Shown here: piece by piece, positions 1-64,000 of the stretch
How positions within the stretch are numbered: position 1 is the first letter of the stretch
Layout: each line of letters begins with the position of its first letter
IMG/VR virus record: IMGVR_UViG_3300046522_000297
Location: 50,008 to 114,007 of that record
From: a virus
Strand: one strand, 5' to 3'
DNA length: 64,000 nucleotides
Made by a program: the position numbers and the translations under genes
Notes under the pieces: model-generated
Databases searched by the model: none
Told to the model about the DNA's origin: nothing
What the model saw: only the letters and a program-made list of their open reading frames with translations

Positions 1-9
1 GTAAGATAA

Positions 10-372
10 ATGTCGTATAAACAGGTCATTGTCCTCCGCAAGGATTTGAACATGCGGAAGGGCAAAATGGTGGCTCAAGGCAGCCATGCAGTAGAAATGG
101 TCATCGACATAGCTCTGGGTAATACAACCTTCAAAACCTACCGAGATAACTGGAAGGCTGAAGGTAGGACCAAGATCTGCGTCAGTGTAGACTCCGAAGC
201 TGAACTCGTTGAAATTTACCGCAAGGCAAGGGACGCAAAGCTTCCATGTTCCATAGTAACGGACGCTGGTAAAACTGAGTTCGGCGGAGTTCCTACTAAA
301 ACAGCAGTCGCTATTGGGCCCGCACCATTGAGCGACGTCGATAAAATCACTAGTCATTTAAAGCTGCTATAA
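10..372 (+). CDS. pth2: peptidyl-tRNA hydrolase, Pth2 (archaeal/eukaryotic-type) family
   Basis: KQVIVLRKDLNMRKGKMVAQGSHA N-terminus and DAGKTEF...TAVAIGP...VDKITSHLKLL C-terminus are the PTH2 signature. Confidence 0.95.
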   Translation: MSYKQVIVLRKDLNMRKGKMVAQGSHAVEMVIDIALGNTTFKTYRDNWKAEGRTKICVSVDSEAELVEIYRKARDAKLPCSIVTDAGKTEFGGVPTKTAVAIGPAPLSDVDKITSHLKLL

Positions 373-791
373 TGTACGGAAAAGATACCCTGACATTGCG
401 AGATCGGTTTGAGATCTTCAAGCAACATAAAGATCAGATCAAGGCAGACTTCGAGGAATTCATCACCTCATCGGCGCACCCCTTGGAGATTCGCTGGCAG
501 ATGTTTAAGGACGCACCGGCTGATCTGAGTAATCACTTAGAATCTATTTACGGTGGGCTGGATGAGATCCTGGTGCCAGGACTTGGCAGTAGGGACATTA
601 ACTGGCCCGATGAGATAATTAACGCAGAGAGACACCAGCGCATTAATCTAATAGGTGAAGTCGAAGAGATTTTCTCCAAACCTAAGGCATACAGGGTCAA
701 ATACCCCACAGCTTATGAAGAAGGTTTCCTAGACAAAATAAAAGAACAGATTTTGAAAGATAACATTAAGTCGTTTATCTACGACTGGTAA
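372..791 (+). CDS. hypothetical protein
   Basis: 139-aa ORF coupled to pth2 (TAATG overlap). Confidence 0.75.
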   Translation: MYGKDTLTLRDRFEIFKQHKDQIKADFEEFITSSAHPLEIRWQMFKDAPADLSNHLESIYGGLDEILVPGLGSRDINWPDEIINAERHQRINLIGEVEEIFSKPKAYRVKYPTAYEEGFLDKIKEQILKDNIKSFIYDW

Positions 792-799
792 AGAAATAC

Positions 800-874
800 G
801 CCCGCTTATCCTTAGTGGTAAAGGTCCGGCTTTGTAACCCGGGTTCAGAAGTTCGATTCTTCTAGTGGGCACCA
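800..874 (+). tRNA. tRNA-Thr(UGU)
   Basis: Acceptor GCCCGCT/AGTGGGC, loop TT-TGT-AA, T-arm AGAAG-TTCGATT-CTTCT, encoded CCA; one mismatch in anticodon stem. Confidence 0.85.
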
Positions 875-891
875 AACACTATAACAATAAA

Positions 892-1110
892 ATGCATATC
901 GAAATTAGAGACAATGGAAGCTTGAGTGCGGACACCGTGCAGATTGCTCTGCCTAACGGTGAGATCTTCACTGCAAGCATGAACGAGCTATGCACTTTCC
1001 GTTTGGAAGAGCTTTTGCCTAAGCTCGGCCATACAATAAAAGTCGTTGATTGGGCTTTTGAGCACGATGTCGCTGAGTTCGATAATATCAAACTAGGACG
1101 GCAACGATGA
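892..1110 (+). CDS. hypothetical protein
   Basis: ORF after tRNA-Thr; start moved to ATG 892 because the track start lies inside the tRNA. Confidence 0.65.
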   Translation: MHIEIRDNGSLSADTVQIALPNGEIFTASMNELCTFRLEELLPKLGHTIKVVDWAFEHDVAEFDNIKLGRQR

Positions 1111-1319
1111 ATGACTTTACATGGCGCCCGATTACTATCGGAGACACTGTAGCAACAGCTAAAACTGGATACAACGATCTTATCCGTGGGAAAGTCGTTG
1201 AGTTTGGTGAGAAGATGATTGTTATAGAAAGAGTAGGGCCTGGGTATCCTCGTAAATTCCGTAGGTACCCGGAACAAGTAATTGTAGTAGAACCTTCTTT
1301 TAACCCAGTAAATACATAA
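1107..1319 (+). CDS. small SH3/KOW-like phage protein (paralog of 1931-2134)
   Basis: ITIGDTVA...GKVV...RRYPEQVIVV pattern shared with 1931-2134. Confidence 0.65.
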   Translation: MNDFTWRPITIGDTVATAKTGYNDLIRGKVVEFGEKMIVIERVGPGYPRKFRRYPEQVIVVEPSFNPVNT

Positions 1320-1325
1320 AATTAA

Positions 1326-1934
1326 ATGGTAGACCTCGCTAAGGTAGCACAGTATGACTTCGTAGTTCTCGTTGATAAATCCGGTTCCATGGCAACTAAA
1401 GACGTTAAGTCAGGTTGGTTTGGATCCAAATCCCGTTGGGAAGCGATCGAGAAAACCGCCATCGTCTTTGCTCAGGACCTGGAGAAGATTGATAAGGATG
1501 GTATTGGTTTGGTTCTATTCGGAGGAGATGTCAAAGCCTATCCGAATAGCAACGCAGATCAGGTAGCAAAGGCGTTCTCCTATAACTCCCCTGGTGGTGG
1601 AACTCCCCTTGCAGAAGCCCTGCAGACCGCGTTGGATCTATTGAAGGATTCCAAGAAGAAGAAATTCATCATGGTATTCACTGATGGCGCGCCTAATAAT
1701 CGCCAGGCTGTGAAAAACCTCATCATCAATCAGGCTAATGGCCAATCCACGGACGACGAGTGTACCATCCTATTCGTACAGGTAGGCAACGACACCGGGG
1801 CTACCAAGTTCCTTACGGAGCTGGATGATGATCTCAAGGGAGCGAAATTCGATATCGTAGACGCCAAGACTGCGGCTGAAGCCGAGAAGTTCTCGTCGAC
1901 TCTGGAGCTGGTTGTCCACGCTATCGGAGATTGA
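1326..1934 (+). CDS. von Willebrand factor A (vWA) domain protein
   Basis: MIDAS motif DKSGSM, GGTPLAEAL, VFTDG. Confidence 0.9.
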   Translation: MVDLAKVAQYDFVVLVDKSGSMATKDVKSGWFGSKSRWEAIEKTAIVFAQDLEKIDKDGIGLVLFGGDVKAYPNSNADQVAKAFSYNSPGGGTPLAEALQTALDLLKDSKKKKFIMVFTDGAPNNRQAVKNLIINQANGQSTDDECTILFVQVGNDTGATKFLTELDDDLKGAKFDIVDAKTAAEAEKFSSTLELVVHAIGD

Positions 1935-2134
1935 GAGTGGCAGAAGTCAAAAGAGACGCAGCAGGGTGTGACATCCGGGTAGGGGACATTGTTCTCTACT
2001 CAAAAAGCGAAGGCACCGATCTTTACAGAGGTAGAATCCTCCGGCTGACCGAGCTCCAGGTTCACATCGATAATGCTGGTCGATGGCCTGCTGTAGTAAA
2101 ACGTTATCCGGGTCAAGTTGTTGTTATAGGGTAA
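1931..2134 (+). CDS. small SH3/KOW-like phage protein (paralog of 1107-1319)
   Basis: DIRVGDIVL...GRI...KRYPGQVVVI. Confidence 0.6.
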   Translation: MRVAEVKRDAAGCDIRVGDIVLYSKSEGTDLYRGRILRLTELQVHIDNAGRWPAVVKRYPGQVVVIG

Positions 2135-2141
2135 CAGTGTA

Positions 2142-2603
2142 TTGGTTAAAAGAACAAAAATATCGGACGAAGATATAGCCGAAGCAGTAAAACACTCCCG
2201 GAGCTATTTTCAAGTACTAGACCGCTTAGGGAGAAAACGAGCCGGGGGTTCCCATTCTCATATAAAACTAAGAATAGAGCGGGCTGGTATAGATACCTCC
2301 CATTTTACCGGGCAGGGATGGAATAAAGGTGGTCATTCCAGGAACCGGAAAAGTATTGAGGAAATACTTGTTTTAAGAGAGAGTGGGGTCAGATCTAAGC
2401 CCCATCAATTAACTAGAGCACTTATATCTCTTGGTATAAAACATGAGTGCCAGAAATGTGGTCAGGGTCCTGAGTGGATGGGTAACCCTCTTACTCTAGA
2501 CGTAGATCACATAAACCAAAATTGGCTGGATGATAGGGCTGAAAATTTAAGGTTTTTATGTCCAAATTGTCATAGCCAATTTTCTAGAAACCTGATACAA
2601 TAA
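2142..2603 (+). CDS. HNH endonuclease
   Basis: CQKCG...LDVDHINQNWLDDRAENLRFLCPNCHSQ; lies immediately upstream of tRNA-Leu. Confidence 0.9.
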   Translation: MVKRTKISDEDIAEAVKHSRSYFQVLDRLGRKRAGGSHSHIKLRIERAGIDTSHFTGQGWNKGGHSRNRKSIEEILVLRESGVRSKPHQLTRALISLGIKHECQKCGQGPEWMGNPLTLDVDHINQNWLDDRAENLRFLCPNCHSQFSRNLIQ

Positions 2604-2612
2604 CATTTCAAT

Positions 2613-2695
2613 GGGGATGTGGCTAATGGAAATTGGTACACCTAACACTCTTAGAAAGTGTGCTTTTACGAGTTCGAGTCTCGTCGTCCCTACCA
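2613..2695 (+). tRNA. tRNA-Leu(UAG), atypical D-arm and short variable region
   Basis: Acceptor GGGGATG/CGTCCCT, anticodon arm ACACT-CTTAGAA-AGTGT, T-arm ACGAG-TTCGAGT-CTCGT, ACCA end. Confidence 0.8.
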
Positions 2696-2715
2696 ACAAA
2701 ACAGAGTAAAACAAA

Positions 2716-2916
2716 ATGACAACCAAAGTTACTATTAGTCTTGACACACCGAATCACCAGGATGCACTGGTTGAGCAAGTAAACCCTGCTGATGGTAAGG
2801 TATGGCACGGAGCTAGACGTCTCAAAGCAGGCGAATCTGCTGAGTTCTATGTCCACTCCAGTGTGTCTCTCCGCATCACTGAGATTCCTTCAATCACGGA
2901 ACCTCAATCCAACTAA
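2716..2916 (+). CDS. hypothetical protein
   Basis: 66-aa ORF between two tRNAs. Confidence 0.6.
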   Translation: MTTKVTISLDTPNHQDALVEQVNPADGKVWHGARRLKAGESAEFYVHSSVSLRITEIPSITEPQSN

Positions 2917-2929
2917 TCCCCTCAACAAT

Positions 2930-3004
2930 ATCGCTATCGTCTAATGGTTAGGACTACAGGTTTTCAACCTGTCAATCGGAGTTCAATTCTCCGTAGCGAT
3001 GCCA
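2930..3004 (+). tRNA. tRNA-Glu(UUC)
   Basis: Acceptor ATCGCTA/TAGCGAT, ACAGG-TTTTCAA-CCTGT, GCCA end. Confidence 0.9.
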
Positions 3005-3020
3005 AAACATAGGAGTCCCT

Positions 3021-3434
3021 ATGCTTTTCGTAGAAGTAAATCCTCGTAAGTACAAAGCAGTTCAATTCAATAAATTTGGTGATGTGACAGGCGTATATCG
3101 TGGTTACATCGAAACCAAGGGTAGCACGGTGCAGTATTTCGTCTCGGACGTATGTCCTCGTAGAATGGACTGCAGATTCGCTTACCTGACGCGAACTCAA
3201 GACGGGTTTCAGGAAGTTAAAGAAGGTGATTGGATTCTTACCAATACTAAAAACGGTAAGATTAAGATCCTCCCTAACAAGAAATTCCTGAAAGACTACG
3301 TCGGTTACCATGAGCCTGCACAGTCACCTGAGCCGGTCAGTCAAGTAGTAACCCTACCTCATCGCATCAGCGTAGCTCAACAGGCTGCGTGTATCAAACA
3401 ATACGAGACCGAAAATGCGGCACCGCCGTTATAA
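3021..3434 (+). CDS. hypothetical phage protein (AVQF...VKEGDWI family)
   Basis: RBS AGGAG; motif common in phage accessory proteins. Confidence 0.7.
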   Translation: MLFVEVNPRKYKAVQFNKFGDVTGVYRGYIETKGSTVQYFVSDVCPRRMDCRFAYLTRTQDGFQEVKEGDWILTNTKNGKIKILPNKKFLKDYVGYHEPAQSPEPVSQVVTLPHRISVAQQAACIKQYETENAAPPL

Positions 3435-3633
3435 AGACACTTTGGTTGCACCTAGCTCACTCCTTGGCCAGCTTATGGCTAATAAAGCCGGAGCATCTGC
3501 AATCGAGAAACATTATGACGAAACCACTAAAGCCTGCAAGAAACTGTATGGCGAAGAGAACTATAAGTGGTTCGTTGAAATGCATAGAACCTTTCCTCCT
3601 GAAAACCGTAAACCTGTAGAAAGTACCCAATGA
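3415..3633 (+). CDS. hypothetical protein
   Basis: Overlapping operonic ORF. Confidence 0.6.
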   Translation: MRHRRYKDTLVAPSSLLGQLMANKAGASAIEKHYDETTKACKKLYGEENYKWFVEMHRTFPPENRKPVESTQ

Positions 3634-4025
3634 TCAATATGCACCGTCACTCCGTCAATGTCTCCCGTAAAGAACTCCTTACCAAACTGAAGGAGAACCT
3701 GGCAATCCATCAGAAAGATTACCGCGAAGCCTGTATCGGTTATAAAACCATTTTGGAACATGCCCTTGTGGAGTTTCTTACCAAGTGTAAGAGCCTTAAC
3801 GAAGATGGTGTTTTGAAGCTGCAAATCCCTAACCCTTCCAAGCCCGTCAGCCACGAAAAGGAATATCGAGAAATTATCGACATGATGGAAGTGTCAGTCG
3901 ACGACGTCATCAATCTTGACGCAGAAAGCTTCAAAGCGTATTTCAAGAACGAGTGGTCCTGGTCCAGTGGCTTTAACGCTACTGCAACCATGTACAAGTC
4001 TGCTCTCGGCGGCGCTGTCAACTAA
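3630..4025 (+). CDS. hypothetical phage protein
   Basis: 131-aa helical ORF coupled by ATGA overlap. Confidence 0.75.
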   Translation: MINMHRHSVNVSRKELLTKLKENLAIHQKDYREACIGYKTILEHALVEFLTKCKSLNEDGVLKLQIPNPSKPVSHEKEYREIIDMMEVSVDDVINLDAESFKAYFKNEWSWSSGFNATATMYKSALGGAVN

Positions 4026-4046
4026 ACCTCATCAATTTGGTATAAG
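4018..4046 (+). promoter_or_regulatory. phage promoter motif (TCAA-N~15-TGGTATAAG), first of ~14 copies
   Basis: TGGTATAA(G/T) starts at 4038, 5337, 6504, 6984, 7648, 12239, 16613, 17546, 23724, 25792, 26136, 28553, 28896, 32631, all intergenic and co-oriented with the downstream gene. Confidence 0.75.
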
Positions 4047-4095
4047 AGAAGTGCAGAGAAATCCTCTGCATTTCTTTATGCAAAGGACGACTCAA

Positions 4096-4308
4096 ATGAA
4101 AAAAGCAATCGTAGCACTTCTGATCAGTATGTTGATGATCGCACCGGTCAACGCCATGGTGTGGCTCCATCCCAGCGGCGTTTGGGTTAGTGACACTTGT
4201 GTGACCCCGACTGGTCAATGGTTCACCTTTATTAACACCTTTGGGCCTGTCGGTGCAAACTGCTGGTTCAATATCAATGGTGTAACTTTTTATGGCAAAT
4301 TTTCATAA
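4096..4308 (+). CDS. small secreted protein
   Basis: RBS AAGGA, signal peptide MKKAIVALLISMLMIAPVNA, two Cys. Confidence 0.7.
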   Translation: MKKAIVALLISMLMIAPVNAMVWLHPSGVWVSDTCVTPTGQWFTFINTFGPVGANCWFNINGVTFYGKFS

Positions 4309-4319
4309 GGACTGATATA

Positions 4320-4466
4320 ATGGGATTATTCCTCTGGTGCTTAGCGATCATCTTCGCAGTATGGGTTCTATGGATGATTATTAAACCTCGTCGTCCCAGT
4401 CATTCCTCAGACGGGGCTGAAGTTATCGCAGCCATTATTAGTGTCGTCGCTGACATAGTCGATTAA
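4320..4466 (+). CDS. small membrane protein (48 aa, below ORF-track cutoff)
   Basis: RBS AAGGA, hydrophobic N-terminal helix MGLFLWCLAIIFAVWVLWMII. Confidence 0.55.
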   Translation: MGLFLWCLAIIFAVWVLWMIIKPRRPSHSSDGAEVIAAIISVVADIVD

Positions 4467-4477
4467 CAGGAGTTATA

Positions 4478-4666
4478 ATGAGTATCTCTGTCGTTGTAGT
4501 ATTGGTAGCAATCGTAGTTTTGGCGTGGGTCATTTACAAAAATGCATATCGTTCCAAGTTACCGTTCGCAACGCCTAAGGTGACTCTTGAAACTCCACGC
4601 AATAACGACGCTGTAAATTATTACGTTCCCCCGGATATGGCCTATTGGCATAAACCCGGGAAGTAA
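4478..4666 (+). CDS. small membrane protein
   Basis: RBS AGGAG, N-terminal TM helix. Confidence 0.65.
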   Translation: MSISVVVVLVAIVVLAWVIYKNAYRSKLPFATPKVTLETPRNNDAVNYYVPPDMAYWHKPGK

Positions 4667-4675
4667 TGCATCAAG

Positions 4676-4753
4676 GGCGGTTTAGCCAAGTTGGTCTAAG
4701 GCATCTGATTTTGATTCAGACATTCCTAGGTTCGAATCCTGGAACCGCTTCCA
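4676..4753 (+). tRNA. tRNA-Gln(UUG)
   Basis: GGCGGTT/AACCGCT, TCTGA-TTTTGAT-TCAGA, TCCA end. Confidence 0.9.
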
Positions 4754-4757
4754 CAAA

Positions 4758-4833
4758 GGGTCTGTAGTTGTAATAGGCAAAACCCTGGGCTCCAAACCCA
4801 GAGACGACGGTTCGAATCCGTACGGGCCCGCCA
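4758..4833 (+). tRNA. tRNA-Trp(CCA)
   Basis: GGGTCTG/CGGGCCC, CTGGG-CTCCAAA-CCCAG, GCCA end; D-stem has U11-A24. Confidence 0.9.
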
Positions 4834-4871
4834 TTCCACCCCTCCCTCAACGTTCAATTAAGGAACATAAA

Positions 4872-5228
4872 ATGGAAGCTAAAACCTTCTCCCGTGATTC
4901 ATTCGTCTATCGTTTCCTGGCATGGCCTACCGGTAACCTGTGGTTTTCCGTGCCATACGATATCTGCCAGCTCCGCCGGGACGTTATCTTGAAGATTTTT
5001 CTGCTGCTCACCATCGTTTCGGCGACGTTCGGGTACGCTTACAGCGTCACATCTTACGTGCTGTACGAGATGAGTCAACTGTTCGGCGGCGTCTTCGGCA
5101 CCCGTGGATTAACAGAGATCGTAAAATTCGGGGGTGCCCTCACCTACATCACCTTGCTGTTTGCAGCTTTGGCAGGGATTTTCTGGGCTCTCGATAAGGC
5201 TCAGAAGTACTTCAGCCGCCGTAAATGA
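4872..5228 (+). CDS. membrane protein; reading frame stays open past the TGA to TAA at 5324
   Basis: Two TM helices; 31 further in-frame sense codons after TGA 5226-5228. Confidence 0.7.
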   Translation: MEAKTFSRDSFVYRFLAWPTGNLWFSVPYDICQLRRDVILKIFLLLTIVSATFGYAYSVTSYVLYEMSQLFGGVFGTRGLTEIVKFGGALTYITLLFAALAGIFWALDKAQKYFSRRK

Positions 5229-5411
5229 GAACGTGATGGTCTTCCCCCGAAACCCAACGGCCCGGTCAAGGAAATGTACCTGAGCTGGAAGAACAAACTC
5301 TGCTATCGAATTGACTTTCAATAATTAGCGGATCTCTGGTATAATAACAGTGTGAGGAACTTTAATGTTCCTTGCACTGTTCAAATATAAACCTCAAATT
5401 TTAGGATTAAC

Positions 5412-6074
5412 ATGGCGAAAGTAAAAAAATCAATCACCCGTCTGTTGGCAGAACGTAAAGCCCTGGAAGATCGTATCAACAAGGCTACTTCGGTGCCCTT
5501 CATCGGTACCATGAAAGGTACCCGCACTCCGACTGTGGTTGGCTACACCGGCCATGGCGTTGAGCAAATCTCCAATCTTTTCAAGGGAAACCTGGACAAA
5601 GTGCGGGGTCTGATCAGTTATCACAACCGTATCACTGCGGCTCTGGTGGAATCGAACGCTACCACCAAGGTCAAGATTGGTGAAGAAGAGCTGACCGTCG
5701 CTGCAGCTATCGAGCGCAAGAAGTCGATTCAATTCGACAAGCGCCTCCTGGCTACACTGATCAATCAGTCTTCGCAAGTTCAAGGTCAACTCGATCTGGC
5801 AAACCGTCAGGTTGAAGAAATGATCGAACGCCAGCTGATCAACATCTATGGTTCTGGTGACAAGGCAAAGCTGACTGCGGACCAACGCAAAGAAACCGAA
5901 GATGCGATCCGCGCCCAGCATCAACAGGCCCCGATCGATCCGAACAAGATCGCTGACCTGGCTCGTGCTGAAATGGAGCGCATCAGTAAGTTCGAAACCG
6001 AAATCGACTTTGTCCTGTCGGAAAGTAACGCCAAGACGGAAATCGAGCTCGACGACGAGACTCCCGTAGCCTAA
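5412..6074 (+). CDS. helical/coiled-coil protein resembling the DIP1984/DUF6847-like group
   Basis: SITRLLAERKALEDRI...SNATTKVKIG..LTVAAAIERK...IDP...FETEIDFVLSESNAKT pattern; host-like codon bias; own promoter at 5337. Family label is from recall. Confidence 0.65.
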   Translation: MAKVKKSITRLLAERKALEDRINKATSVPFIGTMKGTRTPTVVGYTGHGVEQISNLFKGNLDKVRGLISYHNRITAALVESNATTKVKIGEEELTVAAAIERKKSIQFDKRLLATLINQSSQVQGQLDLANRQVEEMIERQLINIYGSGDKAKLTADQRKETEDAIRAQHQQAPIDPNKIADLARAEMERISKFETEIDFVLSESNAKTEIELDDETPVA

Positions 6075-6081
6075 AGACTTC

Positions 6082-6448
6082 TGCCACACCACATTAGTTG
6101 AACCATAACCTGACGAACAGGTGATCATCCGGTTCAGGGCCGAGAACTAAAAACGGCCAACCTAAGCCCCCTAAGAAGGGCTGCCTAAAGATAATGGAGC
6201 TCTTCACTGAGCAATCGACTTCTAATCGATCCGTATATAATGCATATACTTTAAATTAAAGTCAACGTTCATTACCTCAAAGGTCAAAGGTTAAAGCTCA
6301 AACTTCAAGCTATCATAAGTTTAAAGTTAAAAGCTCAAGTATTACAACGCTCTTTCAAACCCATGGTTAACGTTTATGAGGGTTCAGGAATAGCCTCTAC
6401 TTGTACGCATGGCTGTCAGCGTTGTGGTTCAACTAATGTGGTGTGGCA
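6082..6448 (+). ncRNA. candidate structured ncRNA with heptamer-repeat tract and embedded tRNA-like arms
   Basis: 28-bp terminal stem (one G.U) plus 5 bp, internal hairpins, 13 AAAGNTY-like units, followed by an intrinsic terminator. Confidence 0.75.
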
Positions 6449-6450
6449 CA

Positions 6451-6480
6451 GATCCCTAGTTTCGACTGGGGATTTTTTTT
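6451..6480 (+). terminator. intrinsic terminator
   Basis: ATCCCTAGT-TTCG-ACTGGGGAT plus T-run. Confidence 0.85.
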
Positions 6481-6517
6481 AGCTCAATTAAGCTCATCCG
6501 TTTTGGTATAAGATTAG

Positions 6518-6590
6518 TGTCATGTAACTCAGCGGTAGAGTGCTAGAACCTTTCTAGAAGTCGCCAGTTCGATTCTGGTCACGGCCTCCC
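6518..6590 (+). pseudogene. degenerate tRNA-like element (5-nt anticodon loop, no CCA)
   Basis: Intact D-arm ACTC-AGCGGTA-GAGT and T-arm GCCAG-TTCGATT-CTGGT; anticodon arm CTAGA-ACCTT-TCTAG; mismatched acceptor. Confidence 0.65.
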
Positions 6591-6623
6591 CGAAAGGGGA
6601 GTTTATTTAGTCAAACAGGAGAT

Positions 6624-6929
6624 ATGTCAGTGCCTATTTCATTTCAAGAAATTCAAAATAACATTGATCAAAGCATCGTGTCTAGAGTGATCCGAACCAT
6701 TGACGGTAAGTTGTCGGATCCCACTTACGCAAGGGAATGGATGTGTAATTCGGATACTAACCCAACTTATCGATTTGCAATCCCCGGCTCGGTGACCGAC
6801 TACGAAAAGAAGGCTATTATTAACACGTATATGAACGTGGGATGGGGCACCGTGGAGGTTAAAAACTCCTCTGAAAACGGTGAGCGTCCCGGTATGGTCG
6901 GTGTTGTATTGAAACAGCACGCTGAATAA
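6624..6929 (+). CDS. hypothetical protein
   Basis: RBS AGGAG, followed by terminator 6936-6961. Confidence 0.75.
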   Translation: MSVPISFQEIQNNIDQSIVSRVIRTIDGKLSDPTYAREWMCNSDTNPTYRFAIPGSVTDYEKKAIINTYMNVGWGTVEVKNSSENGERPGMVGVVLKQHAE

Positions 6930-7054
6930 GTTCTTCCCGGTCTAAGGCCGGGCTTTTTTTTAGCTCAATATATTTGTGTTATTTGGTATAAGCTAAATGT
7001 AACAAAGTATCGTTACCTTTTTTTTGGCCAACCGAGCTTATATGGAGACATTAA

Positions 7055-7630
7055 ATGTCTGCAGTAACCAAACGTAATATCAGTGCATTGAAGGGCATGA
7101 AGCAGTTCGCTGTTCGTAGCCTGGAGCAACGCCAGCTCCGTCACCCCGACCACCGCTTCCTCTCGGTGGACGCCAAGCCTTTCCCCTGTCCTGTCAACGC
7201 AGTTATCAAAGCTGCTTCGGATATCGATTTCCGAGCGACCAAACCCAAGGATCTCCCCGAGGGTATGAACGCTCCTCGCAAGCGTGCAACTCCGGCAACG
7301 TACACTCCTCGTACTAACCTCGGCAAGTCCAAGTGGGATTTCCAGTATATGGAATCGGGTAACAGCATTGCCATCCCGGTCCAGGTATCGGAAAGCAATG
7401 ATTTCCAGTTCCGCCGTGAAGTGGCTCGTATCAAGGGTTGCGGTCGCGGAGTTCTCCGCTACCAAAAGAACCGTGGTTACGTCGACCCCGGTTTCCTGAT
7501 TCAGACTTCTGTCGAAGACATCGTCATCAAGACTTTACCTAACGGAGATCCAGTCACGAAACCCCATGTTGTCTTCTGGCGTATCGACGGCACTCCGATC
7601 GACCCTGCGTATCTCGCAGGTTCAATTTAA
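7055..7630 (+). CDS. hypothetical basic protein
   Basis: RBS GGAG, behind promoter motif at 6984. Confidence 0.75.
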   Translation: MSAVTKRNISALKGMKQFAVRSLEQRQLRHPDHRFLSVDAKPFPCPVNAVIKAASDIDFRATKPKDLPEGMNAPRKRATPATYTPRTNLGKSKWDFQYMESGNSIAIPVQVSESNDFQFRREVARIKGCGRGVLRYQKNRGYVDPGFLIQTSVEDIVIKTLPNGDPVTKPHVVFWRIDGTPIDPAYLAGSI

Positions 7631-7711
7631 ATAACCGCATATCTTTTTGGTATAAGGAAAGTAGAGAAGAGCATATCTTCTCTTTTTGCGCTTAACTAGC
7701 CATCTCCTTTT

Positions 7712-8062
7712 ATGGAAATCCCAACCAAGATCCTCGAAGCTTTGGGTTTCTCAAAGCCTAGAGAGGTTCTGAAGATTCACACTGATACTATCAATACTTC
7801 CCAGGTCAACATGATCGAGGAGTATTGCCCACCCGGTTGTGATCCTAAGAGAACCAAGCTGGCAATCAGCAAACGCGGTCGTAAGGACAGAGGTAACTTT
7901 GTTCAAGTCTACTACCGTGCAGGTAACAAACTCGCCCCTCAGCCAACGGCCGAGGACAAATCGAATCAATTCTGGAGAGAACTTAATGAGCTCGTCGAAC
8001 GAAACCAAAGCCGTGGTGAACGTCCACGCAGTCAAGAAAACCGAAACGGAAGCCGCCGCTGA
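7712..8062 (+). CDS. hypothetical protein
   Basis: Behind promoter motif at 7648. Confidence 0.6.
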   Translation: MEIPTKILEALGFSKPREVLKIHTDTINTSQVNMIEEYCPPGCDPKRTKLAISKRGRKDRGNFVQVYYRAGNKLAPQPTAEDKSNQFWRELNELVERNQSRGERPRSQENRNGSRR

Positions 8063-8147
8063 CAAAGCGTACTACGCTGCCAAGCGCGTCCGTAAGGGCA
8101 AAACCGCCAAGAAGCGCGCCGGCAGTGGCCGTGGTCACGCAGCATAA
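7986..8147 (+). CDS. small basic protein ending in Ala-Ala
   Basis: RBS GGAG before ATG 7986; host-like codons. Confidence 0.55.
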   Translation: MSSSNETKAVVNVHAVKKTETEAAADKAYYAAKRVRKGKTAKKRAGSGRGHAA

Positions 8148-8160
8148 CTAAGGAAATACA

Positions 8161-8352
8161 ATGGAAATCCTGCACAAGCTGTTCCCGTTCCTGGGCCAGG
8201 TCAAATCCCCGGCCGATAAAAAGGCCCCGAAGGTCTACCCGTTCTCGTCGACGCGTCAACACACCCGTGCAATCTGTCAAGGTTTGCACAACGTCCGGGT
8301 CAACGTCGCCGGCAAGCACAACACCGTGCTGCAAACGGGGGATGCCAAGTAA
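8161..8352 (+). CDS. hypothetical protein
   Basis: RBS AAGGA; host-like codons. Confidence 0.65.
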   Translation: MEILHKLFPFLGQVKSPADKKAPKVYPFSSTRQHTRAICQGLHNVRVNVAGKHNTVLQTGDAK

Positions 8353-8364
8353 GTAGCGCCGGAC

Positions 8365-8393
8365 TTGCAGTATAGTGACTACGTTGCTATAAT
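8365..8393 (+). promoter_or_regulatory. host sigma-70-type promoter
   Basis: TTGCAG-17nt-TATAAT with extended -10 TG, upstream of the tRNA pair. Confidence 0.7.
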
Positions 8394-8406
8394 GTAAGTC
8401 TTCTGT

Positions 8407-8494
8407 GCGCCGGAAGCCCTATTGGTCGGAGGCCCTCGACTCATAATCGAGCTGCGAAAGCACGTTGCGGGTTCAAAGCCCGCCCGGCGCACCA
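8407..8494 (+). tRNA. tRNA with CAU anticodon (Met/Ile2) and long variable arm
   Basis: GCGCCGG/CCGGCGC, CTCGA-CTCATAA-TCGAG, 15-nt variable region with TGC-GAAA-GCA hairpin, ACCA; A at position 8. Confidence 0.75.
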
Positions 8495-8512
8495 ATAAAT
8501 AGTTGTTAAGAT

Positions 8513-8600
8513 GGACCGGAAGCCCTACTGGTCGGAGGCCCTCGACTAATAATCGAGCTTCGAAATCACATTGCGGGTTCAAAGACCGCCCGGTCCACCA
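8513..8600 (+). tRNA. tRNA with AAU anticodon (Ile), paralog of 8407-8494
   Basis: GGACCGG/CCGGTCC, CTCGA-CTAATAA-TCGAG, 15-nt variable region, ACCA; one T-stem mismatch. Confidence 0.7.
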
Positions 8601-8619
8601 ACTCCGTAATTATAATAAG

Positions 8620-9042
8620 ATGCCTCAAGAAGCACAGTTTCCATTCGAAGGATATAGACTTTACATAGTACTTCACAAAAAAGAAGGCCGACGTATGGCT
8701 AACTTAGTGAAGAAAGACACGGGTAGTCAAGTAAGAACTACCATGTCGTACGCCCGTTATCTCATGTCAGTTCATTTAGGTAGAGTTTTGACCGAAGATG
8801 AGCATGTCGATCATAAAAATGACGATAAGTTGGATGATAGAATCGATAATTATCAGATTTTAACCCCAGCACAAAACCTTGAAAAGTATAATCGGTCACA
8901 CCCTAAAAAAGTCGTAGATGTAAGATGTTTTTGGTGTGGCACTACTTTTCAAATGGACAAAAGAAACGTCCCATTTAGGCCCAATGCTTGTTGCAGTAGA
9001 AAGTGCGCTAGAGCTAAGCAGTTTAACAGAGACAAAAGTTAG
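8620..9042 (+). CDS. HNH endonuclease with C-terminal Cys motifs
   Basis: EHVDHKNDDKLDDRIDNYQILTPAQN; CFWCG...CCSRKC; start placed at ATG after the tRNA. Confidence 0.85.
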   Translation: MPQEAQFPFEGYRLYIVLHKKEGRRMANLVKKDTGSQVRTTMSYARYLMSVHLGRVLTEDEHVDHKNDDKLDDRIDNYQILTPAQNLEKYNRSHPKKVVDVRCFWCGTTFQMDKRNVPFRPNACCSRKCARAKQFNRDKS

Positions 9043-9077
9043 TAGTCCTCTCACACAATCCGTTTTAGGAGTTTCGC

Positions 9078-9500
9078 TTGGAAACGTCCAATTCCCCAAC
9101 GGTTCTTACCGTTCCAGAGATCGAAGCAATGCTTCGTATCACCACCGCACAAGTAACAATTACGAAAGAGGTCGAAGGTGTAAACCTCGATGACCTCTGC
9201 CGTAAACTGTTGCAAATGCATGAAGAGGCGGCAAACGATCCGAACATCGCAGCTCGTTTCCCTCCCAGAACCATTGATGTCAAGGTGCAGTTCAGCAACA
9301 ACAAGATCGGCGCAATCAAAATTGTCCGTATGCTTACGGGTCAGGGTTTGAAAGAGTCGAAAGATCTCTGTGATTATGCGGCCCGTGATTTCGGAGGACG
9401 TAGCTCCGTAGTTTTACGTGGAATCCGCCCCGAGGCCTTTACGGCAGTCCAGCGAGAAACCCCTTTCATGGGTGATGTCTCGGTATCTGAACACAACTAA
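9078..9500 (+). CDS. protein with ribosomal protein bL12 (L7/L12) C-terminal-like domain
   Basis: NNKIGAIKIVRMLTGQGLKESKDLCD matches bL12 KI.VIK.VR..TGLGLKEAKDLV; RBS AGGAG before TTG. Confidence 0.8.
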   Translation: METSNSPTVLTVPEIEAMLRITTAQVTITKEVEGVNLDDLCRKLLQMHEEAANDPNIAARFPPRTIDVKVQFSNNKIGAIKIVRMLTGQGLKESKDLCDYAARDFGGRSSVVLRGIRPEAFTAVQRETPFMGDVSVSEHN

Positions 9501-9570
9501 GTTTCACCCCGCCGAGGGCTAAGAGAAATCTTGGCCCTTTCTTCTTTTCGTCCAACCAAATAGGACTCAT

Positions 9571-11685
9571 ATGAATCACTCCGTAGCAACTATCCCGCGT
9601 CGTCCGCTCGCTACCGCCGTCACTCAAGCTCTGTCGGCTCTCAAGACGGTACGTGCTGCTGCAGCTGAGGATGAGTCGAATTCGGTCAACACCGAACTCG
9701 CCATTTCCCCGGAACTCGACGCTGCAGTCGAAGACGTCATCGCCCAAGCCAAGGCCCTGGAACTCCTGGAGCCGGTCAAGGCAGAACTGCCGAAAGTCGA
9801 CCTGAGCACGGTCGTCGAATTCGTCCCGGTCAAGAACAAGATCGGCCGCTACCGCATCGTCTCGACGAAGCTGCGCCAGTTTATCCACGATTCCACCGAT
9901 ACCGGCTTCATGTCGGAAAAGATGCTGGAATCGATCCACGACAGCGAAGAGCAGAAAGCAGCCCGTCTGCGTATCTCGCTTATCGATCTGGAAGCGATGT
10001 TCCGCAGCTTCCACGACTTCGCCTCGATCGATGAAGACGACGTCAAGTCCTCGGCTTCCGGCCTGACCTGGCCCGAATACAAGACGATGTTCGACGACCT
10101 GAACCAGCGTTATAGCACCTGGCTGGAAATGCGTCGTGCTGCTGCACAAGCCAAACATGACGCACACATGGCTCAGTTCAACAGCGGCGTGGCGGACTAC
10201 GAAAGCACGCTCGTCGGCCTGAAGGGTGAATCGATCAAGCGTCTGAACGGCACGGCGATTCCGTACGTGTTCGATATGGGTGGCCAGAAGATCGTCGGCA
10301 AGATCACCAATGCCCGTGAACAAGAACACCCGATGATGGGTAAGTGGATAGAAGTCCGTTACGAAATCCACACCCACAACGGCATCGGCCTGTCGAGCAC
10401 CAACCACAAGCTGGATATCCCGATCTACGAAGGCGTAGCTTCGCTGGAATCGCTCGGCCTGACCCGCCTGGACAAGTGCTCGGAAAGCGTGAAAGCTGCC
10501 CTGATCGCCCGTGGCGAGAAGTACCTGAAGTTGCACGAGAAGCCGGCGTACGTCATGTCGACGGGCAATATCACCCGCAAGGAAGGCCGCAACACGTACC
10601 AATTCAACGCCAAGGGTCGCGCCATGGTCGATATCCTCGGCCATCGTCAGATGGATACGAACTACTACGCACACTTCCACGTGGCGGATCCGGACGGCAT
10701 GGAACCGGACGACTACATCCCGATGTCGAAGGTCGACGACTACATCAAGATGAGCTGCAGCCCGTACCTGTACGGCTTCTCGTTCAAGGCCAAACTCTGG
10801 GGCGAAATGCTCGTCGACCAAATCACGGAAATCCAGTTCCGTGACGACGTCTACGACAAGCTGGTCCTGGACGATGCCACCAAGCGCATGATCTTCGCTC
10901 AAGTCACCGATACCGGCGACGCTGACACAGATCTGATCGCTGGTAAAGGCGTCGGCTGCATCGCCCTGCTGGAAGGTCCTCCGGGTGTCGGTAAAACCCT
11001 GACGGCGGAAGCTGTCTCGGAAACCCTGAAGCGTCCGATTTACTATGTGTCGGTCGGCGAACTGGGTACCAGTGCTCGTTCGCTGGAAACCAACCTGAAG
11101 GAAATTCTGGAAATCGCAGCTTCCTGGAATGCCATTCTGCTGCTGGACGAAGGTGACGTGTTCCTGGAACGCCGTGACAGCCACGATCTGGAGCGTAACG
11201 CCATGGTTGCCGTGTTCCTGCGTCTGCTGGAGTATTTCCCGGGCATCATGTTCCTGACGACCAACCGTGCCGACAACATCGACCCGGCCTTCGAGTCCCG
11301 CATCACGCTTTGCATCCACTACAAGGATCTGGACGCAAGCAGCCGCTTCAAGATCTGGACGAACCTGCTGAATGCTGCTAAAATCAAGAGCATCAATACG
11401 GAAGCCATCGATCGTCTGTCGCACTTCAAGCTGAACGGTCGTCAGATCAAGCAGGTGATCAAGTCGGCGGGTGCACTGGCTCGTTTCGAGAAGCGCAACC
11501 TGGAATACGACGACTTCATGACCGTCATCCAGCAGAAGGAAGACTTCAAGAAGGCCACCGTCTACCAGCTCGGCAAGGGTCTGTCTGACGACAAGGCAGC
11601 AGCACCGGTGAAGGAAGTGGGCCTGGTCCGCCGTGTGTGGAACGCCCTGGTCAACAACGGCCAGAGCCTGGGTCAAGGCCAGTAA
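9571..11685 (+). CDS. AAA+ ATPase
   Basis: Walker A GPPGVGKTLTAE, Walker B ILLLDEGDVFLERR, FLTTNR...DPAFESRI, LNGRQIK. Confidence 0.92.
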   Translation: MNHSVATIPRRPLATAVTQALSALKTVRAAAAEDESNSVNTELAISPELDAAVEDVIAQAKALELLEPVKAELPKVDLSTVVEFVPVKNKIGRYRIVSTKLRQFIHDSTDTGFMSEKMLESIHDSEEQKAARLRISLIDLEAMFRSFHDFASIDEDDVKSSASGLTWPEYKTMFDDLNQRYSTWLEMRRAAAQAKHDAHMAQFNSGVADYESTLVGLKGESIKRLNGTAIPYVFDMGGQKIVGKITNAREQEHPMMGKWIEVRYEIHTHNGIGLSSTNHKLDIPIYEGVASLESLGLTRLDKCSESVKAALIARGEKYLKLHEKPAYVMSTGNITRKEGRNTYQFNAKGRAMVDILGHRQMDTNYYAHFHVADPDGMEPDDYIPMSKVDDYIKMSCSPYLYGFSFKAKLWGEMLVDQITEIQFRDDVYDKLVLDDATKRMIFAQVTDTGDADTDLIAGKGVGCIALLEGPPGVGKTLTAEAVSETLKRPIYYVSVGELGTSARSLETNLKEILEIAASWNAILLLDEGDVFLERRDSHDLERNAMVAVFLRLLEYFPGIMFLTTNRADNIDPAFESRITLCIHYKDLDASSRFKIWTNLLNAAKIKSINTEAIDRLSHFKLNGRQIKQVIKSAGALARFEKRNLEYDDFMTVIQQKEDFKKATVYQLGKGLSDDKAAAPVKEVGLVRRVWNALVNNGQSLGQGQ

Positions 11686-11695
11686 CAAGTATTAC

Positions 11696-11780
11696 GGGAG
11701 CATGGTGGAACTGGGATACACTACAGTCTTAAACACTGTCGCCTTCGGGATTGCGGGTTCGACTCCCGCTGCTCCCACCA
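11696..11780 (+). tRNA. tRNA-Leu(UAA)
   Basis: GGGAGCA/TGCTCCC, ACAGT-CTTAAAC-ACTGT, long V-arm, ACCA. Confidence 0.92.
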
Positions 11781-11841
11781 AAACAACGGCCGGCTAGGTT
11801 AACTCTTAGTCGGTCTTTTAATTTGTGAAGTTCTTTTAAGA

Positions 11842-12207
11842 ATGGATATTAGTATGTCGAAGCAAGAAAAAATCGCAGCAGCAAAAGCAACGAAGACCTC
11901 CAAGCCGACCGTGGCCCAATTCACGGGTTCGCTCGACACGACGGCGTTCGAAAAGGACTCTGTCTCCCCGGCGGATCGTTTCTGGAACATCAAGGGCACG
12001 AGCTACTATAGCCGTGACAAGGGCCTGCTGAAGGGTCTGCGTCGTGTCCTGAACCTGAAGGCAGGCGTGAACGAAGACGTGGCTGACGTCATCGAACACG
12101 ACAAGAACGACAAGGAAATCATCGTCGACAAAATCGCTGCTGTCCCGGCGAAAGACTGGCCGTTCAAGATCACCAAGGGCCCGGCTCATCCGCGCCTGAA
12201 CGGCTAA
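11842..12207 (+). CDS. hypothetical protein
   Basis: Strong host-like codon bias. Confidence 0.7.
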   Translation: MDISMSKQEKIAAAKATKTSKPTVAQFTGSLDTTAFEKDSVSPADRFWNIKGTSYYSRDKGLLKGLRRVLNLKAGVNEDVADVIEHDKNDKEIIVDKIAAVPAKDWPFKITKGPAHPRLNG

Positions 12208-12312
12208 GCTCAGCAGTTTCAATAATCACTCTAGGTATTGGTATAATATAAGTAACATAGAAATATGTATCTTTTCTTATGCTTACCTAGGGTTAAGCTG
12301 AAAGGAATTGAG

Positions 12313-12489
12313 ATGTTCAACATCCTCAACAATCTGGCGAAAGCTGCTGTCGGTATCGTGGTGGAAACTCCGCTGGCCATCGCAGCTGATGTCGTAACCC
12401 TCGGTGGCACCTTGACCGACAAGGACAAGACCTACACCGAGACCGCTGTCGAAAACGTTTACAAGAACGTCGAGAAAGCAACGAAGTAA
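12313..12489 (+). CDS. small hypothetical phage protein
   Basis: RBS AAGGA before ATG 12313; behind promoter at 12239. Confidence 0.7.
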   Translation: MFNILNNLAKAAVGIVVETPLAIAADVVTLGGTLTDKDKTYTETAVENVYKNVEKATK

Positions 12490-12519
12490 CAACCTTCCAT
12501 AACTTCAAAGGGAAATCCT

Positions 12520-12765
12520 GTGTCTGCAAAGAAAGAAGCTAAAGGCGGCAAGCCCGCACCCGTCGCACCGGCCAAGAAAGCCAAAGTCGATCCGGCAACC
12601 AAGATCAAGCGCAATGCTGACGGTACCAAGGCCATGAAAGTGGCACGTGGCACCGAGCGTCGTCGCCGTCGTGAAGGTCTGCGTCAGGACTGGAAAACCC
12701 ATCCGAACGCAAAGCAAATGCTGAAGCCGGGTCAACAGACCGTGGCAGAAGCACAAGCAGCGTAA
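12520..12765 (+). CDS. small highly basic protein ending in Ala-Ala
   Basis: K/R-rich, RRRRRE, host-like codons. Confidence 0.7.
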   Translation: MSAKKEAKGGKPAPVAPAKKAKVDPATKIKRNADGTKAMKVARGTERRRRREGLRQDWKTHPNAKQMLKPGQQTVAEAQAA

Positions 12766-12814
12766 AAGCAGTACCCACCGCTCCGGCTGAATCAGTGCGG
12801 GGCGGTGGTCCAGA

Positions 12815-12891
12815 CGGGAAGATAGCTTAGTTGGTAGAGCGCCGTATCTGAGGTACGCATGTCAGAGGTTCAAATCCTCTCTTTCCGACCA
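12815..12891 (+). tRNA. tRNA-Pro-like body with aberrant anticodon loop (possible pseudo/decoy tRNA)
   Basis: CGGGAAG/CTTTCCG + ACCA (C1-G72, A73), canonical D- and T-arms, anticodon arm CGTAT-CTGAG-GTACG. Confidence 0.6.
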
Positions 12892-12913
12892 AAATTCAAT
12901 CAACGAAATTATC

Positions 12914-13102
12914 ATGTACATTACCTGGACTCTCCTATTTATTGTATCTGCAATCCTCGGAGGGCTCTTCGGTGATTGTGGTATGACTGCAACAGCGGGT
13001 GGATTGTTTTCCATCGCTCTAGTTGCAGCAATTGCATTATTCGTAACGTGGATAGATGACGTAGAAACTAAAACCGTTGACGACTCGGTACGTAAGCGTT
13101 AA
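12914..13102 (+). CDS. small membrane protein
   Basis: Two hydrophobic helices. Confidence 0.6.
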   Translation: MYITWTLLFIVSAILGGLFGDCGMTATAGGLFSIALVAAIALFVTWIDDVETKTVDDSVRKR

Positions 13103-13117
13103 AATAGTATCTCAAAT

Positions 13118-13193
13118 GCGGGGTTAGCTCAGTTGGTAGAGCGCTTTCCTTCCAAGTAAGAGGTCGCCGATTCGAATTCGGCATCCCGCTCCA
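13118..13193 (+). tRNA. tRNA-Gly(UCC)
   Basis: GCGGGGT/ATCCCGC, loop CT-TCC-AA, TCCA end. Confidence 0.9.
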
Positions 13194-13247
13194 GGTTTCC
13201 TTCTTATCGCCGAGGTAGATCACAACGATCCCTCGGCGATTCTTTTT

Positions 13248-13356
13248 CGTACCTACACCGATTCCCCATCTTCAAAATTACTCTAAAGGCAATCTCGCCA
13301 TTATACGTTGTTGACACTGCGTAAGGGTCGAGGATGAGGAATCGGTGTGGGCACGT
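13248..13356 (+). ncRNA. candidate structured RNA / 5' leader
   Basis: ~26-bp imperfect stem CGTACCTACACCGATTCCCCATCTTC / GAGGATGAGGAATCGGTGTGGGCACG enclosing ~55 nt. Confidence 0.5.
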
Positions 13357-13403
13357 GTCCACTAGACCAATGTTGGTCATAACTCCAAATAAATAGGAAA
13401 AAC

Positions 13404-14360
13404 ATGTTCAATCTGAATACCACCGGCTTCTCCGCTAAAGTCCTGAACCGCATGTTCCGTCAGGTCGATGGCCTGAAATGGGATCTGCAAACCGGTTCGC
13501 TGGGCGTCGTCGGCAAGGATGGTTCGATTGCCACCCTGATCAAAACCGAAGTTCCGGCCGTCGCAGCCGTCGAAGCAACCGCAGTGACCCCGGCCGTCGC
13601 CGCTCAACCGGCATCGGTCGAGTACAATATCTCGGTCAACCCGTTCGACATGTTCTCGGTCGCAATCCCGGCCTTCGCTACCCAGACCCGTCTGGAAAAC
13701 GTCAAGGAAGGCGACCTGGTCGTCGGCGCCGAGAAGATCCTGGGCTTCGTCATCGGCAAGACCGCTGCTTCGCTGAAGCTGCGTGACTTCGATGGCTTCA
13801 CCAAGAACTACACCCCGCCGAAAGTCCAGATCCTGGGCAACGATGGCGTCCTGGTCGTCCAGTCGCTGGGTTCGCTGTTCGGTGGCCAGACCGGCGTCGG
13901 CGGCTTCCAATCGCTGCTGATGCCCCTGCTGCTGGCAAACGGCAACAGCACCGAAGGCCTGGACTCGATCCTGCCGCTGATCCTGTTCAGCCAACTGCAG
14001 ACCGCCAACCCGGCCGTCGCTGCTGACGCTGCAACCGCTGCTGGCAACCCGGCCCTGGCCGCAAGCCCGATCGCTTCGATGCTGCCGTTCCTGCTGCTGA
14101 AAGGCGCTGGCAAGAAAGGCTCGACCGGCGGTTCGAAAGGTGGCGCATTCGGCGACATCGACCCGATGATGCTGATGATGATGTCGGGCGGCTTCGGCGG
14201 CGGCGCACAAGCTGGCGGCATGAACCCGATGATGCTGCTGGCTCTGGCCAAAGGCGGCTTCGGCGGCGACGACGAACCGGAAGCTCCGGCTCTGGTCTCG
14301 GTACCGCGCACCTCGGCTGCTTCCGGCAACTTCGCCCCGGCCCTGACCCGTACCCGCTAA
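13404..14360 (+). CDS. Gly/Ala/Met-rich hypothetical phage protein
   Basis: RBS AGGA; repeated LLPLLL and PMMLMMM low-complexity C-terminus; extreme codon bias. Confidence 0.8.
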   Translation: MFNLNTTGFSAKVLNRMFRQVDGLKWDLQTGSLGVVGKDGSIATLIKTEVPAVAAVEATAVTPAVAAQPASVEYNISVNPFDMFSVAIPAFATQTRLENVKEGDLVVGAEKILGFVIGKTAASLKLRDFDGFTKNYTPPKVQILGNDGVLVVQSLGSLFGGQTGVGGFQSLLMPLLLANGNSTEGLDSILPLILFSQLQTANPAVAADAATAAGNPALAASPIASMLPFLLLKGAGKKGSTGGSKGGAFGDIDPMMLMMMSGGFGGGAQAGGMNPMMLLALAKGGFGGDDEPEAPALVSVPRTSAASGNFAPALTRTR

Positions 14361-14376
14361 TCCAGCGGTAACGGTC

Positions 14377-14404
14377 TTGCACACTGAGGCTGTTATGCTA
14401 TAAT
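14377..14404 (+). promoter_or_regulatory. host sigma-70-type promoter
   Basis: TTGCAC-16nt-TATAAT with extended -10 TG. Confidence 0.6.
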
Positions 14405-14415
14405 AGTCTCAATAA

Positions 14416-14490
14416 GGCAACCAAGTGGATTGGCAACCTACTGGCTTGCACCATCCGTGCACAGACGGTGGTTGCCCCAATAGCCTGTGC
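14416..14490 (+). ncRNA. candidate pseudoknotted RNA upstream of tRNA-Cys
   Basis: GGCAACCA/TGGTTGCC stem; inner CCGT-GCACAG-ACGG loop complementary to downstream CTGTGC. Confidence 0.45.
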
Positions 14491-14541
14491 AAATAGTAGA
14501 ACGGAAAAGACCTTGTTCACAAGACTGGGTCTTTTCTCCAT

Positions 14542-14621
14542 GGTAGCGTGCCTGAGTCTGGTCCAAAGGAACGGATTGCAAACCCGTAAAACCGCAGGTT
14601 CAAATCCTGCCGCTATCTCCA
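14542..14621 (+). tRNA. tRNA-Cys(GCA)
   Basis: GGTAGCG/CGCTATC, loop TT-GCA-AA, U73, CCA. Confidence 0.88.
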
Positions 14622-14638
14622 ATAAATAAAGGTGAAAT

Positions 14639-14779
14639 ATGTGGGGTAAAGAACTCGGCAATGCCCTGGAGCAAATGATCATCTTTGCTGCCATAGGCAT
14701 GATCCTATCCATGGCGTTAGGGTTAGGAGGTATCTTCTATCTTATCTGGTGGGTATTCCATCACGTACAATTCGTTTAA
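14639..14779 (+). CDS. small membrane protein (46 aa, below track cutoff)
   Basis: RBS AAGGTG; hydrophobic helix. Confidence 0.55.
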   Translation: MWGKELGNALEQMIIFAAIGMILSMALGLGGIFYLIWWVFHHVQFV

Positions 14780-14785
14780 CAATCT

Positions 14786-14862
<77 letters not shown>

Positions 14863-15006
14863 TCCCCCTCTTAAAAATGAGCAACATCAAAACTCCTAAA
14901 AACACTTATGCATTCGTAGCAATAGTGGCGGTGTTCACACTGGCTATGGCGCGCTGCAGCCCCGCTCCGGTAACGAACCAAATGCCGTGCCCTGCAAAGG
15001 TACAGA

Positions 15007-15195
15007 ATGAAATCTAATAAACAATCACTCCCAAAGCCCCGTACGAAGTTACACGAGGTTTTGGCAATGAAAGCTACCAGTGGCGCAGCTGGGAAACATG
15101 CTGCTAACAAATTCAAACGAGCCCCGAAACATAGGGGTCTCGCAAAGCACGGGGACTTCGGTTCCCGTTTTTTTTTAGTTCAACGGAGTTTATAA
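15007..15195 (+). CDS. putative alternative ribosome-rescue factor (ArfA/BrfA-like) with internal terminator
   Basis: Basic 62 aa, GAAGKH...FKRAPKHRG, hydrophobic tail; intrinsic terminator 15149-15176 precedes the stop codon. Confidence 0.55.
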   Translation: MKSNKQSLPKPRTKLHEVLAMKATSGAAGKHAANKFKRAPKHRGLAKHGDFGSRFFLVQRSL

Positions 15196-15422
15196 TGAAG
15201 AAATCCCTAGCCGTGCTTTCACTGCTAGCATTGATGTTATCTGCGTGTGGGCCCCAAGAATCCACCGAGATGCAGATGCGCAGGACCACCGCTAAGCTGA
15301 GGATATACAAAGCTCAGCTGGAAGCCTGTGAAGATAATGGTGGCGTTAAAAATATTACTCATGGAAGTAATACTACTACTGTTTATTGTGTAAATAGTGT
15401 TAGTACCATTGCTTATAACTAA
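15195..15422 (+). CDS. lipoprotein
   Basis: Lipobox LSAC after signal peptide; RBS GGAG. Confidence 0.75.
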   Translation: MKKSLAVLSLLALMLSACGPQESTEMQMRRTTAKLRIYKAQLEACEDNGGVKNITHGSNTTTVYCVNSVSTIAYN

Positions 15423-15431
15423 GGAAGGATA

Positions 15432-15743
15432 ATGACAAAAGGAATTTGCAGAATAGGGGACTCAGTCTCAGGCACATGCAGGGTATCGGCTACAGGACAT
15501 CCCCGTGCCTTTACCGGTACTTGGAATACAGGGTCTGGAGTGGTAAAATGTGACGGCATTGGAGTCATACGAGAGAACGACACTGGCACTACCGATTGTG
15601 GGCACACCTTCAAAGCGGTAGGTGGTAGTAATACTCTCAGCGGTGAGGGTTTAAAGATGCAGAGAGTAGGAGATCCAGTAACCGTGATCGGCGGTGGAGA
15701 AGGGGTTTCTATCACGGGTTCAAGTAGCAGTACGTCTGAATAA
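15432..15743 (+). CDS. PAAR-like spike tip protein
   Basis: Three PAAR-type repeats (ICRIGD, VIREND..TDCGH, MQRVGD) with metal-binding Cys/His and terminal TGS. Confidence 0.8.
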   Translation: MTKGICRIGDSVSGTCRVSATGHPRAFTGTWNTGSGVVKCDGIGVIRENDTGTTDCGHTFKAVGGSNTLSGEGLKMQRVGDPVTVIGGGEGVSITGSSSSTSE

Positions 15744-15770
15744 TAAACAAAACAATAATAGAATAAGAAA

Positions 15771-16589
15771 ATGACAAGCGGAATCAAAGTAAAAGTAGTA
15801 AAAGACAGTATTAGCAAAGGCCAACGACTGACCACTCTGCAGCTTCGTTATCACCGGTATATTCATGGTGAGTTTATGACCCACCGGGTATTTAGTCGTA
15901 ATGCTTCAAGCAGCCGTGCAATCCCCGTTAAAACGATGTTGAAGCAGGTTTGGAGCGATCCTGCCATCCCGGTTCATTGGGGCGCTAATCAGCCAGGCAT
16001 GCAGGCTAGGAAGCATCTGGAGGGCTTTAGACTCTGGGCTGCTAAAACTGCGTGGATCCTGGCTGCTAAGTTGATGTGTGTGTTTGCTTGGCTGATGGTT
16101 CTCATCGGTCTGCACAAACAAATTGCTAATCGTATTCTGGAACCTTGGCAGTTCATCCACGTTATTGTCTCTGCTACTGATTGGGATAACTTCTTCCTGC
16201 TAAGGGACCACCCAGATGCCCAACCAGAGATTAGGGAACTGGCGAGAGAGATAAAGTATTGGATGGATCACTCGACTCCTACTGAGTTAAAAGTCGGGGA
16301 TTACCATCTTCCGTATATTACGGATGAAGAATTTAGGCTCAATAGCCTGGAGGACTGTGTCAAGATGTCCACGGCTAGATGCGCAAGGGTCTCGTATCTG
16401 ACTCATGATGGGAAGAAACCCTCTAAAGAGAAGGACATTAAACTGCATGATGATCTGGTTGTAGCGGAACCTATTCATGCAAGCCCCTCTGAACACCAAG
16501 CTACCCCGGCTGAAGATGATGACTATTACAAGAACTTCCGTGGCTGGATTCAGTATCGTACTTTTGTAGAAATGAAAAAAGGGTTCTGA
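15771..16589 (+). CDS. thyX: flavin-dependent thymidylate synthase
   Basis: EFMTHRVFSRNASSSRAIP, NFFLLRDHPDAQPEIRELA, ARCARVSY, HASPSEHQA. Confidence 0.92.
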   Translation: MTSGIKVKVVKDSISKGQRLTTLQLRYHRYIHGEFMTHRVFSRNASSSRAIPVKTMLKQVWSDPAIPVHWGANQPGMQARKHLEGFRLWAAKTAWILAAKLMCVFAWLMVLIGLHKQIANRILEPWQFIHVIVSATDWDNFFLLRDHPDAQPEIRELAREIKYWMDHSTPTELKVGDYHLPYITDEEFRLNSLEDCVKMSTARCARVSYLTHDGKKPSKEKDIKLHDDLVVAEPIHASPSEHQATPAEDDDYYKNFRGWIQYRTFVEMKKGF

Positions 16590-16692
16590 TCTTCAATTGA
16601 CAAGTTCATAATTGGTATAAGTTAAGTGCACAGATATATAACGTAACAGAACGATTTCTGTGCACTCACCCTAACTTAGAAGGAAATCTATT

Positions 16693-17472
16693 ATGAACTT
16701 CAGCCTCCTCCCAGTTGTAATCACTTTCATCAGCAAACTGACCAAGTCCTACGGTCAGATGTTCCTCATCTTCTCCAACGTTGCGGCCAACGGTCTCACC
16801 GTGGTCAAGAGCGTTGATAAGACCCTGAGTCTTGAGCGCTACGCTCCAGTTCGTGCCCAGTTCCAAAGGGCAATTTTACTCCTGGTTTCTGCGTATGCAG
16901 AGTTCGGCATTGCATTCAGGGATCTTAAAGAAGCTGTTCAGAAGAATCCGGAAGACTTCTTAGAACTCAACTCCTTCATCTCTCAGTTGAAGAAGGATGT
17001 TCCGGCCGACATAGAGAAGCTTATGGAAGAGCCTGTCGAGTACCTGAATAACCTGAAAGAAAGCGACGACTTCGGCGCTGTACCAGAATTCATCCGTAAG
17101 TCCGAAGAATATCGTTCCGCTATGAATTTCGGTAAAACGGAGATTATCAACGAAACGGAATTCAAGGAAGTCTTCCTGAACCGTTATGCGTACGATATCT
17201 CGAATTTGGGGAAGAATCTGAAACGTGTTAATCGGGAACTTAACTCCCGTGGATACACGGTCTTGCTTAAACCTTACAAAGAGGGCAAGCCCTCTGGAAA
17301 ATTCATCTATTGGGGTGAGGGTAATATCACCTTCAGTGAAGAGGAAATAAAGAAGGGGGTTATCAAGATCGACGAAACACTCTTCTCTGCAAAGGCTTCA
17401 CTGATCCCTAATGCAGACTGGCCATTTACCAATGAGCAGGAAAAGAAGGACGCCGATAAAACCGGCGAGTAA
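16693..17472 (+). CDS. hypothetical protein
   Basis: Own promoter motif (16613) and terminator (17479-17502). Confidence 0.75.
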   Translation: MNFSLLPVVITFISKLTKSYGQMFLIFSNVAANGLTVVKSVDKTLSLERYAPVRAQFQRAILLLVSAYAEFGIAFRDLKEAVQKNPEDFLELNSFISQLKKDVPADIEKLMEEPVEYLNNLKESDDFGAVPEFIRKSEEYRSAMNFGKTEIINETEFKEVFLNRYAYDISNLGKNLKRVNRELNSRGYTVLLKPYKEGKPSGKFIYWGEGNITFSEEEIKKGVIKIDETLFSAKASLIPNADWPFTNEQEKKDADKTGE

Positions 17473-17620
17473 CACACGAGCCCGGCATAACCGGGCTTTT
17501 TTTAGCTCTGCAATATTGATGAGTTTCAATTGTAAGGTCTGCTTTTGGTATAAGAGAAATAGACGGGAACATATCCCGTTGTTTTCAACAACGTTAACAA
17601 TCCACCCAGGAGTTTTAGAA

Positions 17621-18571
17621 ATGCTGAAGGCAAACCAAAACGCACGTGTCGTATCCCTCGTCCTCAATACGGTCGGCATGTCGTACACTTTCTTCGAAAC
17701 CAAAACTGGCTCGATCCACGATGCCGCTGGTAATTCTGTAACCCGCACGCTTGAGTACCTGATCTCCGGCATCTCGGACACCAACGAAAAAGTCAAGCGT
17801 GTCCTGACTAACCCTCTTCAGCAACTGCAACTGCTGAAGTCGGCAGTCGCAACCCGTATGCTTCCGCCGGACGTACTGCAGGAAGCCCGTTCGACCATTA
17901 ACGAACTGGAAATTTCCCTGAAGACCCCGCTGGAGAAGGCCGAAGTCCTGAAGAGCGAACTGATCTCTGCACGTACGCTGCTCGGCTTCGCCAAGCTGTA
18001 CGACGACGAGAAGAAAGCCCCGGTCAAGGAAGTCCAGGAAGTCACGGCTGAAGCACCATCCCAAGCGATCATGCCGGAAGACCAGGCCCGGGAACTCATC
18101 CAGAACGGTAAAGCTCTGGCCGAACGCCTCGGCGGTCTGACCCAGCGCATCAGCGATATGAACCGTGCTTCGTCGGCAAAGGTCCAGACCAAAGACCAGA
18201 GCAAAGCACCGCTCCCGGAAAACGTTCGTTCCCTCGTCGGAAGCCTCCTCGGTCAGCTGATCGGCGCAGAATGGATGAAGGCCCGTGAAGAGAAACCGGA
18301 AGAACGTCAGGCTCCGGTTCAGCTCCAGGGCTGCGGTGAGCCGGACTGCTTTCACTGCGGTAACGAAGACGAAGGCCAGGAAGCCAACGAAATGGCAACC
18401 CTGCTGGGCAACGCGCTGGCCCGTCGTGACAAAACGGACGGTATGGTGAAGCCGATGTTCCTCCGTCTGGAACCGGGCGAATCGATCGAAGACGGTCTGC
18501 GCCGCGCACTGAACATCGAAGGTGATATCCACATGGAACTCAACCCGATCAACCCGAAGACGTTCCACTAA
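17621..18571 (+). CDS. hypothetical coiled-coil protein with CxxPxCxxC motif
   Basis: RBS AGGAG before ATG 17621; promoter motif 17546; terminator 18585-18617. Confidence 0.75.
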   Translation: MLKANQNARVVSLVLNTVGMSYTFFETKTGSIHDAAGNSVTRTLEYLISGISDTNEKVKRVLTNPLQQLQLLKSAVATRMLPPDVLQEARSTINELEISLKTPLEKAEVLKSELISARTLLGFAKLYDDEKKAPVKEVQEVTAEAPSQAIMPEDQARELIQNGKALAERLGGLTQRISDMNRASSAKVQTKDQSKAPLPENVRSLVGSLLGQLIGAEWMKAREEKPEERQAPVQLQGCGEPDCFHCGNEDEGQEANEMATLLGNALARRDKTDGMVKPMFLRLEPGESIEDGLRRALNIEGDIHMELNPINPKTFH

Positions 18572-18648
18572 TCGTGGAGTGAAGAACGGAGCCCTAACGA
18601 GGCTCCGTTTCTTTTTTGTGCTTAACAAAGTTTAGCTAAAGGAAATAT

Positions 18649-19563
18649 ATGAGTATCAAAGTCATCAACGTAGCAACCCATGCGGAGATTCCACTGCAAA
18701 TCTCCAAATTTCCCGGGGGCGAAGTCCACGTTAAGTTGGAGGAGAACGCCGTTCAGAATTTGGTAGAAGTAAACGTGTGGGCGTTCATCCAAAATTCGGA
18801 TGATATCATGGCTTTGCTTCTGGTAACCGACGCCATTCGCAAAGCGAGCCAGGCTACTACAGGGGTTAGTGAGACGAAGATACATCTCAGTCTCCCCTAT
18901 GTTCCATATGCTCGTCAAGACAGGGTGATGACTCCTGGTGAGTCCCTGTCGATCGAAGTATTCTGTAACCTGATAAACGCCCAGAATTATAGCAGCGTCT
19001 TCGTCTGGGATCCACACAGTGATGTAACGCCGGCTCTGCTGAAGCGTGTTGCAGTGATGCCGCAGGAGAAACTGTTGAGCTGTGATCTAGGCCTTATTTT
19101 GGGCGCTCCAGAATTCGACAAGTATCAGTCGTTGCCTCGTCATGAAGCCCGTGTCCAGGCCCGAAAGGACCAGCTCGAAAATATCGTCCTTGTCTCTCCG
19201 GACGCCGGCGCAAACAAGAAGATATTCAAGGTCGCCAAAGAGTGTGGCTTCAAACACGTCGTGCGTGCTGATAAAGAACGTAACGTCGAGACAGGTCAAA
19301 TCACAGGCACTGTCGTGTATAGCGATCACGTAGGTAGCAAGGATTTCCTGATTGTGGATGATATCTGTGATCGAGGGAGGACGTTCATTGAACTGGGGAA
19401 GGTGTTACGCCCGTTAACTAATGGCAAGATCATTCTTTATGTTACGCATGCCATTTTGCCAGATGGAGTAAAAGCACTTAAAGGATACGTAGACGAGATG
19501 TACTGTGCTCACTCATTTGGGAAATACCCCGAGGGATGTAATTTGATGGAGATGAGCGAATAA
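18649..19563 (+). CDS. ribose-phosphate pyrophosphokinase-like protein (putative NARP1 Adps)
   Basis: KFPGGEVHV, LPYVPYARQDR, DPHS, VSPDAGA, LIVDDICDRGRTF, YVTH. Confidence 0.9.
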   Translation: MSIKVINVATHAEIPLQISKFPGGEVHVKLEENAVQNLVEVNVWAFIQNSDDIMALLLVTDAIRKASQATTGVSETKIHLSLPYVPYARQDRVMTPGESLSIEVFCNLINAQNYSSVFVWDPHSDVTPALLKRVAVMPQEKLLSCDLGLILGAPEFDKYQSLPRHEARVQARKDQLENIVLVSPDAGANKKIFKVAKECGFKHVVRADKERNVETGQITGTVVYSDHVGSKDFLIVDDICDRGRTFIELGKVLRPLTNGKIILYVTHAILPDGVKALKGYVDEMYCAHSFGKYPEGCNLMEMSE

Positions 19564-20130
19564 TTGGAAATTTGGAGAGACGTCCCGGGGTTCTCTGGCG
19601 AATTACAAGCTAGTGATTCCGGGAAATTAAGGACAATAGATAGAAGGGATGTTCTAGGTAGATTCAGGAAAGGTGTCGAGCTAAAGTTCGAGAAACATAG
19701 AACGGGATATCTTAGAGTAAAGATATCGCACAGAAGAGTTCAAAAGACATATTCTGTACATAGACTTATAGCCTTAACCTTTCTACCTAACCCTGAAAAT
19801 AAACCTGAGGTGAATCACAAAGATTCCAACCGTGCAAATAATGCGGTTTCTAATTTAGAGTGGTCCACGAAGGTTGAAAATATTGAACACGCTTATGAAC
19901 ACGGGGCTTTAGAAAACCCATACGGTGAGACTGCGCGGCATTTTAAGTATAGAGTTTTAGTAATAGATAAAAACGGAAATATAGTTGATGTGCTAATAGG
20001 TAAGACGGATATGGAGAACAAGGGGTATCAATCGTCTCTAGTGTACCACTGTTTAAACGGTAAACAAAAAACCCATAAGGGTTTTACTTTTAAAAGGGAA
20101 TATAATGGATCAAGCACTTCAAGCACGTAA
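19564..20130 (+). CDS. NUMOD4-HNH homing endonuclease
   Basis: EIWRDVPGF..LQASDSGKLR, VHRLIALTF, EVNHKDSNRANNAVSNLEWST..EN..H; AT-richer than flanking genes. Confidence 0.92.
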   Translation: MEIWRDVPGFSGELQASDSGKLRTIDRRDVLGRFRKGVELKFEKHRTGYLRVKISHRRVQKTYSVHRLIALTFLPNPENKPEVNHKDSNRANNAVSNLEWSTKVENIEHAYEHGALENPYGETARHFKYRVLVIDKNGNIVDVLIGKTDMENKGYQSSLVYHCLNGKQKTHKGFTFKREYNGSSTSST

Positions 20131-21892
20131 CGAAACCTTCAAGCTGAAGCCCCAACTGGCGCGCGACAGCTACAAATTGGGTCACGATTCCCAATACCCA
20201 CTGGATACTCAGAAGGTCTACACCAACATGACCTTTCGTAGTGCCAAGCATTTCAAAGCACCGGCCGTCTGCGGATTTGACAACAAAATTACCTGGGTTG
20301 GTCTGCAAGGTACGATGATGGAATATCGTGCCATGTGGCAAGAACAGTTCTTCAGCCGACCCTGGGATGAAGTTGAAACGGAGTATGTTAACCGCACTAC
20401 TCCGTTCATGGGAAAAGCCCCTGATACCAGTCGGCTGAAAGCGTTACACGACCTGAGGTATCTGCCTTTACATGTTAAGCAGATCCCTGAGGGTAGTTAC
20501 CTGAACATCGGTGTTCCCGCCTTCACTATCGTCAATACCCAACCAAACGAAAATCTCTTCGGCTGGCTGACGAACGCGACGGAGACTTACCTCTCGAACG
20601 AAAGCTGGAAGCTGCCGACCATCGCTACGATCGCTACGGCGTACCGTCGTCTGTTCGACCATTACGCAGAACTGACTGGAGGTTCGATGGAGTTCGTGGA
20701 CTGGCAGGGGCATTGCTTCGCAGATAGAGGCCAAAGCGGTTATATGGACGCGGCCAAGAACTGCTCCGGCCACAGCGTTGCCTTCCTGGGTAGCGACTCG
20801 GTCTCGTCGGCAGACTGGATCACCTGGGCTTACTTCGCCGAAGAGAACTTCATCGCTGGCAGCGTCCCGGCTTCGGAACACGCTGTCTCCAGCCTGAACA
20901 TCGCTGTGATCAAGGCTGAGATGAAGAAGGAAATCGAGGCTATTCACGCCAATTTGAAGGAAGGTGAAGAAGCCAAAGACCTGACCGAAGACGAGTTGAT
21001 GGCCGAAGCAGAGTACCGCTTCTGCAAGCGCTACATCACCGAAGTCTATCCGACCGGCGTGGCATCATATGTTGCTGACACCTACAACTTCTGGCGTGTG
21101 ATCACCGAGATCGCTGCACGTCTGAAAGAAGAAATTCTGGCTCGTCAACCTGACGCCAACGGCCTGGCCAAGGTGGTGTTCCGTCCGGATAGTGGTGATC
21201 CTGTCAAGGTCCTGACGGGTTATGTTTGTGCCGAACTGCCGGCGGGAGCTACTCAAGAAGATTTTCGTAAACTCTCGTCTGACGTGGAAGCTGTAAAGCT
21301 TCACGATGGCACGTACTACGAAGTGGGCGGATGGTTAACCAGCTCTAACGGTGATCGCAGTGGCCTTATGTTGGGCCGGAAACTCTCTGAACCCGAAGTC
21401 AAGGGTGCGGTCGAATGCCTGTGGGACATCTTCGGCGGCACTGTGACCGACAAGGGCTTCAAGCAACTGCACGAACGTGTCAGCCTGATCTATGGTGATT
21501 CCATCACTCCGGATCGTGCGGATCAGATCATGCGTCGTCTGATGGCCAAGGGCTTCGCTTCGACCAACTGGGTTGCGGGCATTGGTTCGTACACCTACCA
21601 GTACATCACCCGTGACACTTTCGGTGCTGCACTGAAGGCAACGAACGCTGAAGTCGCTGGCGTTGCTCACGAAATCTACAAGGATCCGATCACCGATCCG
21701 GGTAAGAAGTCGGCCAAAGGCTTGCTGCGGGTAGAATACGAGAACGGCAACTTTGTTCTCTACGACCAGCAGACGCCGGAGCAGGAGAAGCAGGGTGTGC
21801 TGCAAGACCTGTTCCTGAACGGCAAGTTCCACAACCTCGTAAACTGGAAAACGGTCCGTGAACGTTTCGGTCTGGTGAAGTTGAATGTGTAA
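20105..21892 (+). CDS. nicotinamide phosphoribosyltransferase-like protein (putative NARP1 Namat)
   Basis: DSYKLGHDSQYP, SVPASEHAV, VADTY, VFRPDSGDP, LIYGDSIT, YQYITRDTFG, KDPITDPGKKSAKG. Confidence 0.92.
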   Translation: MDQALQARNETFKLKPQLARDSYKLGHDSQYPLDTQKVYTNMTFRSAKHFKAPAVCGFDNKITWVGLQGTMMEYRAMWQEQFFSRPWDEVETEYVNRTTPFMGKAPDTSRLKALHDLRYLPLHVKQIPEGSYLNIGVPAFTIVNTQPNENLFGWLTNATETYLSNESWKLPTIATIATAYRRLFDHYAELTGGSMEFVDWQGHCFADRGQSGYMDAAKNCSGHSVAFLGSDSVSSADWITWAYFAEENFIAGSVPASEHAVSSLNIAVIKAEMKKEIEAIHANLKEGEEAKDLTEDELMAEAEYRFCKRYITEVYPTGVASYVADTYNFWRVITEIAARLKEEILARQPDANGLAKVVFRPDSGDPVKVLTGYVCAELPAGATQEDFRKLSSDVEAVKLHDGTYYEVGGWLTSSNGDRSGLMLGRKLSEPEVKGAVECLWDIFGGTVTDKGFKQLHERVSLIYGDSITPDRADQIMRRLMAKGFASTNWVAGIGSYTYQYITRDTFGAALKATNAEVAGVAHEIYKDPITDPGKKSAKGLLRVEYENGNFVLYDQQTPEQEKQGVLQDLFLNGKFHNLVNWKTVRERFGLVKLNV

Positions 21893-22124
21893 TATCATTC
21901 GAGTAGAAGGTCTCAACGTCTACAATCCAACTAACGAGGAGGTATTGGCCATGGCAAAAGCCGATATCGTTAAGTGGATCGGACGCGGGGACGGTAGGTT
22001 CTACCACAAGGTAGGGGTTCAAGGTCCGGTAAAACAGGGATTGGATGTGTTGTACATGATCCGTCTCGGACCTGAAACGTCTCTGCCGAAATCCGGACTT
22101 AGCGTAAAGGGGATTCAATGCTGA
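21885..22124 (+). CDS. hypothetical protein (paralog family A)
   Basis: NPTNEEVLAMAKADIVKWIG.GD..FY.K shared with next ORF. Confidence 0.65.
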   Translation: MCNIIRVEGLNVYNPTNEEVLAMAKADIVKWIGRGDGRFYHKVGVQGPVKQGLDVLYMIRLGPETSLPKSGLSVKGIQC

Positions 22125-22384
22125 AAAAAGTCCGCATTGTCCAGCTGAAAAATCTGGAACTTACGAACCTTACCGACGATGAAATCCTGGCCCTCTCCAA
22201 GGCACAAGTCATTGCCTGGATCGGGGCTGGAGATAAAGGGTTTTATTGGAAGTACGGTATCGAAGGACCTATTGGCCATGGGGATAATCCAGATGAGTAT
22301 CGAGTCAAAATCCAAATCCAGGCGCCTTCGAATCTGGAGCCTGACGGCCCCATTGTTGTAATCGACAAACCCTATAAATGGTAG
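22118..22384 (+). CDS. hypothetical protein (paralog family A)
   Basis: NLTDDEILALSKAQVIAWIGAGDKGFYWK. Confidence 0.65.
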   Translation: MLKKVRIVQLKNLELTNLTDDEILALSKAQVIAWIGAGDKGFYWKYGIEGPIGHGDNPDEYRVKIQIQAPSNLEPDGPIVVIDKPYKW

Positions 22385-22396
22385 AAAGGATTTAAT

Positions 22397-22807
22397 ATGC
22401 AATTCCCAGAAGGCACCCCTGTTTTCTCCCTGAACTCACCCACCTTTGCCGAAGATCTAGCAGCAGCACTAGGTATCCAGCCAGGCGAGAAAATCCAGTT
22501 CATCACCCCTCAGTTTGACCGGGTAGATGGTAAAACGGTAAATGTCCCGGAATTTACCCCGCTGGACTGGGCTAAACTGCCGACTAAGAGCCACGAAGAA
22601 CTGATCAGCATGGGTTTGGGTGTGTGGGAGAAGAGCGAAGAAGGCACTCATTATCTGTTCCCCCATGAATGGTATAGCATCATTCCTGAGGGGTTGCAGA
22701 TGAAGTGTATCGACGGCTCCATCGAAGTCTTCAAACGCGGCGTTACCGACGACGACAAACGTTTCGGTTGCATCGCTTATGGCTTCGTGAAACCTACGAC
22801 ATCATGA
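22397..22807 (+). CDS. hypothetical phage protein
   Basis: RBS AAGGA; LFPHEWY..IPEG...TDDDKRFGCIAYG. Confidence 0.75.
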   Translation: MQFPEGTPVFSLNSPTFAEDLAAALGIQPGEKIQFITPQFDRVDGKTVNVPEFTPLDWAKLPTKSHEELISMGLGVWEKSEEGTHYLFPHEWYSIIPEGLQMKCIDGSIEVFKRGVTDDDKRFGCIAYGFVKPTTS

Positions 22808-23052
22808 AAATCGTTCAAGTAAGTAACCCGTTTCTCTTCAACCCAAGTGAAGAGACCCTGCGTCTCGTACGGGAAGCAGAGGCAATCCGGGTCGTAGGCA
22901 AGGACTCGACTGTTTTGAGGATGAAAGATTCCATAAAAAGTTTGGGAATTTCCTTAACTCAAGGTCAAGTATTCGAGATTATCTTAGGTGGTCTGATAAA
23001 ATTGGAAAATTCTATTGGGCCTTTCGAAGCTGACACCGCTGTGATTAACTGA
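22804..23052 (+). CDS. hypothetical protein (distant paralog family A)
   Basis: ATGA overlap; IVQV.N..LFNPSEETL. Confidence 0.55.
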   Translation: MKIVQVSNPFLFNPSEETLRLVREAEAIRVVGKDSTVLRMKDSIKSLGISLTQGQVFEIILGGLIKLENSIGPFEADTAVIN

Positions 23053-23162
23053 AGTTCAAATACCGTACTTGGATTAATTTCCTTGTGCGGTATTTTTTTG
23101 CTTGACGATGGTATTTTTTAGGTTTAATATAAAATCATAGAGACAGAGAAAGGAATCTTCAA

Positions 23163-23390
23163 ATGTCTTTCGATAATAAGTACTACCCGAATAGAAAAGA
23201 TAATCGTAGGGTCTATAAATACGATTACGCTAAGCAAGTATCCAGACAGTGTCGTAATCACGGAGGCGACCCTTATAGTGAAGGCAACCGTTTATTCAAC
23301 ACTAAACGAAATGAATTGATAGCCAAGAACGAGTTGGCAAATCTTGGAAAGGAAGGTGATATGTATCTCGAAGGGTCAGGGTACGCTTAA
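23163..23390 (+). CDS. small basic phage protein (CRNHG motif)
   Basis: Preceded by TTGACG-17-TAATAT promoter and RBS AAGGA. Confidence 0.7.
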   Translation: MSFDNKYYPNRKDNRRVYKYDYAKQVSRQCRNHGGDPYSEGNRLFNTKRNELIAKNELANLGKEGDMYLEGSGYA

Positions 23391-23689
23391 TGGCTTTAAG
23401 CGATTTATTCCCTCCCGGGTCAAAATGCCCGGCCTGCAATAAAGACCTGAACAAGGTGGCTAATGGAGAAATTCCGTGCGGGCCGTGTTTAGAAAGGGGT
23501 GAAGCACAGATTGCACAACTTACGGTATTGCAGCATTTACTAGCAGCTTTTGTTTGTATTTTTCATTTCCGGTTCTGGGATTCTATCTCTGAGTTCTCAT
23601 GGACTATAGAGAGGCTATTCAAGATCGGTGATTATCATCCTGAAACAGGAGAATTCTATAGACGTGGTTTCCTTAAATCTAAAACCTAA
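23390..23689 (+). CDS. hypothetical protein with CxxC...CxxC
   Basis: CPAC...CGPC. Confidence 0.6.
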   Translation: MALSDLFPPGSKCPACNKDLNKVANGEIPCGPCLERGEAQIAQLTVLQHLLAAFVCIFHFRFWDSISEFSWTIERLFKIGDYHPETGEFYRRGFLKSKT

Positions 23690-23802
23690 TATTTAACACA
23701 GACCCAACAATTAGCCATATCGGTGGTATAAGAGAAGTATAAAGAGATATCTATATATCTTTTTTGCTTCTCTTTTTTTATGCCTAATTGAAAGGAAATG
23801 AA

Positions 23803-24249
23803 ATGTATCTGCTGGCAACCATTAAAGCTGATCAACTGAAAGCCCGTAAAGAACGCAACGGCGTAGTCACTGCAATCCTGACCACCCTCATCGGTGAAGT
23901 CGAAACTAAACAGAAGAACGAACAGCGCGACCTGACCGAAGCTGAAGTTATCACCATCATTAAGAAATTCCTGGACGGTGTCAACGAATGCATCGATAAA
24001 TCCACGAACAGCGAAAAGCGTGATCACAGCTATGTCGAGAAAGTGGTCCTGGAAGGTTATATGCCAAAGCAGCTGACCGGCGAAGAAACTCAAAATATTT
24101 TTGACAACTTATCAGAAGGTAAACCTTTGGTGATAGGTGAAGTCATGAAGGTTTTCAAAGAATATTACGTTGGCCGTTACGACGGCAAAATCCTGAAGGC
24201 CTGTATCGAAATGTATAATGGGGTTAATTATCCTAAACAGGAGAAATGA
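23803..24249 (+). CDS. GatB/YqeY domain protein
   Basis: IKADQLKARKE...LT..IGEV...LTEAEVITIIKK...EK.VLEGYMPKQLT.EE...GEVMK. Confidence 0.85.
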   Translation: MYLLATIKADQLKARKERNGVVTAILTTLIGEVETKQKNEQRDLTEAEVITIIKKFLDGVNECIDKSTNSEKRDHSYVEKVVLEGYMPKQLTGEETQNIFDNLSEGKPLVIGEVMKVFKEYYVGRYDGKILKACIEMYNGVNYPKQEK

Positions 24250-24250
24250 C

Positions 24251-24442
24251 ATGGAATTTATATTAGGGTTCGTCCTTGTCTGGATTTTTCTGGATAAAGT
24301 TTTCAGCGAAAGAAGCAGCTGCGATTGCTGCGAAGAGCTTGAAGATGATCTGGATGAACTTGATGTTGATCTCCATCGTGAGATTGAGAATCTCCAAGCA
24401 CAGATTAATGGACTGAATTATAAACTGGATAAAAATGACTAA
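24251..24442 (+). CDS. small membrane-anchored coiled-coil protein
   Basis: RBS AGGAG; N-terminal TM, acidic coil. Confidence 0.6.
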   Translation: MEFILGFVLVWIFLDKVFSERSSCDCCEELEDDLDELDVDLHREIENLQAQINGLNYKLDKND

Positions 24443-25040
24443 ACCAATTATGCTTATTGACATGGACGGTGTAGTTGCCGATTTCTACGGTCACTTCCTA
24501 TCCATCTGGCGTGAGAAATACCCGGATCGTGTTTACGTCAAACCCGAAGACGTAACGGCGTTCTATCTCGAAACCCTGTATCCAGAAGAGTACAAGCAAG
24601 ACATCCTGGACATTCTCCGTGCCCCAGGTTTCTTCGCAAACCTTCCACCTATGCCGGGTGCAATCGAAGCACTGAAAAAGATCCGAGAAGAAGATAAGTT
24701 CGATACCCTTCTCTGCTCGACCCCGGACTCGGACTCGGTCAACCACAACTGTTCCAGCGAAAAGATGCGCTGGGTCGAACGTCACCTCGGTAATGAATGG
24801 GTTAAGGACGTAATTCTGACCCACGACAAGACTCTGGTTTACGGGGACTTCTTGCTCGATGACAAGCCAAAAATCAACGGGCGCAGAAAACCATCCTGGA
24901 TACAGATCATGTTTCAGCATGCGTACAACAAGGACATTCACGGATTTCATATGAATGGCTGGGAATACTGGCCGAGTGTGGAGAAATATCTCCTCGACCT
25001 CGTTAAAGAAAACAACCATTTCGAACAGGTATACGAATGA
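24435..25040 (+). CDS. 5'(3')-deoxyribonucleotidase (NT5C, HAD)
   Basis: IDMDGVVADF, PGFFANLPPMPGAIEAL, EKMRWVERHLG, DKTLVYGDFLLDDKP. Confidence 0.92.
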   Translation: MTKPIMLIDMDGVVADFYGHFLSIWREKYPDRVYVKPEDVTAFYLETLYPEEYKQDILDILRAPGFFANLPPMPGAIEALKKIREEDKFDTLLCSTPDSDSVNHNCSSEKMRWVERHLGNEWVKDVILTHDKTLVYGDFLLDDKPKINGRRKPSWIQIMFQHAYNKDIHGFHMNGWEYWPSVEKYLLDLVKENNHFEQVYE

Positions 25041-25771
25041 CCAAAGATTTGCCCAAAGCTATCAGCGACCTCTTCACCCCTAATGCAGAAATTCTCAAGG
25101 TCCCACCGGCCGAGAACGAGCCTAAGGCGGGTGGAGGAAACCTGATCAAAGTTCTGTTTCTGGATATCGACGGTGTCCTGAACAGTCATAAAACCCAAGT
25201 CATCTGGGGTAAGCTTCCGTTCCCCGGATATGATGGTGACAAAGGTTTCGTGGACGATGCATACACCTCGGATCCCGCTGCGGCAGCTCTGGTAGATCGT
25301 CTTTGTGATGCTACCGGTGCTTATATCGTACTGAGCTCGTCGTGGCGTATCGGTTGTAACCTCGAACAGGTCCGTACGATGCTGGTAACGCTGGGTATAG
25401 AATCCCCAATCATCGGTAAAACCTCGCAGCTCAACGGCAAGCGTGGTGACCAGATTGCTCACTGGATTAACGAGTTCAATACACATGAAGGTAAGGCTCG
25501 TCTGATTCAGCAAGGTCATCTGGATACGGAGGAGCTTGACCTTCCGTTCGACGACAAGACTGTGATCCAAACCTACGCCATTGTCGATGACAATGCTGAT
25601 ATGTTGGAATCGCAGAAGCATCACTTCGTTCAAACCACGTTCATGGACGGGCTCACTTGTGCCCTGACACTCGAACTCGGTAAGATCCTGAGTGATGACC
25701 CAACGTTCCATCTGAATGCTCTTACTGGCAAACCTTCCGTCGGTCAAGAGTGGGAAGATACTTTCAAATGA
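25037..25771 (+). CDS. HAD phosphatase of the RNA-repair (Swiss Army Knife) type
   Basis: KVLFLDIDGVLNS, IVLSSSWR, RGDQIAHW, YAIVDD. Confidence 0.8.
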   Translation: MTKDLPKAISDLFTPNAEILKVPPAENEPKAGGGNLIKVLFLDIDGVLNSHKTQVIWGKLPFPGYDGDKGFVDDAYTSDPAAAALVDRLCDATGAYIVLSSSWRIGCNLEQVRTMLVTLGIESPIIGKTSQLNGKRGDQIAHWINEFNTHEGKARLIQQGHLDTEELDLPFDDKTVIQTYAIVDDNADMLESQKHHFVQTTFMDGLTCALTLELGKILSDDPTFHLNALTGKPSVGQEWEDTFK

Positions 25772-25862
25772 TTCAATAAATTTGAAAAGCTTGGTATAAG
25801 GAAAATAGAGGAGGATAATATCCAAATCTACTTTCCTTTCTTTTTACTATAACTATAAGATC

Positions 25863-26123
25863 ATGTCTAAGAACACTAACGAAATCAAACTCACTGCCCG
25901 TAAACTTGCAATCCTGTCGAAGAACGTCGCCCGCCACCGTAAGGCAGCCGACATGACGAAGGCAGAATTTGCTCGTAATACCACGGTGAGCCGTGACACT
26001 ATTCGTCGTATTGAGACTCTCCCTGAGGGTTACATTCCGTCGATCGACACGGTTAAAGCACTGGCGGATTTGGCAGGTGCATCTGTTCAAGAAATCCTGA
26101 CTACCAAACTTGTCTTTCAATAA
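25863..26123 (+). CDS. XRE-family HTH protein
   Basis: MTKAEFARNTTVSRDTIRRIE...PSIDTVKALAD. Confidence 0.85.
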   Translation: MSKNTNEIKLTARKLAILSKNVARHRKAADMTKAEFARNTTVSRDTIRRIETLPEGYIPSIDTVKALADLAGASVQEILTTKLVFQ

Positions 26124-26210
26124 ATAACGAAGGCATGGTATAAGGGAATTGTAAGGGAGAGTCAATCTCTCTTACGTATGTTTAACCGTTAGTTTTAAGG
26201 AAGTTCCCAA

Positions 26211-26396
26211 ATGGCATCTACCCTCAATGTCACCGAGTATCTCGAAGAAGGCTTCGCTCTGATCGAAGATACCGAGGGCACGTATCTGGCGTCTAAACAT
26301 ACTGATGCAATCGTTGATATTCCCAAAGTAATTCCCCCAGTCATTCCTACTCGTAACTGCATCTTGGTGCAGTCTCGTGAAGCGATGCTGACCTAA
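26211..26396 (+). CDS. small hypothetical protein
   Basis: RBS AAGGAAG, promoter motif 26136. Confidence 0.6.
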   Translation: MASTLNVTEYLEEGFALIEDTEGTYLASKHTDAIVDIPKVIPPVIPTRNCILVQSREAMLT

Positions 26397-26627
26397 TCTT
26401 TAGGTCCGAGGAGCTTCGGCTCCTCTCCACGATCAAGTATAGTAGTCTAATAAGACAGGAAAGATGTAACAGCTTTCTAAATTCTTTCGGCTGCGCCGAT
26501 AGGCCTGGAGGTTCACGTCAACGACGTGACGTCCGTCGACCAGGTCCTCTGCAGCTGAAGAGCTCATCTCCTTGCAGCTCACCTCAACGAGTTGATCGTT
26601 TCACCCAGCCTGTGATATACTGCAGGC

Positions 26628-27838
26628 TTCACAACTTAATGTATGTTAGGCCTTGAGACGAAAGTCTCTTGAAGTCTAAGGTGGATGCCACATTCACTGT
26701 GTACTTCTCCTCCTACGGGGAGAAAAACCTGGCGGCCTCCGGCCACCGGTGTGATCTCGAACCCGGGTACTGCTTAGCTCCTTTAATAAAGAAGTTAAAC
26801 CAGGTACCTGGAGACCGGATGTGAGATCACAAGATTAAGTTATTTTCCGTCCTTAGTATTAAGCAAGTAACACCTTGCTACAGAAGGTAACCTTCTGGTA
26901 CTAGCTTGGGCTTTATCGCTACGCTCAAGCCCAGAGATGAATAGACTCCCTGGGATCCGCCGGCGCCGATCGCCGACGTATCTACGTCTCTTATGTGTAA
27001 GGACACTTTCGAACTTTGGTACAACAAGGGTATTACGCCTTTGTATCACGAGGCTACCTCGTGGGAGTACACTGGAATCAATGATTAATCCTGCGCTCAA
27101 GCATTGAGAAGTCAATGCCCGCTTGGATCATCGAGCAAAGTTCAATACCGGGTATGGGCACCGCCTCACTAAGAAAAGGGCCTTTCGACTTTAGTATTAA
27201 AGATAGAGAACCTATCTTCTACGATGCAACATTGTAGGTTTAGAGTTCTCATCACCTCTGGTGACCCCACCTCAGCTACATCCCTCTCTATGCTGTGGGC
27301 GCTCCGCTCAGGATGTATCAGAGGAGTGGTAACCAGAGGAGATGAGTAAGAAAAAGGACCGAGGTACTACTACTAATAAGATTTAATTAGTGGGCCCTGG
27401 GAGCACCTGGTACGTAATCGAGTAAAGTCAAAGGACGTTAGCATAAAAGTAAATGCACGGGTCGTCGGGCCCGACGTAAATCTCCCGGATCTCAATGACG
27501 AAACGTTGAGACGTCCTCCGTATATTATTATTGCCACAGCGTATGTTCCTTTGTGAATAGGCTAGCCAAGCAGAGAGAGGCGCATATATCCTCTGCAGGT
27601 GTAGACGCTGCCGTCATTTCGGTCTCCTCCCATAGATATAAAATCTGCCAATTAAAGTGAGAGTAGGTTCTCACCCAAACGACAACTGTCGGCGGTGGAT
27701 GGAAATTCTATGGAGCGTTGATACACCAGACAACTCGGAAAGACGGGTAACGTAGCTGTCACTACGCCGGTGCTCCCGATGTGGACACATCGGTTGAGCC
27801 TCTCGATCCCTACCGTAAAACGTGGGGATTTTTTTTAG
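26628..27838 (+). ncRNA. candidate very large multi-domain structured ncRNA (~1.2 kb)
   Basis: No credible ORF; TTGATC-18-TATACT promoter at 26592-26621; dense nested helices; intrinsic terminator 27805-27836. Confidence 0.65.
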
Positions 27839-27862
27839 CTTAATCAAGGTCGTCCGAGCAAC

Positions 27863-28505
27863 TGTCCAGAATTTTTGGACACTGTCCATTTTCTCAGGAC
27901 ATCTGTCCACCTCTATACTATCAACAAACAAAGCATATATAGAAATTAATGTCCAATTGTCCAAAACGTCAAAAATAAAATTGGACACTCTAAGTCTTTG
28001 ATTTTAAAAAGAAAAAGGGCAAAGTGTCCAGTTTTTTGAGATTTTCTGAAAAACATACACCAACCTTCGTGGAGAGAGTTGGGGAGAAATCAGTAGAGCC
28101 TACCCTACCCTCAACAAATCTGCTTTTATGAATTCCCCTATTCCCCCTCTATTCACTGCCTCTCTATATATATAATATATAATATATAAATAATAAATAT
28201 ATATATATATAGGTAATATGACGCAGTTTTTTGACTCGTAGAGGTTGATAGGGCTTCTCCCATTTTTCCAAAAATTCTGCGATATTTTTTATAAAGGTGG
28301 GTGTATGTTTTTCAAAAAATCGAAAAAAACTGGACACTTGGCCTATAAGGCTAGTAGACACAAGCGAAAAGGGTGTCCAGTTTTATTTTCCTATTTTTGG
28401 ACACTCTGGACACCTTCTCTAAATGTCTTTATTTTAAAAGGGTTTTAAGTGTCCAGTGCGCACAGTGAAATTGGACACCTGTCCAAAAAACTGGACACTT
28501 GTCCT
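27863..28505. repeat. putative replication origin: TGTCCA/TGGACA iterons, 46-bp inverted repeat, AT-rich core
   Basis: 16 copies of TGTCCA/TGGACA (8 on each side); IR 28022-28067 / 28294-28339 (4 mismatches); pure A/T tract 28165-28211. Confidence 0.7.
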
Positions 28506-28617
28506 GATTTAGACCCATTTGTTTCTTCTAAGTAATTAAAAACCTCCAATTTTGGTATAAGTAAGATACCTATAACTTGATTCCCCCTTTACAAACCAAA
28601 TTTAGAGGTAATTTATC

Positions 28618-28842
28618 ATGCAACGTCATTCAGAAATTCTGGTTATTGTGGGCGGCAAGCAAGTGCACGTCATTCACGATCCCGCTCATCCCCCCGCTCC
28701 GCAGTCTTTCTTGGAGATACCCGACAGAGAATCTATAACCCGCTCCACCGAGCTGTACGTAACCAAGGTCAAGAACAAGTATCCAGACTCAAACGATGCC
28801 ACCTCCCCAATGGTCATCGAATGTGAATGCATACCTGTTTAA
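28618..28842 (+). CDS. hypothetical protein
   Basis: RBS GAGGT, promoter motif 28553. Confidence 0.6.
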   Translation: MQRHSEILVIVGGKQVHVIHDPAHPPAPQSFLEIPDRESITRSTELYVTKVKNKYPDSNDATSPMVIECECIPV

Positions 28843-28932
28843 GACATGAGCCGAGGATTAACCCTCGGTTTTAGATTCAATGATATACTCTTATTTGGTA
28901 TAAGACTATGTAACTAACTACGACTAAGAACA

Positions 28933-29559
28933 ATGGCTATTAATAATTTACCACTATCTGAATTTTTAGATTTACACAACTCTGCCGCGATGGAAGGTCA
29001 GGTTATGATTTCCCCTACTACGATTTTCCCCACACACCCTTCGCCCACCGCCTCAGCTACTATCGCGCCACCTTTGACCCGGACTAATATTCGCCCTGAG
29101 GTAACTGTAACCATGAACTCTCCTGCGACACACCTTGATGAAACTGCGTTGAGGGTAGCGGAACGGGCAACTATGGAGAGGATAAGGAACGAACTCTATA
29201 GGAGTAATCAAGATAGATGGTTCCAGCCCCAAGAGTTTTCCAGCGACTTCTTCACAGGTGTTCAAAATTCTTTTAGATACTTATCTGAACAGAACGATGA
29301 GCACACGGATATACGGAACATTCGACCTATTGGAGCGAGGATCTCTCAGGAATCCCCTAACACTCAGAGGGTTAAGGTAGCCGTACAAAGTCCTAAAGTA
29401 TCCAACCACTCCGACTTGGTAAAGTTCTTCAAAGAAAAAGTAGAGCTGAAGCTCAACGGCATAAAAACCGATACAACCATCGAACTAACCCTCAGTCTCA
29501 ACCTCGTGGATACCGGGGAAGAGATTCTTTCAACCCAAGAAGTAATCGAATTGGACTAA
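28933..29559 (+). CDS. hypothetical protein
   Basis: Promoter motif 28896; 208 aa. Confidence 0.65.
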   Translation: MAINNLPLSEFLDLHNSAAMEGQVMISPTTIFPTHPSPTASATIAPPLTRTNIRPEVTVTMNSPATHLDETALRVAERATMERIRNELYRSNQDRWFQPQEFSSDFFTGVQNSFRYLSEQNDEHTDIRNIRPIGARISQESPNTQRVKVAVQSPKVSNHSDLVKFFKEKVELKLNGIKTDTTIELTLSLNLVDTGEEILSTQEVIELD

Positions 29560-29561
29560 GC

Positions 29562-30419
29562 ATGCCGACTCAAGAACAGACTCACAAAATCTACGTACTG
29601 TATCATGCTCATTGTACGGACGGTACCGGTAGTAAGTACGCAGCCTGGAAAAGGCTCCACCACAGGGCGACGTACATCGCTGTGAACTACAATCAGCCGA
29701 TGCCGGAGCTGGAGCCGGGGAGTGAGATCTATATCGTTGACTTCTCCTACCCTAAAACCGTTTTAGAGGCCCTACAAGCCACGCACAAGAGTGTGGTAGT
29801 ACTCGACCACCATAAGACCGCTGAAGAGGCTCTGAGGGGCGTTAAAGGCTGCGTATTCGATATGCACAGGAGTGGGTGCGTCATGGCGTGGGAATATTTC
29901 CACCCCAACACCCCTGTTCCGAATCTTTTGCTCGATATCCAGGATCGGGATCTGTGGAAGTTCGAACGTCCCAATTCCAAAGCAGTACATGCAGGTTTGA
30001 ATCTCCTGGAAGGGGACATGCATGAATGGGATAAAGCGGCGACTATTCCGAACCATTACGACAAGCTGGTGAAGTCGGGTAATTTACTGCTTAAGAAACA
30101 AGATCTGGCAGTGAAGTCCGCTGTCAAGAGTAAGACTAAAGTTATTGACTTTTTAGGTTACAAGTGTGGCATCACAAATCAGACTGACTTATCGAGCGAG
30201 ATTGGCAATGGTATCTGTTTGAGCAAAGAGTTGAACGTTGACTTCGCCGTTGTATATTGTATTACGGCTAAGGATGATGTACTATTGTCGTTCCGTAGCT
30301 TGGACGACTTTGATGTAAGTGAGCTGGCCAAGAAGTTTGGTGGGGGCGGTCATAAAAACGCGTCGGGTGCATCTGTAAATATTGAGACTTTGGTGAGTAT
30401 CTTGAAAGGTGGAATGTGA
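29562..30419 (+). CDS. DHH/DHHA1 phosphoesterase
   Basis: YHAHCTDG, IVDFS, LDHHKT, DRDLW, SFRS...FGGGGHKNASG. Confidence 0.92.
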   Translation: MPTQEQTHKIYVLYHAHCTDGTGSKYAAWKRLHHRATYIAVNYNQPMPELEPGSEIYIVDFSYPKTVLEALQATHKSVVVLDHHKTAEEALRGVKGCVFDMHRSGCVMAWEYFHPNTPVPNLLLDIQDRDLWKFERPNSKAVHAGLNLLEGDMHEWDKAATIPNHYDKLVKSGNLLLKKQDLAVKSAVKSKTKVIDFLGYKCGITNQTDLSSEIGNGICLSKELNVDFAVVYCITAKDDVLLSFRSLDDFDVSELAKKFGGGGHKNASGASVNIETLVSILKGGM

Positions 30420-30712
30420 ACGTATCTTTAGATTGGGATGGGACTTACACCCGAGATCCCGAGTGCTGGAATGAAATTATTGACACTTTCCAAAAAAATG
30501 GACATTCTGTATTTTTGGTAACGATGAGAACCCCCGATGAAGGTAGAGACGTCCGGGAAGCTTTACAGAACAAGGTTGATGGTATTTTCTTTACGTCAAG
30601 GAAAGCCAAACAACCTTTCATGTTTGAACGAGGTATTTCCATAGATGTATGGCTGGACGACATCCCCTACTTTGTAAACAACCATGCCCCTGCCCCGGTA
30701 AGGGTGGGCTGA
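30416..30712 (+). CDS. small HAD-like protein
   Basis: SLDWDGTYT...VTMR...IDVWLDD. Confidence 0.75.
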   Translation: MNVSLDWDGTYTRDPECWNEIIDTFQKNGHSVFLVTMRTPDEGRDVREALQNKVDGIFFTSRKAKQPFMFERGISIDVWLDDIPYFVNNHAPAPVRVG

Positions 30713-30741
30713 AATAAAAATTTAACTAGAAAAATAATAAT

Positions 30742-31176
30742 ATGAGCGATAAAGAACAAGTATACACTGACGAACTCTTTAATACGGCTGTTGGGTGTTT
30801 GCCGATTTATGAGCTTTTTGAGAAAGATACGTATGAAGAAGATAATCTCAGCATTGCAGGTTGCAATCCTGATCCTGAGCCTGGTGCAGCAATTCCGGAA
30901 TCGGCGATCGGGTTCCTAGAAGAAGCTCGTAAGCAGATGGAGGCAAGGGCTCAGCTTCGTGATAGTCAATCCGGAGAGCGCACTGCGGCCAAGATTGCGG
31001 CAGTGTTCAATGCTCTTACGGATCACAACCTTACTGAAGCAGATGCCTGGACCTTCCTCATTGTTATGAAGATGGTTAGAGCCCAGGCCGGTAATTATCA
31101 TAGGGATGATTATGTCGACGGAGCGGCCTACATGTCGCTACTGGGAGAATGTGAAAGTGTAAGGGAACACAAATGA
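30742..31176 (+). CDS. DUF6378-like phage protein
   Basis: IAAVFNALT...FLIVMKMVRA...HRDDYVDGAAYMSLLGE. Confidence 0.7.
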   Translation: MSDKEQVYTDELFNTAVGCLPIYELFEKDTYEEDNLSIAGCNPDPEPGAAIPESAIGFLEEARKQMEARAQLRDSQSGERTAAKIAAVFNALTDHNLTEADAWTFLIVMKMVRAQAGNYHRDDYVDGAAYMSLLGECESVREHK

Positions 31177-31445
31177 TTCAAAATGATATCGTGGATACGG
31201 CGTGGGGAGCGCCTTTGAAACCTGAGGTGAAATCCTTGGCGTCAGAGGCTTTGGCACCCGTGCCTAAATTTATCATCGGCAGTATGGTTCAGGGGGTGAC
31301 TGATAACCTGACCAAACTCTGCGACATGATCGAAGGTGACATTGAATACTTCAATAAGTACCTAGGTCAAGCTATGGCAGTCAATCGCCTTGCTATGATC
31401 AAGTACTTCATTAAGAATGAAATCAAAGCCTTGCAAGCCCTGTAA
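31173..31445 (+). CDS. hypothetical protein
   Basis: ATGA-coupled ORF. Confidence 0.6.
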   Translation: MIQNDIVDTAWGAPLKPEVKSLASEALAPVPKFIIGSMVQGVTDNLTKLCDMIEGDIEYFNKYLGQAMAVNRLAMIKYFIKNEIKALQAL

Positions 31446-31481
31446 TACGCAACAAACTCTAATAATAACAGAATAAGAACA

Positions 31482-32204
31482 ATGAATAAAATCAACGTCA
31501 AACAAGTAGAAACCATGCTGGCCCTCCAGGAAGCTTCTTGCGCTATGTATAATCCTAACTGGAGAAAGGACCGCCCGGCATATACCGATGCGATCTGGAC
31601 CGAAGCGGCTGAAGCGTATAACCATACGAATTGGGAATGGTGGAAGAAACAGAGTGATACCATTGACTACGGTCAGATCAACATGGAAGTCGTCGATGTG
31701 TGGCACTTTGTTCTTTCCGAACTTCTACTCCATGAAGAAGTCGACGGAGTTACTTACACCGGTCTGATCGAGACTATCGACAAAGAAGTTCAAGCGGTTG
31801 ATCTTGGCTTCGGTATCGAGGCTGTAAAGAGAGCCCTTAAAACCATCGTCGGTTCTGCTATTGTTCCGCCGGACGAGTCCCGCATCATTATGATCCTGGC
31901 CTCATTCATCCGGCTGCTTAGAACTCTTAACATGTCGTGGGATACGCTATACAAGCTTTACGTTGGTAAGAATGCCCTGAATCAATTTAGACAGGATAAC
32001 GGGTATAAGACTGATACTAAAGCCTATAAAGCAAAATGGGCTGAAGAAAAGGGTTGGGAAGATAATCAATATCTGACCGAGTACTTAAACACCTTGGAGA
32101 GTATCCCGGAGGATTCGGCAGAATTCCGAAAGCAAATCATGGATGCTCTTCAGACCATGTACAATAGTAAAGATGGGTCACAGACTAATAAAAACGAGAA
32201 TTAA
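31482..32204 (+). CDS. dimeric (all-alpha) dUTPase
   Basis: TEAAE..NH..WEWWKK, MEVVDVWHFVLS, YVGKNALNQFRQDNGYK, EDN. Confidence 0.88.
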   Translation: MNKINVKQVETMLALQEASCAMYNPNWRKDRPAYTDAIWTEAAEAYNHTNWEWWKKQSDTIDYGQINMEVVDVWHFVLSELLLHEEVDGVTYTGLIETIDKEVQAVDLGFGIEAVKRALKTIVGSAIVPPDESRIIMILASFIRLLRTLNMSWDTLYKLYVGKNALNQFRQDNGYKTDTKAYKAKWAEEKGWEDNQYLTEYLNTLESIPEDSAEFRKQIMDALQTMYNSKDGSQTNKNEN

Positions 32205-32577
32205 GGTTTATCTCGACGTAGAAATTGCGGATGTGGATTATGATAACGAGCCTTCGATTCTTCATTTGACACATCCAAAGCTTGATGGCATTCTTGAACT
32301 TTATTTAGATAAGGGTGAGGTGCCGGAAGACAGACTGGAGAGGATTGAGTGCTATGATGGGGAGGAACCTGAAGAGGAGTACGGTGCAAAATACGATCCT
32401 TTTAAGCGTAACAATCCTTCTGTTATACACTTGGGATCTTCTTCCAGTTCTTCGAGCAGTTCTGGAAGCAGTCTCGGAAGAGTTTCAGGATCACCTGATT
32501 CTCTCGATGACCGTCTTGTTAAGTTAGCAGGACTAGCAGGGAAAATACGGGGCCAACTAAAAGGCTTCAAGAAGTGA
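32143..32577 (+). CDS. hypothetical protein with poly-Ser tract
   Basis: ORF followed by terminator 32582-32611; true start may be ATG 32173. Confidence 0.6.
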   Translation: MLFRPCTIVKMGHRLIKTRIKVYLDVEIADVDYDNEPSILHLTHPKLDGILELYLDKGEVPEDRLERIECYDGEEPEEEYGAKYDPFKRNNPSVIHLGSSSSSSSSSGSSLGRVSGSPDSLDDRLVKLAGLAGKIRGQLKGFKK

Positions 32578-32696
32578 TGAAGGCCGGGTTAATAGCCCGG
32601 CTTTTTTTTTTAGATTAATGAGGCTATTTTTGGTATAAGAATAGTATATAGATATATATTACCTATCTTTACCGATACTTTAATCCGAGGGAATAC

Positions 32697-33065
32697 ATGA
32701 GCTCAATATCATATCAGATCATAGGGTGTGCTCTGCTCTTAACCGCAATACTATACTTAACCTACGAGATCCATAAACATCGCCCAGATCCCATCGGCCA
32801 GTGGCTTGGAGAAGTTTACTTAGTTAGTAAACATGGACGGGCACTCGTGTTCCGGAATAGATACTCAAGTGGACCTGCGGCGGGTCTGGCAGCAGAGGCG
32901 GCTGCTAAAAGGCTCCATAAAAAATTCAAAAAGTTTGAAATTCACTGCCCTGAAGAACATACATATTTAGTGGGTATTGAATATGTAACCATCGTCTGGT
33001 CTCTGAATGTCGTAGGCCGGTCCTCCTATGAATATTTGAAGCCCGTGAACACCCATAACATCTAA
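32697..33065 (+). CDS. membrane-anchored protein (paralog family B)
   Basis: TM + HKHRPDPIGQWL..VY.VS. Confidence 0.7.
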   Translation: MSSISYQIIGCALLLTAILYLTYEIHKHRPDPIGQWLGEVYLVSKHGRALVFRNRYSSGPAAGLAAEAAAKRLHKKFKKFEIHCPEEHTYLVGIEYVTIVWSLNVVGRSSYEYLKPVNTHNI

Positions 33066-33078
33066 CAAAGGAAAAGAA

Positions 33079-33429
33079 ATGACCCCTATCATTGCTTACG
33101 TCATTATCCCTACGCTGCTCATCCTCATCGGTGGTTTCGGCATGTACCATCAACATAACAAACACCGGCCGGATCCCTGCGGCGAATGGCTGGCTAAAGT
33201 CTACGCAGTGTCCAACCGCCACAGCAAGAGGTTAGTATTCCAACAAAGATACGAATCGTTAGTCAAGGCGGAAACTGTTGCCAAGGCCAAAGCCGATAAG
33301 CTCTATGTCACTCTCTCTAAACTTCCGAACGGAGGGGAGACTGAATTCGATTACCTCATGTACGATACCGGTATCGTAAGTAGGTCCTCTCCATATGCAG
33401 TATCTCCTGTAAATGTGTACGGGATATAA
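33079..33429 (+). CDS. membrane-anchored protein (paralog family B)
   Basis: TM + NKHRPDPCGEWL..VYAVS; shared PVN C-terminus. Confidence 0.7.
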   Translation: MTPIIAYVIIPTLLILIGGFGMYHQHNKHRPDPCGEWLAKVYAVSNRHSKRLVFQQRYESLVKAETVAKAKADKLYVTLSKLPNGGETEFDYLMYDTGIVSRSSPYAVSPVNVYGI

Positions 33430-33430
33430 T

Positions 33431-33462
33431 AAAAAAGCCAGGTTTATAGCCTGGCTTTTTTT
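33431..33462. terminator. bidirectional terminator at the convergence of the + and - gene blocks
   Basis: AAAAAAGCCAGG-TTTATAG-CCTGGCTTTTTT. Confidence 0.85.
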
Positions 33463-33466
33463 AGCT

Positions 33467-33742
33467 TCATTTAGTACATTCACCTAGAGCAGCTTTGAGT
33501 TCCGTGTTCTGGCCTCTCAGTAACTTATTCTCGGACGCTAGAGCCACTGTTTTCTCATACAGCGTCATATCCTTATCCAAGTACTGAGTCGGGTACTCAG
33601 TTATTTCAGTGACTTTCACTGTAGGTTCACATTTGGTTGCTATCGGAACGTGGACTACCTGAGTCTTAGTAACTGGGTTAGTACCACAACCTGATAACAG
33701 CAGCATACTCGTCAAAAGCAATACGATACATAGTTTGATCAT
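33467..33742 (-). CDS. o-spanin (outer-membrane lipoprotein)
   Basis: Lipobox LSGC; last gene of lysis cassette. Confidence 0.75.
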   Translation of the reverse strand: MIKLCIVLLLTSMLLLSGCGTNPVTKTQVVHVPIATKCEPTVKVTEITEYPTQYLDKDMTLYEKTVALASENKLLRGQNTELKAALGECTK

Positions 33743-34185
33743 TTTGGACTCCTTGCATCAATCAGCTCATTCATAAGTTGTTGAGTAGCAAGATAATCCT
33801 TCAACTGAACGTCTTTGTCGTTGCCACCATACTGAGACTGGTTCTTGGAAGTTATCACGGGTTGGACAGGCTTACGAGAGAGGAGGCTCTCGGAGGCCTT
33901 ATAATCGACTACCGCCTGTTTTTTAGCCTCATCTAGTGCTGCCCTAGCCTTGGCAGTGATTTCGCCTTCACGGGCCTTTAAAGCGTCCGTAGCGTTACTA
34001 CATTCCGTCAGGGCCGATACTTTATCGTCATAGGACTCTTTCAAGGCAGCGAAATTCATTTCCAGGACTCTGTATTTGTCTGATAGATGATTATAGTACA
34101 ATCCTAGCCCCACTATAAGCATGATTACCAACCCACATACGATTTGTTTAATAGATAGTTTTGGCATAGTAGGAATTCCACACAT
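33739..34185 (-). CDS. i-spanin
   Basis: N-terminal TM plus periplasmic coiled coil, between endolysin and lipoprotein. Confidence 0.75.
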   Translation of the reverse strand: MCGIPTMPKLSIKQIVCGLVIMLIVGLGLYYNHLSDKYRVLEMNFAALKESYDDKVSALTECSNATDALKAREGEITAKARAALDEAKKQAVVDYKASESLLSRKPVQPVITSKNQSQYGGNDKDVQLKDYLATQQLMNELIDARSPK

Positions 34186-34721
34186 TATATACCTAGTACT
34201 TTTTTAGCTCTAGCCCAGTAGTTTTTACGGTCTTCGAGACCATTATATCCGCCATTGATACGTTTTGTAACTAGTTTGAAAGCGTCTTCCGTGTTAGTAA
34301 CGGCGATGGTGTTCAGCTTTCTACTATTCCAAAACCATCCTGCGCTCTTAGTTGCCCACTCTGGGGTCTCCAGGAGTTCTGGCTTGTTTATGAAATCTAC
34401 GCCGAATGCTTTGGACAGTTCAGCGTAATTTGCACGGCCGGTAATCTGTATAAGACCGCGACCTTTAAAACGGACACCGTCACCTTTTTGGACGTTGCCC
34501 AGATCTTTTCTGCCTTCATAGGCTTCACCACTTGCTAGCTCCTTAGTATAGATACAGGCTCCAGACTCATGCATAATTTGGGCGATGAACATTGCTACCT
34601 GGCTTGGCGTACTGATGCCATAAGTTCCAAGAGTCTCATTGATGTACATAGTGTACACGCTAAGCTTAGGTTCTTTGATAGTCGGTGCAATGGCGGAGAA
34701 CTGTTCTTTCGTTAAGGACAT
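34185..34721 (-). CDS. endolysin, glycoside hydrolase family 19
   Basis: FIAQIMHESG, YEGRKDLGN..GDG.RFKGRGLIQITGRANY, SAGWFW, TKRINGGYNGLEDR. Confidence 0.95.
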   Translation of the reverse strand: MSLTKEQFSAIAPTIKEPKLSVYTMYINETLGTYGISTPSQVAMFIAQIMHESGACIYTKELASGEAYEGRKDLGNVQKGDGVRFKGRGLIQITGRANYAELSKAFGVDFINKPELLETPEWATKSAGWFWNSRKLNTIAVTNTEDAFKLVTKRINGGYNGLEDRKNYWARAKKVLGI

Positions 34722-34726
34722 GGCGA

Positions 34727-35089
34727 TTACTTCTTAGAGAATATTTCTTTCAATAGCTGTTTAATCTTATTACGGAAGGGTGCTTTCATCAAGATGGACG
34801 CTTCATAAAACAAAATCCAGCTTAGTAAAATCACCATCGTAATTTGAAAAGTATTAAACGTGGCATGATATTTTAGGAATTCATCAGGGGCCAGGATAAT
34901 CATAAATAGATTACTAATGGCCTCTATATTAATGAATGCCAACATGTATTTCAGGGACATTATCCCTATACCTTTTATGTTAGTCAGTTCCAGGGCGGCA
35001 ATAAAAGATACCACCCCTAAAACAATACATAGCAGGGCTGTAGAGAACAGCTCCGGGCTTGTGATTATGAGATACAGATTCTCCATCAT
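34727..35089 (-). CDS. multi-TM membrane protein in lysis cassette
   Basis: Three hydrophobic segments, basic C-tail. Confidence 0.6.
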   Translation of the reverse strand: MMENLYLIITSPELFSTALLCIVLGVVSFIAALELTNIKGIGIMSLKYMLAFINIEAISNLFMIILAPDEFLKYHATFNTFQITMVILLSWILFYEASILMKAPFRNKIKQLLKEIFSKK

Positions 35090-35472
35090 TGGGCGTCCCC
35101 CTTGTCTTTCTCAGAACCTACAGTGGTTCCAATAGCTCTATTTACTAGGCTACTGATCACATCACCACCTCGGTCTTCGATCCATTTTAGTAAAGCTCTA
35201 ACGACGAAAACCCCAGTTGCGCCCATAACCCAGGAAAGTGCAACAACCCCTTCCAGAGATGTAACACCGAGTTTCTGAGCAAGCCAAGGACCTACAAAGA
35301 TAGAGAAGTTGGACCCCGTTACCGCCATGAAGAATCCATTAATAGCTGTGATCTTGGCTCTGTCTGCCAAAGCAAGGATAGGTATAATACTTCCACATAC
35401 CCCTGCTATAATGCTCCATATTTTCGCTATTGAAAAATAGGTAACAACTGATGTTGATACTGGTTCCGTCAT
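35086..35472 (-). CDS. putative holin
   Basis: Three TM segments, charged C-terminus, upstream of endolysin. Confidence 0.65.
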   Translation of the reverse strand: MTEPVSTSVVTYFSIAKIWSIIAGVCGSIIPILALADRAKITAINGFFMAVTGSNFSIFVGPWLAQKLGVTSLEGVVALSWVMGATGVFVVRALLKWIEDRGGDVISSLVNRAIGTTVGSEKDKGDAQ

Positions 35473-35492
35473 TTCTTTTTCCAGGTTAGTGA

Positions 35493-35777
35493 CTAGACGC
35501 CACGTGAGTTATTGCAATGATTCTCGTTGACTGCGTCAAGGAACTTACATAGTAAGCACCATACCTTTACGCCTTCGTCCCTACCCCTAGCAGACCGAGA
35601 ACTCATTGTTTCCGTATCCTTACCTCCAGTAGCAGCGTTCAGTAAGCGGTCGGAGGCAACGATCATCCTCCAAGCCCGCTCACTTCCCACCAGGATTGCT
35701 ACAAAACCCCAAATAAAGGATACGACGTAGATTAATCCACAGCCCAGCCACAAGAGCAGTAAAACGAATCTATTCAT
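35493..35777 (-). CDS. small membrane protein
   Basis: TM + DRLLNAATGG..ETMSSR...LC.FLD...NHC. Confidence 0.65.
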   Translation of the reverse strand: MNRFVLLLLWLGCGLIYVVSFIWGFVAILVGSERAWRMIVASDRLLNAATGGKDTETMSSRSARGRDEGVKVWCLLCKFLDAVNENHCNNSRGV

Positions 35778-35786
35778 ATTAACACC

Positions 35787-36485
35787 TTATTTGGGCCAGC
35801 CTTCGTTAATATTCAGAGTGTTCAGGTCTGAGATATTAGTAGCAGCGGTCACAGCCGCCTTCAAACCCTTTGCAAACTCATGAAGAGCATTCGCATGTAA
35901 AGCCAGAGCTACTGGTAAAGCAAGGATCTCTGTGCCTTCGAAAGTCATAGTGGTATTATCCTGACACGTCCAAACGATAAAAAAAGTTTGTCCGTTCAGG
36001 GCAGCGATTTGAGCAGCTTGAACAGCAGTGTTTATTCGTTGAACACTACGTTCGTCAGAGTCAAAAACCTTGCCTTTATACGTGAAACCTGAGGCTTCCA
36101 ATTGATCACGCTTGGTATTAATGTCAATGATTTTTTGAGCTTTAGCTTCTTCCAAGGTCAGAGGCCTACTTACAGTCACGCTGTTCTCAACCCCGACGAG
36201 ACCTTTAACCAAGTTCATAGAGGTGTCAACTGTAGAGCTCTTAATCTTTTCCTGAAGATCAAACCACGCAGTTGGGCAGAATGCCATTATGTAGTCTACC
36301 AAGGCTTGCCCAGTTGGGACCGGAACGGGAAGAGTGACTAGGTAGTCTGTACGGTAAAGCCTAGGAGTACCATCTGGATTCCATGCAGAAACTAAGGAAG
36401 ACTCCGGTAGGCTATCTGAGTAATAGCGCACTAGTACCTGATGTTCTTCAGGGATGGTATTTATGATTTTGTATTTTATGTCCAT
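35787..36485 (-). CDS. tail fiber assembly-associated protein (DUF4376-like C-terminus)
   Basis: AKAQKI..IN.KRD...GFTYKG..FDSD..S..RI...WTCQDN. Confidence 0.7.
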   Translation of the reverse strand: MDIKYKIINTIPEEHQVLVRYYSDSLPESSLVSAWNPDGTPRLYRTDYLVTLPVPVPTGQALVDYIMAFCPTAWFDLQEKIKSSTVDTSMNLVKGLVGVENSVTVSRPLTLEEAKAQKIIDINTKRDQLEASGFTYKGKVFDSDERSVQRINTAVQAAQIAALNGQTFFIVWTCQDNTTMTFEGTEILALPVALALHANALHEFAKGLKAAVTAATNISDLNTLNINEGWPK

Positions 36486-36486
36486 A

Positions 36487-37410
36487 TTAAGTACTTGAAG
36501 TTGATCCTACTAAAGTTCCATTAGAGACGAACTTGACTAAAGAAGTCCCTTTTACACTATACCCCGATGGGCCGTCGTCTCCATCGCTAGAGTAATAGGT
36601 AGTCCCTGCAGCACCTGCCGGTCCCCCCGATCCGTTAGGCCAGTTGGTGATGATAATGCCCGGTGAATAAGTAGATCCCGTTATACCTGCACTACCGGGT
36701 CTACCCACAGTACCTCCAGGCCCGCCATATCCCCCCGCCGCAGTACCCGTGTTGTTATTAGGCCCGCCACCGTAAGCTCCATTCATATACCATTGACCTG
36801 TTCCCCCGTTACCTCCGGGATTATAAGTCCATAGAGAAGAGTTACCGGGATCGGAAGCCATAGCCCATCTTGAGCCACCGCCACCGCCACCGCCACCTCC
36901 GCCACCATCCCCTCCGTAACCTATGGCCCCATCGCCGCCATAGCCACCAGGTCCACCAGAGATAGTTCCAGAGTTATCTATCGCAAGGAGATACTGAACT
37001 TTGATACCAGGAGCTCCCATTCCACCATCTCCAGCGTCATAAGCGAATCCGTTAGTACCCCTAGCCCCGCTAGAGCCGTTCTGGGCAAAAGTAACGCCAG
37101 AACCACTGCCTCCGCTACCTCCGCTACCTCCGATCCCGCTGTTAGCTAGGATTGGAACTCCGTTAGAACCTTTTACTCCTCGACCACCCTTTATAGTCCC
37201 AGTGTTCTTGAGGAATAGTTGAGAAGCAGCGTGCCAGCCAGTCCCAGTGTCAAGAGCGGGAGTACCGCTACCATCTGTACTTGTCAGGGTACCAGTAGCG
37301 ACGCACGAAACTCTAACGGGTCCGATAGGGTTGCCGGCAGCAGTTCTCATGTTATAGTTAGAAGTGTTACCTGGAGTTAACACTATAGTTCGCATTGGTA
37401 CACAAAACAT
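36487..37410 (-). CDS. glycine-rich tail fiber protein
   Basis: Extensive Gly repeats, I.N.GTI.GG motifs. Confidence 0.7.
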   Translation of the reverse strand: MFCVPMRTIVLTPGNTSNYNMRTAAGNPIGPVRVSCVATGTLTSTDGSGTPALDTGTGWHAASQLFLKNTGTIKGGRGVKGSNGVPILANSGIGGSGGSGGSGSGVTFAQNGSSGARGTNGFAYDAGDGGMGAPGIKVQYLLAIDNSGTISGGPGGYGGDGAIGYGGDGGGGGGGGGGGSRWAMASDPGNSSLWTYNPGGNGGTGQWYMNGAYGGGPNNNTGTAAGGYGGPGGTVGRPGSAGITGSTYSPGIIITNWPNGSGGPAGAAGTTYYSSDGDDGPSGYSVKGTSLVKFVSNGTLVGSTSST

Positions 37411-37778
37411 TACATGTTCCTTATGTATGAAACGTAGATATTAGTCCCGTCACAAATACCTGATATTAGGTCTACGGCATTTGCTGCGGTTGATAGCACT
37501 GGTGCTACTTTCTCAGGCCAGTGGAATACGCTACCCCACGAAGTTACTGTTCTATTCCCCGTAGCATCTTGCCTTACGAAGAGAGAGACTCCGCCTACTT
37601 TTAAGTTTGTAGGGTTATTAATAACTCGATTTCCACTAAGAGTAACCGTAGCTATATTTCCCTTGCTGATGTTCCAGTCTATATTCGCTGCATCAGTCAG
37701 CGTTTGAGAAACGTCTGGAGTCGCAGTAGTGCCAGTGCCACCACTATAGGTCCCAGATCCTGATAATGATCTTCCCAT
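37410..37778 (-). CDS. tail fiber-associated protein
   Basis: LTDAANIDW...VRQDATGNRTV.SWG..F.WP...PVLSTAANAVD. Confidence 0.65.
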   Translation of the reverse strand: MGRSLSGSGTYSGGTGTTATPDVSQTLTDAANIDWNISKGNIATVTLSGNRVINNPTNLKVGGVSLFVRQDATGNRTVTSWGSVFHWPEKVAPVLSTAANAVDLISGICDGTNIYVSYIRNM

Positions 37779-37898
37779 TTGTTTATCCTTGTTGTTATAG
37801 CAGATTGCCTGCCATTTTATAAAAGTATTTTAACCAGTTAAGCTATATGTTCAAAATAAAACCCTCCGAAGAGGGTTTGTGTTAAGAATTTAAGAAAG

Positions 37899-39761
37899 TT
37901 ATATACCTATCGCCGTTCTAGATATCCTTAGATTCGCAACATCAGTGGTACCAGAAGTGGTCGCATCGTTGGAGGATGCTGCGGGTATCAGTCCTACTCT
38001 AAGATGCGCTACATTGGCGGAGGCTGCTTTATGAGCAACTAAAAATTCCCCCCAAGAGGTAGGTATATTAGTAGTTCCATAAAATGAATTCGATATAAAG
38101 GTACCTGAGCTATCATATTCCTGAACTATAACTGCAAATGACGTGGCAGTATTCTTCTTAATAGATAGCTTTACAAATAATCGAGAACCCACAGTTACGG
38201 GTATAAAGCTATTAATAGTATGCTGCCGTATATTAGACGTCGTATCATCATTTATCGTAACAGCTTGTGGTGCACCAAGGGGCTTCGTAGCGGCTACCGT
38301 GGTAGTTACGGCAGGATCTACGAAATATTTGAGTTTATTAGTAGTACTATCTATATCTAGCCATGGATTTGGATTCAGATTTACGTATCCACCCGAATTC
38401 ACAAAATTCCCATAAACTGAGGCATCTGCAAACCCGGGGCAGTATAAATAGTCCTGTCCGTTTTCATCTGGATTTATACCTTTAACATGGTTCACTCCCT
38501 GGATCTTAACTCCCAATGAAGCATTTTTACTACGGTTACCGGTTATTGTGCAACCAGACGCCCCTAATGGAATAGTACCATCGGTTCTACCAGTGCCGGA
38601 TTCTATAGTAGCTATGTGAGCTCCTATGTTTTCCCCGTAATTATTTATACTTTCGCAATTGATCCCGTTGAGAATTCTAAATGCATTGGTAGTAATGTTC
38701 TTTACGATGTTATCGTATATACGCACTCCAATCGAAGGATGCCCTATTCCGCTCTCCTGTGTTCTACCGTAGTCTGTTACGAATACCCCAGAAACTACTT
38801 TACCGCCGCCATTACATACGTTATGACCTATGTTTATTCTCTCACCTTGAACTTCTATGAAATCAGTAAAAGTACCTGGCCCCGTATAAGAGGATTCTAC
38901 GACGCATAGGTTATCGGATATAATCCCGTCGAAACTTCCGTCAACGCTGTGGTGACAGTCATACATATTTTTAGTATGATTACCTCTTATTAGGAAATGT
39001 GCACATCCACGTTTTATATCAGCCAACGTTCTGATGGATTCGGCGGTATTATCATTGATATTTATATATCTAAAATTAACGGTACTATACCCATTACCTG
39101 CCGATGAATAATCCCAAGTTTGTTCAAATCTCACTGCATCCATAGATACTACCCCGGATACCCCTCCTAGAGATCTCTTATCTGGATTCGTTATAAATTT
39201 ACAACGAGTAACACTAATATTAGAACCTGAAGCAGAAACGTCTGTAGCTATGAACCTTATAAAATGATCCTGGGCATCTTGCATGGAGCAGTTAGTTACA
39301 GTGAACCCGTTTAAGGTTTCACCAGACCCCAGTTCAATAGAAATGATTGCATTATATTGATATCCGGGGTTGGCGACTCTTCTGCCATCGAACTTCAGAT
39401 TTCTTATATGAAAATTTAACAAAGATCCTGCGCCTGCTGCCTTGGATATACCCGCTTGAGATGTAGACACTTGGGTTTGTAATAGGGTACCAGTACCGTC
39501 TAATGTCACATTACTTTTAGGAGTAATCTGGCTAAACGAATAGTTTCCGTCAGGGATAATAACTAATCCTCCTCCTGCCAGATTAGAAGTATTTATAGCA
39601 GCTTGAATAGCAGCGGTATCATCTGTTACCCCATCTCCTTTAGCCCCAAAGTCCTTGACATTGATAATATCTCCAAACTTGTCCTTAAGGGTTCTCTCTA
39701 CGGAATTTGTAAGGTCGGATTTGTGTTTAATTAGTTCAGTTGAAAGTTTAGTTAATGACAT
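37899..39761 (-). CDS. tailspike / depolymerase (beta-helix)
   Basis: INVKDFGAKGDGVTDDTAAIQAA; start set at MSLTK by analogy with paralogs. Confidence 0.85.
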   Translation of the reverse strand: MSLTKLSTELIKHKSDLTNSVERTLKDKFGDIINVKDFGAKGDGVTDDTAAIQAAINTSNLAGGGLVIIPDGNYSFSQITPKSNVTLDGTGTLLQTQVSTSQAGISKAAGAGSLLNFHIRNLKFDGRRVANPGYQYNAIISIELGSGETLNGFTVTNCSMQDAQDHFIRFIATDVSASGSNISVTRCKFITNPDKRSLGGVSGVVSMDAVRFEQTWDYSSAGNGYSTVNFRYININDNTAESIRTLADIKRGCAHFLIRGNHTKNMYDCHHSVDGSFDGIISDNLCVVESSYTGPGTFTDFIEVQGERINIGHNVCNGGGKVVSGVFVTDYGRTQESGIGHPSIGVRIYDNIVKNITTNAFRILNGINCESINNYGENIGAHIATIESGTGRTDGTIPLGASGCTITGNRSKNASLGVKIQGVNHVKGINPDENGQDYLYCPGFADASVYGNFVNSGGYVNLNPNPWLDIDSTTNKLKYFVDPAVTTTVAATKPLGAPQAVTINDDTTSNIRQHTINSFIPVTVGSRLFVKLSIKKNTATSFAVIVQEYDSSGTFISNSFYGTTNIPTSWGEFLVAHKAASANVAHLRVGLIPAASSNDATTSGTTDVANLRISRTAIGI

Positions 39762-39765
39762 AGTT

Positions 39766-41247
39766 TTAAAGTATTTCACAAGATACATTGAACGGTCCCC
39801 CAGAAGCAGGCACCGCGTTCACCACCGTTATGGTAAATCCACCAGTAGTCTTCGTAGCTACGAAGGGGATGGCTGCTGCCGCAGTAGTATTTCTAGGGAA
39901 GATATTGATAGCAGAGTAAAATCCCATGACGTTACCGTTGGTAACCACCGTGGACCCTCCTGCCGCAAGCCCTGCCAGATTAACAGCAAGTATCAATGCA
40001 TCGGGACTCAGCTTACTAGTTCTAACGGTGACTCCCGAGCCGGAAGCGCTGAAGGGTCCGAAACTGTTACCGACAAGATTACTATCCGTCAATGAGCAAT
40101 CGTTGCCCGCAGTAAAGTTGACCCCGTAATCATGGTTATTAATAGCGGTGACCCCAGATACCCTGACGTTATCCGTATTAAAGGAGTAAACTCCAGAACC
40201 AGTAACAGCACCTTCTAGTCTATTAGAACCCTTGACTTGTACTTTGGTAGCTCCGTCACTGATGTTTATGCAATTATTGTATGCACCGTTTACAGTGATG
40301 TTAACTAATTCAAAATTAGTAGTATTTCCACCAACTGAAACACCATTGTGAGTTGATCCTGAGGTAGCGGCCTGCCCTGCGTTCAAAACGGTGATGTTAA
40401 CACCACGACTGTACGAAGCAGGTTTCCCAGTATGACCAAAGTTAACACCGTTGTTAAATTGGTTGTTTTTACTTACGATGTTACAAGCTGTGGAATAGGT
40501 ACTATCCAGAACAACACTAGACGCTCCACAGTTTTCAGCATGGATACCATCTATAATGTTGCCCACCCCTCCTGCACCGCTTATGGAAACCGCAGACCAG
40601 CCATTAGATCCATCACCTAAGGCGTTGATTCTTCTTATAGAGCAGTTAAGGCTGGCACCGTCGAAGTATATACCTTCCCTCTGCCACACACTTAAAAAGA
40701 TATCGTGAGCGTGACACCTAACTCCGTCTACGAAAACTACACAGCCTTGGCTGGCTACGACCCCGTTACTCGATGTGTATTTATTGTTGCCTAGTTTTCT
40801 AACGTTGATTCTACAATCCGTAGGCTTTACGAATTTAATGAGACCTTGTCTATCACCAATTTGGTTAGCTGAATTTCCGTCGATCTCTCCTGAGCCCGAA
40901 ATCATTATGTTAGAATTCCCATTTGTAGTATCCACATTAACGAACATATACGAATCGCTCGACGTATTAGGTTTCCGTAGACATTTTCCGTCTATAACTA
41001 GGACAACGTTAGAGGGGATACTGACAGTATCTATAACGTAGGTATACCCCGCCGGGAATGCGATTTTTGAAAATGCGGAAACTGCGGATTGAATAGCAGC
41101 GGTATCATCAGTAACACCATCCCCCTTAGCCCCAAAATCCCTTACGCTTACAAACTCGTCGAGCTTATCCTTAGAGGTTCTCTCAGAAGAACCTATCGGA
41201 AAGGCTTTATATCTTATTAATTCTGCCGAAATTTTTGTAGTTGACAT
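39766..41247 (-). CDS. tailspike / depolymerase (beta-helix)
   Basis: VSVRDFGAKGDGVTDDTAAIQSA; parallel beta-helix repeats. Confidence 0.85.
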   Translation of the reverse strand: MSTTKISAELIRYKAFPIGSSERTSKDKLDEFVSVRDFGAKGDGVTDDTAAIQSAVSAFSKIAFPAGYTYVIDTVSIPSNVVLVIDGKCLRKPNTSSDSYMFVNVDTTNGNSNIMISGSGEIDGNSANQIGDRQGLIKFVKPTDCRINVRKLGNNKYTSSNGVVASQGCVVFVDGVRCHAHDIFLSVWQREGIYFDGASLNCSIRRINALGDGSNGWSAVSISGAGGVGNIIDGIHAENCGASSVVLDSTYSTACNIVSKNNQFNNGVNFGHTGKPASYSRGVNITVLNAGQAATSGSTHNGVSVGGNTTNFELVNITVNGAYNNCINISDGATKVQVKGSNRLEGAVTGSGVYSFNTDNVRVSGVTAINNHDYGVNFTAGNDCSLTDSNLVGNSFGPFSASGSGVTVRTSKLSPDALILAVNLAGLAAGGSTVVTNGNVMGFYSAINIFPRNTTAAAAIPFVATKTTGGFTITVVNAVPASGGPFNVSCEIL

Positions 41248-41300
41248 AGTTATCTTTACGAAAAAGAGGCCTCGAAGGGCCTCTATTATTTTAGGTGAAC

Positions 41301-43034
41301 TTACAGCCCAGTTATAACTTCGGAAGCTGGATTTGACCCAATGTTATTCATATACTCTACCAAGACCGTTGCAGTAGTAGTCCCATACGCACTAGGTATA
41401 TTTAACTGAAGGTCTACCGTATTGTCACCGTTACGGATCATAGTAGCCGTAATAGTCCCCAGCGCGCTACCGCCAGTGTTGGATACCGCCGTAGCATCCC
41501 CGATCTTTGATATAGTCTGTGACGCCGTAGCTTCTTTATAGCATGCAAACTGATAAGTTTGAGCTCCTACGAAGCCGATATCCGGGTTATAACTATTAAG
41601 TAACATCACCGTAATTTTACCGAAACAATTAGAGCCGTATGAGCTATTGTCAATTCTAATAACAGACTGAGCACTCCCCCCCGTGAGAGATTTAGTGTAT
41701 ACGAAGTTTTTGATATTACTCACCCCATCATATCGGCTAGTGCCATAACGGTTGATGTATCTCGTTCCACTTTCATCACGGATAGTAAGCAGAGAGTTTG
41801 CATCAGAAACATACCACCAATTAGTACCTCCGATTTCTACAGGCTTTCTAATATTATCTAATATAACGGTAGCCCCCGTAGAAGCTGAGAGTTGTCCATA
41901 GGTACCTCCAGCATTACCAGGGTTAGCGATTCCTAGCCAGGTATTGGTGAAGGTAACCCTTGTCCCGGCATCTGAGAACTGGTAAGGGAAATACGACCCA
42001 GGTGCGGACCCTACCTTGTAAATTATAAGTGCTCCACCGACTACGGTAACTTCGGCCCCGTTAACGGCTTGGACAATACGGCTGAAGGACTCAGCACCGC
42101 ATCCCGTCATTGAAATGACTGAGTTATCAAAATAATAGCAACGGTCAACACTATCTGCAGAACACGAGGTCATGGAACTATAGTTCAGGTTAGTGAAAGT
42201 GTACCCCGTTCCTCCAGCACTGCTCTTACCGTCGACTGCGACGTTTTTAAATCCATTGCTAGTGCCCGTATTAATATTGAAATGATCTTTGCTAAAACGT
42301 GACCGAATTTTAACCCACTCAATCTGCCACATATCGAAGCCCTTTATGAAGAACTTTGAGTAGTTACAGAACAGACTTTCGAACGACGAATAGCAAACCC
42401 GCTGCCCGTGGAAAACCCCAACGCTACCATCAGACGGTAGATCGAAACTACAGTTAATTATATTGAAATCGGTCAAATAACTTTCGTTAGGACAAATTAA
42501 GTTAAAAACTACAGGTTGATCCCATGTTAAGGTTTGTACAACCCCGTTGGAATCCGTGTAGGTACGGGTTACCACATTAGTAGTTAAAGAGGTTTTCTTA
42601 AATGTGGTCTTTCTTTTTTCACCATAGACGTTCACATCGGAGGTAATATTAATTGGAGTATCTATTAGAAACGTACCTACTGCATATATATTCTTGTAAG
42701 CGTTTATAGCGCTTTGAATAGCTGAGCTACTAACGGTTGTCCCAGTGGGGTCTGCGCCAAACCATTCCACGTTTACAGCGCCGCTAAATACTCTCTTCCA
42801 TCTTTTGCCGTTACCGGAAACGATAGTAGTGCCGCCATTGTCCACAGACGTAGTATCAGAATCGTTCCTAACAAAATTTCCGGCAATACCTGACTTCGTG
42901 ATATACACGGAAGTCTGGGCCCCTTCGTACAGACGTAGAGCTACATAGTCGTTTAGACGTAGGGTGTTTAGGGAACCTTCCACGGTGTCAGTACCGTGGG
43001 TGATCATACTGCTTTTGGCTTTTGTTAATGACAT
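41301..43034 (-). CDS. tailspike / depolymerase
   Basis: Head domain ending DNGGTTIV..NGKRWKR, VNVEWFGA. Confidence 0.85.
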   Translation of the reverse strand: MSLTKAKSSMITHGTDTVEGSLNTLRLNDYVALRLYEGAQTSVYITKSGIAGNFVRNDSDTTSVDNGGTTIVSGNGKRWKRVFSGAVNVEWFGADPTGTTVSSSAIQSAINAYKNIYAVGTFLIDTPINITSDVNVYGEKRKTTFKKTSLTTNVVTRTYTDSNGVVQTLTWDQPVVFNLICPNESYLTDFNIINCSFDLPSDGSVGVFHGQRVCYSSFESLFCNYSKFFIKGFDMWQIEWVKIRSRFSKDHFNINTGTSNGFKNVAVDGKSSAGGTGYTFTNLNYSSMTSCSADSVDRCYYFDNSVISMTGCGAESFSRIVQAVNGAEVTVVGGALIIYKVGSAPGSYFPYQFSDAGTRVTFTNTWLGIANPGNAGGTYGQLSASTGATVILDNIRKPVEIGGTNWWYVSDANSLLTIRDESGTRYINRYGTSRYDGVSNIKNFVYTKSLTGGSAQSVIRIDNSSYGSNCFGKITVMLLNSYNPDIGFVGAQTYQFACYKEATASQTISKIGDATAVSNTGGSALGTITATMIRNGDNTVDLQLNIPSAYGTTTATVLVEYMNNIGSNPASEVITGL

Positions 43035-43101
43035 ATTATATTATCTTTACGAAAAAGAGGCCTCGAAGGGCCTCTAGTATTTTAGATGAACTTATCTTAT
43101 A

Positions 43102-44997
43102 TTAATTAACTTCACCGCTGGAAGAACGAGTCACGATTACGCCCAAGCTTCCACTAGCAAGATCTATAGCGGCAGCAGTCGGGTTGTAGAAATATACAGT
43201 AACAACGCCTGAAGCGGTGACTTGCCCCCACATCTGAATACCCTGTAAGGGATTTGGGAACATCACCTGCACCGGCTCACCAACTAAAGCGTTATTCACG
43301 TTTAGAGTGGTGCTAGTGCTAGCTCCAGCAGCCAAGCTAGGCGGATCATAAGTCTTACTTGCCAGACGATTTGTAGGGTACAGGAATCCACTGTAGTTGG
43401 TGGTGATCGTGCCGCCATTCACCTTAAACAGGTTCTGCTGGATGAAGTTGTTGCTTTCTGCCGAGAGGTTCGTTCCGGTGATGCAGCGGGTACGTGTTAC
43501 ATTGGTTTGGGCGTAATGCACATTATTTGTGATACGAGAATACGTAAAACCACAGTTACGTATAAGGATATCATCGTCATTTACGATGGCCGAATTCACG
43601 GTCAGCGGGGTGCCGAAGCGATTGCCGTCGATAATGCATCCCGAGAACTGACAATTGGTAAAGCCCCCAGTGCTCTCGACGCATAGACTATATTCAGTCA
43701 GCAGGCCTGGCTGAGTCACAAACACATTGCCGGTGAACATGAAGCTGAAAACTTCGCTCGACGACGGTGTCACGAGGTTGACGTGTTTGGCCTTGACCGG
43801 CTGGCCGACCGTGCCTACCGCAAGGACGCAACTGAACGTGTTGTCCTTGATCTTAAGGCCCGGACAGTTTAGCGCCTTGAGGCCGTTGTTGACAACGATG
43901 GTGCGCGCTTGGTCGATATCGCTCCGAAGCCAGTTCTCGTTGATGATCGTGCCATAGCACTGTTTCAGATAGATCTGAGCCTGTCCGTTAGTGTTCTTGA
44001 CCTTGGTACGGCTGATCATCAGATTTTCATCAAAGCTACAGATAATATTAGCCATGCCGAGATCAGTAGCGGGGTAGGCTGCGTCCGTCGTGCCGCTGGC
44101 ACCGTTGCCGACGATGTCGCATTGCTCGATCAGCGTCCCCACCGTATCGTAGGTGAAGATGCCCGCCTTGTCACATAGATAAGCTACGCAGTTGACGATT
44201 TTGTTGGTTTGTGTCTGGTCAAGATAGAAGCCGTGGCCGCAACTGTGGACAATGACATCACGGAAGACGTTCTGCAAACCCTGGACGCAGATGACACCGG
44301 CAGCAGCTATGTTCGCGTCTCCGTTGTGCCCACGGTCCTCAATGCCCCGGAAATTGCGAATCCACACACGCTCCACTACCATGCCCTGTGGTGCCCAGGC
44401 CCCTGTATCGAATGCTGGGTCGATGAAGTTAAGCGCATGGCCATTGCCAGCAGCGCCAGTCAAACCATTTCCATTAAACTGAAGATCTTGAATCAGGCTA
44501 TTTTGTGTGCCATCTGGATAGGCTGTCTTGATAAGCGACCCCCCAATGACCTTGGAATTGAGAATCGACTGCGTCATGCCATCCCCAATCATACCGCCGG
44601 GCTGCGGAACGACCAAAGTACGGCTAATGTTGTAGCTTCCCGTAGGCACGTAGACCCGCTTGCTGGTCGCAAGCGCGGCCTCAAATGCGCTCGTGTCATC
44701 CGTCCCCGTCCCTAGAGCGCCAAACCACTTGACGTTTACGGGCCCGGAAAAGTCTCGTTTCCATCGCTTACCGTTCAATGCCACTATAGTAGTGCCTCCG
44801 TTATCAACAGAGGTAGTATCCGAATCATCCCTTACGAAATATCCGGAAATCCCAGCCTTAGTGACGTACACAGTAGTCTGAATACCCGAATATACTCTAA
44901 GGGTCGCATAGTCGGTTAAACGTATGGCATTTAAAACACCTTCCACGGTATCGCTACCGTGGGAGATCATATAACTTTTTTCTCTTGTTAGTGACAT
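43102..44997 (-). CDS. tailspike / depolymerase with GC-rich catalytic body
   Basis: Same head domain; VNVKWFGA..DDTSAFEAA. Confidence 0.85.
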   Translation of the reverse strand: MSLTREKSYMISHGSDTVEGVLNAIRLTDYATLRVYSGIQTTVYVTKAGISGYFVRDDSDTTSVDNGGTTIVALNGKRWKRDFSGPVNVKWFGALGTGTDDTSAFEAALATSKRVYVPTGSYNISRTLVVPQPGGMIGDGMTQSILNSKVIGGSLIKTAYPDGTQNSLIQDLQFNGNGLTGAAGNGHALNFIDPAFDTGAWAPQGMVVERVWIRNFRGIEDRGHNGDANIAAAGVICVQGLQNVFRDVIVHSCGHGFYLDQTQTNKIVNCVAYLCDKAGIFTYDTVGTLIEQCDIVGNGASGTTDAAYPATDLGMANIICSFDENLMISRTKVKNTNGQAQIYLKQCYGTIINENWLRSDIDQARTIVVNNGLKALNCPGLKIKDNTFSCVLAVGTVGQPVKAKHVNLVTPSSSEVFSFMFTGNVFVTQPGLLTEYSLCVESTGGFTNCQFSGCIIDGNRFGTPLTVNSAIVNDDDILIRNCGFTYSRITNNVHYAQTNVTRTRCITGTNLSAESNNFIQQNLFKVNGGTITTNYSGFLYPTNRLASKTYDPPSLAAGASTSTTLNVNNALVGEPVQVMFPNPLQGIQMWGQVTASGVVTVYFYNPTAAAIDLASGSLGVIVTRSSSGEVN

Positions 44998-45042
44998 AAC
45001 ATAGGTTTCATGAAAAAGGCCCGAAGACCCTATTTAAATCGA

Positions 45043-48000
45043 TTAGTACGTTACTCTACTGATTTCGTACCAGGTAGAGTCTGCACTACGGAATACTAAG
45101 GTCATGGCCTGGACATACCCTGCGGTATTACCAAACTGGGCACTAGCTGCTCCGCCTGCAAAACGTACGTTAGTGTTAATCAACGTAACTGGCCAGGTAA
45201 CACCTAACAGCCTAATTTCTTCGCCATCTTGGACACCCGTAGTACCTAGGATACATCCGGTTCTAGCTGCACCAGAACCAGTGATAACCATAGTCTTTTG
45301 AGTAGGAGTCTGAGTTTGACCGTTCGCCGTAAAGCTAAGGTTATTTAAACTGGTGTACTCTCGGTTTATCTTAACAGCTTTATTAGCATCATCCAGGGTC
45401 AAGATCATAGTAGTTCCACCGCTAGGCCCGTTGAATGAACGTAGAGTGTTACTACTAAAATCGTCCTTCCAGTTCTTCGAGAAACGAGCTCCGTTAGCAG
45501 TTTCGAATACGTAGTTCGAGGTACCTAGACTGGTAAGCTCCGAAGTACAAGCATCGAAGTGGTTACCAATGACATATGCCGCTTGATACGAGTTTGACAG
45601 ACTGCGTAGTAAAACGCCGACTGCAAATCCTTCAAAATAGTTGCCGAATAGTTTCTCAGCAACAATATTCGCACCTAAGTCCACTCCATTACCTACTCCG
45701 CCGCCGGTAGATGATTGGAGAAGGTTACCCATGTAGGTATTTGCGCCGCCGGTAGTCAGCTTTATCGGTGAGTTAGATAGAATCTGATTACAGATAAACT
45801 TACATGCTTGTAATCCTAACGTCGTTCCATCTGAAATACCTATTGCAAATGCAAATCCCGCAACGCCGATAACATTATCCCTAGCAGTGTGAGTATACGC
45901 ACCTGCTACTGAAGCCGATGTATCTGGATCTACGTCAGCGTACAGAACCGCAGTCCCGACGTTGTTGGTAGCTGCCAAGAACCTATTATGCTCCCAGGTG
46001 CAGTGAGCAGCGTAGATACGCATACAGATTTGGTCACCACCCGGTCTAAACTGGATACCGATGATCCTGGTGTAAGCTGCTGCCACCTTTAGAAGATCGA
46101 AAGACCCGCTAAGGCTACGTAGATATGTCGTAGAAGAGCTCGCGCCCTCAAATACTAACCCCGCACCGGTGGAAGGTATCTTTAATGAAGATGTTATCAG
46201 GTACACCCCGGCTGGCAGAAACACCCTACGAACTGAACTTGAGCAAGCATAGTTAATAGCCGCTTGAATAGCAGCAGTATCATCCTTGACTCCATCACCG
46301 ACAGCACCAAACCACGTTACGTTAAGAGTGCCATTAAAAGCCCTCTTCCAACGTTTACCGTTGGAGGAAACGATGATGGTACCTGCATTATCTACACTAG
46401 TAGTATCGGTATCATCCCTTACGAAGTCCCCGGCCATACCGTTCAGACCTACGCAAGCAACTTTTCTAGGTCCGACATAATTTCTAAGAGCGGTATAGTC
46501 AGCTAACTGCAGGGCATTCAGAGAATCCGCAACGGTTTCTGTACCATTAGTAACTAGAGCGGCATCCGTAACTCCGATGGCAGCCGTTGATCTCGACAGC
46601 ACTTCGATAATACTTCCAGCAGGAGGAGCTTCACTGAACGTCAGAGTTTTACCAACGATACTATAAGTGGCCTTCTGCTGGTAAGATGCATTGATAAACA
46701 CATCTGAAACCATAACACCTACCGGGGTCTTGGCCAATGTGAAGGCAACCTTAGTGCCGTCGCCTACGAAATTATCAAGGTTTACGGTATTTCTATCTGC
46801 ACGGATCTGGTCCAGGATAGTTTTTACGTTGGTCGGAGCAGTGCCGTCGTTAGGGTTATAAACCGTTGTAGCTGCATCTGCTGCACTGAACGGGATTTCG
46901 TACTTGATAACTACTTCAATAGTGATACCGCTCAGAGGGGCTTCACTGAATGTCAGAGTAGTACCTAGCGCAGTGTACGAATCTTTTCTCTGATACACCC
47001 CATCGAAGTGAATATCTACTACGGAAGTGCCGCTCACTGAAACCGGCAAAGTGTAAACCGTAGTCGTACCATCCCCGATAAACATCGCAACGTACTGACT
47101 TGCACGTTTATCTAGCTCTGCCTTAACAGTTGTCTGAGTAACATTACCCGCAGGGGTATAGTTAACTCCTGTAGCATCAACCGTAGTCAGAGGAAGTTCT
47201 TTCCGAATAACTACTTCAATGTTATTAGTACCCGCTACCGGTGCCGACAGGAACGTTAAAGTAGTTCCATAGGCGGTATAAGTAGTTTTCTGCTGATATG
47301 CACCACTGATGTACACATCCAGGCTGGTTGGATTAGCAACGGCAACCGGTAGGTTGAAAGTAGTCGCTGAGCCAGTCCCCGAGTATCTAGCAACAGTAGC
47401 CGTACCACGTTCTTTCTTAAACGTGTCTAGGGCGTCCTTAACGTTAGAAACAATAAGGCCATCATCTGATAGGTACCTAGTTGTGGCAGCGTCAGACACA
47501 CCGATAGGCAGAGCATAAGTCACCGTAACTTCAATGCTTGCACCATTGTCTGGGGCAGAGCTGAAAGTCAAGTTAGTGCCACTCAGAGTATATCCAGATT
47601 TCTCCTGATAAACGGAGTTGATATGGACATGCATCATGTTGGCGTTAGGTATGGCAAACGGAAGCACAAAAGTCGTGTTTGAGCCGTTACCAGTATATCT
47701 GTACACGCCTACGGTATTACGCTGGTCCAGTGCGTCTTTGACGCTAGCTACGTTAGATCCATCGACTGCAGTATAGCTGATAAGAGATGCGTCGGTGCTT
47801 CCTAGCGGAGCGATGGCATCAAGGACGACTTCAACGTTATCCGTACCTGCTGGAGGAGCCTCGGTGAAAGTTAACAGGTTATTGGTAACGGTATACGAGC
47901 TCTTAAGCTGGTACAGGGAATCAATGTGGACATCAACCGCATTACCGAAAGCTGGCACTGGCAGGCTGAAAGTCGTTGTACTTCCATCACCTGAGAACTT

Positions 48001-48519
48001 ACGGACGAGACGAGTCAGTCGAGAGTCGAGGACATACTCGACGGTTGTATTAGCTGTTCCGTCTGAAGGAGTGTAGACAGTCGTGGCAGCATCGCCAGAA
48101 CCCAGCGGTAGAACTGTACGGATCTGAATTTCGATATTATCCGTGCCAGCAGGAGGAGCTTCTCCGAAGGTTAGCTGAGTACCGTCTACGGTGTAGGAAG
48201 ACTTTAGCTGATATGCTGAATCGATGTGAACTTCTACGGCACTCGGTCCAGGCGCTGCTGTCGGCAGGGTGAATACCTTATTAGAGCCGTTGCCTGAGAA
48301 CGTGGCTACAGTAATGCTACCCGCACCGATGCCTAAGCCTTTAGAGTCTACGTACTTTTTAGTAGCAGCCTCCATGTCCTCGGCAGGATCGCGGCTTAAG
48401 AAAAGGGGACCTTGAAGCGTGTCCCCTATTTTATTAACCGGTACGTAACCTAGTGCGCCAGCAATGTCTTCTGGTAGAATCGAAGTTTCTGCATCTGGCG
48501 GTAAACCGTAGTAACTCAT
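45043..48519 (-). CDS. scaffold tailspike with six tandem ~100-aa N-terminal repeats
   Basis: Six F/Y.G.G...F.LP...V.I...YQ....YT..G..LTF..AP..G..IEV units, then head domain and beta-helix. Confidence 0.85.
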   Translation of the reverse strand: MSYYGLPPDAETSILPEDIAGALGYVPVNKIGDTLQGPLFLSRDPAEDMEAATKKYVDSKGLGIGAGSITVATFSGNGSNKVFTLPTAAPGPSAVEVHIDSAYQLKSSYTVDGTQLTFGEAPPAGTDNIEIQIRTVLPLGSGDAATTVYTPSDGTANTTVEYVLDSRLTRLVRKFSGDGSTTTFSLPVPAFGNAVDVHIDSLYQLKSSYTVTNNLLTFTEAPPAGTDNVEVVLDAIAPLGSTDASLISYTAVDGSNVASVKDALDQRNTVGVYRYTGNGSNTTFVLPFAIPNANMMHVHINSVYQEKSGYTLSGTNLTFSSAPDNGASIEVTVTYALPIGVSDAATTRYLSDDGLIVSNVKDALDTFKKERGTATVARYSGTGSATTFNLPVAVANPTSLDVYISGAYQQKTTYTAYGTTLTFLSAPVAGTNNIEVVIRKELPLTTVDATGVNYTPAGNVTQTTVKAELDKRASQYVAMFIGDGTTTVYTLPVSVSGTSVVDIHFDGVYQRKDSYTALGTTLTFSEAPLSGITIEVVIKYEIPFSAADAATTVYNPNDGTAPTNVKTILDQIRADRNTVNLDNFVGDGTKVAFTLAKTPVGVMVSDVFINASYQQKATYSIVGKTLTFSEAPPAGSIIEVLSRSTAAIGVTDAALVTNGTETVADSLNALQLADYTALRNYVGPRKVACVGLNGMAGDFVRDDTDTTSVDNAGTIIVSSNGKRWKRAFNGTLNVTWFGAVGDGVKDDTAAIQAAINYACSSSVRRVFLPAGVYLITSSLKIPSTGAGLVFEGASSSTTYLRSLSGSFDLLKVAAAYTRIIGIQFRPGGDQICMRIYAAHCTWEHNRFLAATNNVGTAVLYADVDPDTSASVAGAYTHTARDNVIGVAGFAFAIGISDGTTLGLQACKFICNQILSNSPIKLTTGGANTYMGNLLQSSTGGGVGNGVDLGANIVAEKLFGNYFEGFAVGVLLRSLSNSYQAAYVIGNHFDACTSELTSLGTSNYVFETANGARFSKNWKDDFSSNTLRSFNGPSGGTTMILTLDDANKAVKINREYTSLNNLSFTANGQTQTPTQKTMVITGSGAARTGCILGTTGVQDGEEIRLLGVTWPVTLINTNVRFAGGAASAQFGNTAGYVQAMTLVFRSADSTWYEISRVTY

Positions 48520-48585
48520 GAAATAAATCCGTTAAAAAAATTTGTTGAAAAGATTAGATAATTTATTTTATCTAATTATCCGGAG

Positions 48586-48912
48586 TTACGGAGTAGGTTC
48601 TTCGTAGCCGTAGATCCTAACTGCGACGTTTGCGATGTTCGATTTAACGAAAACATGCTCTCCAGCGCCTATAACTAGGCCTGTCCTTTCCAAAACTCCG
48701 CCTTGCATCGGCAGTATGGTGTCGAACTCAATGAAGTCCTGAGGGTCCGGAAACGCCGCAGTAGTAATTGCAACTCTGATCTTGGCATCCGTAGTAGAGC
48801 TCATATTCACGACGCTCAAGTTTGCTGCTGCAACATTACCGTCAGATACGGTATATAGGACTACGTATGTATCCTGAGGCAGAGCCGCTTTTCCTAACAA
48901 TCCGCCAGCCAT
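48586..48912 (-). CDS. virion structural protein
   Basis: Small beta-rich protein in tail module; resembles 49285-49611. Confidence 0.6.
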   Translation of the reverse strand: MAGGLLGKAALPQDTYVVLYTVSDGNVAAANLSVVNMSSTTDAKIRVAITTAAFPDPQDFIEFDTILPMQGGVLERTGLVIGAGEHVFVKSNIANVAVRIYGYEEPTP

Positions 48913-49283
48913 TATAAATTCCCCATAAAGTAAATATATCCTCTTCTAGTTCTCTGTAACATATTTGTTTTAAGAGCGAATCTAGAATCGCTTTCGTCCT
49001 TGGTGTAAGTGTTTTTAGGAGTAGCCAGAATTAACTTGGTTTTAGAGACCATGTAGACTACGTCTCCACTTGCACAAGGAGATTTCAATGTTACGGTAAT
49101 ACCGTTTGATGCTATAAAAGCGGAATCCGGTAAGTGATCACCATTAACGTAAATATCAATAGACCCGACAGAGTAGGTGAACGTAAAAAGAGTTTGACCG
49201 TCTGCTGCCGTGAATTGGGCACGAGTCTCTTGAGATTGTCTTTGAGTTGGACTACGTCCAAAATACTCCATTGAAGTCGGCAT
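48912..49283 (-). CDS. virion structural protein with one scaffold-type repeat
   Basis: FTAADGQTLF...IDIYVNG...F.A.NG..VTL..P...GDVV. Confidence 0.6.
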   Translation of the reverse strand: MPTSMEYFGRSPTQRQSQETRAQFTAADGQTLFTFTYSVGSIDIYVNGDHLPDSAFIASNGITVTLKSPCASGDVVYMVSKTKLILATPKNTYTKDESDSRFALKTNMLQRTRRGYIYFMGNL

Positions 49284-49284
49284 A

Positions 49285-49611
49285 TTAAGTTCTCTCTAAA
49301 ACGTCTACGTGTCCCTGAATCATATTGTCATTGTCCGCTGTGATATACATATACTCTCCTGGGAACAACACGATTTTCGGGCACTTACTACTTCCGCCGT
49401 ATGGGATTGGAATTTCCTTGAATATCGAAATGTAATTATTCAAGGTATTTCTAATCTCCAACGTCAGGGTGTGATCTGATTTATTCGTAGAATCCACGTT
49501 TGCGAAAGTCCCTGAGAAAACAATGGCAGTTGTGCCGATAGGGACTGGGCCGTAAAGTGGGGTTCTGGTCGATAGTGCTGATACGTCAGCTCGTTTAAAG
49601 TTAGATGCCAT
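49285..49611 (-). CDS. virion structural protein
   Basis: MASNFK...LY..P...KIVL.PGE pattern. Confidence 0.6.
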   Translation of the reverse strand: MASNFKRADVSALSTRTPLYGPVPIGTTAIVFSGTFANVDSTNKSDHTLTLEIRNTLNNYISIFKEIPIPYGGSSKCPKIVLFPGEYMYITADNDNMIQGHVDVLERT

Positions 49612-49619
49612 GTTTAGTC

Positions 49620-50390
49620 TTAGTTAGCGAATAGCAGGGAGTAGATTAAAGCATCATCACCCTGATTAGAATCTTTGAGATAGCTCATTGTACTTACGTA
49701 AACTTCAAACTGATCTCCTACAGCTGGCACGGTACTTAGAGGAGTGTTCCATGCCGCAATCCCAGTTGCCGACCCCGTAATATCCCTGCATACACCTGCG
49801 TTAACTCCGGTAGTGAATTGGAGAATGTATTTACCGGTAGTGGCATTAGTCAGTAGGCTGCCGATCTGAGAAGACGTAAGATTGTTCTGAGTCGCAGAAG
49901 TAATTGTACCAGTCAGAACAACAATTCCGTGAGTGCTAAACCTCCAACTAGAATCAGTTGATCTTACAGCTATCACCGGGTTACCATTAGCATCCCCGGA
50001 ATGACATACGTAAGCAGTAGCGTTAGACTTAGAAGGGGCGTCTAGCTGGTCCACGGAGTCGAGGTCCCCCATAAGATCGACGACTTTTTCGAAGTCGTTT
50101 AGAGTCTCCTGAGTAACACGGTTTTCAGCTCTGGAACCCTCTCTGAAGGTTTGAGGCTCTGTGCCTTCTCTACCTCTAACACATCCGGTGAATATGTTAT
50201 CGACCCTGCCATGGACTTCTATCACTTCGATCCTATTAGCAGTTTCCAAGGTAACAAGGAAAAACTCCCCGGCGATAGGCAAAGGGAACTTAGACCCGTC
50301 CGTTACACTAATTGTAGTGTCGTAAGGGCTAATAGCTGCCGCCAGGGTCGTCTTGGCATTGTTGGCATATAGTCGTCTTGAAAGGGTCAT
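49620..50390 (-). CDS. tail fiber attachment/baseplate protein
   Basis: ANNAKTTLAAAI...TI.V.DGS.FP...EVI.V......RGREGT. Confidence 0.65.
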   Translation of the reverse strand: MTLSRRLYANNAKTTLAAAISPYDTTISVTDGSKFPLPIAGEFFLVTLETANRIEVIEVHGRVDNIFTGCVRGREGTEPQTFREGSRAENRVTQETLNDFEKVVDLMGDLDSVDQLDAPSKSNATAYVCHSGDANGNPVIAVRSTDSSWRFSTHGIVVLTGTITSATQNNLTSSQIGSLLTNATTGKYILQFTTGVNAGVCRDITGSATGIAAWNTPLSTVPAVGDQFEVYVSTMSYLKDSNQGDDALIYSLLFAN

Positions 50391-50397
50391 GGTTGAA

Positions 50398-50760
50398 TCA
50401 GGGTATATTTATAATTTGAGTACTTGAAGACGGGTTGGACATAGAAAAACTCAAGAAAGTCAGAGTATTTGTTATATGTCTAATTACTCCAGTAATATCG
50501 TCGTCAAGGCCTAAGAGTATTTTAGCCTGACGGTATTTTACGTACTTGTTGCCAAACATAGGTATCGCAGTGCCGGTAAATGTCTGTAATCTCTGATATT
50601 CTTCGAGGTTGCAGACCCCAATATATCCGCCGAGATTAGTATCTCCGGTATTCTCGTAGATAAAAACATCTTTGGGCAGGATACCGTCCGTTACTTCAGC
50701 AGTAAGTTCGATGTTACCGTCATTGGTTATTTGAGTTGTTACAGAAAGTGAGCTAGCCAT
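50398..50760 (-). CDS. hypothetical structural protein
   Basis: Position in baseplate operon. Confidence 0.6.
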   Translation of the reverse strand: MASSLSVTTQITNDGNIELTAEVTDGILPKDVFIYENTGDTNLGGYIGVCNLEEYQRLQTFTGTAIPMFGNKYVKYRQAKILLGLDDDITGVIRHITNTLTFLSFSMSNPSSSTQIINIP

Positions 50761-51248
50761 TACGAAACCTTAATAGTCCATTCGAAGTGGAGACTGAATT
50801 CACTAGTCTTATCAATGCCTGGGAAACATTTAATATTAAACATACTTCCAGCGGCGGTGAAGAGTCCAGCTTCAGTGATCTTCTGGCCATTACCCATACC
50901 TTGATCTAAGTCAGTGATAAAGACAACACTCGGTATGTTGTTATTAACTTGGTAGTAAGTGGGCACGGTCATCAATTCATTGTACAGGCCGGTTAGATTT
51001 TGGTTAACCACTTTAGGGAACAATCCTTTCGGATCCACCGTTCCCCCGGTGCCGACTCTAAAGCTGGTGATGGGATCCCACGATCCCGAAGAGGCGTACA
51101 GCATTGATAGAAGTCTTTGCTTACTCACCAGCATGATCATATTCTTTTCATGGAATACAGTTTCTTTGGATCCGTCAGCGTAGACTTTCTGTGCCAGCAG
51201 ATCCCCTCTCAGTTCCATTTGAGCTTTAGAATTTAGTGCTAATTCCAT
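50760..51248 (-). CDS. baseplate/tail-collar protein
   Basis: VGTGG...NG.KITEAGLF...MF....F.GIDKT......WTI. Confidence 0.65.
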   Translation of the reverse strand: MELALNSKAQMELRGDLLAQKVYADGSKETVFHEKNMIMLVSKQRLLSMLYASSGSWDPITSFRVGTGGTVDPKGLFPKVVNQNLTGLYNELMTVPTYYQVNNNIPSVVFITDLDQGMGNGQKITEAGLFTAAGSMFNIKCFPGIDKTSEFSLHFEWTIKVS

Positions 51249-53440
51249 TATTTAAGTTCCATTCTATGGGTCAAGGTCATTCCGTTTCGAGACCTAATCA
51301 TAGGAGTTTTATTCTCGCTATCGGTGTAAGTAGGTACGTCGTTTATAGTAACTTGTGACATAGAGTTATTATAGCCCAAAACAGTTAATCCCCTAAGTAG
51401 ATATAGGGAGCTGGAACTGGCTATGTGACCTCTAGTAGCTTTGTGTCTAAACGAGATATTAAGAGGATCGTCTTCCGAAACTATGGAGTACATCCCGCCT
51501 CTATCAATGTTATTCGCCGTTACCAAGTAGATCCCTACGGTTTCATCCTGGATTCGTACACCTATCAGATAATCATTATTTGTTAGGTCAGAAGTCTGAA
51601 ACGTAAACGTACGGAATCCCATATCTGGCATGAAACTCCCCATGTATCCTACGTCGATACCCCTAGTGCGGAAGATATCGAAATTTTGCACCAGCTGACC
51701 TACGTCCATCAGGGGCAGGCTTTCATCAACCGCTAGACTATTGATAGACTCCGATAGATTAAATGGGTTGAACAGATCGAAATACCATTCACTGACATCC
51801 GGTGTATAAATACCTGCCTTATCACATTTACTAACCAAATCAGTCTGAGTAGTTACATATAGAGGGACTAATGCCATCCCCTGAGGTATGTTGAAGATCT
51901 TACGTAAGTGATGGCTCGGACAACCTACGGCATCCTGGCCAATTTCTGCCAAGGGTCTTCTGCTCCGGGAAAACTGAATGCGGCTTCTAGGGAAAGTGAC
52001 CATTTCAGTACCACGACTCAGGATAGTGTTAAGCCAGGCTTTCTCCACGTCAGTATTATCACGGTACTGAGTTTGAGGATTGACAAAGCCAGTAGCAGTT
52101 CCCCCCATGAATGGGATAGGATCACCGTTGACATAGGTATCAGTGCCGCACATGCGAGATACGAAGTTAGGCACCGAGTAGCGCATAAACTTAGCCTCGT
52201 TTCTTGTATGGGGAACATCCGTTTCGTTACGGGTGAAATGCTCTATACCTACGAGTACACCTTCATGGCGTTGAATGTCTCTACGCTGTTTTAAGGTCTC
52301 AGTCAGAGTCACCGTCTCGTCATTAGGAATCGTCCAGATATAAATCGGAGTGGTATACGCAGGCTTAGCTCTACGGATAACGTCAGACAATTGGAGGAAT
52401 GCCTGATTGTTTTTGAACTCAGCGACATTAACATTCACTAAGAACGTATGTTTTTTCAGGTAAGTTCTCATCAGGTAGTCGAAATGACTGCCTCTAGTAG
52501 CATAGCGGTTCTCCTGCCCTTCTGGAACACCCGGAATAATAGACGCTGGAATTCTAAGATTTATCCACCAGTCACCATCATTGAGGTAATCTTTGATCTC
52601 CACCCACTTAGCCAGTTCGTCTCCGACGTTCAAGACATCGTCGACTTGAATAGTCGGAGTCAGGCCGTACGGGATCAGATACTGATTAGAGTCGGTCACC
52701 ACAATGTATTGATCGGTTTCAAGGTACCTACGGACGTCCAGGACGGTCTCAGTGCCACGGGCGAGGGGTACACCCAGACAGAGATTCAAACCCTTGCGCA
52801 GGAGCTCTAAGGTGGGTCCATTCAGGTATATATAGTACAGGCCGTAGACTAGGTTCTTGAATGCATCAGTGCTAGTCTCCGGGTCAAGTCCAAGTATGGC
52901 TCCATAGTTTTTAGAGATCCACTTCTCATCAATTTCAGTATCGACAAACCACAAGGCGTATTCTCGGGTAGATTCATCGTTCAATAGACGGGTAGAAAAC
53001 CCGGCATTGGAAATGTCTTGGGCGAATCTAACCCTGAGTTCACCGCTATCTGTCTGCTCAATTCTAAAGTCTACGTTATCTTCTAGCAAGGTCGTCGGTA
53101 GAAGGGGCCTATTAGCGATATATCTGGAACTAAGGATATCCGCAGGTAGTTTATAAAGGTTTACCTGCCCCTCGACCCTGTCCGTACTCTTAATCGTTAC
53201 TAACTTAAGAGTTTGGTTCAGTGTCGTCTGAATATCCTCAAGGCTGATAGTGCTAGTAAGTTGCAGAAATTTACTGTACGCATCACTAGCTGCCTGGGCA
53301 TTAGATTCCAGAAGCAGATTCACCCTCGATGTATCCTGAAACATCATTGAAAAGAAATCGCTAATACCGTACAAGTACGCCATATTAGCGGAGTTATTTC
53401 CGATATCTAAGCCCGAGGGTGAAAATGAAGATCTTGCCAT
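51248..53440 (-). CDS. baseplate wedge protein
   Basis: GPT...LRKGLNL.LG; RRAKPAYT; follows baseplate J-like gene. Confidence 0.6.
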   Translation of the reverse strand: MARSSFSPSGLDIGNNSANMAYLYGISDFFSMMFQDTSRVNLLLESNAQAASDAYSKFLQLTSTISLEDIQTTLNQTLKLVTIKSTDRVEGQVNLYKLPADILSSRYIANRPLLPTTLLEDNVDFRIEQTDSGELRVRFAQDISNAGFSTRLLNDESTREYALWFVDTEIDEKWISKNYGAILGLDPETSTDAFKNLVYGLYYIYLNGPTLELLRKGLNLCLGVPLARGTETVLDVRRYLETDQYIVVTDSNQYLIPYGLTPTIQVDDVLNVGDELAKWVEIKDYLNDGDWWINLRIPASIIPGVPEGQENRYATRGSHFDYLMRTYLKKHTFLVNVNVAEFKNNQAFLQLSDVIRRAKPAYTTPIYIWTIPNDETVTLTETLKQRRDIQRHEGVLVGIEHFTRNETDVPHTRNEAKFMRYSVPNFVSRMCGTDTYVNGDPIPFMGGTATGFVNPQTQYRDNTDVEKAWLNTILSRGTEMVTFPRSRIQFSRSRRPLAEIGQDAVGCPSHHLRKIFNIPQGMALVPLYVTTQTDLVSKCDKAGIYTPDVSEWYFDLFNPFNLSESINSLAVDESLPLMDVGQLVQNFDIFRTRGIDVGYMGSFMPDMGFRTFTFQTSDLTNNDYLIGVRIQDETVGIYLVTANNIDRGGMYSIVSEDDPLNISFRHKATRGHIASSSSLYLLRGLTVLGYNNSMSQVTINDVPTYTDSENKTPMIRSRNGMTLTHRMELK

Positions 53441-53441
53441 T

Positions 53442-55412
53442 TTAGTTAATTACTATGTTATTTGCTGCGATATTTTGAGCGTGCGTAGCTACCGAATCCA
53501 GTAGGAATACATTGGTTCGATCGTTGGGATCTAGAATGTCAGTAATGGTACCGGTCTCTATCGCCGTCAAATCCCTTGTATACTTCTTAAAGGTTACCTT
53601 CGGTGGATTCTGGATATTAACGATGCCGTTTAGTCTAAGCTGAGACATCATATCACTCATAACAAACATGTCGCCGAGATCTAGACTCTTTAAATAATTT
53701 TGGACTACAGATTCCACAGCAGAGGCATCCGGCACCGTAGAGTTATACGAAGTAACTTCAACGTTTAGTTTATAGAAGTTAAACCCTTTTGCCAAGTAGT
53801 CTGCACATAGCACCCTGTTAGCAGCATTATCTAGATAGTTCTGAATAGAGTCTAGATTCTGGAAATAGCCAATATCAAAACTAGCAGTCTTATTAGCATA
53901 TGCTGTACCGAAGTCCACTATCAGAGATTGTCTTTCGCTAAATCCAAAGTCTTTCCATGGGGTCACGAAAGTACATGTTGACGCAGTATTATCCATCATC
54001 CCTACTATAACCATAGGTAAATCAAAGGTAAACTGGTTCTCGTTAATAACTTCTTTTATCATCCAGGTACCATTGAGCTGTGTGATAAAGGATCCTTTTA
54101 TAAACACATGACGTCCAGGTATATACCCATGATTGGTAAGGGTAACTAGTGCGTAAGTCTCTTTAGCCTCTATCCGTATAATGCTCTTTGTTTCAAGATA
54201 CTCATTAGATACTGTGTAAGGGGTAGAGAAAGGAATCTGATCATCATCGTCACCGCCTGAGATTGAGCTTCGGCTGAACTCATAGATTGGTCCTGTAAGA
54301 TTTACTCTTCCAAACTCATCAGCGGTCAGCTGTATAGTAGACTTAGCTAAGGTGTCAGAGCAGAATACGTCAACCATACCTCCGTTGTGAACCATAGTAG
54401 GGTCATTGATATCAACTACAGTTGGCATAATGCTTATAAACGACGGATTGGATGTATTTGTGACCTTGAACACGGAAGAATCAAGGACGGTAATAGAGAA
54501 GTCTCCGTTATACCCCGAAGGTATCGCCCCGGATACACGGATTCTTTGCCCGGTCTTATATCCGTGGTTGGGGAGTGTTATCGTCGTTTCAGCCCCGTTA
54601 GATGTCATCGAGGTCGGAGTTCTAGGAATACTCGGTTCGAACACAACTCGGATCTGGTCACGAATCATCTCGGCATCCCCCATGCCTACTACCAGCAGAC
54701 GATCAATGTAGTTGAACTCTGCCTTGAGGTTAGAGTCCACACTCGGTACGTTGATCAGGTTACGGGTGGAGATTGCAGTCTTCGATCTCTCGATGAATTC
54801 AGAGTTAGTCTCGCTGTTAATACTTTCACTTTTCAGATAGTTGATCTCCGCTCTTAGAAAATAAGGATCGAAGTTACTGAAATAAAGCAGAGAACCTGAG
54901 GAGATGTTGTAATCGGTACCCTCTTTCTCAGCTACCAGTTCAATGTCAATGTAGTATTCATTACTGTATGAGTCAAAAGTCATTGCGTCAGCAGAGTACG
55001 AAATCGACTCTGAAGGCAGGAACTTGACGGTGTTATCAGTAGAAAAGTAGGTTGAGGAGCTAACACTGACATTCTTTTTACGGGCGAAGTAAAGTCTAGC
55101 GCTGATAACGCTCTTGATACCGATCTTACGAGTAAGGAACCAGTTACTCAGGATAGAGTCGAGGACTTCCGTAGGCGTGCTGTCGTCTACCCCATTAAGA
55201 GTATTCTGGGTGAAGTACTGATCAACACCCTTCTTAACCAACGTTAAAAGCAGGGCACTAGGTCTTAGTACCAGGTCCCGAAGGCCCGTACCTTCACGTA
55301 AATCTAAGTCTGGGAATTGGGCTTCCAATATCTGCTTGCACAGCAGCTCCGCCTCTAGAATTTCCTGAGAGGTCGGTTGAAGCCCGGGGATTACTGAATA
55401 TAAATCTGACAT
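53442..55412 (-). CDS. baseplate J-like wedge protein with inserted beta domains
   Basis: DLREGTGLRDLV, VAEKEGTDYNI, ETNSEFIER, GGMVDVF; two NHGY..G..I.I.G.....NG inserts. Confidence 0.75.
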   Translation of the reverse strand: MSDLYSVIPGLQPTSQEILEAELLCKQILEAQFPDLDLREGTGLRDLVLRPSALLLTLVKKGVDQYFTQNTLNGVDDSTPTEVLDSILSNWFLTRKIGIKSVISARLYFARKKNVSVSSSTYFSTDNTVKFLPSESISYSADAMTFDSYSNEYYIDIELVAEKEGTDYNISSGSLLYFSNFDPYFLRAEINYLKSESINSETNSEFIERSKTAISTRNLINVPSVDSNLKAEFNYIDRLLVVGMGDAEMIRDQIRVVFEPSIPRTPTSMTSNGAETTITLPNHGYKTGQRIRVSGAIPSGYNGDFSITVLDSSVFKVTNTSNPSFISIMPTVVDINDPTMVHNGGMVDVFCSDTLAKSTIQLTADEFGRVNLTGPIYEFSRSSISGGDDDDQIPFSTPYTVSNEYLETKSIIRIEAKETYALVTLTNHGYIPGRHVFIKGSFITQLNGTWMIKEVINENQFTFDLPMVIVGMMDNTASTCTFVTPWKDFGFSERQSLIVDFGTAYANKTASFDIGYFQNLDSIQNYLDNAANRVLCADYLAKGFNFYKLNVEVTSYNSTVPDASAVESVVQNYLKSLDLGDMFVMSDMMSQLRLNGIVNIQNPPKVTFKKYTRDLTAIETGTITDILDPNDRTNVFLLDSVATHAQNIAANNIVIN

Positions 55413-55462
55413 ATGGATAGGGTTAAGTGGTTTATTGATTAGTTTAACTGTTTACCCTGTGC

Positions 55463-55963
55463 TCAATCCCCGTTCAGTTTCAAGTCCAACTGAGGGAATG
55501 GTATAGCTACTTGGGCTTTTGCCCCAGCTTTCGTCAGGATACGAAGATATATTGCCACCGATTCTGAACCGGTATCTAGGCCTAGGATAGTCACTGCGTC
55601 TAACTGACTAGCAACGTCTGTGCCGATGTTTAGGATACGTTTTACCTGGCTTTCAGCAGATCGTATCTCTGTTACAAGATCGGCCATGAACACGGAATCA
55701 TCTTCGGTAATGTTAGCGTTTACTGTAAGTGTAGAGAAATTAGTCCCTTGGTTAGGGGATAAAACGTTAGATCCCAGACTAGTAAAAAGAATTTTTACAA
55801 ACATCTGGGCAACTTTCTGGATCCCTGTCACTTTCCTAGGAGTATCGTCTATATCGAAATCCAGTAACCCCTCTGGGAACCCATCTCCGTACTTTATAAG
55901 TAACAGATCGTTTAGGCCGCCCTGAGCCAGGTTAGTGGAAATGCCTAATCTAGTACTGCTCAC
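55463..55963 (-). CDS. gp25/W-like baseplate protein
   Basis: VTGIQKVAQ..VKILFT.LGSN...PNQGT. Confidence 0.65.
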   Translation of the reverse strand: MSSTRLGISTNLAQGGLNDLLLIKYGDGFPEGLLDFDIDDTPRKVTGIQKVAQMFVKILFTSLGSNVLSPNQGTNFSTLTVNANITEDDSVFMADLVTEIRSAESQVKRILNIGTDVASQLDAVTILGLDTGSESVAIYLRILTKAGAKAQVAIPFPQLDLKLNGD

Positions 55964-56361
55964 GGTGCGTCTCCCTCTACGTAAATTCCTCCAAGCATAC
56001 TAACCCAGAAGACTTTCATGTTGGCATAATAATCACTTTCACGGTTAGCTTCTGCTGAAGCGTCCGTATAGTAATCACTTTTCCTTTTACTTGAGATATC
56101 AAATTCTCTAATCAGTGCTGCCATTTGGTGAACATTCTCAATAGCAGCACCGTTCTCATAACTGGCTGAATCATCAGCTCGTATGTAGGTCATGCGGTGA
56201 AGCTCCGAGTAATCCAGCACGTCTATGACGTTGCTGAAGTCTGGAGGTTCCACGCTTCCGGTATCGTCTTTCAGATACTTGTATAGGTCATTGTAGAACT
56301 CCGCCAATTTGTCATTGGCGGTTTCTGCTTGTCCCAGTGCGCTGTTGGAATCTAACGGCAT
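55960..56361 (-). CDS. hypothetical protein
   Basis: Operonic ORF. Confidence 0.65.
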   Translation of the reverse strand: MPLDSNSALGQAETANDKLAEFYNDLYKYLKDDTGSVEPPDFSNVIDVLDYSELHRMTYIRADDSASYENGAAIENVHQMAALIREFDISSKRKSDYYTDASAEANRESDYYANMKVFWVSMLGGIYVEGDAP

Positions 56362-57086
56362 TAATACATCCCGCTTTCGGATTTGATACGCATAATCTTT
56401 TTCTCAAGGTTCTTCTTGAGGTAGTTAAGCCTATTAACATTGACACCCATCTTCTCGGCAAGAGCAGTTGAGCTAATGAGTTTAACATTGTCCAGGATAA
56501 TCTTTTCCTCGGGGGTCAGTTGGCTCATCAGGTGTTCCATTAGGATTGCACCTTCGTTAAACTGCGTGTACTCACCAGGTTTTTCACTGCTACTCTCAAT
56601 AAGGTCATTATATAGAGAGTTCTTGAACTTCACGGTCTGAGGCTTGGACCATCCAAGTTTCTTAGCCAGTTCTTCATCCGTAGGGTCACGGTTGAGTTCA
56701 TCTCTAAGGGAGGTGATAGAGTGGTTATACTCGTGGAACTTAAGCTGCAGGTTCTCAGGGAGACGGACTGCGTTCTGGTACTTATAGTTCATACGGCGAA
56801 CCTTCTGCAGATAGTTACTTACGTGAGTAGCCAGTGCAGATCCCTTAGAAGGATCGTAGGTTTGAATCGCCTTGATGGTCCATTTTTTAGCTTCAGCGGT
56901 CAGGGCTGCGCTAGGTAGACTGCCGCTGGCACGCTTTACTTCTGCACGGATGACAGGCATTAGGGATTCCATAAGGACCCCTAGATGCCTCTTGTCACCG
57001 GTGCTTCTCCAGCTCTCATACGCTTGTTGGTCTTTGTTTCTAAGTTCATTGAAGTATTGAGCTGTTGTTAAATTCGAATCGGTCAT
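56361..57086 (-). CDS. RNA polymerase sigma-70-family-like factor
   Basis: Region 2 KAIQTYDPSKGSALATHV, VRLP, region 3 LRDELNRDPTDEELAKKLG, region 4-like LTPEEK..LAEKMGV. Confidence 0.8.
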   Translation of the reverse strand: MTDSNLTTAQYFNELRNKDQQAYESWRSTGDKRHLGVLMESLMPVIRAEVKRASGSLPSAALTAEAKKWTIKAIQTYDPSKGSALATHVSNYLQKVRRMNYKYQNAVRLPENLQLKFHEYNHSITSLRDELNRDPTDEELAKKLGWSKPQTVKFKNSLYNDLIESSSEKPGEYTQFNEGAILMEHLMSQLTPEEKIILDNVKLISSTALAEKMGVNVNRLNYLKKNLEKKIMRIKSESGMY

Positions 57087-57280
57087 TTGTACACGCTGTA
57101 GTTAGAGTAGATCGTACTTACGTAACCAACTATATAAGCCTGAAGCTTATTGCTGAACTGTTGGTTTACGAAGCAATCTTTTGCAATAGAGGTTTCTGAA
57201 AGAAGGTTATTCTCTATTATAGCCGAAGGGATATTCGACCCCCTCGGCAATCCTGAATCAACTTTAATAGTATCACTCAT
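57083..57280 (-). CDS. hypothetical protein
   Basis: Operonic 65-aa ORF. Confidence 0.55.
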   Translation of the reverse strand: MSDTIKVDSGLPRGSNIPSAIIENNLLSETSIAKDCFVNQQFSNKLQAYIVGYVSTIYSNYSVYK

Positions 57281-57283
57281 ATA

Positions 57284-60200
57284 TCAATTTCCGTTAACTA
57301 AAGAACTAATTTCACCATAATCCAGGAACATACTTGCGCCTGGCTCCAAGGTCATGTCGGTGACTGCTACCTTGTTCTGGTACGTTACCGAAGTGCCGTT
57401 ATAGTTCTGTTCGATCAGGTCTATAAACTTCAGACCAAACTTGGATTCAATGCTCTTCTTACCCTCAATCTGCCTTGCTACCAGTCTTAAGTTACCGACA
57501 CCAGTTAGGTTAGGGTTACCCTCGCCGCCGTTCTTAGGTGATCTATCCGAGTGAGACGATCCTTCAGTCCAGTTACCGTTATGTCTAGCCACTGGTGAAA
57601 TTTGACCCGTCTCAAAGTTATAGATCAACCCGGGGTCAGCGCTGCTTACACCTAGAACACTTCTGTAGAACTTGTCTGCGATCTCCTTAGCTCTAGGGTT
57701 ATTGATAATGCCCTGTTGAATACTAGTGATATCGCCAGTGTTACTATCATAGGCCGGGTCAGGCGTAATCCCTAGAAGCGATGCTTTATCTAACGAGGTA
57801 TCTCCGCTGATAGCAGTAGCTGCGTCAGTAGCAGTATCCCCACCGCTGGTCAAACTAGAATCTCTTTCCACGTTCACCAGAGACAGTGCAGTCTTAAGCC
57901 ATGGGTGAATAGGCTGCATGTAATAGTTACTTAGCTCAGTATAGGTAGAAGCTGCCACAAATCCAATCGTAGTTCCTATACCACGTGCACTGATAGAGTG
58001 GGTCACACTAGCACACATTGCATGGAAGCAAGGGTGATTAGGGCTACCGTCAATGATATCCATCGGGTATCCAGGAACGACATATGGATTGAACAGGCCG
58101 TACACAGAACCGTTTCTACTACTTGCAACAGCCTTGGCGTACTCATAGTCCGCAGTAGCGAACAGGAGACGTTCATAAGCCATGATGTTACTCTTGATAG
58201 AGTACGGATCTAGAGTATCTTTACTATGATCTCGACTTACCGTAACGTTACCACTATCATCTACTAAGCTACTATACCCATACTTCTGGATCCATGCATA
58301 ATGGAGATCTAACAAATTCTTAGCCTCTACAGATCCCTTTTCCGGGAATTCGGCATCACTGCTGGATGCACGGTTATCGTCCTGGTCCTTTACGAAGTGC
58401 GACAGCCAATTGGGCATAGCGATCTTACGGTGGGTAATCCCTCTTCCCATCTCGTATTTACCCGGGATATTAAAGCTACTACCCGTAGTATCTCTAAGAG
58501 TCGGTTCATTGGAGTTATCCGCAGCCCCAAGCACTTTTCTACCCAAGGCAATTGACTCTCTAATACTTTGGGGAGCCCGGTAATTCATACCCATCAGGTT
58601 AGGATTATCTGCCGCCTGACTCGCTGCGGTCCCTACTGCTGTAATACGGGTCGGAACATCGTTCTCGTTCTGGCTTACGTCAACCGTGTGGAACATGTTC
58701 GGAAGAATCACATTGCAAATAGGTGAGTAATAGAACGGGATCTGTGGCTTAATGATGGTTTCCACCGCCATCTTGTCCACCTTGGCCCACGACTCAGGAG
58801 TGTCAGGGTCGGCATCAACTGTAGGGTCAATAGGCACTTCACTGGGGCTGGATAGAGTCAACATTTCGTACTCGATCCCATAGTAGAAGTTAGCAAATAG
58901 ATCATAAAAGTTAGCCAGTTCCCCGCTGAAACCTAAAGAAGACTTGAGGCTATTAACCACGAGTTGAGTCTGTACTGCACTCTGAATACCTACACGGAAT
59001 GCAGGGGGCAACATAACATCATTCTTGTTAAGTTCAGGCCTTGAGCTATCGTTACAATATGGGACTCTGCCTGCATCAATCTGATCTTCTAAGACCGGGT
59101 GACCACTGAGTCTATCGAAGAATCGGATACCATCCTCCATCAGTGGGACGAACATCTTGTTGAAGATAACGTTTAGCTTCTCATCAGCATAGACTTCCAT
59201 CTTCACCTGATTCCACATATTCATAATGGTAGTAGGCATACCGACCATACGCTTCTTAAGTGCCTCGAAACGTTTATCAAGCATGGCGGGATCCGCAGCT
59301 AGCACATTACTGTTTGACGGTGAAATTAGGTCTTTGGAATCACTCTGGACTCCAGTAATTCCCTGCAGCGCCCTAGCCAGCGAGTATTCACTGTTGAAAT
59401 TGTTGATCTGAACAGATGCCTGATCCGGGTTGTTATCAGTAAGGTTCGCCCCTTGAATAGCGTGGGCAGCACCGCCTCCGCTCCATTCGAACGTAAGCTG
59501 TCTCAGAAGTGCATTCTTGTGAACGCATTCAAACGAGATACTAGCCCCACCTTCCGCTTGGCTGTAGCGGTAGTTGCAAGCAATTATGTGGCCCCAGAAT
59601 AGAAGACGGGATCCTCCGGTGACTCTATCATCGTAGAATACATGGACCTTAGGTTGATAGCCACGGATGATATCCATAAGTCCTGAATTCGGAGGAACTT
59701 GTATAGATGCACCTGGGAGTTGACCTATGCTTTGGCTGATACTAATGCTTTCAAACGGGACTTGGACGCCCTCGATATAAAGGCTAACGTTCTGAACCAG
59801 CACGTCCGTCGAATCGTCCTCAGCAGATACCGAAATTCCTTCCTCAATTCCCTTAATAGAGATGGTCTTAGCGTATGGACTAACACTAGGGGCAGAAGCT
59901 TCGACTGTCGCTGTAGATGGCAGAGGGGTGGCGGTGTCAGCAGCTACGGCTTTAGCCTTGTCTGCCATTGCTTTCTCTATAACGCTAGAGTTGATCTGGC
60001 TTATCGTATTGTTCAGATAACTATTCGTCGTGCTGTATGCAGCAGAAATACTGGAGTCTGCAACACGGCTAGTGTCCACGAGCTTAGCCACTCCTACGTT
60101 AGTAACGTCTGAGTACAGGGCTGAGTTTGTTTTATTGATGATCTGGCTGTACGAATCAACGCCTGATGAGATAGACTCTTTAGTATATCGTTGAATATCA

Positions 60201-60535
60201 AACAGAGTGTTATCAGAGCCCGGAAGGCTCGACATTACGTTGGAGTCTATACCACTCATAACCTGAGTAGCATATGAAGAATACACTCCAGTATTAGAAG
60301 GGTCTACTCCACATGCGTAGTCTCTCATGCTCAGAATAGGCGCATAGAGTCCGTTACCGGAATCACCAGTGCTCTTAAGCAGGCTATTCTTGGCTACATC
60401 TGAAGTGTTTTTCAGTAGATTTGGTACTGAAGTCCCAGCAGTGGCTAGGGTTGTTACGGTCATTTTCGACAGCGCCGAGTTGTTAGACATGACGCTGCCG
60501 GTGATTTTATCTGAGAGGATGTTAAGAAGTGACAT
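57284..60535 (-). CDS. baseplate hub-like protein
   Basis: SLYIEGVQVPF.SISIS....ASIQVP, LLFWG.I, C-terminal FNPYVVPGYPM...SVTHSIS. Confidence 0.6.
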   Translation of the reverse strand: MSLLNILSDKITGSVMSNNSALSKMTVTTLATAGTSVPNLLKNTSDVAKNSLLKSTGDSGNGLYAPILSMRDYACGVDPSNTGVYSSYATQVMSGIDSNVMSSLPGSDNTLFDIQRYTKESISSGVDSYSQIINKTNSALYSDVTNVGVAKLVDTSRVADSSISAAYSTTNSYLNNTISQINSSVIEKAMADKAKAVAADTATPLPSTATVEASAPSVSPYAKTISIKGIEEGISVSAEDDSTDVLVQNVSLYIEGVQVPFESISISQSIGQLPGASIQVPPNSGLMDIIRGYQPKVHVFYDDRVTGGSRLLFWGHIIACNYRYSQAEGGASISFECVHKNALLRQLTFEWSGGGAAHAIQGANLTDNNPDQASVQINNFNSEYSLARALQGITGVQSDSKDLISPSNSNVLAADPAMLDKRFEALKKRMVGMPTTIMNMWNQVKMEVYADEKLNVIFNKMFVPLMEDGIRFFDRLSGHPVLEDQIDAGRVPYCNDSSRPELNKNDVMLPPAFRVGIQSAVQTQLVVNSLKSSLGFSGELANFYDLFANFYYGIEYEMLTLSSPSEVPIDPTVDADPDTPESWAKVDKMAVETIIKPQIPFYYSPICNVILPNMFHTVDVSQNENDVPTRITAVGTAASQAADNPNLMGMNYRAPQSIRESIALGRKVLGAADNSNEPTLRDTTGSSFNIPGKYEMGRGITHRKIAMPNWLSHFVKDQDDNRASSSDAEFPEKGSVEAKNLLDLHYAWIQKYGYSSLVDDSGNVTVSRDHSKDTLDPYSIKSNIMAYERLLFATADYEYAKAVASSRNGSVYGLFNPYVVPGYPMDIIDGSPNHPCFHAMCASVTHSISARGIGTTIGFVAASTYTELSNYYMQPIHPWLKTALSLVNVERDSSLTSGGDTATDAATAISGDTSLDKASLLGITPDPAYDSNTGDITSIQQGIINNPRAKEIADKFYRSVLGVSSADPGLIYNFETGQISPVARHNGNWTEGSSHSDRSPKNGGEGNPNLTGVGNLRLVARQIEGKKSIESKFGLKFIDLIEQNYNGTSVTYQNKVAVTDMTLEPGASMFLDYGEISSLVNGN

Positions 60536-61379
60536 TGGAATATAGACAGTATAGAGCCAGCATGTAAAGAGCTTTCTCTAATGGATCCTTGATGGAGTCT
60601 ATATATCCTCTATAATCCTCAGGTATCATTCGTAGCTCATTTACATATTCGCTAATTAATTGTAATCTATTTTCAGTTAACAAGCTAGTTAGCAAAAGAC
60701 TACGTATCGGTAAAGGTTCAGAAGGTAAAGCCTTCATACCAAGTACTGAGCCTGAGAAAGTTCTTGCAAGCCACACTACGAACGGGAATGTGCTGAATTC
60801 CACGCATCTCACTATGATGGGATCTTGAGAAGTAGGAGTAGGGATCACAGTAAGGACACCGTTATCCAATTTATAATCAATGCCTTCGGTCAATAGCTGT
60901 CCGTTGGAATAAACGTAGGCTTTGTCATAAGTACCATTCTCAGTAGACAGCGTATATTCAGAGACTTCTTCTTTAGTAGTGATAATCTCAGAATTTACCA
61001 GGAACTCGGGTACTACCTTAATTAAGTCATTCACCTTTGGAGGAGTCTGACCCGGGTGGCTTGCTGAATAGCATTTAACGCAAATTCCACCCTTGCTAAT
61101 ACAAGAGCTGGTATGTCTGGTTGCAATCTCATAAATGCCCTGACTTAGAAGATACTCAATCCTATCTCGGGTAAGAGCTTCATCCGTAGCCAATTCGATA
61201 ATACCCTCTGACTCAAACGTAAGGGTTTCGTATCTGCCGAGAGTAGTTCCGCAGTCATTCTCCACGATAGGTAAATTAGGATTGAAAATGCTCAACCCTA
61301 AGTTCACCATATCTGGATTATCAGCGGGAATTTCATCGAACAGATTTTCAAATAGTAATAGTGCTGAATATGTTCTCAC
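60522..61379 (-). CDS. protein with RNAP beta-prime-like Zn-binding domain fused to a virion-type beta repeat
   Basis: IVENDCGT...TRHTSSCISKGGICVKCY, then VYSNGQLLTEGIDYKL. Confidence 0.7.
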   Translation of the reverse strand: MRTYSALLLFENLFDEIPADNPDMVNLGLSIFNPNLPIVENDCGTTLGRYETLTFESEGIIELATDEALTRDRIEYLLSQGIYEIATRHTSSCISKGGICVKCYSASHPGQTPPKVNDLIKVVPEFLVNSEIITTKEEVSEYTLSTENGTYDKAYVYSNGQLLTEGIDYKLDNGVLTVIPTPTSQDPIIVRCVEFSTFPFVVWLARTFSGSVLGMKALPSEPLPIRSLLLTSLLTENRLQLISEYVNELRMIPEDYRGYIDSIKDPLEKALYMLALYCLYSNVTS

Positions 61380-62842
61380 AGCTTAGCCCCTGTTTCTGCA
61401 GTATGTCTCTGTCCTGAATTTAATAACGCTAATTTACCAGCCACCCTAGCAGAGGTATTAAGTCTAGGCTTATTCCCTGTTATAAACTTAGATGTTATAG
61501 GTAACCTACCTGAATTAAATAGTTCTTTTAGGGATGATGATATAGTCTTAGGTGATGCACTAATAACCCCCGCAGCGTTCTTGAGAGAAGATATTGTGTA
61601 AGCGATTTCTCTATCAAATCCAGTAACCTGATTACTAATACTGTGAATCGTATTATTAACTAGATTGACAACGCCGATAGCCTGATTACTTACGTTTCTC
61701 ACATCTCTAAGAATGTTTCTAACCGGATTAGTAAAAGAACTAATAACAGAAGATACATCGGCCCCAGCAGTTTTAATAAGCTTTGTTAATGAACTCAGAA
61801 CTCCATATATGGGGCTAAAAAGGCTAGCACGTACACCGCTAAGATTAGAGTTAAGTCCAGAGAACAAGCTATTAGCAGAGGTAATAAAACCGGTCCCACT
61901 GGTCCCAACTCCATCAACGGACGCACCCGACTGTGAAACGTGGGTAGGACCACTGCTTAGGCTAGTAAGTGATGTAGCATAATCCTTTACCGAAGATAAG
62001 GGGTTGGCGATAACGTTTTGTAGATCTTGTACTTTGTCTTGAAGGCTTTTCAGTTTGATACTGTTTTGTCCAGCCTTAGTTAAGAATCCACTAGCCTTAC
62101 TCCAGTTAATGACGGGGTCATTGGTCAACGGCTTATTCGGAACTGTAACCGGTTTAGGAGTAATCTGTTTAGCCAGGAAGCTAAACTGGAACGGGATGTC
62201 CACATCACGGGAAGAGTTTTGGCTCCAACCCATTCTGGTTACAGTGCCGTCGATGATCATATTAGGTAAAACGATCCTGACAAGCTCATAATTTCTAGCA
62301 AGTTCAGTACCTCGTAGAACGTGGGAATACATCTCCAGCCATTCTACAAACCAGTTGTTATCAACGCTATCTATTAGAATGCCACTGAAGTTGAACATGA
62401 TAGGTTGTCTACCGAAATAATACGTAACCTCAGCGTCGCCGAATACCTCTACAACTTGGAGCTTTTCCTCTAAGTTACAGTTCAAATCCGTAAGCAGGAA
62501 GGAAGCATAGCCCGACCCAGTAACCGCGTCTTTTAGAACACCACTGTTTGATGAACCCAGACTGGTAGGGGTAGCGCTGCCGTGGCTGGAAGTGCCATTC
62601 CTGTTAAGGCTTCTAGCGGTATCTGTGGTTAGGATTTTTATAAACGCACGTTCTCCTCGGTCCCCTCCGCCGTCTAGATAATTAACACTTCTACTACGGG
62701 TAGTAAACAGTCTCTCAGATTGAGTGATAGCACCACTAGTAGAATTAGCGCTGGAAGCCTTGTTAGCCAGATCCGTCATCTGGGAGTTGAACGGAGCTGA
62801 CAACGTTGCAAGTTCGAGACCTGTTTGTTTGCTGTTAGCCAT
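61376..62842 (-). CDS. tail tube initiator/baseplate protein
   Basis: FLLT......EK.QVVE.FG....YFGRQP..F.FSG.L.D. Confidence 0.55.
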   Translation of the reverse strand: MANSKQTGLELATLSAPFNSQMTDLANKASSANSTSGAITQSERLFTTRSRSVNYLDGGGDRGERAFIKILTTDTARSLNRNGTSSHGSATPTSLGSSNSGVLKDAVTGSGYASFLLTDLNCNLEEKLQVVEVFGDAEVTYYFGRQPIMFNFSGILIDSVDNNWFVEWLEMYSHVLRGTELARNYELVRIVLPNMIIDGTVTRMGWSQNSSRDVDIPFQFSFLAKQITPKPVTVPNKPLTNDPVINWSKASGFLTKAGQNSIKLKSLQDKVQDLQNVIANPLSSVKDYATSLTSLSSGPTHVSQSGASVDGVGTSGTGFITSANSLFSGLNSNLSGVRASLFSPIYGVLSSLTKLIKTAGADVSSVISSFTNPVRNILRDVRNVSNQAIGVVNLVNNTIHSISNQVTGFDREIAYTISSLKNAAGVISASPKTISSSLKELFNSGRLPITSKFITGNKPRLNTSARVAGKLALLNSGQRHTAETGAKL

Positions 62843-63069
62843 TAATCCACCTGAAATTCGATCAGCTGAAGGACTGCGCCCTCAGTGATAATCTGTCTTT
62901 GACCAGTGATCCCGCCTAGCTGCGGAGGGATATAGTCTACCCCTTTGGAAGTAAACCGGATGGCCTCCAGAGAGGCCTTGATCTGATTCGTATAAACTTC
63001 GTAAGGACTCATAGCTACAAGCTTAGGTAACAGCTTGGTTGATGAGTTGTTGTTTATAATCTTACTCAT
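62842..63069 (-). CDS. hypothetical protein
   Basis: Operonic ORF. Confidence 0.55.
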   Translation of the reverse strand: MSKIINNNSSTKLLPKLVAMSPYEVYTNQIKASLEAIRFTSKGVDYIPPQLGGITGQRQIITEGAVLQLIEFQVD

Positions 63070-64000
63070 TATTTCTTATTCCCTAGTCCGTTACCTAGAT
63101 CTTTTTGTTTGCTATCGTTGAACCATCTAAGTTTGGAGGCATCAGTAGGGTCAAATCCTTTACCGAAAATTCCCGGGGAAGATCCACTATTATTATTACC
63201 CTCAACACTACCAACGAACTTATCAACAGCTTTGGAGAATTTATCCACTGATTCTTTGTTATCTAGGGCATTGACCGTAGCCTGATACCCAGCAAAATCC
63301 AGATGACCAGATTTTAGCTTGTCAAGAAGATCCATTCTCATGCGAGTGTTCTCTTGGACATTGGCCGTTGCCCTCATCTTGTCGCCATAGTCCAGATGCT
63401 TCGTTTCGATAGCAGAACTATCATAAACTCCACCCCCGATGGTCTCACTGGCTTTTCTAAGAGCAGCGTCAGAACCCCCTTTGCCTTCAGAAACTTTCGT
63501 AGCACCGATAGACAACCCTACCAGCTTGTTGTCAGCAACGCTTCCGGCAGTTTTACGAATATACTCCAGCAGTTCGTAAGGATCCTTAATACCAGTCATC
63601 TCAGCCAGTCTCTGGAGATCCTTGTCAGTCTTGAGACGCTCTTTGATGTTGTAGTTGTCTAGAGTTTCCCCGTTAACAACTTTAGTAGCGACAGTGTAAG
63701 CCAGCCCAGCAGCTTGCAGGTTGGAGAACGCATCCTTACCTTTGAGTCCACCGATTCCCTGAAGAGTGTTTCTGAAATCTTTGGTCTTAGGCTGATCATC
63801 CTTTACAAAGGTTCCTACCGTAGCGTCCCACAGAGCATCGGTAACTTGTGAGAAGAAACCTTTATCACTGGAAGGATTACGGCTTACGTTAGAAAGATCC
63901 CTCTCGATGTTCTTGTAATTAGAAGTGTTAGAAAGGAAATCTCGTGTACCAGGAGTCCACATGTTACCCCGGGTAAGTCTATCGATAGCGCCTTGTCTAC
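63069..64000 (-). CDS. C-terminal part of a large tail protein (possibly tape measure), truncated by the window edge
   Basis: Frame stays open from 63962 to the window end; helical low-complexity sequence; position upstream of baseplate genes. Confidence 0.5.
   Translation of the reverse strand, partial: RQGAIDRLTRGNMWTPGTRDFLSNTSNYKNIERDLSNVSRNPSSDKGFFSQVTDALWDATVGTFVKDDQPKTKDFRNTLQGIGGLKGKDAFSNLQAAGLAYTVATKVVNGETLDNYNIKERLKTDKDLQRLAEMTGIKDPYELLEYIRKTAGSVADNKLVGLSIGATKVSEGKGGSDAALRKASETIGGGVYDSSAIETKHLDYGDKMRATANVQENTRMRMDLLDKLKSGHLDFAGYQATVNALDNKESVDKFSKAVDKFVGSVEGNNNSGSSPGIFGKGFDPTDASKLRWFNDSKQKDLGNGLGNKK

Follow-up and report, generated by a model that had tools for sequence, protein, structure and literature searches.

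A gene for a small basic protein in this soil phage genome carries, inside its coding sequence and in front of its stop codon, the intrinsic terminator of its own transcription unit. This anatomy is real, and it is exceptional within this phage genome. The gene (15007..15195, + strand; ATG start, TAA stop at 15193-15195) encodes 62 amino acids and was taken from the ORF list of the window, by which we mean the whole 64-kb stretch of DNA analysed here, which forms the 3' part of an IMG/VR virus record of 114 kb with an estimated completeness of 71%. The explanation that we favour, with a confidence just short of even, is a gene ended by its operon terminator, whose output is set by trans-translation together with read-through, following a logic similar to that of arfA and brfA.

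Terminator embedded in the coding sequence

The terminator scan placed an intrinsic terminator inside the ORF. Its hairpin, ACGGGGAC-TTCG-GTTCCCGT (15149..15168, + strand), has an 8-bp stem with one G.U pair and a UUCG tetraloop, and is followed by a run of nine T (15168..15176, + strand), the first of which is also the last base of the stem. The hairpin starts at codon 48 of the 62-aa ORF and encodes H48-R54, and the U-tract encodes F55, F56 and part of L57. The hairpin is present in the MFE fold and in the centroid fold alike, and the site is among the two best on the plus strand between 12 and 18 kb. The TAA stop codon begins 25 nt past the hairpin end and overlaps the ATG of the next gene (TAATG). 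These coordinates confirm the original prediction of a strong terminator inside the ORF before the stop at 15193, with the hairpin at 15149-15168 and the T9 run reaching 15176, and the ORF translation likewise bears out a small basic protein containing FKRAPKHRG.

The whole record was scanned for hairpins followed by a T-run, and the plus-strand sites were paired with ORFs of at least 45 aa ending nearby. At 19 of the 20 plus-strand terminators with such an ORF in the 114-kb record, the stop codon precedes the hairpin by 5-55 nt. The stop comes after the hairpin at one of the 20, the 15149 site alone. Many of the phage's intrinsic terminators have the tail ...TTTTTTTAG in common (for example at window positions 6452, 17479, 27806, 32580 and 33436). 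A second, imperfect hairpin (GAGCCCC...GGGGTCTC, 15119-15142, + strand) is found in the coding sequence just 5' of the terminator.

Transcription unit and phage context

The 62-aa ORF is the last gene of a tRNA-rich unit of ~5.6 kb, and the 15149 site is the first strong plus-strand terminator past 9515 in the whole-record scan. Directly upstream, in the same transcription unit, there is a tRNA-Arg(UCU) gene (14786..14862, + strand, ARAGORN), followed by a 46-aa small hydrophobic ORF of membrane type from the ORF list (14877..15017, + strand); its stop codon and the start codon of the 62-aa ORF share bases (ATGA). Matches of this hydrophobic ORF to PHROGs were weak only, to an Rz-like spanin. 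The next gene downstream encodes a 75-aa lipoprotein (15195..15422, + strand) with the signal ...LMLSAC and a GGAG ribosome-binding site (15185-15188). It precedes a 103-aa Cys/Gly-rich, PAAR-like ORF (15432-15743, + strand; PHROG 281, E 2.5e-6; Pfam PAAR, E 0.011, below the cut-off), which sits just 5' of the ThyX thymidylate synthase gene (15771-16589). The basic ORF has small membrane or lipoprotein genes on either side, and one related contig (L001, described below) has at least two tandem lipoprotein paralogues (L001:2881-3420 and beyond). No sigma-70-like promoter was found in the scan between the terminator and the lipoprotein (15195) and PAAR-like (15432) genes; the next promoter-like site 3' of the terminator is at 15521.

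The phage record contains 21 tRNA genes, including one amber suppressor with the anticodon CUA, labelled Pyl by ARAGORN (genome C1:43313-43388, upstream of the window). A gene for a PTH2-type peptidyl-tRNA hydrolase was detected at window 16-369 (+ strand; E 2e-35, over the Pfam cut-off). Upstream of the window (genome 43760-43963) there is another PTH2-like match, a weak one. Neither a tmRNA nor an RF-1/ArfB domain was found in the phage record. The position at the end of a tRNA-rich unit, the 21 tRNAs, the CUA suppressor and PTH2 are in favour of the explanation given above and of a rescue role for the gene.

Conservation of the gene and its terminator

Viral, metagenome and genome scans for the DNA of homologues returned only the related viral contigs L001 and L002, which are identical to each other at this locus, and L006. 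The conservation of the terminator was read from the DNA of the close relatives L001 and L002, and the more distant homologues were compared as proteins. Both close relatives share the order tRNA-Arg, small hydrophobic ORF, basic ORF, terminator and lipoprotein gene. The tRNA-Arg(UCU) is identical in L001 and L002, the 46-aa hydrophobic ORF has a counterpart in both, and an SD-like AAAGGT is conserved in the alignment 8-13 nt 5' of the start of the 62-aa ORF. Over codons 1-47, the window and L001 differ by 12 synonymous and 7 non-synonymous codon changes (dN/dS 0.12; dS 0.74, dN 0.087). The 62-aa ORF is a genuine conserved gene.

The hairpin and the T-run together show no change in 27 nt between the window and L001, against 24 changes in 141 nt (17%) upstream (P ~0.006), and the hairpin is without substitutions in L001 and L002 both. 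This difference indicates that hairpin and T-run are constrained as DNA or RNA. The imperfect hairpin at 15119-15142 has lost one pair in L001 via R43K.

In L001 and L002 the T-run is T8 and the ORF ends ...GSRFF-TAG at the end of the run, so that the frame 3' of the T-run differs from that of the window, where it is T9. Because of this change of frame, the residues past ...RFF are not conserved and not under selection. The 'hydrophobic FFLV tail' to which the original prediction had drawn attention is therefore just a translated T-run (TTT TTT TTA GTT). The TAG of L001 and L002 belongs to the terminator context, since the terminators of the phage often end ...TTTTTTTAG. The stop/start overlap (TAATG) with the lipoprotein gene is absent in L001.

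A new family of small basic proteins

The homologue search comprised a full HMMER pass over 1.84 billion representatives, which gave 5 matches, plus a profile search. About eight small homologues are known in all; six of them, from independent metagenomes, have 44-81% identity (P0001, P0003, P0004, P0005, P0007 and P0008). The HMMER match P0002 was discarded as a repetitive, low-complexity translation. Neither the ORF nor its homologues matched Pfam, PHROGs or NCBIfam. A tblastn search against GenBank phages gave no match to the 62-aa protein, nor did a word-indexed search with this single protein. The ESM Atlas returned low scores only (0.85 for unnamed clusters; 0.76 for DUF5302 and DUF6243), and its weak lead DUF7230 was dropped, as it was not confirmed by Pfam.

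The family core was delimited from the alignments as residues 9-31, PKPRTKLHEVLAMKATSGAAGKH (15031..15099, + strand), and includes the only predicted helix and the invariant G29-K30-H31. Its consensus is PKPRxKLHEVLAMKATS(G/N)AAGKH, after which a K/R-rich stretch follows. Residues K22, S25, A27, G29, K30 and H31 are invariant in the family alignment, with G-K-H (29-31) found in 9/9 aligned sequences. An AlphaFold2 model from the family alignment has one helix (residues 14-24) and is unstructured in the rest (pLDDT 66.7). The 62-aa protein is strongly basic and rich in Lys, Arg and His. The gene specifies a Lys/Arg/His-rich phage protein of ~56 residues, largely disordered, that belongs to a new and rare family. 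Its composition and disorder suggest that it most likely binds a nucleic-acid-rich partner, that is, the ribosome, RNA or DNA.

The C-termini of some homologues bear on the embedded terminator. P0001 ends ...HGDFGSRFF. P0007 (53% identity) reads ...DFCSSFFLV... at the aligned position, which suggests, judging from the protein, that the same T-run is present in its gene. A conserved C-terminal LFEEHLY is common to P0003 and P0008; it resembles a translated tail before a normal stop, and non-stop expression is therefore probably not family-wide.

Mosaic viral proteins that are 400-1100 aa long (L006 ORF 1412-3898; P0009-P0018) also contain the family core, at an internal position, where it reads PKPRxxxxxVLxAKxTSGAAGKH..KK......KH, with 41-58% identity. 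The alignments indicate that the modules of these long proteins and the core of the small proteins are true relatives. The long mosaic proteins differ from the 62-aa protein in this internal placement of the module, and in L006 an embedded terminator would be impossible at the equivalent place, with the ORF running on for >400 codons. Directly after the core, the long proteins usually have a signal-peptide-like stretch (EGWKSAVAGAALAGAAALGG..AQA) and a small domain. Other repeated modules are common to them as well, and P0011 has a segment similar to the RNA-polymerase-binding domain of SutA (Pfam PF20661; with E 4e-6, the match is below the cut-off). From their sequences, the long mosaic proteins look like chains of short modules that may bind host machinery.

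Comparison with ArfA, BrfA and ArfT

To our knowledge, arfA and brfA are the only characterised genes deliberately built for non-stop mRNA so far, and both encode bacterial backup rescue factors. Literature searches returned no phage example of this gene architecture. The gene brfA (yqkK) of Bacillus subtilis encodes a release-factor-dependent rescue factor made from a non-stop mRNA; a rho-independent terminator lies within its coding region and its product is repressed by trans-translation (PMC6881298). In arfA, a hairpin in the ORF leads to termination or to RNase III cleavage, and the product is likewise repressed by trans-translation (PMC8012679). ArfT from Francisella, with 40 aa and a KKGGSTNKK-like tail, acts with RF1 or RF2 and has no internal terminator in its gene (bioRxiv 10.1101/465609). 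The K-H pair is the one motif reported as common to ArfA and BrfA (PMC6881298). The known rescue factors have no sequence relationship with one another, and missing homology therefore does not exclude an analogous function (PMC6881298; bioRxiv 10.1101/465609).

At the sequence level, the 62-aa ORF has the internal hairpin and terminator before the stop that arfA and brfA have, and the stop after the hairpin, unlike the arrangement at the 19 other terminators, supports the non-stop build that had been proposed for it. As in brfA, the ORF is small (62 codons, against 71 in brfA) and the terminator is found few codons before the stop; in each of the two proteins, a short helix is found in the N-terminal part and a K-H pair in a positively charged region. 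In BrfA, this positively charged C-terminal K-H region contacts 16S rRNA (PMC6881298). No similarity to BrfA was detected in the PDB-chain profile search described below, and the phage gene differs from brfA in being virus-borne and at the end of a tRNA operon. The likeness to arfA (yhdL in Escherichia coli and other proteobacteria; PF03889) includes the hairpin in the ORF and a predicted mRNA without a stop codon. In both, the hairpin-encoded and later residues vary and the functional part would be upstream, and both have a mature size of ~55 aa and a basic region with GKH. Unlike arfA, the phage gene has no evidence of an RNase III site, and the full-length tail of its protein is not markedly hydrophobic.

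Searches for kinship were negative. Pfam ArfA (PF03889) gave no match at E<=10 in the 62-aa protein and none in the six frames of the whole phage record. Profile comparison of the family by hhalign with E. coli ArfA and with 73 distinct enterobacterial ArfA sequences gave a probability of 0.25-0.4%, by which no kinship was detected, and the alignment covers 7-8 residues only, around GKH. The ArfA motif KGKGS(Y/F)xRK is absent, and the nearest to its RKGKH end are G-K-H (29-31) and P-K-H (40-42). The K30-H31 dipeptide, which is non-specific, lies ~25 residues from the expected C-terminus, compared with ~10-12 in ArfA and BrfA. A motif as short as the invariant G-K-H carries no weight as evidence. 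The ArfT motif KKGGSTNKK, as quoted in bioRxiv 10.1101/465609, is absent from the 62-aa protein. The family profile met only a chance match at E<=10 (a phage hyaluronidase, E 0.16) in a set of PDB chains that may include ArfA and BrfA; the cryo-EM complex of BrfA (PMC6881298) is one that the PDB should contain. By these comparisons, the 62-aa protein is not a homologue of ArfA and probably not one of BrfA. The original prediction had named the gene an ArfA/BrfA-like rescue gene; the arfA/brfA-type architecture stands, and the rescue function is an analogy of size, basic tail and K-H pair only.

Expected expression and competing explanations

In the explanation that we favour, the last nine codons (HGDFGSRFF) would double as the intrinsic terminator of the unit. 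Since the terminator precedes the stop codon, transcripts ending there, probably a good many, would be without one, and those of L001 would at best end within the stop codon. The product of such transcripts is expected to have ~55-57 aa and to end ...HGDFGSRFF. Ribosomes on these transcripts would reach the 3' end, where the host's trans-translation would mark the product for degradation. If arfA and brfA are a guide, this product would accumulate only when tmRNA capacity is short. Read-through transcripts would yield the stop-terminated protein and, in addition, expression of the lipoprotein and PAAR-like genes. As these two genes have no sigma-70-like promoter of their own in the scanned interval, some read-through is probably needed and a substantial amount is likely, which would give an ordinary, stop-containing mRNA. 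Termination can be suppressed when a ribosome moves through a hairpin; in this ORF, translation across the hairpin would be expected to favour read-through, and the non-stop fraction of the transcripts could therefore be small.

The overlap of gene and terminator may also be incidental, which is a serious rival, if on balance an unlikely one. The product would then be an ordinary small basic protein, a peptide binding nucleic acid or a host protein, whose gene happens to have the operon terminator as its 3' end. It would be made mainly from read-through transcripts, or translation would suppress the hairpin, and the non-stop fraction would be unregulated waste cleared by tmRNA. The requirement of the downstream genes for read-through, with no promoter found past the terminator, is consistent with this, as are the absence of detectable homology to rescue factors in any comparison, the core module working at internal positions of long proteins and the conserved translated tail of P0003 and P0008. 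One terminator in 20 overlapping an ORF end also fits a low background of accidental overlaps, and an open frame of 58 codons before a terminator is not rare by chance. However, at each of the 19 other terminators a stop fits in before the hairpin, so that compaction does not force an overlap. The arrangement also persists across a dS of ~0.74, and probably in P0007 too. A non-stop mRNA is costly and avoidable by a single base change. Should the overlap be incidental, what is left of the finding is a new and rare phage family of small basic proteins.

A more specific role, as a release-factor-dependent rescue factor of the ArfA/BrfA/ArfT kind, appears improbable. The basic C-terminus would enter the empty mRNA channel of stalled ribosomes, and the non-stop mRNA would make the protein a backup that appears only once the host's tmRNA can no longer cope, for instance because of defences that cleave tRNA or mRNA. 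The architecture is the same as in brfA and arfA (PMC6881298, PMC8012679), the size of ~56 aa and the disordered basic tail fit, and the G-K-H invariant in all nine sequences includes the K-H reported as common to ArfA and BrfA (PMC6881298). The gap in homology is not decisive, given that the known factors are themselves mutually unrelated (PMC6881298; bioRxiv 10.1101/465609), and the gene is part of a tRNA island, in a phage with PTH2 and a suppressor tRNA besides. Against this role, the similarity to ArfA is limited to a stretch of 7-8 residues, with the Pfam ArfA and PDB searches negative, and the K-H pair is much further from the expected C-terminus than in ArfA or BrfA. Conservation is found in the N-terminal and middle core and not in the tail. 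In the proteins of 400-1100 aa the core is internal and could not be a free C-terminal tail, and some homologues end in the acidic/hydrophobic LFEEHLY. Moreover, small basic disordered proteins are common in phages.

A broader form of this idea, to which we also give little chance, is that the protein is a translation-stress sensor or backup of the phage, made from non-stop mRNA, accumulating when trans-translation is saturated and acting on stalled ribosomes. Its route of action, under the same low expectation, would be release-factor recruitment or another one, and the protein would be unrelated to ArfA, BrfA and ArfT. Were the sensor or backup role true, this would be a fourth rescue factor, virus-borne and independently evolved. 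The arfA/brfA architecture in an unrelated phage family would show that tmRNA capacity is a regulatory input for viruses, too. The phage protein would also be a candidate factor on stalled ribosomes, encoded by a genome that has already invested in tRNA supply and peptidyl-tRNA recycling.

The leader ORF of pyrBI extends through its attenuator, and the 62-aa ORF likewise spans the entire hairpin and U-tract. The terminator could thus act as a translation-coupled attenuator of the pyrBI type, in which read-through to the lipoprotein and PAAR-like genes needs a ribosome close behind RNA polymerase. A coupled ribosome translating through the hairpin would favour read-through, downstream expression would report translation capacity, and the function of the peptide itself would be secondary. 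The TAATG stop/start overlap with the lipoprotein gene and the terminator preceding two genes without a promoter agree with this. We nevertheless hold it to be quite unlikely. The peptide is under purifying selection (dN/dS 0.12) and, unlike leader peptides, it is conserved, with homologues in other phages that have 44-60% identity and a conserved motif. The stop/start overlap is missing from L001, and neither a run of pause or sensing codons nor a nucleotide-sensing pause region is apparent.

Finally, the T-run reads U UUU UUA in the ORF frame (15171-15177), a classic -1 slippery heptamer, at which a -1 frameshift or polymerase slippage could, with very low probability, fuse the basic protein to the lipoprotein and so mimic the long mosaic proteins, where a signal-like segment comes after the core. 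The ORF does read the heptamer in the correct frame, and the -1 frame continues without a stop into the lipoprotein ORF (15177-15197), but with only six codons between the run and the ATG this open frame means little, and a stimulatory structure is absent 3' of the heptamer. In L001 and L002, with their T8 run, it is the +1 frame that contains the lipoprotein; a conserved fusion was rejected, as the required shift is -1 in the window and +1 in L001. The basic ORF of L001, which ends in TAG, has another possible extension: suppression of this codon would append four residues (FNGV) after the inserted amino acid.

What the first reader, a model, noticed from the sequence alone, without database searches (positions are those of the whole stretch)
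26400..27838. ~1.2-1.4-kb ORF-free region folding into consecutive multi-hairpin domains: candidate giant ncRNA
Seen: no credible ORF for 1.4 kb in an otherwise gene-dense genome; a sigma-70-like promoter (TTGATC 26592, TG-TATACT 26616) and a terminator at 27805-27836. Long-range helices close adjacent domains: AACTTAAT 26633/ATTAAGTT 26834; GTCCTTA 26849/TAAGGAC 26998; GAACTTTG 27011/CAAAGTTC 27136; GACTTTA 27187/TAAAGTC 27423; AGGACGT 27432/ACGTCCT 27511. Each contains local hairpins (GAGAC-GAAA-GTCTC 26655; TGTGATCTC/GAGATCACA; CAGAAGG-TAA-CCTTCTG; CACGAGG-CTA-CCTCGTG; CTCATC-A-CCTCTGGT/ACCAGAGG-A-GATGAG; CCGATGT-GGAC-ACATCGG). More hairpins lie at 26400-26590. Established: large ornate phage RNAs (GOLLD, ROOL) exist, often near tRNA clusters. 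I see no group I/II intron, tmRNA or RNase P hallmarks. Inference: a new large structured RNA class, or a replication-linked RNA given the adjacent origin-like element.
Basis: partly seen in the sequence, partly recalled or inferred. Interest (0 to 1): 0.88.

Follow-up and report, generated by a model that had tools for sequence, protein, structure and literature searches.

The report
Tandem array of new phage RNAs
The 1.4-kb gene-free stretch is a real, conserved, strongly folded non-coding RNA locus of an uncultured soil phage. It is best read as a row of five or more separately folding RNAs of an undescribed family, which in related phages sits beside Y-RNA genes and a Ro60 gene, rather than as one giant RNA.

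Summary
Window 26400-27838 has no conserved ORF under the standard code or with TAG or TGA reassigned. It folds far better than shuffled sequence (z -3 to -6), and it is better conserved in the one close relative (~90%) than the flanking genes (76-84%).

The "giant RNA" reading is only partly supported. The region consists of units, each closed by its own 7-8 bp helix. Units D2, D3 and D4 share a 5' module: closing helix, GUAU linker, hairpin 1, then hairpin 2 with a G[NWA]C triloop. D0 and D1 share that layout by eye only.

A covariance model of this module finds 17 units in five phage lineages, always downstream of the same gene series (NT5C, HAD_SAK_2, HTH, small ORF). In these, 95% of cells pair and 14 of 15 pairs covary. 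The model finds nothing in 1.7 Mb of unrelated phage loci.

Unit number varies between lineages (2 to 5). The units are interleaved with tRNA-Met, Y-RNA-like genes and, in three lineages, a Ro60 gene. The window's phage has no Ro60 gene and no Y handles.

No Rfam family matches. Function is unknown; my best guess is processed, stable adaptor or decoy RNAs in RNA surveillance. The scan noted the same units before on two other genomes.

The parts
26211..26396 (+). Small ORF (61 aa) that immediately precedes the array. It is conserved in all five lineages, with the motif V-x-E-[YF]-x-[ED]-E-G-F-A-[LI]-I-x-D-T-x-G-x-Y.
   Evidence: homologous ORFs in L002, L020, L193, L195 and L196; no Pfam or PHROG family; AF2 pLDDT 69 and no fold match
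26407..26425 (+). Hairpin after the small ORF's stop codon. In L002 its stem is replaced by a different sequence that also reads as a hairpin.
   Evidence: alignment, read by eye (GAGGAGC-TTCG-GCTCCTC against GGAAGC-TGAAAG-GCTTCC); the consensus fold pairs only four invariant flanking pairs here and reports no both-sides change
26430..26598 (+). Unit D0. Closing helix CGATCAA/TTGATCG, GUAUAG linker, short hairpin, then a UAA-triloop hairpin with one mismatch, and 'ACGAG' before the 3' strand. Same layout as the family, but assigned by inspection only.
   Evidence: L193 unit a has the same closing helix and junctions; sequence homology of the small ORF plus D0 to L193, L195 and L196; not detected by models R2/R3
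26592..26621 (+). Sigma-70-like site (TTGATC-18-TATACT, TG-extended). It overlaps the 3' strand of D0's closing helix. Its function is doubtful.
   Evidence: conserved in L002; no such site after the first unit in L193 or L196
26633..26841 (+). Unit D1. Closing helix AACTTAAT/ATTAAGTT, GUAUGU linker, extended hairpin 1 with a GAAA loop, hairpin 2 with a CCA triloop, then three more hairpins.
   Evidence: layout assigned by inspection, not detected by R2/R3
26849..27004 (+). Unit D2 (family member by covariance model). GTCCTTA/TAAGGAC, GUAUUA linker, hairpin 1, hairpin 2 CAGAAGG-UAA-CCUUCUG, and a CGCUAC-bearing hairpin 3.
   Evidence: (65.6 bits, E 5e-11)
27011..27143 (+). Unit D3 (family member by covariance model). 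GAACTTTG/CAAAGTTC, GGUACA linker, hairpin 1, hairpin 2 with a CUA triloop.
   Evidence: 62.3 bits; C-G to U-A compensatory change in hairpin 2 against L002
27144..27186 (+). Variable spacer. In L002 it is replaced by about 140 nt that include a (YTTCTAG)5 repeat.
27187..27429 (+). Unit D4 (family member by covariance model). GACTTTA/TAAAGTC, GUAUUA linker, hairpin 1, hairpin 2 with a CAA triloop, and a hairpin 3 of about 100 nt.
   Evidence: 70.7 bits; L020 units share GACUUUA...GAGUAAAGU
27432..27517 (+). Domain D5. A self-closed 86-nt element (AGGACGT/ACGTCCT). It is absent from L002/L003 and does not have the family layout.
27518..27800 (+). Domain D6. A multibranch domain whose core helix pairs about 27598-27609 with about 27716-27729. 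It does not have the family layout.
   Evidence: 6 base pairs changed on both sides between the window and L002, with pairing kept
27805..27838 (+). Intrinsic terminator: 9-bp stem followed by T8.
   Evidence: a different hairpin plus T-run stands at the same place in L002; a hairpin followed by a T-run, read by eye, ends the L196 array (not flagged by the scan)
27840..28930 (.). Context: an AT-rich, ORF-poor region with TGTCCA/TGGACA palindromes. It is homologous to the region that follows the Ro60 gene in L195 and L196.

Best explanation
Window 26430-27838 (+ strand) is a polycistronic array of autonomously folding, stable non-coding RNAs, not one RNA machine.

Three units (D2, D3, D4) belong to a previously undescribed RNA family. 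Two more (D0, D1) share its layout by inspection. The family layout is:
- a 7-11 bp terminal helix P1;
- a 5' junction beginning GUAU;
- hairpin 1;
- hairpin 2, 7-9 bp, closed by G-C around an N-W-A triloop;
- one to three variable hairpins;
- a 3' junction ending in GAG (GUG in two units, AAG in one), directly followed by the 3' strand of P1.

Two further structured domains (D5, D6) and an intrinsic terminator complete the locus.

Shown here:
- The structure is conserved and covaries.
- The family recurs in five phage lineages at the same genomic position.
- Unit number varies, and in relatives the units are interleaved with tRNA-Met, YrlA-type Y-RNA genes and a Ro60 gene.

Inferred:
- The array is transcribed with, or just after, the conserved small ORF.
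- It is cut at the short spacers (TTTC or TTCC stands before the 5' G of D2-D4, and an A after the 3' strand of D1-D4), as tRNA/Y-RNA precursors are.
- The units act as protein-binding adaptor or decoy RNAs in the phage's RNA-surveillance/repair island. Their action cannot depend on a phage-encoded Ro60, because this phage has no Ro60 gene and no Y handles.
For: Structure:
- z-scores of -3 to -6 in nearly every 300-nt window across the region.
- The + strand folds better than the - strand (-437.5 against -413.3 kcal/mol).
- 31 G-U pairs occur among 382 predicted pairs.

Conservation:
- The non-coding stretch is 90-91% identical to L002/L003, while flanking genes are 76-84%.
- Six both-sides changes keep pairing in D6.

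Paralogy:
- A model built from D4 alone finds D2 (30.4 bits, E 3e-4) and D3 (18.3 bits). These are the top two non-self hits in the 64-kb window.

Family:
- Models R2/R3 hit 17 units, all on the array strand, in the window, L002, L020, L193, L195 and L196.
- 95% of cells pair, and 14 of 15 pairs change on both sides.
- 89 cells change on both sides against 27 +/- 4 in shuffles. Slid controls pair at only 32-48%.
- Five units never used in training pair at 63 of 69 cells.
- There is no hit in 1.73 Mb of unrelated HAD_SAK_2 loci except L011, which is the same contig as L196.
- P1 closure and the junction before its 3' strand (GAG in most units, GUG in D2 and L196 unit c, AAG in D1) are not part of the model, yet are present for nearly all units.

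Autonomy of units:
- tRNA-Met plus a T-arm minihelix is inserted exactly between D1 and D2 in L002/L003.
- D5 is present or absent between close relatives.
- There are 2 to 5 units per lineage, interleaved with 5-8 Y-handle RNAs and a 64-aa ORF.

Context:
- The synteny NT5C, HAD_SAK_2, HTH, small ORF, array is shared.
- YrlA-like hits (E 5e-7, 1e-6, 2e-4) and Ro60 genes lie in L195, L196 and L020.
- Polycistronic tRNA/Y-RNA precursors are established in D. radiodurans and M. smegmatis (PMC4201824).
Against: - No transcript data.
- D0 and D1 are not detected by the covariance models. Their membership rests on inspection.
- Against the only close relative, paired and unpaired positions change at the same rate (13.0% against 13.9%), and 44 predicted pairs are broken, mostly in replaced apical segments.
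- The covariation alignment was fitted to the model, which favours pairing.
- The functional link to RNA surveillance rests on gene neighbourhood only, and all five lineages share overall genome order.
- No protein partner was identified. The small ORF's fold is uninformative.
Confidence: 0.62

Rival explanations
1. One giant ornate RNA of about 1.2-1.4 kb (GOLLD/ROOL-like), in which the units are domains of a single functional molecule. They might pack against each other as an intramolecular equivalent of a homo-oligomeric RNA cage.
For: - A single terminator ends the array, and the units stand back to back with 6-7 nt spacers.
- GOLLD and ROOL are phage RNAs near tRNA islands, and GOLLD can carry tRNAs in its linker (10.1101/2024.12.08.627333). 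An embedded tRNA-Met is therefore no disproof.
- Repeated paralogous units could give quasi-symmetry.
Against: - No Rfam match to GOLLD or ROOL, even at E up to 10.
- Every long-range helix closes only its own unit. No inter-unit pairing with covariation was seen.
- Unit number and order differ between lineages.
- Units are separated by up to 1.2 kb of Y-RNA genes in L196 and by an ORF in L020.
- D5 is dispensable between close relatives.
Confidence: 0.15
2. A structured 3' untranslated region, or a set of processing and stability elements, of the small-ORF mRNA, with no trans-acting role.
For: - The small ORF always sits directly upstream.
- Terminator-like hairpins bracket the small ORF plus array at 26150-26176 and 27805-27836.
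- No conserved internal promoter was found.
Against: - 1.4 kb of elaborately junctioned units with conserved junction nucleotides is far more than a 186-nt ORF needs for stabilisation.
- In relatives the same stretch carries bona fide RNA genes: tRNA-Met and YrlA-like RNAs.
Confidence: 0.08
3. A DNA-level element, in which the hairpins serve replication, packaging or recombination next to the TGTCCA-repeat region.
For: - It lies next to an AT-rich repeat region.
- The minus strand also folds better than shuffles in most windows.
Against: - G-U pairs are frequent and tolerated in covarying helices. On the other strand they would be A-C mismatches.
- In the multi-lineage searches every full-length model hit lies on the gene strand.
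- The array is separated from the repeat region by Ro60 in L195 and L196.
- It carries a strand-specific terminator.
Confidence: 0.05
4. A decaying remnant of a Ro60/Y-RNA island that lost Ro60 and is no longer functional.
For: - Neither this phage nor its complete relative has TROVE or Y handles.
- L002 keeps only a degenerate T-arm minihelix.
Against: - The units are better conserved than neighbouring protein genes.
- Pairing is kept through compensatory changes.
- L193, another locus with no Ro60 gene in the stretch examined, keeps five units.
Confidence: 0.05

Closest known systems
Bacterial and phage Y RNAs (YrlA/YrlB, Yrn1/2, phiLo Yrl1/2) with Ro60/Rsr
   Same: - Small modular RNAs closed by pairing of their 5' and 3' ends.
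- Several copies per locus, co-transcribed with tRNAs, in phage RNA-repair neighbourhoods.
- Homologous units lie within 2 kb upstream of Ro60, on the same strand, in L020, L195 and L196. They sit beside YrlA-like RNAs.
- Literature: PMC4201824, PMC12135203.
   Different: - No GNCGAA/CGAA handle, and no RRCCG...RGNUUAYC motif (0 copies in the window against 5-8 in the Ro60 loci).
- No RF02553 hit in the window.
- No T or D arm.
- The closing helix is only 7-11 bp, with different conserved junctions (GUAU and a GAG-type 3' junction).
- The units are present in phages without a Ro60 gene.
GOLLD (RF01998) and ROOL (RF03087) large ornate phage RNAs
   Same: - Phage-encoded, elaborate multi-hairpin structure, next to tRNA genes, function unknown.
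- A tRNA can be embedded: the GOLLD linker, and tRNA-Met in L002/L020.
   Different: - No covariance-model match.
- Built of repeated, self-closed paralogous units whose number varies.
- No conserved long-range architecture spans the units.
Stable RNAs of unknown function in the tRNA gene clusters of phages T4 (species 1 and 2) and T5. This is my own recollection, not checked here.
   Same: Small stable structured RNAs co-transcribed and processed with phage tRNAs.
   Different: No sequence or structure comparison could be made here. Those RNAs are single copies, not arrays of paralogues.

Membership tests
GOLLD / ROOL (Rfam RF01998, RF03087) | Match to the family covariance model | tested here: not met
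   No hit at gathering score in the window. No hit at E up to 10 with permissive filters in 26200-28600.
GOLLD / ROOL (Rfam RF01998, RF03087) | Phage-encoded and next to tRNA genes | tested here: met
   Ten or eleven tRNAs lie at 800-14862 of the window. tRNA-Met lies inside the array in L002/L003 and L020.
GOLLD / ROOL (Rfam RF01998, RF03087) | Homo-oligomeric RNA-only cage | not testable with these tools
   Needs in vitro transcription and cryo-EM or mass photometry.
Y RNA / YrlA (Rfam RF02553) | Match to the YrlA covariance model (tRNA-like T and D arms) | tested here: not met
   None in the window or in L002's array. Other elements of the relatives' arrays do match: L195 44.9 bits, L196 43.6 bits, L020 34.4 bits, all below the gathering score of 69.
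Y RNA / YrlA (Rfam RF02553) | Ro60-binding handle (GNCGAA(N)G / CGAA motif; here RRCCG-N5-10-RGNTTAYC) | tested here: not met
   0 copies in the window, G000, L002 and L193. 5, 8 and 8 copies on the + strand of L020, L195 and L196. 19 copies in 4.1 Mb of background.
Y RNA / YrlA (Rfam RF02553) | Encoded within about 4 kb of a Ro60/TROVE gene on the same strand | tested here: not met
   No TROVE match in G000 (71% complete) or in G001, the 100% complete relative. The criterion is met for homologous units in L020, L195 and L196.
Y RNA / YrlA (Rfam RF02553) | Binds Ro60 | not testable with these tools
   Needs EMSA or co-immunoprecipitation.
tRNA, tmRNA, RNase P, group I/II introns | Rfam or ARAGORN match | tested here: not met
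New 'GUAU-triloop' unit family (defined here) | 5' module: GUAU linker, hairpin 1, hairpin 2 with a G[NWA]C triloop (models R2/R3) | tested here: met
   D2, D3 and D4 score 62-71 bits. D0 and D1 are not detected and were assigned by inspection only.
New 'GUAU-triloop' unit family (defined here) | Terminal helix P1 of 6 bp or more formed by the bases just 5' of GUAU and a distal strand preceded by a GAG-type junction (GAG, GUG or AAG) | tested here: met
   D0-D4 and 12 units in relatives. In the automatic test of 13 model hits, 7 have a P1 that at most 1% of 200 shuffled 5' strands equal. D2, D4 and L193 unit e reach 10-20%. For three hits the script picked the wrong GUAU.
New 'GUAU-triloop' unit family (defined here) | Position downstream of NT5C, HAD_SAK_2, HTH and the small ORF | tested here: met

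The most novel reading that the evidence does not exclude
The GUAU-triloop units are a second, Ro60-independent class of phage adaptor RNAs. Each would bind a host RNA-processing enzyme (for example PNPase or another exoribonuclease, or a repair or defence nuclease) through its constant junction, and display a variable hairpin set. Alternatively, the tandem paralogues pack into one quasi-symmetric RNA-only particle, an intramolecular counterpart of the ROOL/GOLLD cages.
Probability: 0.12. Interest if true: 0.85.

Novelty: new variant of a known kind. Interest (0 to 1): 0.64.

Why it matters
Phage 'RNA islands' (tRNAs, Y RNAs, GOLLD/ROOL) are among the least understood parts of phage genomes.

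This work defines a covariation-supported RNA family with no Rfam model. In three lineages the family travels with Y RNAs and Ro60. It persists, better conserved than its neighbouring protein genes, in phages that have neither.

That gives a clean handle on two questions: which RNAs of such islands depend on Ro60 and which do not, and what the non-Y RNAs seen near rsr loci do. The units are short (130-240 nt), self-closed and numerous, which makes them well suited to structure probing, pull-downs and cryo-EM.

Tried and rejected
Searches that found nothing:
- blastn of the region against 50,697 GenBank phages: no match.
- tblastn of the small ORF against the same collection: no match.
- No cultured relative: the HAD_SAK_2 protein reaches at most 37% identity and the tail fibre only partial matches.
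- The IMG/VR scan for TTYCGWCYTTAGTATTAA gave 21 stretches, about what chance would give (my estimate). Only the known relative aligned further.
- Scans with the window's 208-aa neighbour protein, with P0008, and with a back-translated FM[DE]GLTC pattern gave no new relatives.
Only L020 and L011 among them carried the RNA.

The ~50%-identity relatives P0003-P0020 could therefore not be fetched.

Readings rejected:
- Recoded gene: no long frame under TAG=Q or table 4.
- Conserved minus-strand ORFs: not kept in L002.
- GGTCCGA at 26406-26412 equals the metazoan Ro60 contact motif, but it is not conserved in L002, so I treat it as chance.

Uninformative results:
- Small-ORF structure: AF2 pLDDT 69. 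Foldseek against the PDB gave nothing at E <= 0.001.
- My strict structural descriptor gives about 1.2 chance hits per 100 kb. Its hit at window 45734-45842, inside a large ORF, is taken as chance.

Full report
**Source and setting**

The window is bases 50008-114007 of a 114-kb IMG/VR virus record that is 71% complete. Its nearest relative, G001 (loci L002/L003), is a complete 184,920-b phage. An earlier scan note on this genome calls it a soil phage; the IMG/VR record as shown here names no environment. There is no cultured relative.

Genes on both sides of the finding lie on the + strand.
- Upstream: YqeY-like, NT5C nucleotidase, HAD_SAK_2, an 86-aa HTH protein and a 61-aa ORF.
- Downstream: a 1.1-kb AT-rich TGTCCA-repeat region, a 208-aa protein and a DHH phosphoesterase.

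**Checking the observation**

The stretch 26397-27838 has no + strand ORF of 60 aa or more. Its two minus-strand ORFs are not kept in L002. Reassigning TAG or TGA opens nothing long.

In 300-nt sliding windows the + strand folds 3 to 6 standard deviations better than dinucleotide shuffles in nearly every window. Most coding flanks sit near zero.

The terminator at 27805-27836 is found by the scan.

The sigma-70-like site at 26592 is also found, but three things weaken it:
- Such sites are not enriched in the region.
- Its -35 hexamer is the 3' strand of the helix that closes a further unit, D0.
- No such site follows the first unit in L193 or L196.

The transcription start is therefore open.

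Rfam 15 gives only tRNAs elsewhere in the window. In the region itself it gives nothing, even at E up to 10.

**The close relative**

L002/L003 carry the same locus. The non-coding part is 90-91% identical, while the flanking genes are 76-84%.

Differences are concentrated in hairpin tips and in whole-module insertions and deletions:
- A tRNA-Met(CAT) plus a T-arm minihelix sits exactly between D1 and D2.
- A (YTTCTAG)5-bearing insert sits between D3 and D4.
- D5 is missing.

Domain D6 shows six base pairs changed on both sides with pairing kept.

Measured globally against this one relative, however, paired and unpaired positions change equally often, and many predicted pairs in the replaced tips are broken. 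Two sequences alone would not have proved structure.

**Paralogous units**

D2, D3 and D4 share the following order of elements:
- a 7-8 bp closing helix;
- a six-base linker (GUAUUA or GGUACA);
- hairpin 1;
- 0-1 nt;
- hairpin 2, with a 7-8 bp stem and a three-base loop.

D0 and D1 show the same layout by eye.

A covariance model built from D4 alone recovers D2 and D3 as the best non-self hits in the 64-kb window. Among the six paralogue copies, all cells pair and 10 of 15 pairs change on both sides.

**Distant relatives**

The second model (R2) gave one marginal hit among 100 HAD_SAK_2-bearing loci, in L020. That locus proved syntenic: NT5C, HAD_SAK_2, an 86-aa HTH protein (38% identical), a small ORF (37% identical), then an ORF-free array.

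The L020 array holds the following:
- tRNA-Met;
- two units with the same layout, one sharing D4's GACUUUA...GAGUAAAGU ends;
- a YrlA-like RNA;
- a Ro60 gene with TROVE and vWA_Ro60 domains.

An alignment of the small ORFs then pulled in three more lineages: L193, L195, and L196 with L197 and L198.

The third model (R3) finds 17 units across five lineages, all on the array strand. Five of them were never used in training. The results were:
- Covariation on that alignment: 95% of cells paired, 14 of 15 pairs changed on both sides.
- 89 cells changed on both sides, against 27 +/- 4 in shuffles. Slid controls paired at 32-48%.
- The held-out units pair at 63 of 69 cells.
- The alignment was fitted to the model, which favours pairing. 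The closing helix and the junction before its 3' strand are not in the model, yet they are present for nearly all units. That junction is GAG in most units, GUG in two and AAG in one.
- The model is specific. In 1.73 Mb of unrelated loci the only hits are on the L196 contig.

**Relation to Ro60 and Y RNAs**

L020, L195 and L196 each carry a Ro60 gene just after the array. They carry YrlA-like hits. They also carry 5, 8 and 8 copies of a Y-type handle motif on the array strand.

The window, its whole genome, L002 and L193 carry no copy of that motif. Neither G000 nor the complete G001 has a TROVE protein.

The window's TGTCCA-repeat region is homologous to the region that follows Ro60 in L195 and L196. 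In those phages, Ro60 therefore lies between the array terminator and this repeat region, with the Y genes inside the array; the window's lineage lacks both.

The units are thus not Y RNAs by any defining feature. They are a companion RNA class of the same island, and they persist without a phage Ro60.

The literature checked describes the following, but nothing like these units:
- YrlA/YrlB and polycistronic tRNA/Y-RNA precursors (PMC4201824);
- phage Ro60 with Yrl1/2 and host PNPase (PMC12135203);
- GOLLD/ROOL cages, with tRNAs in the GOLLD linker (10.1101/2024.12.08.627333).

Two earlier first-reader notes of this scan had seen the same RNAs on the L002-type and L196-type genomes, without follow-up.

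**One RNA or many**

The evidence favours many:
- Each long-range helix closes only its own unit.
- Unit number runs from 2 to 5.
- Units are separated by independent RNA genes or an ORF in relatives.
- D5 comes and goes between close relatives.

A GOLLD-like single molecule is not excluded, since tRNAs occur in GOLLD linkers. I put it at about 15%.

**Function**

Nothing was tested. My best guess is that the array is transcribed with or after the conserved small ORF and processed at the short spacers. The units would then serve as stable protein-binding adaptors or decoys in RNA surveillance or repair.

This guess rests on neighbourhood only. The small-ORF protein is the most consistent neighbour, but its predicted fold is uninformative.

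**Limits**

- The ~50%-identity relatives seen in the protein search could not be fetched.

Noticed in passing
window 27840-28930: An AT-rich, ORF-poor region of 1.1 kb with many TGTCCA/TGGACA palindromes (for example TGTCCAGAATTTTTGGACA). It is homologous, on both strands, to the region downstream of Ro60 in L196 (9816-10392) and L195. It looks like operator sites for an HTH regulator, or an origin.
   Followed up: partly
window 26211-26396; L020 3418-3684; L193 6001-6204; L195 5998-6162; L196 5986-6156: A small protein (54-88 aa) with an invariant EGFA-I-DT-G-Y core always directly precedes the RNA array. It has no Pfam or PHROG family. AF2 predicts a four-strand beta N-terminus at low confidence. 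It is a candidate RNA partner.
   Followed up: partly
L196 6726-7660; L195 6695-7770; L020 4299-5820: Five to eight tandem RNAs share a Y-type handle (RRCCG-N5-10-RGNUUAYC). Some carry T and D arms (YrlA-like). They lie upstream of a phage Ro60 gene, forming many-member Y-RNA arrays.
   Followed up: partly
L002/L003 7983-8255 and 8565-8700: Two insertions relative to the window. One holds tRNA-Met(CAT) plus an acceptor/T-arm minihelix that resembles a degenerate Y/tRNA-like piece. The other holds a (YTTCTAG)5 tandem repeat.
   Followed up: partly
window 26150-26176: A terminator-like hairpin lies between the HTH gene and the small ORF. L196 has one at the equivalent place (5921-5944). This suggests the small ORF plus array form a separate transcription unit.
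   Followed up: no
units D2 (window about 26910-26925), L193 b and c, L020 U2, L195 a, L196 b: A subset of units carries a CGCUAC / CUACGCUAC motif, often followed by (A)CUCC, at the apex of hairpin 3. It may be a conserved single-stranded recognition element.
   Followed up: no
window 26406-26412: GGTCCGA is identical to the metazoan Y-RNA Ro60 contact motif. It is not conserved in L002, so it is probably chance.
   Followed up: yes
window 45734-45842 (+): The only other hit of my strict unit descriptor in the genome. It lies antisense inside the 1158-aa ORF and is not hit by R2/R3. Taken as chance.
   Followed up: partly

What the first reader, a model, noticed from the sequence alone, without database searches (positions are those of the whole stretch)
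60522..61379. RNA polymerase beta-prime Zn-binding domain fused to a virion-type module inside the baseplate operon
Seen: IVENDCGT...LT...LLSQGIYEIATRHTSSCISKGGICVKCY closely follows the RpoC second Zn site (E. coli VTEDDCGT...VRSVVSCDTDFGVCAHCYG; four Cys ligands kept). It is followed by YTL...VYSNGQLL.EG.DY.L..G.LT, similar to the tailspike scaffold repeats. No catalytic DFDGD is present. Inference: an RNAP fragment exapted as a structural protein, or a virion-delivered piece of a split phage RNAP.
Basis: partly seen in the sequence, partly recalled or inferred. Interest (0 to 1): 0.7.

Follow-up and report, generated by a model that had tools for sequence, protein, structure and literature searches.

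The report
Tail protein built on RNA-polymerase zinc module
A 285-residue protein encoded among the tail and baseplate genes of a ~185-kb phage really does carry a copy of the zinc-bound C-terminal module of RNA polymerase beta-prime; because the phage's own polymerase keeps that module, this is an extra copy, most likely reused as a virion part, which is an undescribed but only moderately surprising case of domain reuse.

Summary
ORF 60522-61379 (-) encodes 285 aa with no Pfam or PHROG match. Residues ~26-124 are homologous to the RNAP beta' second zinc site: profile vs PDB E 3e-8, hhalign vs phage beta'C 97% (E 3e-10). In fold searches only beta' chains cover the whole module. The four Cys are kept in 169-171 of 171 relatives. 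Residues 122-196 are a beta-sandwich like CBA120 TSP4/T7-fibre adaptor domains, related to six repeats in this phage's large tailspike.

It is not a missing piece of a split polymerase. A 93%-identical, complete relative and Salmonella phage Arash each encode beta, beta'N and a beta'C with its own zinc site.

The gene sits in a fixed order, TMP-like - g488 - g285 - hub-like g1083 - sigma - gp25-like - gp6-like, in 21 metagenomic loci plus Arash and a Vibrio phage. Family members keep the N and C modules, but the centre varies: nothing, one beta-sandwich, or LamG lectin domains. That pattern is typical of an exposed virion protein, and Arash gp7 was detected in particles.

Best reading (~0.7): a baseplate or tail-tip structural protein with an exapted beta' module. 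The donor lineage is unresolved. This scan reached the same reading earlier on related DNA (e1-5815701).

The parts
60522..61379 (-). g285: the 285-aa ORF (P0001). GTG start overlaps the stop of g488 (GTGA); the 3' end overlaps the start of g1083 by 14 nt.
   Evidence: All homologues begin MR(T/S)Y at the same codon.
61281..61379 (-). Residues 1-33: two N-terminal helices with invariant R2, L8 and E11. They may correspond to the C-terminal end of the beta' bridge-helix region, but this is only suggested.
   Evidence: AF2 secondary structure. Structural alignments that include residues 5-33 are weaker (8syi_Z Z 6.1, 116 aligned). hhalign starts only at residue 26-28.
61008..61304 (-). Residues 26-124: homologue of the beta' C-terminal module core, a Zn cluster (C43...C93-x6-C100-x2-C103) with an inserted RMOD/MoeA-N-like domain (~47-89).
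   Evidence: MoeA matches on residues 47-89. The architecture is as defined for beta' in PMC7824862.
61071..61253 (-). Span holding the four predicted Zn ligands: Cys43 (61251-61253), Cys93 (61101-61103), Cys100 (61080-61082) and Cys103 (61071-61073).
   Evidence: Kept in 171/171, 171/171, 171/171 and 169/171 family members (two have Asp at the last position).
60792..61016 (-). Residues 122-196: beta-sandwich of the tail-fibre/tailspike adaptor class (CBA120 TSP4 XD, T7 gp17 N-terminal, neck and baseplate Ig-like domains). It is a variable insertion, absent in Arash gp7 and other ~206-244-aa orthologues.
   Evidence: Profile hits to 9k4a (E 1e-4) and 8es4_G (E 4.5e-3). Absence in short forms. 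Relation to the six tailspike repeats.
60525..60791 (-). Residues 197-285: conserved C-terminal helical module (motif YLAxTYSGSxLGxxPLP, then helical hairpins). The first helices pack on the Zn module and align structurally with beta' elements downstream of the trigger loop; the rest has no recognised relative.
   Evidence: Structural alignment ranges extend to model residue ~153-160 of the short form. No profile-profile extension.
61376..62842 (-). g488: upstream, translationally coupled gene. Weak tape-measure/hub-like similarity in residues 260-456.
   Evidence: Syntenic in all loci.
57284..60535 (-). g1083: downstream, overlapping gene and positional orthologue of Arash gp8 (a virion protein with a phage-lysozyme domain). 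Presumed hub/spike protein; no lysozyme domain is detectable in this copy.
56361..57086 (-). Sigma-70-like factor gene embedded in the same operon. It is the most conserved gene of the block (59-68% identity among the diverged loci; 98% in the two near-identical ones).
53442..55963 (-). gp25-like (55463-55963) and gp6-like (53442-55412) baseplate wedge genes. These define the operon as a baseplate operon.
   Evidence: phrog_43 E 8e-4 and phrog_6 E 3e-11.

Best explanation
g285 is a virion structural protein of the tail tip or baseplate in an Arash-like, ~185-kb contractile-tailed phage.

Its conserved core has two parts: an N module (residues 1-~124) and a C-terminal helical module (197-285). 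The core is built around a zinc-stabilised domain that descends from the C-terminal module of RNA polymerase beta' (a Zn cluster with an inserted RMOD domain). In g285 this module has lost its polymerase context: there is no bridge-helix/trigger-loop catalytic element and no DPBB. I infer that it now serves as a rigid, Zn-locked anchoring or assembly core that fixes the protein in the hub-proximal baseplate.

Between the two conserved modules lies a hot spot that carries nothing, one tail-fibre-type beta-sandwich (this phage), or LamG/ConA-like lectin domains. I infer that this centre is displayed outward, either as an accessory host-surface or glycan contact or as a docking site for the branched tailspike set.

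Shown: homology, the conserved Zn ligands, operon position, the variable insert, and the presence of an independent complete phage RNAP. Inferred: Zn binding itself, location in the baseplate, and the anchoring and display roles.
For: 1. Homology to the beta' zinc-site region by sequence and fold. The same 'RMOD inserted in a Zn cluster' architecture is described for beta' in PMC7824862 (MoeA hits).
2. The four Cys are essentially invariant in 171 relatives.
3. The gene order g75-g488-g285-g1083-g65-sigma-g133-gp25-like-gp6-like-g730 is kept in 21 IMG/VR loci, Arash and Vibrio phage D181, with overlapping starts and stops.
4. g285 diverges like its structural neighbours (38-51% identity), not like the polymerase (beta'C 63-80%).
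5. The central region varies: none, a beta-sandwich, or LamG lectin (PF13385) inserted or appended.
6. The beta-sandwich belongs to the same class as the repeats of this phage's own tailspike and as known fibre/spike adaptor domains.
7. Arash gp7, the positional orthologue, was detected in purified particles: 77% coverage, 7 unique peptides, 202 spectra (PMC10585845).
8. The lineage has a full RNAP whose beta'C keeps its own zinc site, so g285 is not needed to complete the enzyme.
Against: - No structure or localisation data place the protein in the baseplate.
- The Arash 'structural proteome' lists 116 of 272 proteins, including metabolic enzymes, so detection there is weak proof of virion residence.
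- No solved baseplate protein resembles the conserved core.
- A sigma factor gene sits in the same operon, and the polymerase may be packaged in this lineage. A transcription-linked role for a beta'-derived module therefore cannot be dismissed.
- Zn binding is predicted, not measured.
Confidence: 0.7

Rival explanations
1. RNAP-linked adaptor or mimic. The tail-borne beta'-derived module keeps a polymerase-related contact. It would either dock the phage's (possibly packaged) RNAP-sigma holoenzyme at the tail hub for co-injection, or bind a host RNAP subunit or factor by mimicking the beta' C-terminal module.
For: - The module is a true beta' homologue.
- A sigma-70-like gene is fixed in the same operon in every locus.
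- In Arash particle preparations the beta-beta'N fusion gp206 was the most detected protein, and beta'C and sigma were also found (PMC10585845).
Against: - Lectin and beta-sandwich inserts point to an exposed extracellular role.
- In known holoenzymes sigma contacts the beta' clamp helices and the beta flap, not this module (my own knowledge, not tested here).
- The residues shared with beta' are mainly the Zn ligands and fold-determining positions.
- The Arash proteome is not stringent.
Confidence: 0.1
2. A non-virion tail or baseplate assembly factor (chaperone or scaffold) that acts during morphogenesis and is absent from, or substoichiometric in, the finished particle.
For: - Its position next to tape-measure-like and hub genes, with translational coupling.
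- No match to any solved baseplate component.
Against: - Arash gp7 was found with 77% coverage in particles.
- Variable lectin and Ig-like inserts are unusual for chaperones and typical of exposed virion proteins.
Confidence: 0.12
3. A working subunit fragment of a split phage RNA polymerase, i.e. the missing beta' piece, delivered by the virion.
For: Sequence and fold homology to beta'. Split beta' subunits exist in phiKZ/AR9-type phages (PMC7598289 and PMC7824862, listed).
Against: - The lineage's beta'C already contains the zinc site and the GVIAAQS trigger-loop motif.
- g285 lacks those motifs, and the homology stops at residue ~126.
- Conservation is low relative to the RNAP subunits.
- Lectin insertions are present in family members.
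Confidence: 0.03
4. A chance or convergent four-Cys zinc knuckle with no evolutionary relation to beta'.
For: The shared region is short (~96 columns) and structural Z scores are moderate (~8).
Against: - Profile E 3e-8 and hhalign E 3e-10.
- 24-31% identity over 83-90 structurally aligned residues.
- Beta' chains are the only PDB chains with Z>=5 for the core model, and they fill the top 50 Foldseek hits.
- Identical ligand spacing and flanking motifs: DCGT, R-x4-C, G-x-C-x2-C-Y.
Confidence: 0.03

Closest known systems
C-terminal module of bacterial/phage RNAP beta' (second Zn site, E. coli C814/C888/C895/C898; 'RMOD domain inserted in a Zn cluster', Iyer et al. 2021, PMC7824862)
   Same: Four Cys with the same spacing and flanking motifs. 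The MoeA-N-like (RMOD) insert lies between ligand 1 and ligands 2-4. There is significant profile and fold similarity over ~96-116 residues.
   Different: It is not part of a polymerase subunit: there is no bridge-helix/trigger-loop motif, no jaw or C-terminal clamp parts, and no DPBB. It is encoded in a baseplate operon, joined to a family-specific helical module, and carries virion-type inserts.
The lineage's own beta'C subunit (Arash gp216; P0057 in the 184,920-bp relative)
   Same: It gives the best-scoring relatives of the g285 module: median 37.9 bits and maximum 48, against at most 36.3 for solved bacterial beta'. It shares DCGT/DCHT and C-x6-C-x2-C.
   Different: beta'C is ~608 aa, 63-80% conserved, and carries the trigger-loop motif and the rest of Pfam RNA_pol_Rpb1_5. 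The tree places the g285 family on a long stem outside it. A bacterial origin is not rejected (AU p 0.11).
Salmonella phage Arash gp7 ('structural protein', PMC10585845) and Vibrio phage D181/D148/D69 orthologues
   Same: Same operon position, same N (Zn) and C modules (profile 81 + 64 bits), and detection in particles.
   Different: 221-226 aa and lacking the central beta-sandwich. Only ~32-34% identical over the N module. Never annotated as beta'-related.
XD / T4 gp10-like beta-sandwich adaptor domains of tailspikes and fibres (CBA120 TSP4 residues ~181-251; T7 gp17 N-terminal region)
   Same: Fold of residues 122-196 (Z 8.5/7.9, rmsd 2.0-2.5, 64-71 aligned, 24-27% identity).
   Different: Here it is a single copy inserted inside another protein rather than at the N-terminus of a spike. 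Oligomeric state is unknown.
Split beta' C-terminal subunits of phiKZ/AR9 jumbo-phage RNAPs
   Same: A stand-alone polypeptide carrying the beta' C-terminal module. Weak structural matches: 7ogp_D Z 4.0 and 7s00_D Z 3.7.
   Different: Those are true enzyme subunits with the trigger loop and are the only copy per enzyme. g285 is a supernumerary, truncated copy in a structural operon.

Membership tests
RNAP beta' C-terminal module (Zn cluster + RMOD) | Four Zn ligands, C...C-x6-C-x2-C, with the DCGT and G-x-C-x2-C-Y context | tested here: met
   C43/C93/C100/C103 are invariant in alignment A1 and in 169-171 of 171 relatives. The codons were verified.
RNAP beta' C-terminal module (Zn cluster + RMOD) | Significant sequence-profile similarity to beta' at the homologous region | tested here: met
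   hmmsearch vs PDB E 3.2e-8, always on the zinc-site region. hhalign vs phage beta'C: 96.8%, E 2.9e-10, A1 28-126 to beta'C 219-316.
RNAP beta' C-terminal module (Zn cluster + RMOD) | Same fold, including the MoeA-N-like (RMOD) domain inserted between the first and later ligands | tested here: met
   6edt_D: Z 8.6, rmsd 2.6, 83 aligned, 31% id. Only beta' chains reach Z>=5 among 48,161. The top 50 Foldseek hits are all beta'. MoeA matches residues 47-89 at Z 4.8-6.7.
RNAP beta' subunit (functional polymerase subunit or split beta'C subunit) | Bridge helix and trigger-loop elements (G-x-x-V/I-G-x-I-A-A-Q-S motif) flanking the Zn site | tested here: not met
   The homology ends at residue ~126. 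The motif is present in phage beta'C but absent in g285. No Pfam RNA_pol_Rpb1_5 hit.
RNAP beta' subunit (functional polymerase subunit or split beta'C subunit) | Being the genome's (or the enzyme's) only copy of this module | tested here: not met
   Arash gp216 and P0057 (from the 93%-identical relative G001) each have their own zinc site. Beta and beta'N are also present. The window's own contig lacks that region: it is 71% complete with no hit.
RNAP beta' subunit (functional polymerase subunit or split beta'C subunit) | Catalytic NADFDGD / DPBB | tested here: not met
   No DFDGD in the ORF and no Rpb1_2 hit.
Contractile-tail baseplate/hub operon component | Conserved position among tape-measure-like, hub, gp25-like and gp6-like genes | tested here: met
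   Synteny in 21 loci plus Arash and D181. phrog_43 E 8e-4 and phrog_6 E 3e-11, with tail fibre and spike genes downstream.
Contractile-tail baseplate/hub operon component | Physical presence in the virion or baseplate | not testable with these tools
   The only evidence is literature: Arash gp7 by LC-MS of particles (PMC10585845), and that preparation listed 116 proteins.
Contractile-tail baseplate/hub operon component | Fold of a known conserved baseplate protein (gp27/gp5/gp25/gp6/gp7/gp53-like, LysM/gpX) | tested here: inconclusive
   No such chain appears among the matches to either model. Absence from the lists does not exclude a relationship.
Tail-fibre/tailspike XD (T4 gp10-like) beta-sandwich domain | Fold and profile similarity | tested here: met
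   7rej_A Z 8.5, rmsd 2.5, 71 aligned; 7rfv Z 7.9. 9k4a E 1.1e-4 and 8es4_G E 4.5e-3. Six repeats of the window's tailspike, E 1.7e-7.

The most novel reading that the evidence does not exclude
The beta'-derived module is not just a scaffold but still recognises a polymerase partner. On this reading g285 sits at the tail hub and tethers the phage's own packaged RNAP-sigma holoenzyme, or captures a host RNAP component, so that transcription machinery is delivered or redirected at the moment of DNA ejection. That would explain why a sigma gene is fixed inside the baseplate operon.
Probability: 0.08. Interest if true: 0.85.

Novelty: new variant of a known kind. Interest (0 to 1): 0.5.

Why it matters
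Domains of the core transcription enzyme are among the least mobile in biology. The papers I searched and read here describe no copy of the beta' C-terminal Zn-cluster/RMOD module outside a polymerase.

This family is unannotated: 114 clusters at E<=1e-30 and 638 at E<=1e-3, with no Pfam or PHROG model. In it the module has been copied into a tail-operon protein and kept under strong selection for its zinc ligands. That gives a clean natural example of exaptation of an RNAP part.

It also supplies an annotation for a 'hypothetical/structural' gene in Arash-like phages. And it flags a lineage in which a complete phage RNAP, a sigma factor gene inside the baseplate operon, and a beta'-derived tail protein coexist. 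This arrangement is testable in a cultivable phage (Arash on Salmonella Typhimurium ATCC 14028).

Tried and rejected
- Pfam and PHROGs on g285 gave no hits. The ESM Atlas gave no usable hit.
- BFVD Foldseek matched only the beta-sandwich.
- hhalign did not extend the homology into the C-terminal helical module. My idea that the whole core equals the beta' 'shelf' therefore rests only on partial structural alignments and stays a suggestion.
- Pairwise BLAST of g285 against the 1158-aa tailspike was not significant; only the family profile shows the relation.
- phmmer of the neighbours g1083 and g488 against PDB found nothing.
- The donor of the module could not be resolved. In trees of the ~110-column module the g285 family is monophyletic on a long stem. 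It attaches between the Arash-like beta'C clade and the bacterial/other-phage beta' clade. The quick tree groups g285 with phage beta'C at only 82% SH-aLRT, and an AU test does not reject g285 plus bacteria (p 0.11). An AU test on the 113-row set did not finish in ~10 minutes.
No binding test was made.
- The 'moraphage' paper (PMC12619734) concerns a different lineage without an RNAP.
- The window's own 114-kb contig shows no RNAP_Rpb1_5 match. By comparison with the complete relative, the RNAP genes lie beyond the contig end.
Full report
THE GENE. ORF 60522-61379 on the minus strand encodes 285 aa (P0001). Its GTG start overlaps the stop of the upstream 488-aa gene (GTGA) and follows an AGGGG Shine-Dalgarno-like run. 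Its last codons overlap the ATG of the downstream 1083-aa gene by 14 nt. Every homologue starts MR(T/S)Y at the same codon. The protein has six Cys. Pfam and PHROGs give no hit.

IS THE RpoC RESEMBLANCE REAL? Yes.
- Single-sequence phmmer against all PDB chains returned 20 hits at E<=10. Nineteen are RNAP beta' chains, all aligned on the region of the second zinc site, best E 0.009.
- A 26-member family alignment (A1) has the four Cys invariant. As a profile it hits beta' at E 3.2e-8, e.g. M. smegmatis 929-998.
- Profile-profile comparison with the phage lineage's own beta'C family (A2) gives probability 96.8%, E 2.9e-10, over 96 columns: A1 28-126 to beta'C 219-316.
- AlphaFold2 models are confident: pLDDT 89 for the window protein and 93 for a short-form relative.
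- For the full model, beta' chains align at Z ~8 with 86-90 residues at 21-26% identity.
- For the short-form core, an unbiased alignment to 48,161 PDB representatives found only two chains with Z>=5, both beta'. These are 6edt_D (Z 8.6, rmsd 2.6, 83 aligned, 31% identity) and 8syi_Z (Z 6.1, 116 aligned). All top 50 Foldseek hits are beta'.
- The only other recurrent match is the MoeA/gephyrin N-terminal domain on residues 47-89 (Z 4.8-6.7). This is exactly what Iyer et al. [quoted passage not shown]
- Across 173 family members that cover the module (171 with a residue at these positions), the ligands are kept in 171/171, 171/171, 171/171 and 169/171 (two Asp).

THE REST OF THE PROTEIN. Residues 122-196 are a beta-sandwich. 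It matches the XD domain of CBA120 tailspike 4 (Z 8.5, rmsd 2.5, 71 aligned), T5/DT57C, phage 812 and P74-26 neck proteins, the T7 gp17 N-terminal region, and P1, phiKZ and phi812 baseplate proteins. The family profile also hits a K1 depolymerase (E 1e-4) and HRP29 gp44 (E 4.5e-3). It hits the six ~97-aa repeats of this window's 1158-aa tailspike as well, with six periodic matches to profile positions 126-192 and full-sequence E 1.7e-7. Pairwise BLAST alone is not significant. Residues 197-285 form a conserved helical module (YLAxTYSGSxLGxxPLP...) with no recognised relative. Its first helices pack on the Zn module and are included in some structural alignments to beta', but hhalign does not extend there.

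FAMILY ANATOMY. An exhaustive profile search of 1.84 billion representatives found 638 proteins at E<=1e-3 and 114 at E<=1e-30. Members keep the N module and the C module, but the centre varies:
- absent in 206-244-aa forms, including Arash gp7 (226 aa) and the Vibrio phage orthologues;
- one beta-sandwich in the ~285-aa majority;
- larger inserts in 345-860-aa forms.
Several of the large forms carry LamG/ConA-like lectin domains (PF13385), either inserted (P0233, P0241, P0253, P0255) or appended (P0213). A conserved anchor with a hypervariable lectin or Ig-like display region is the signature of an exposed virion protein.

CONTEXT. Downstream genes include a gp25-like wedge protein (phrog_43, E 8e-4), a gp6-like wedge protein (phrog_6, E 3e-11), tail-fibre proteins and a set of pectate-lyase-type tailspikes. 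The order g75 - g488 - g285 - g1083 - g65 - sigma - g133 - gp25-like - gp6-like - g730 is identical in 21 IMG/VR loci, in Salmonella phage Arash (gp5-gp14) and in Vibrio phage D181. Among the diverged loci, g285 is 38-51% identical, like g488 (33-52%) and g1083 (39-51%). The embedded sigma-like gene is 59-68% identical. In Arash, gp7 was detected in purified particles with 77% coverage, 7 unique peptides and 202 spectra. However, that analysis listed 116 proteins, among them metabolic enzymes, so it is weak evidence (PMC10585845).

IS IT A PIECE OF A SPLIT POLYMERASE? No.
- Arash gp206 (1525 aa) is a beta-beta'N fusion (Rpb2_6 E 3e-56; Rpb1_2 E 6e-16). Gp216 (606 aa) is beta'C (Rpb1_5 E 9e-16).
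- gp216 has its own DCHT...C-x6-C-x2-C-Y-G site followed by the GVIAAQS trigger-loop motif.
- The window's contig is a 114-kb fragment (71% complete) with no Rpb1_5 match. A 93%-identical, 184,920-bp complete relative encodes beta (a 1140-aa frame), beta'N (a 393-aa frame) and a 608-aa beta'C with its own DDCGT...C..C..C site.
- The beta'C family is large and 63-80% conserved.
So g285 is a supernumerary, truncated paralogue of the module.

WHERE DID THE MODULE COME FROM? The A1 profile scores the lineage's beta'C at a median of 37.9 bits (maximum 48). Solved bacterial beta' chains score at most 36.3 bits, and E. coli only ~11. In maximum-likelihood trees of the ~110-column module, the g285 family is monophyletic (100/98) on a long stem (1.29 substitutions per site). 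It joins the RNAP sequences between the Arash-like beta'C clade (plus one fused phage beta-beta') and a clade of bacterial and other phage beta'. The split 'g285 + phage beta'C' versus the rest has only 82% SH-aLRT support in the quick tree. An AU test does not reject g285 grouping with bacteria (p 0.11). Duplication of the phage's own gene is plausible but not shown.

MECHANISM. The most likely reading (confidence ~0.7) is a Zn-locked, rigid core derived from beta' that anchors the protein in the hub-proximal baseplate. The variable centre would face outward, as an accessory glycan or cell-surface contact or as a docking point for the branched tailspikes.
- Shown: homology, ligand conservation, synteny, the insert variability, and the independent complete RNAP.
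- Inferred: metal binding, virion location, and the anchoring and display roles.

RIVALS.
- An RNAP- or sigma-linked adaptor or mimic (0.10). This is prompted by the sigma gene in the operon and the abundance of RNAP subunits in Arash particle preparations.
- A non-virion assembly factor (0.12).
- A true split subunit (0.03).
- Chance convergence (0.03).

EARLIER NOTES OF THIS SCAN. A follow-up on a related genome (e1-5815701) reached the same conclusion: a beta' module reused in a tail-operon protein. My tests were run independently and agree. I am more cautious than that note about the donor lineage.

VERDICT. I found no description of it in the papers searched here. It is a moderately surprising case of domain reuse: a new variant of a known kind.

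Noticed in passing
window 56361-57086 (-), with flanking small ORFs 57083-57280 and 55960-56361: A sigma-70-like gene (Sigma70_r3, phrog_351) lies between the hub-like and gp25-like genes and is tightly coupled to two small ORFs. It is the most conserved gene of the block (59-68% identity among the diverged loci) and is present at this spot in all 21 related loci, Arash and Vibrio phage D181.
   Followed up: partly
L003:5094-9671 (Arash gp206); L030/L035 (relative G001); P0325-P0332: RNAP subunit architecture varies in these phages. Arash fuses beta to beta'N (1525 aa), while the window's close relative has them in separate frames (1140 aa and 393 aa). Other phage-like contigs encode single 2062-2878-aa beta-beta' fusions, several with intein/Hint domains (PF14528, PF14890).
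   Followed up: partly
window 57284-60535 (-): The 1083-aa positional orthologue of Arash gp8 has no detectable lysozyme domain. Arash gp8 has Phage_lysozyme at E 9e-26; the window copy has no Pfam hit and no PDB sequence hit.
   Followed up: partly
window 45043-48519 (-): The 1158-aa tailspike carries six ~97-aa tandem repeats (about 88-638 aa) of the same beta-sandwich class as the g285 insert. It also has a T7-tail-fibre N-terminal domain and a pectate-lyase body. This suggests shuffling of the domain among tail proteins.
   Followed up: partly
P0213, P0233, P0241, P0253, P0255 (family members from metagenomes): Some g285 homologues carry LamG/ConA-like lectin domains, either in the central insertion site or at the C-terminus. 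They are candidate glycan-binding baseplate proteins.
   Followed up: partly
PMC10585845 (Arash proteome): The RNAP beta-beta'N fusion was the most detected protein in particle preparations, and sigma had 100% coverage. Whether this lineage packages a sigma-containing multisubunit RNAP is open. This would differ from the sigma-less phiKZ/AR9 virion RNAPs.
   Followed up: no
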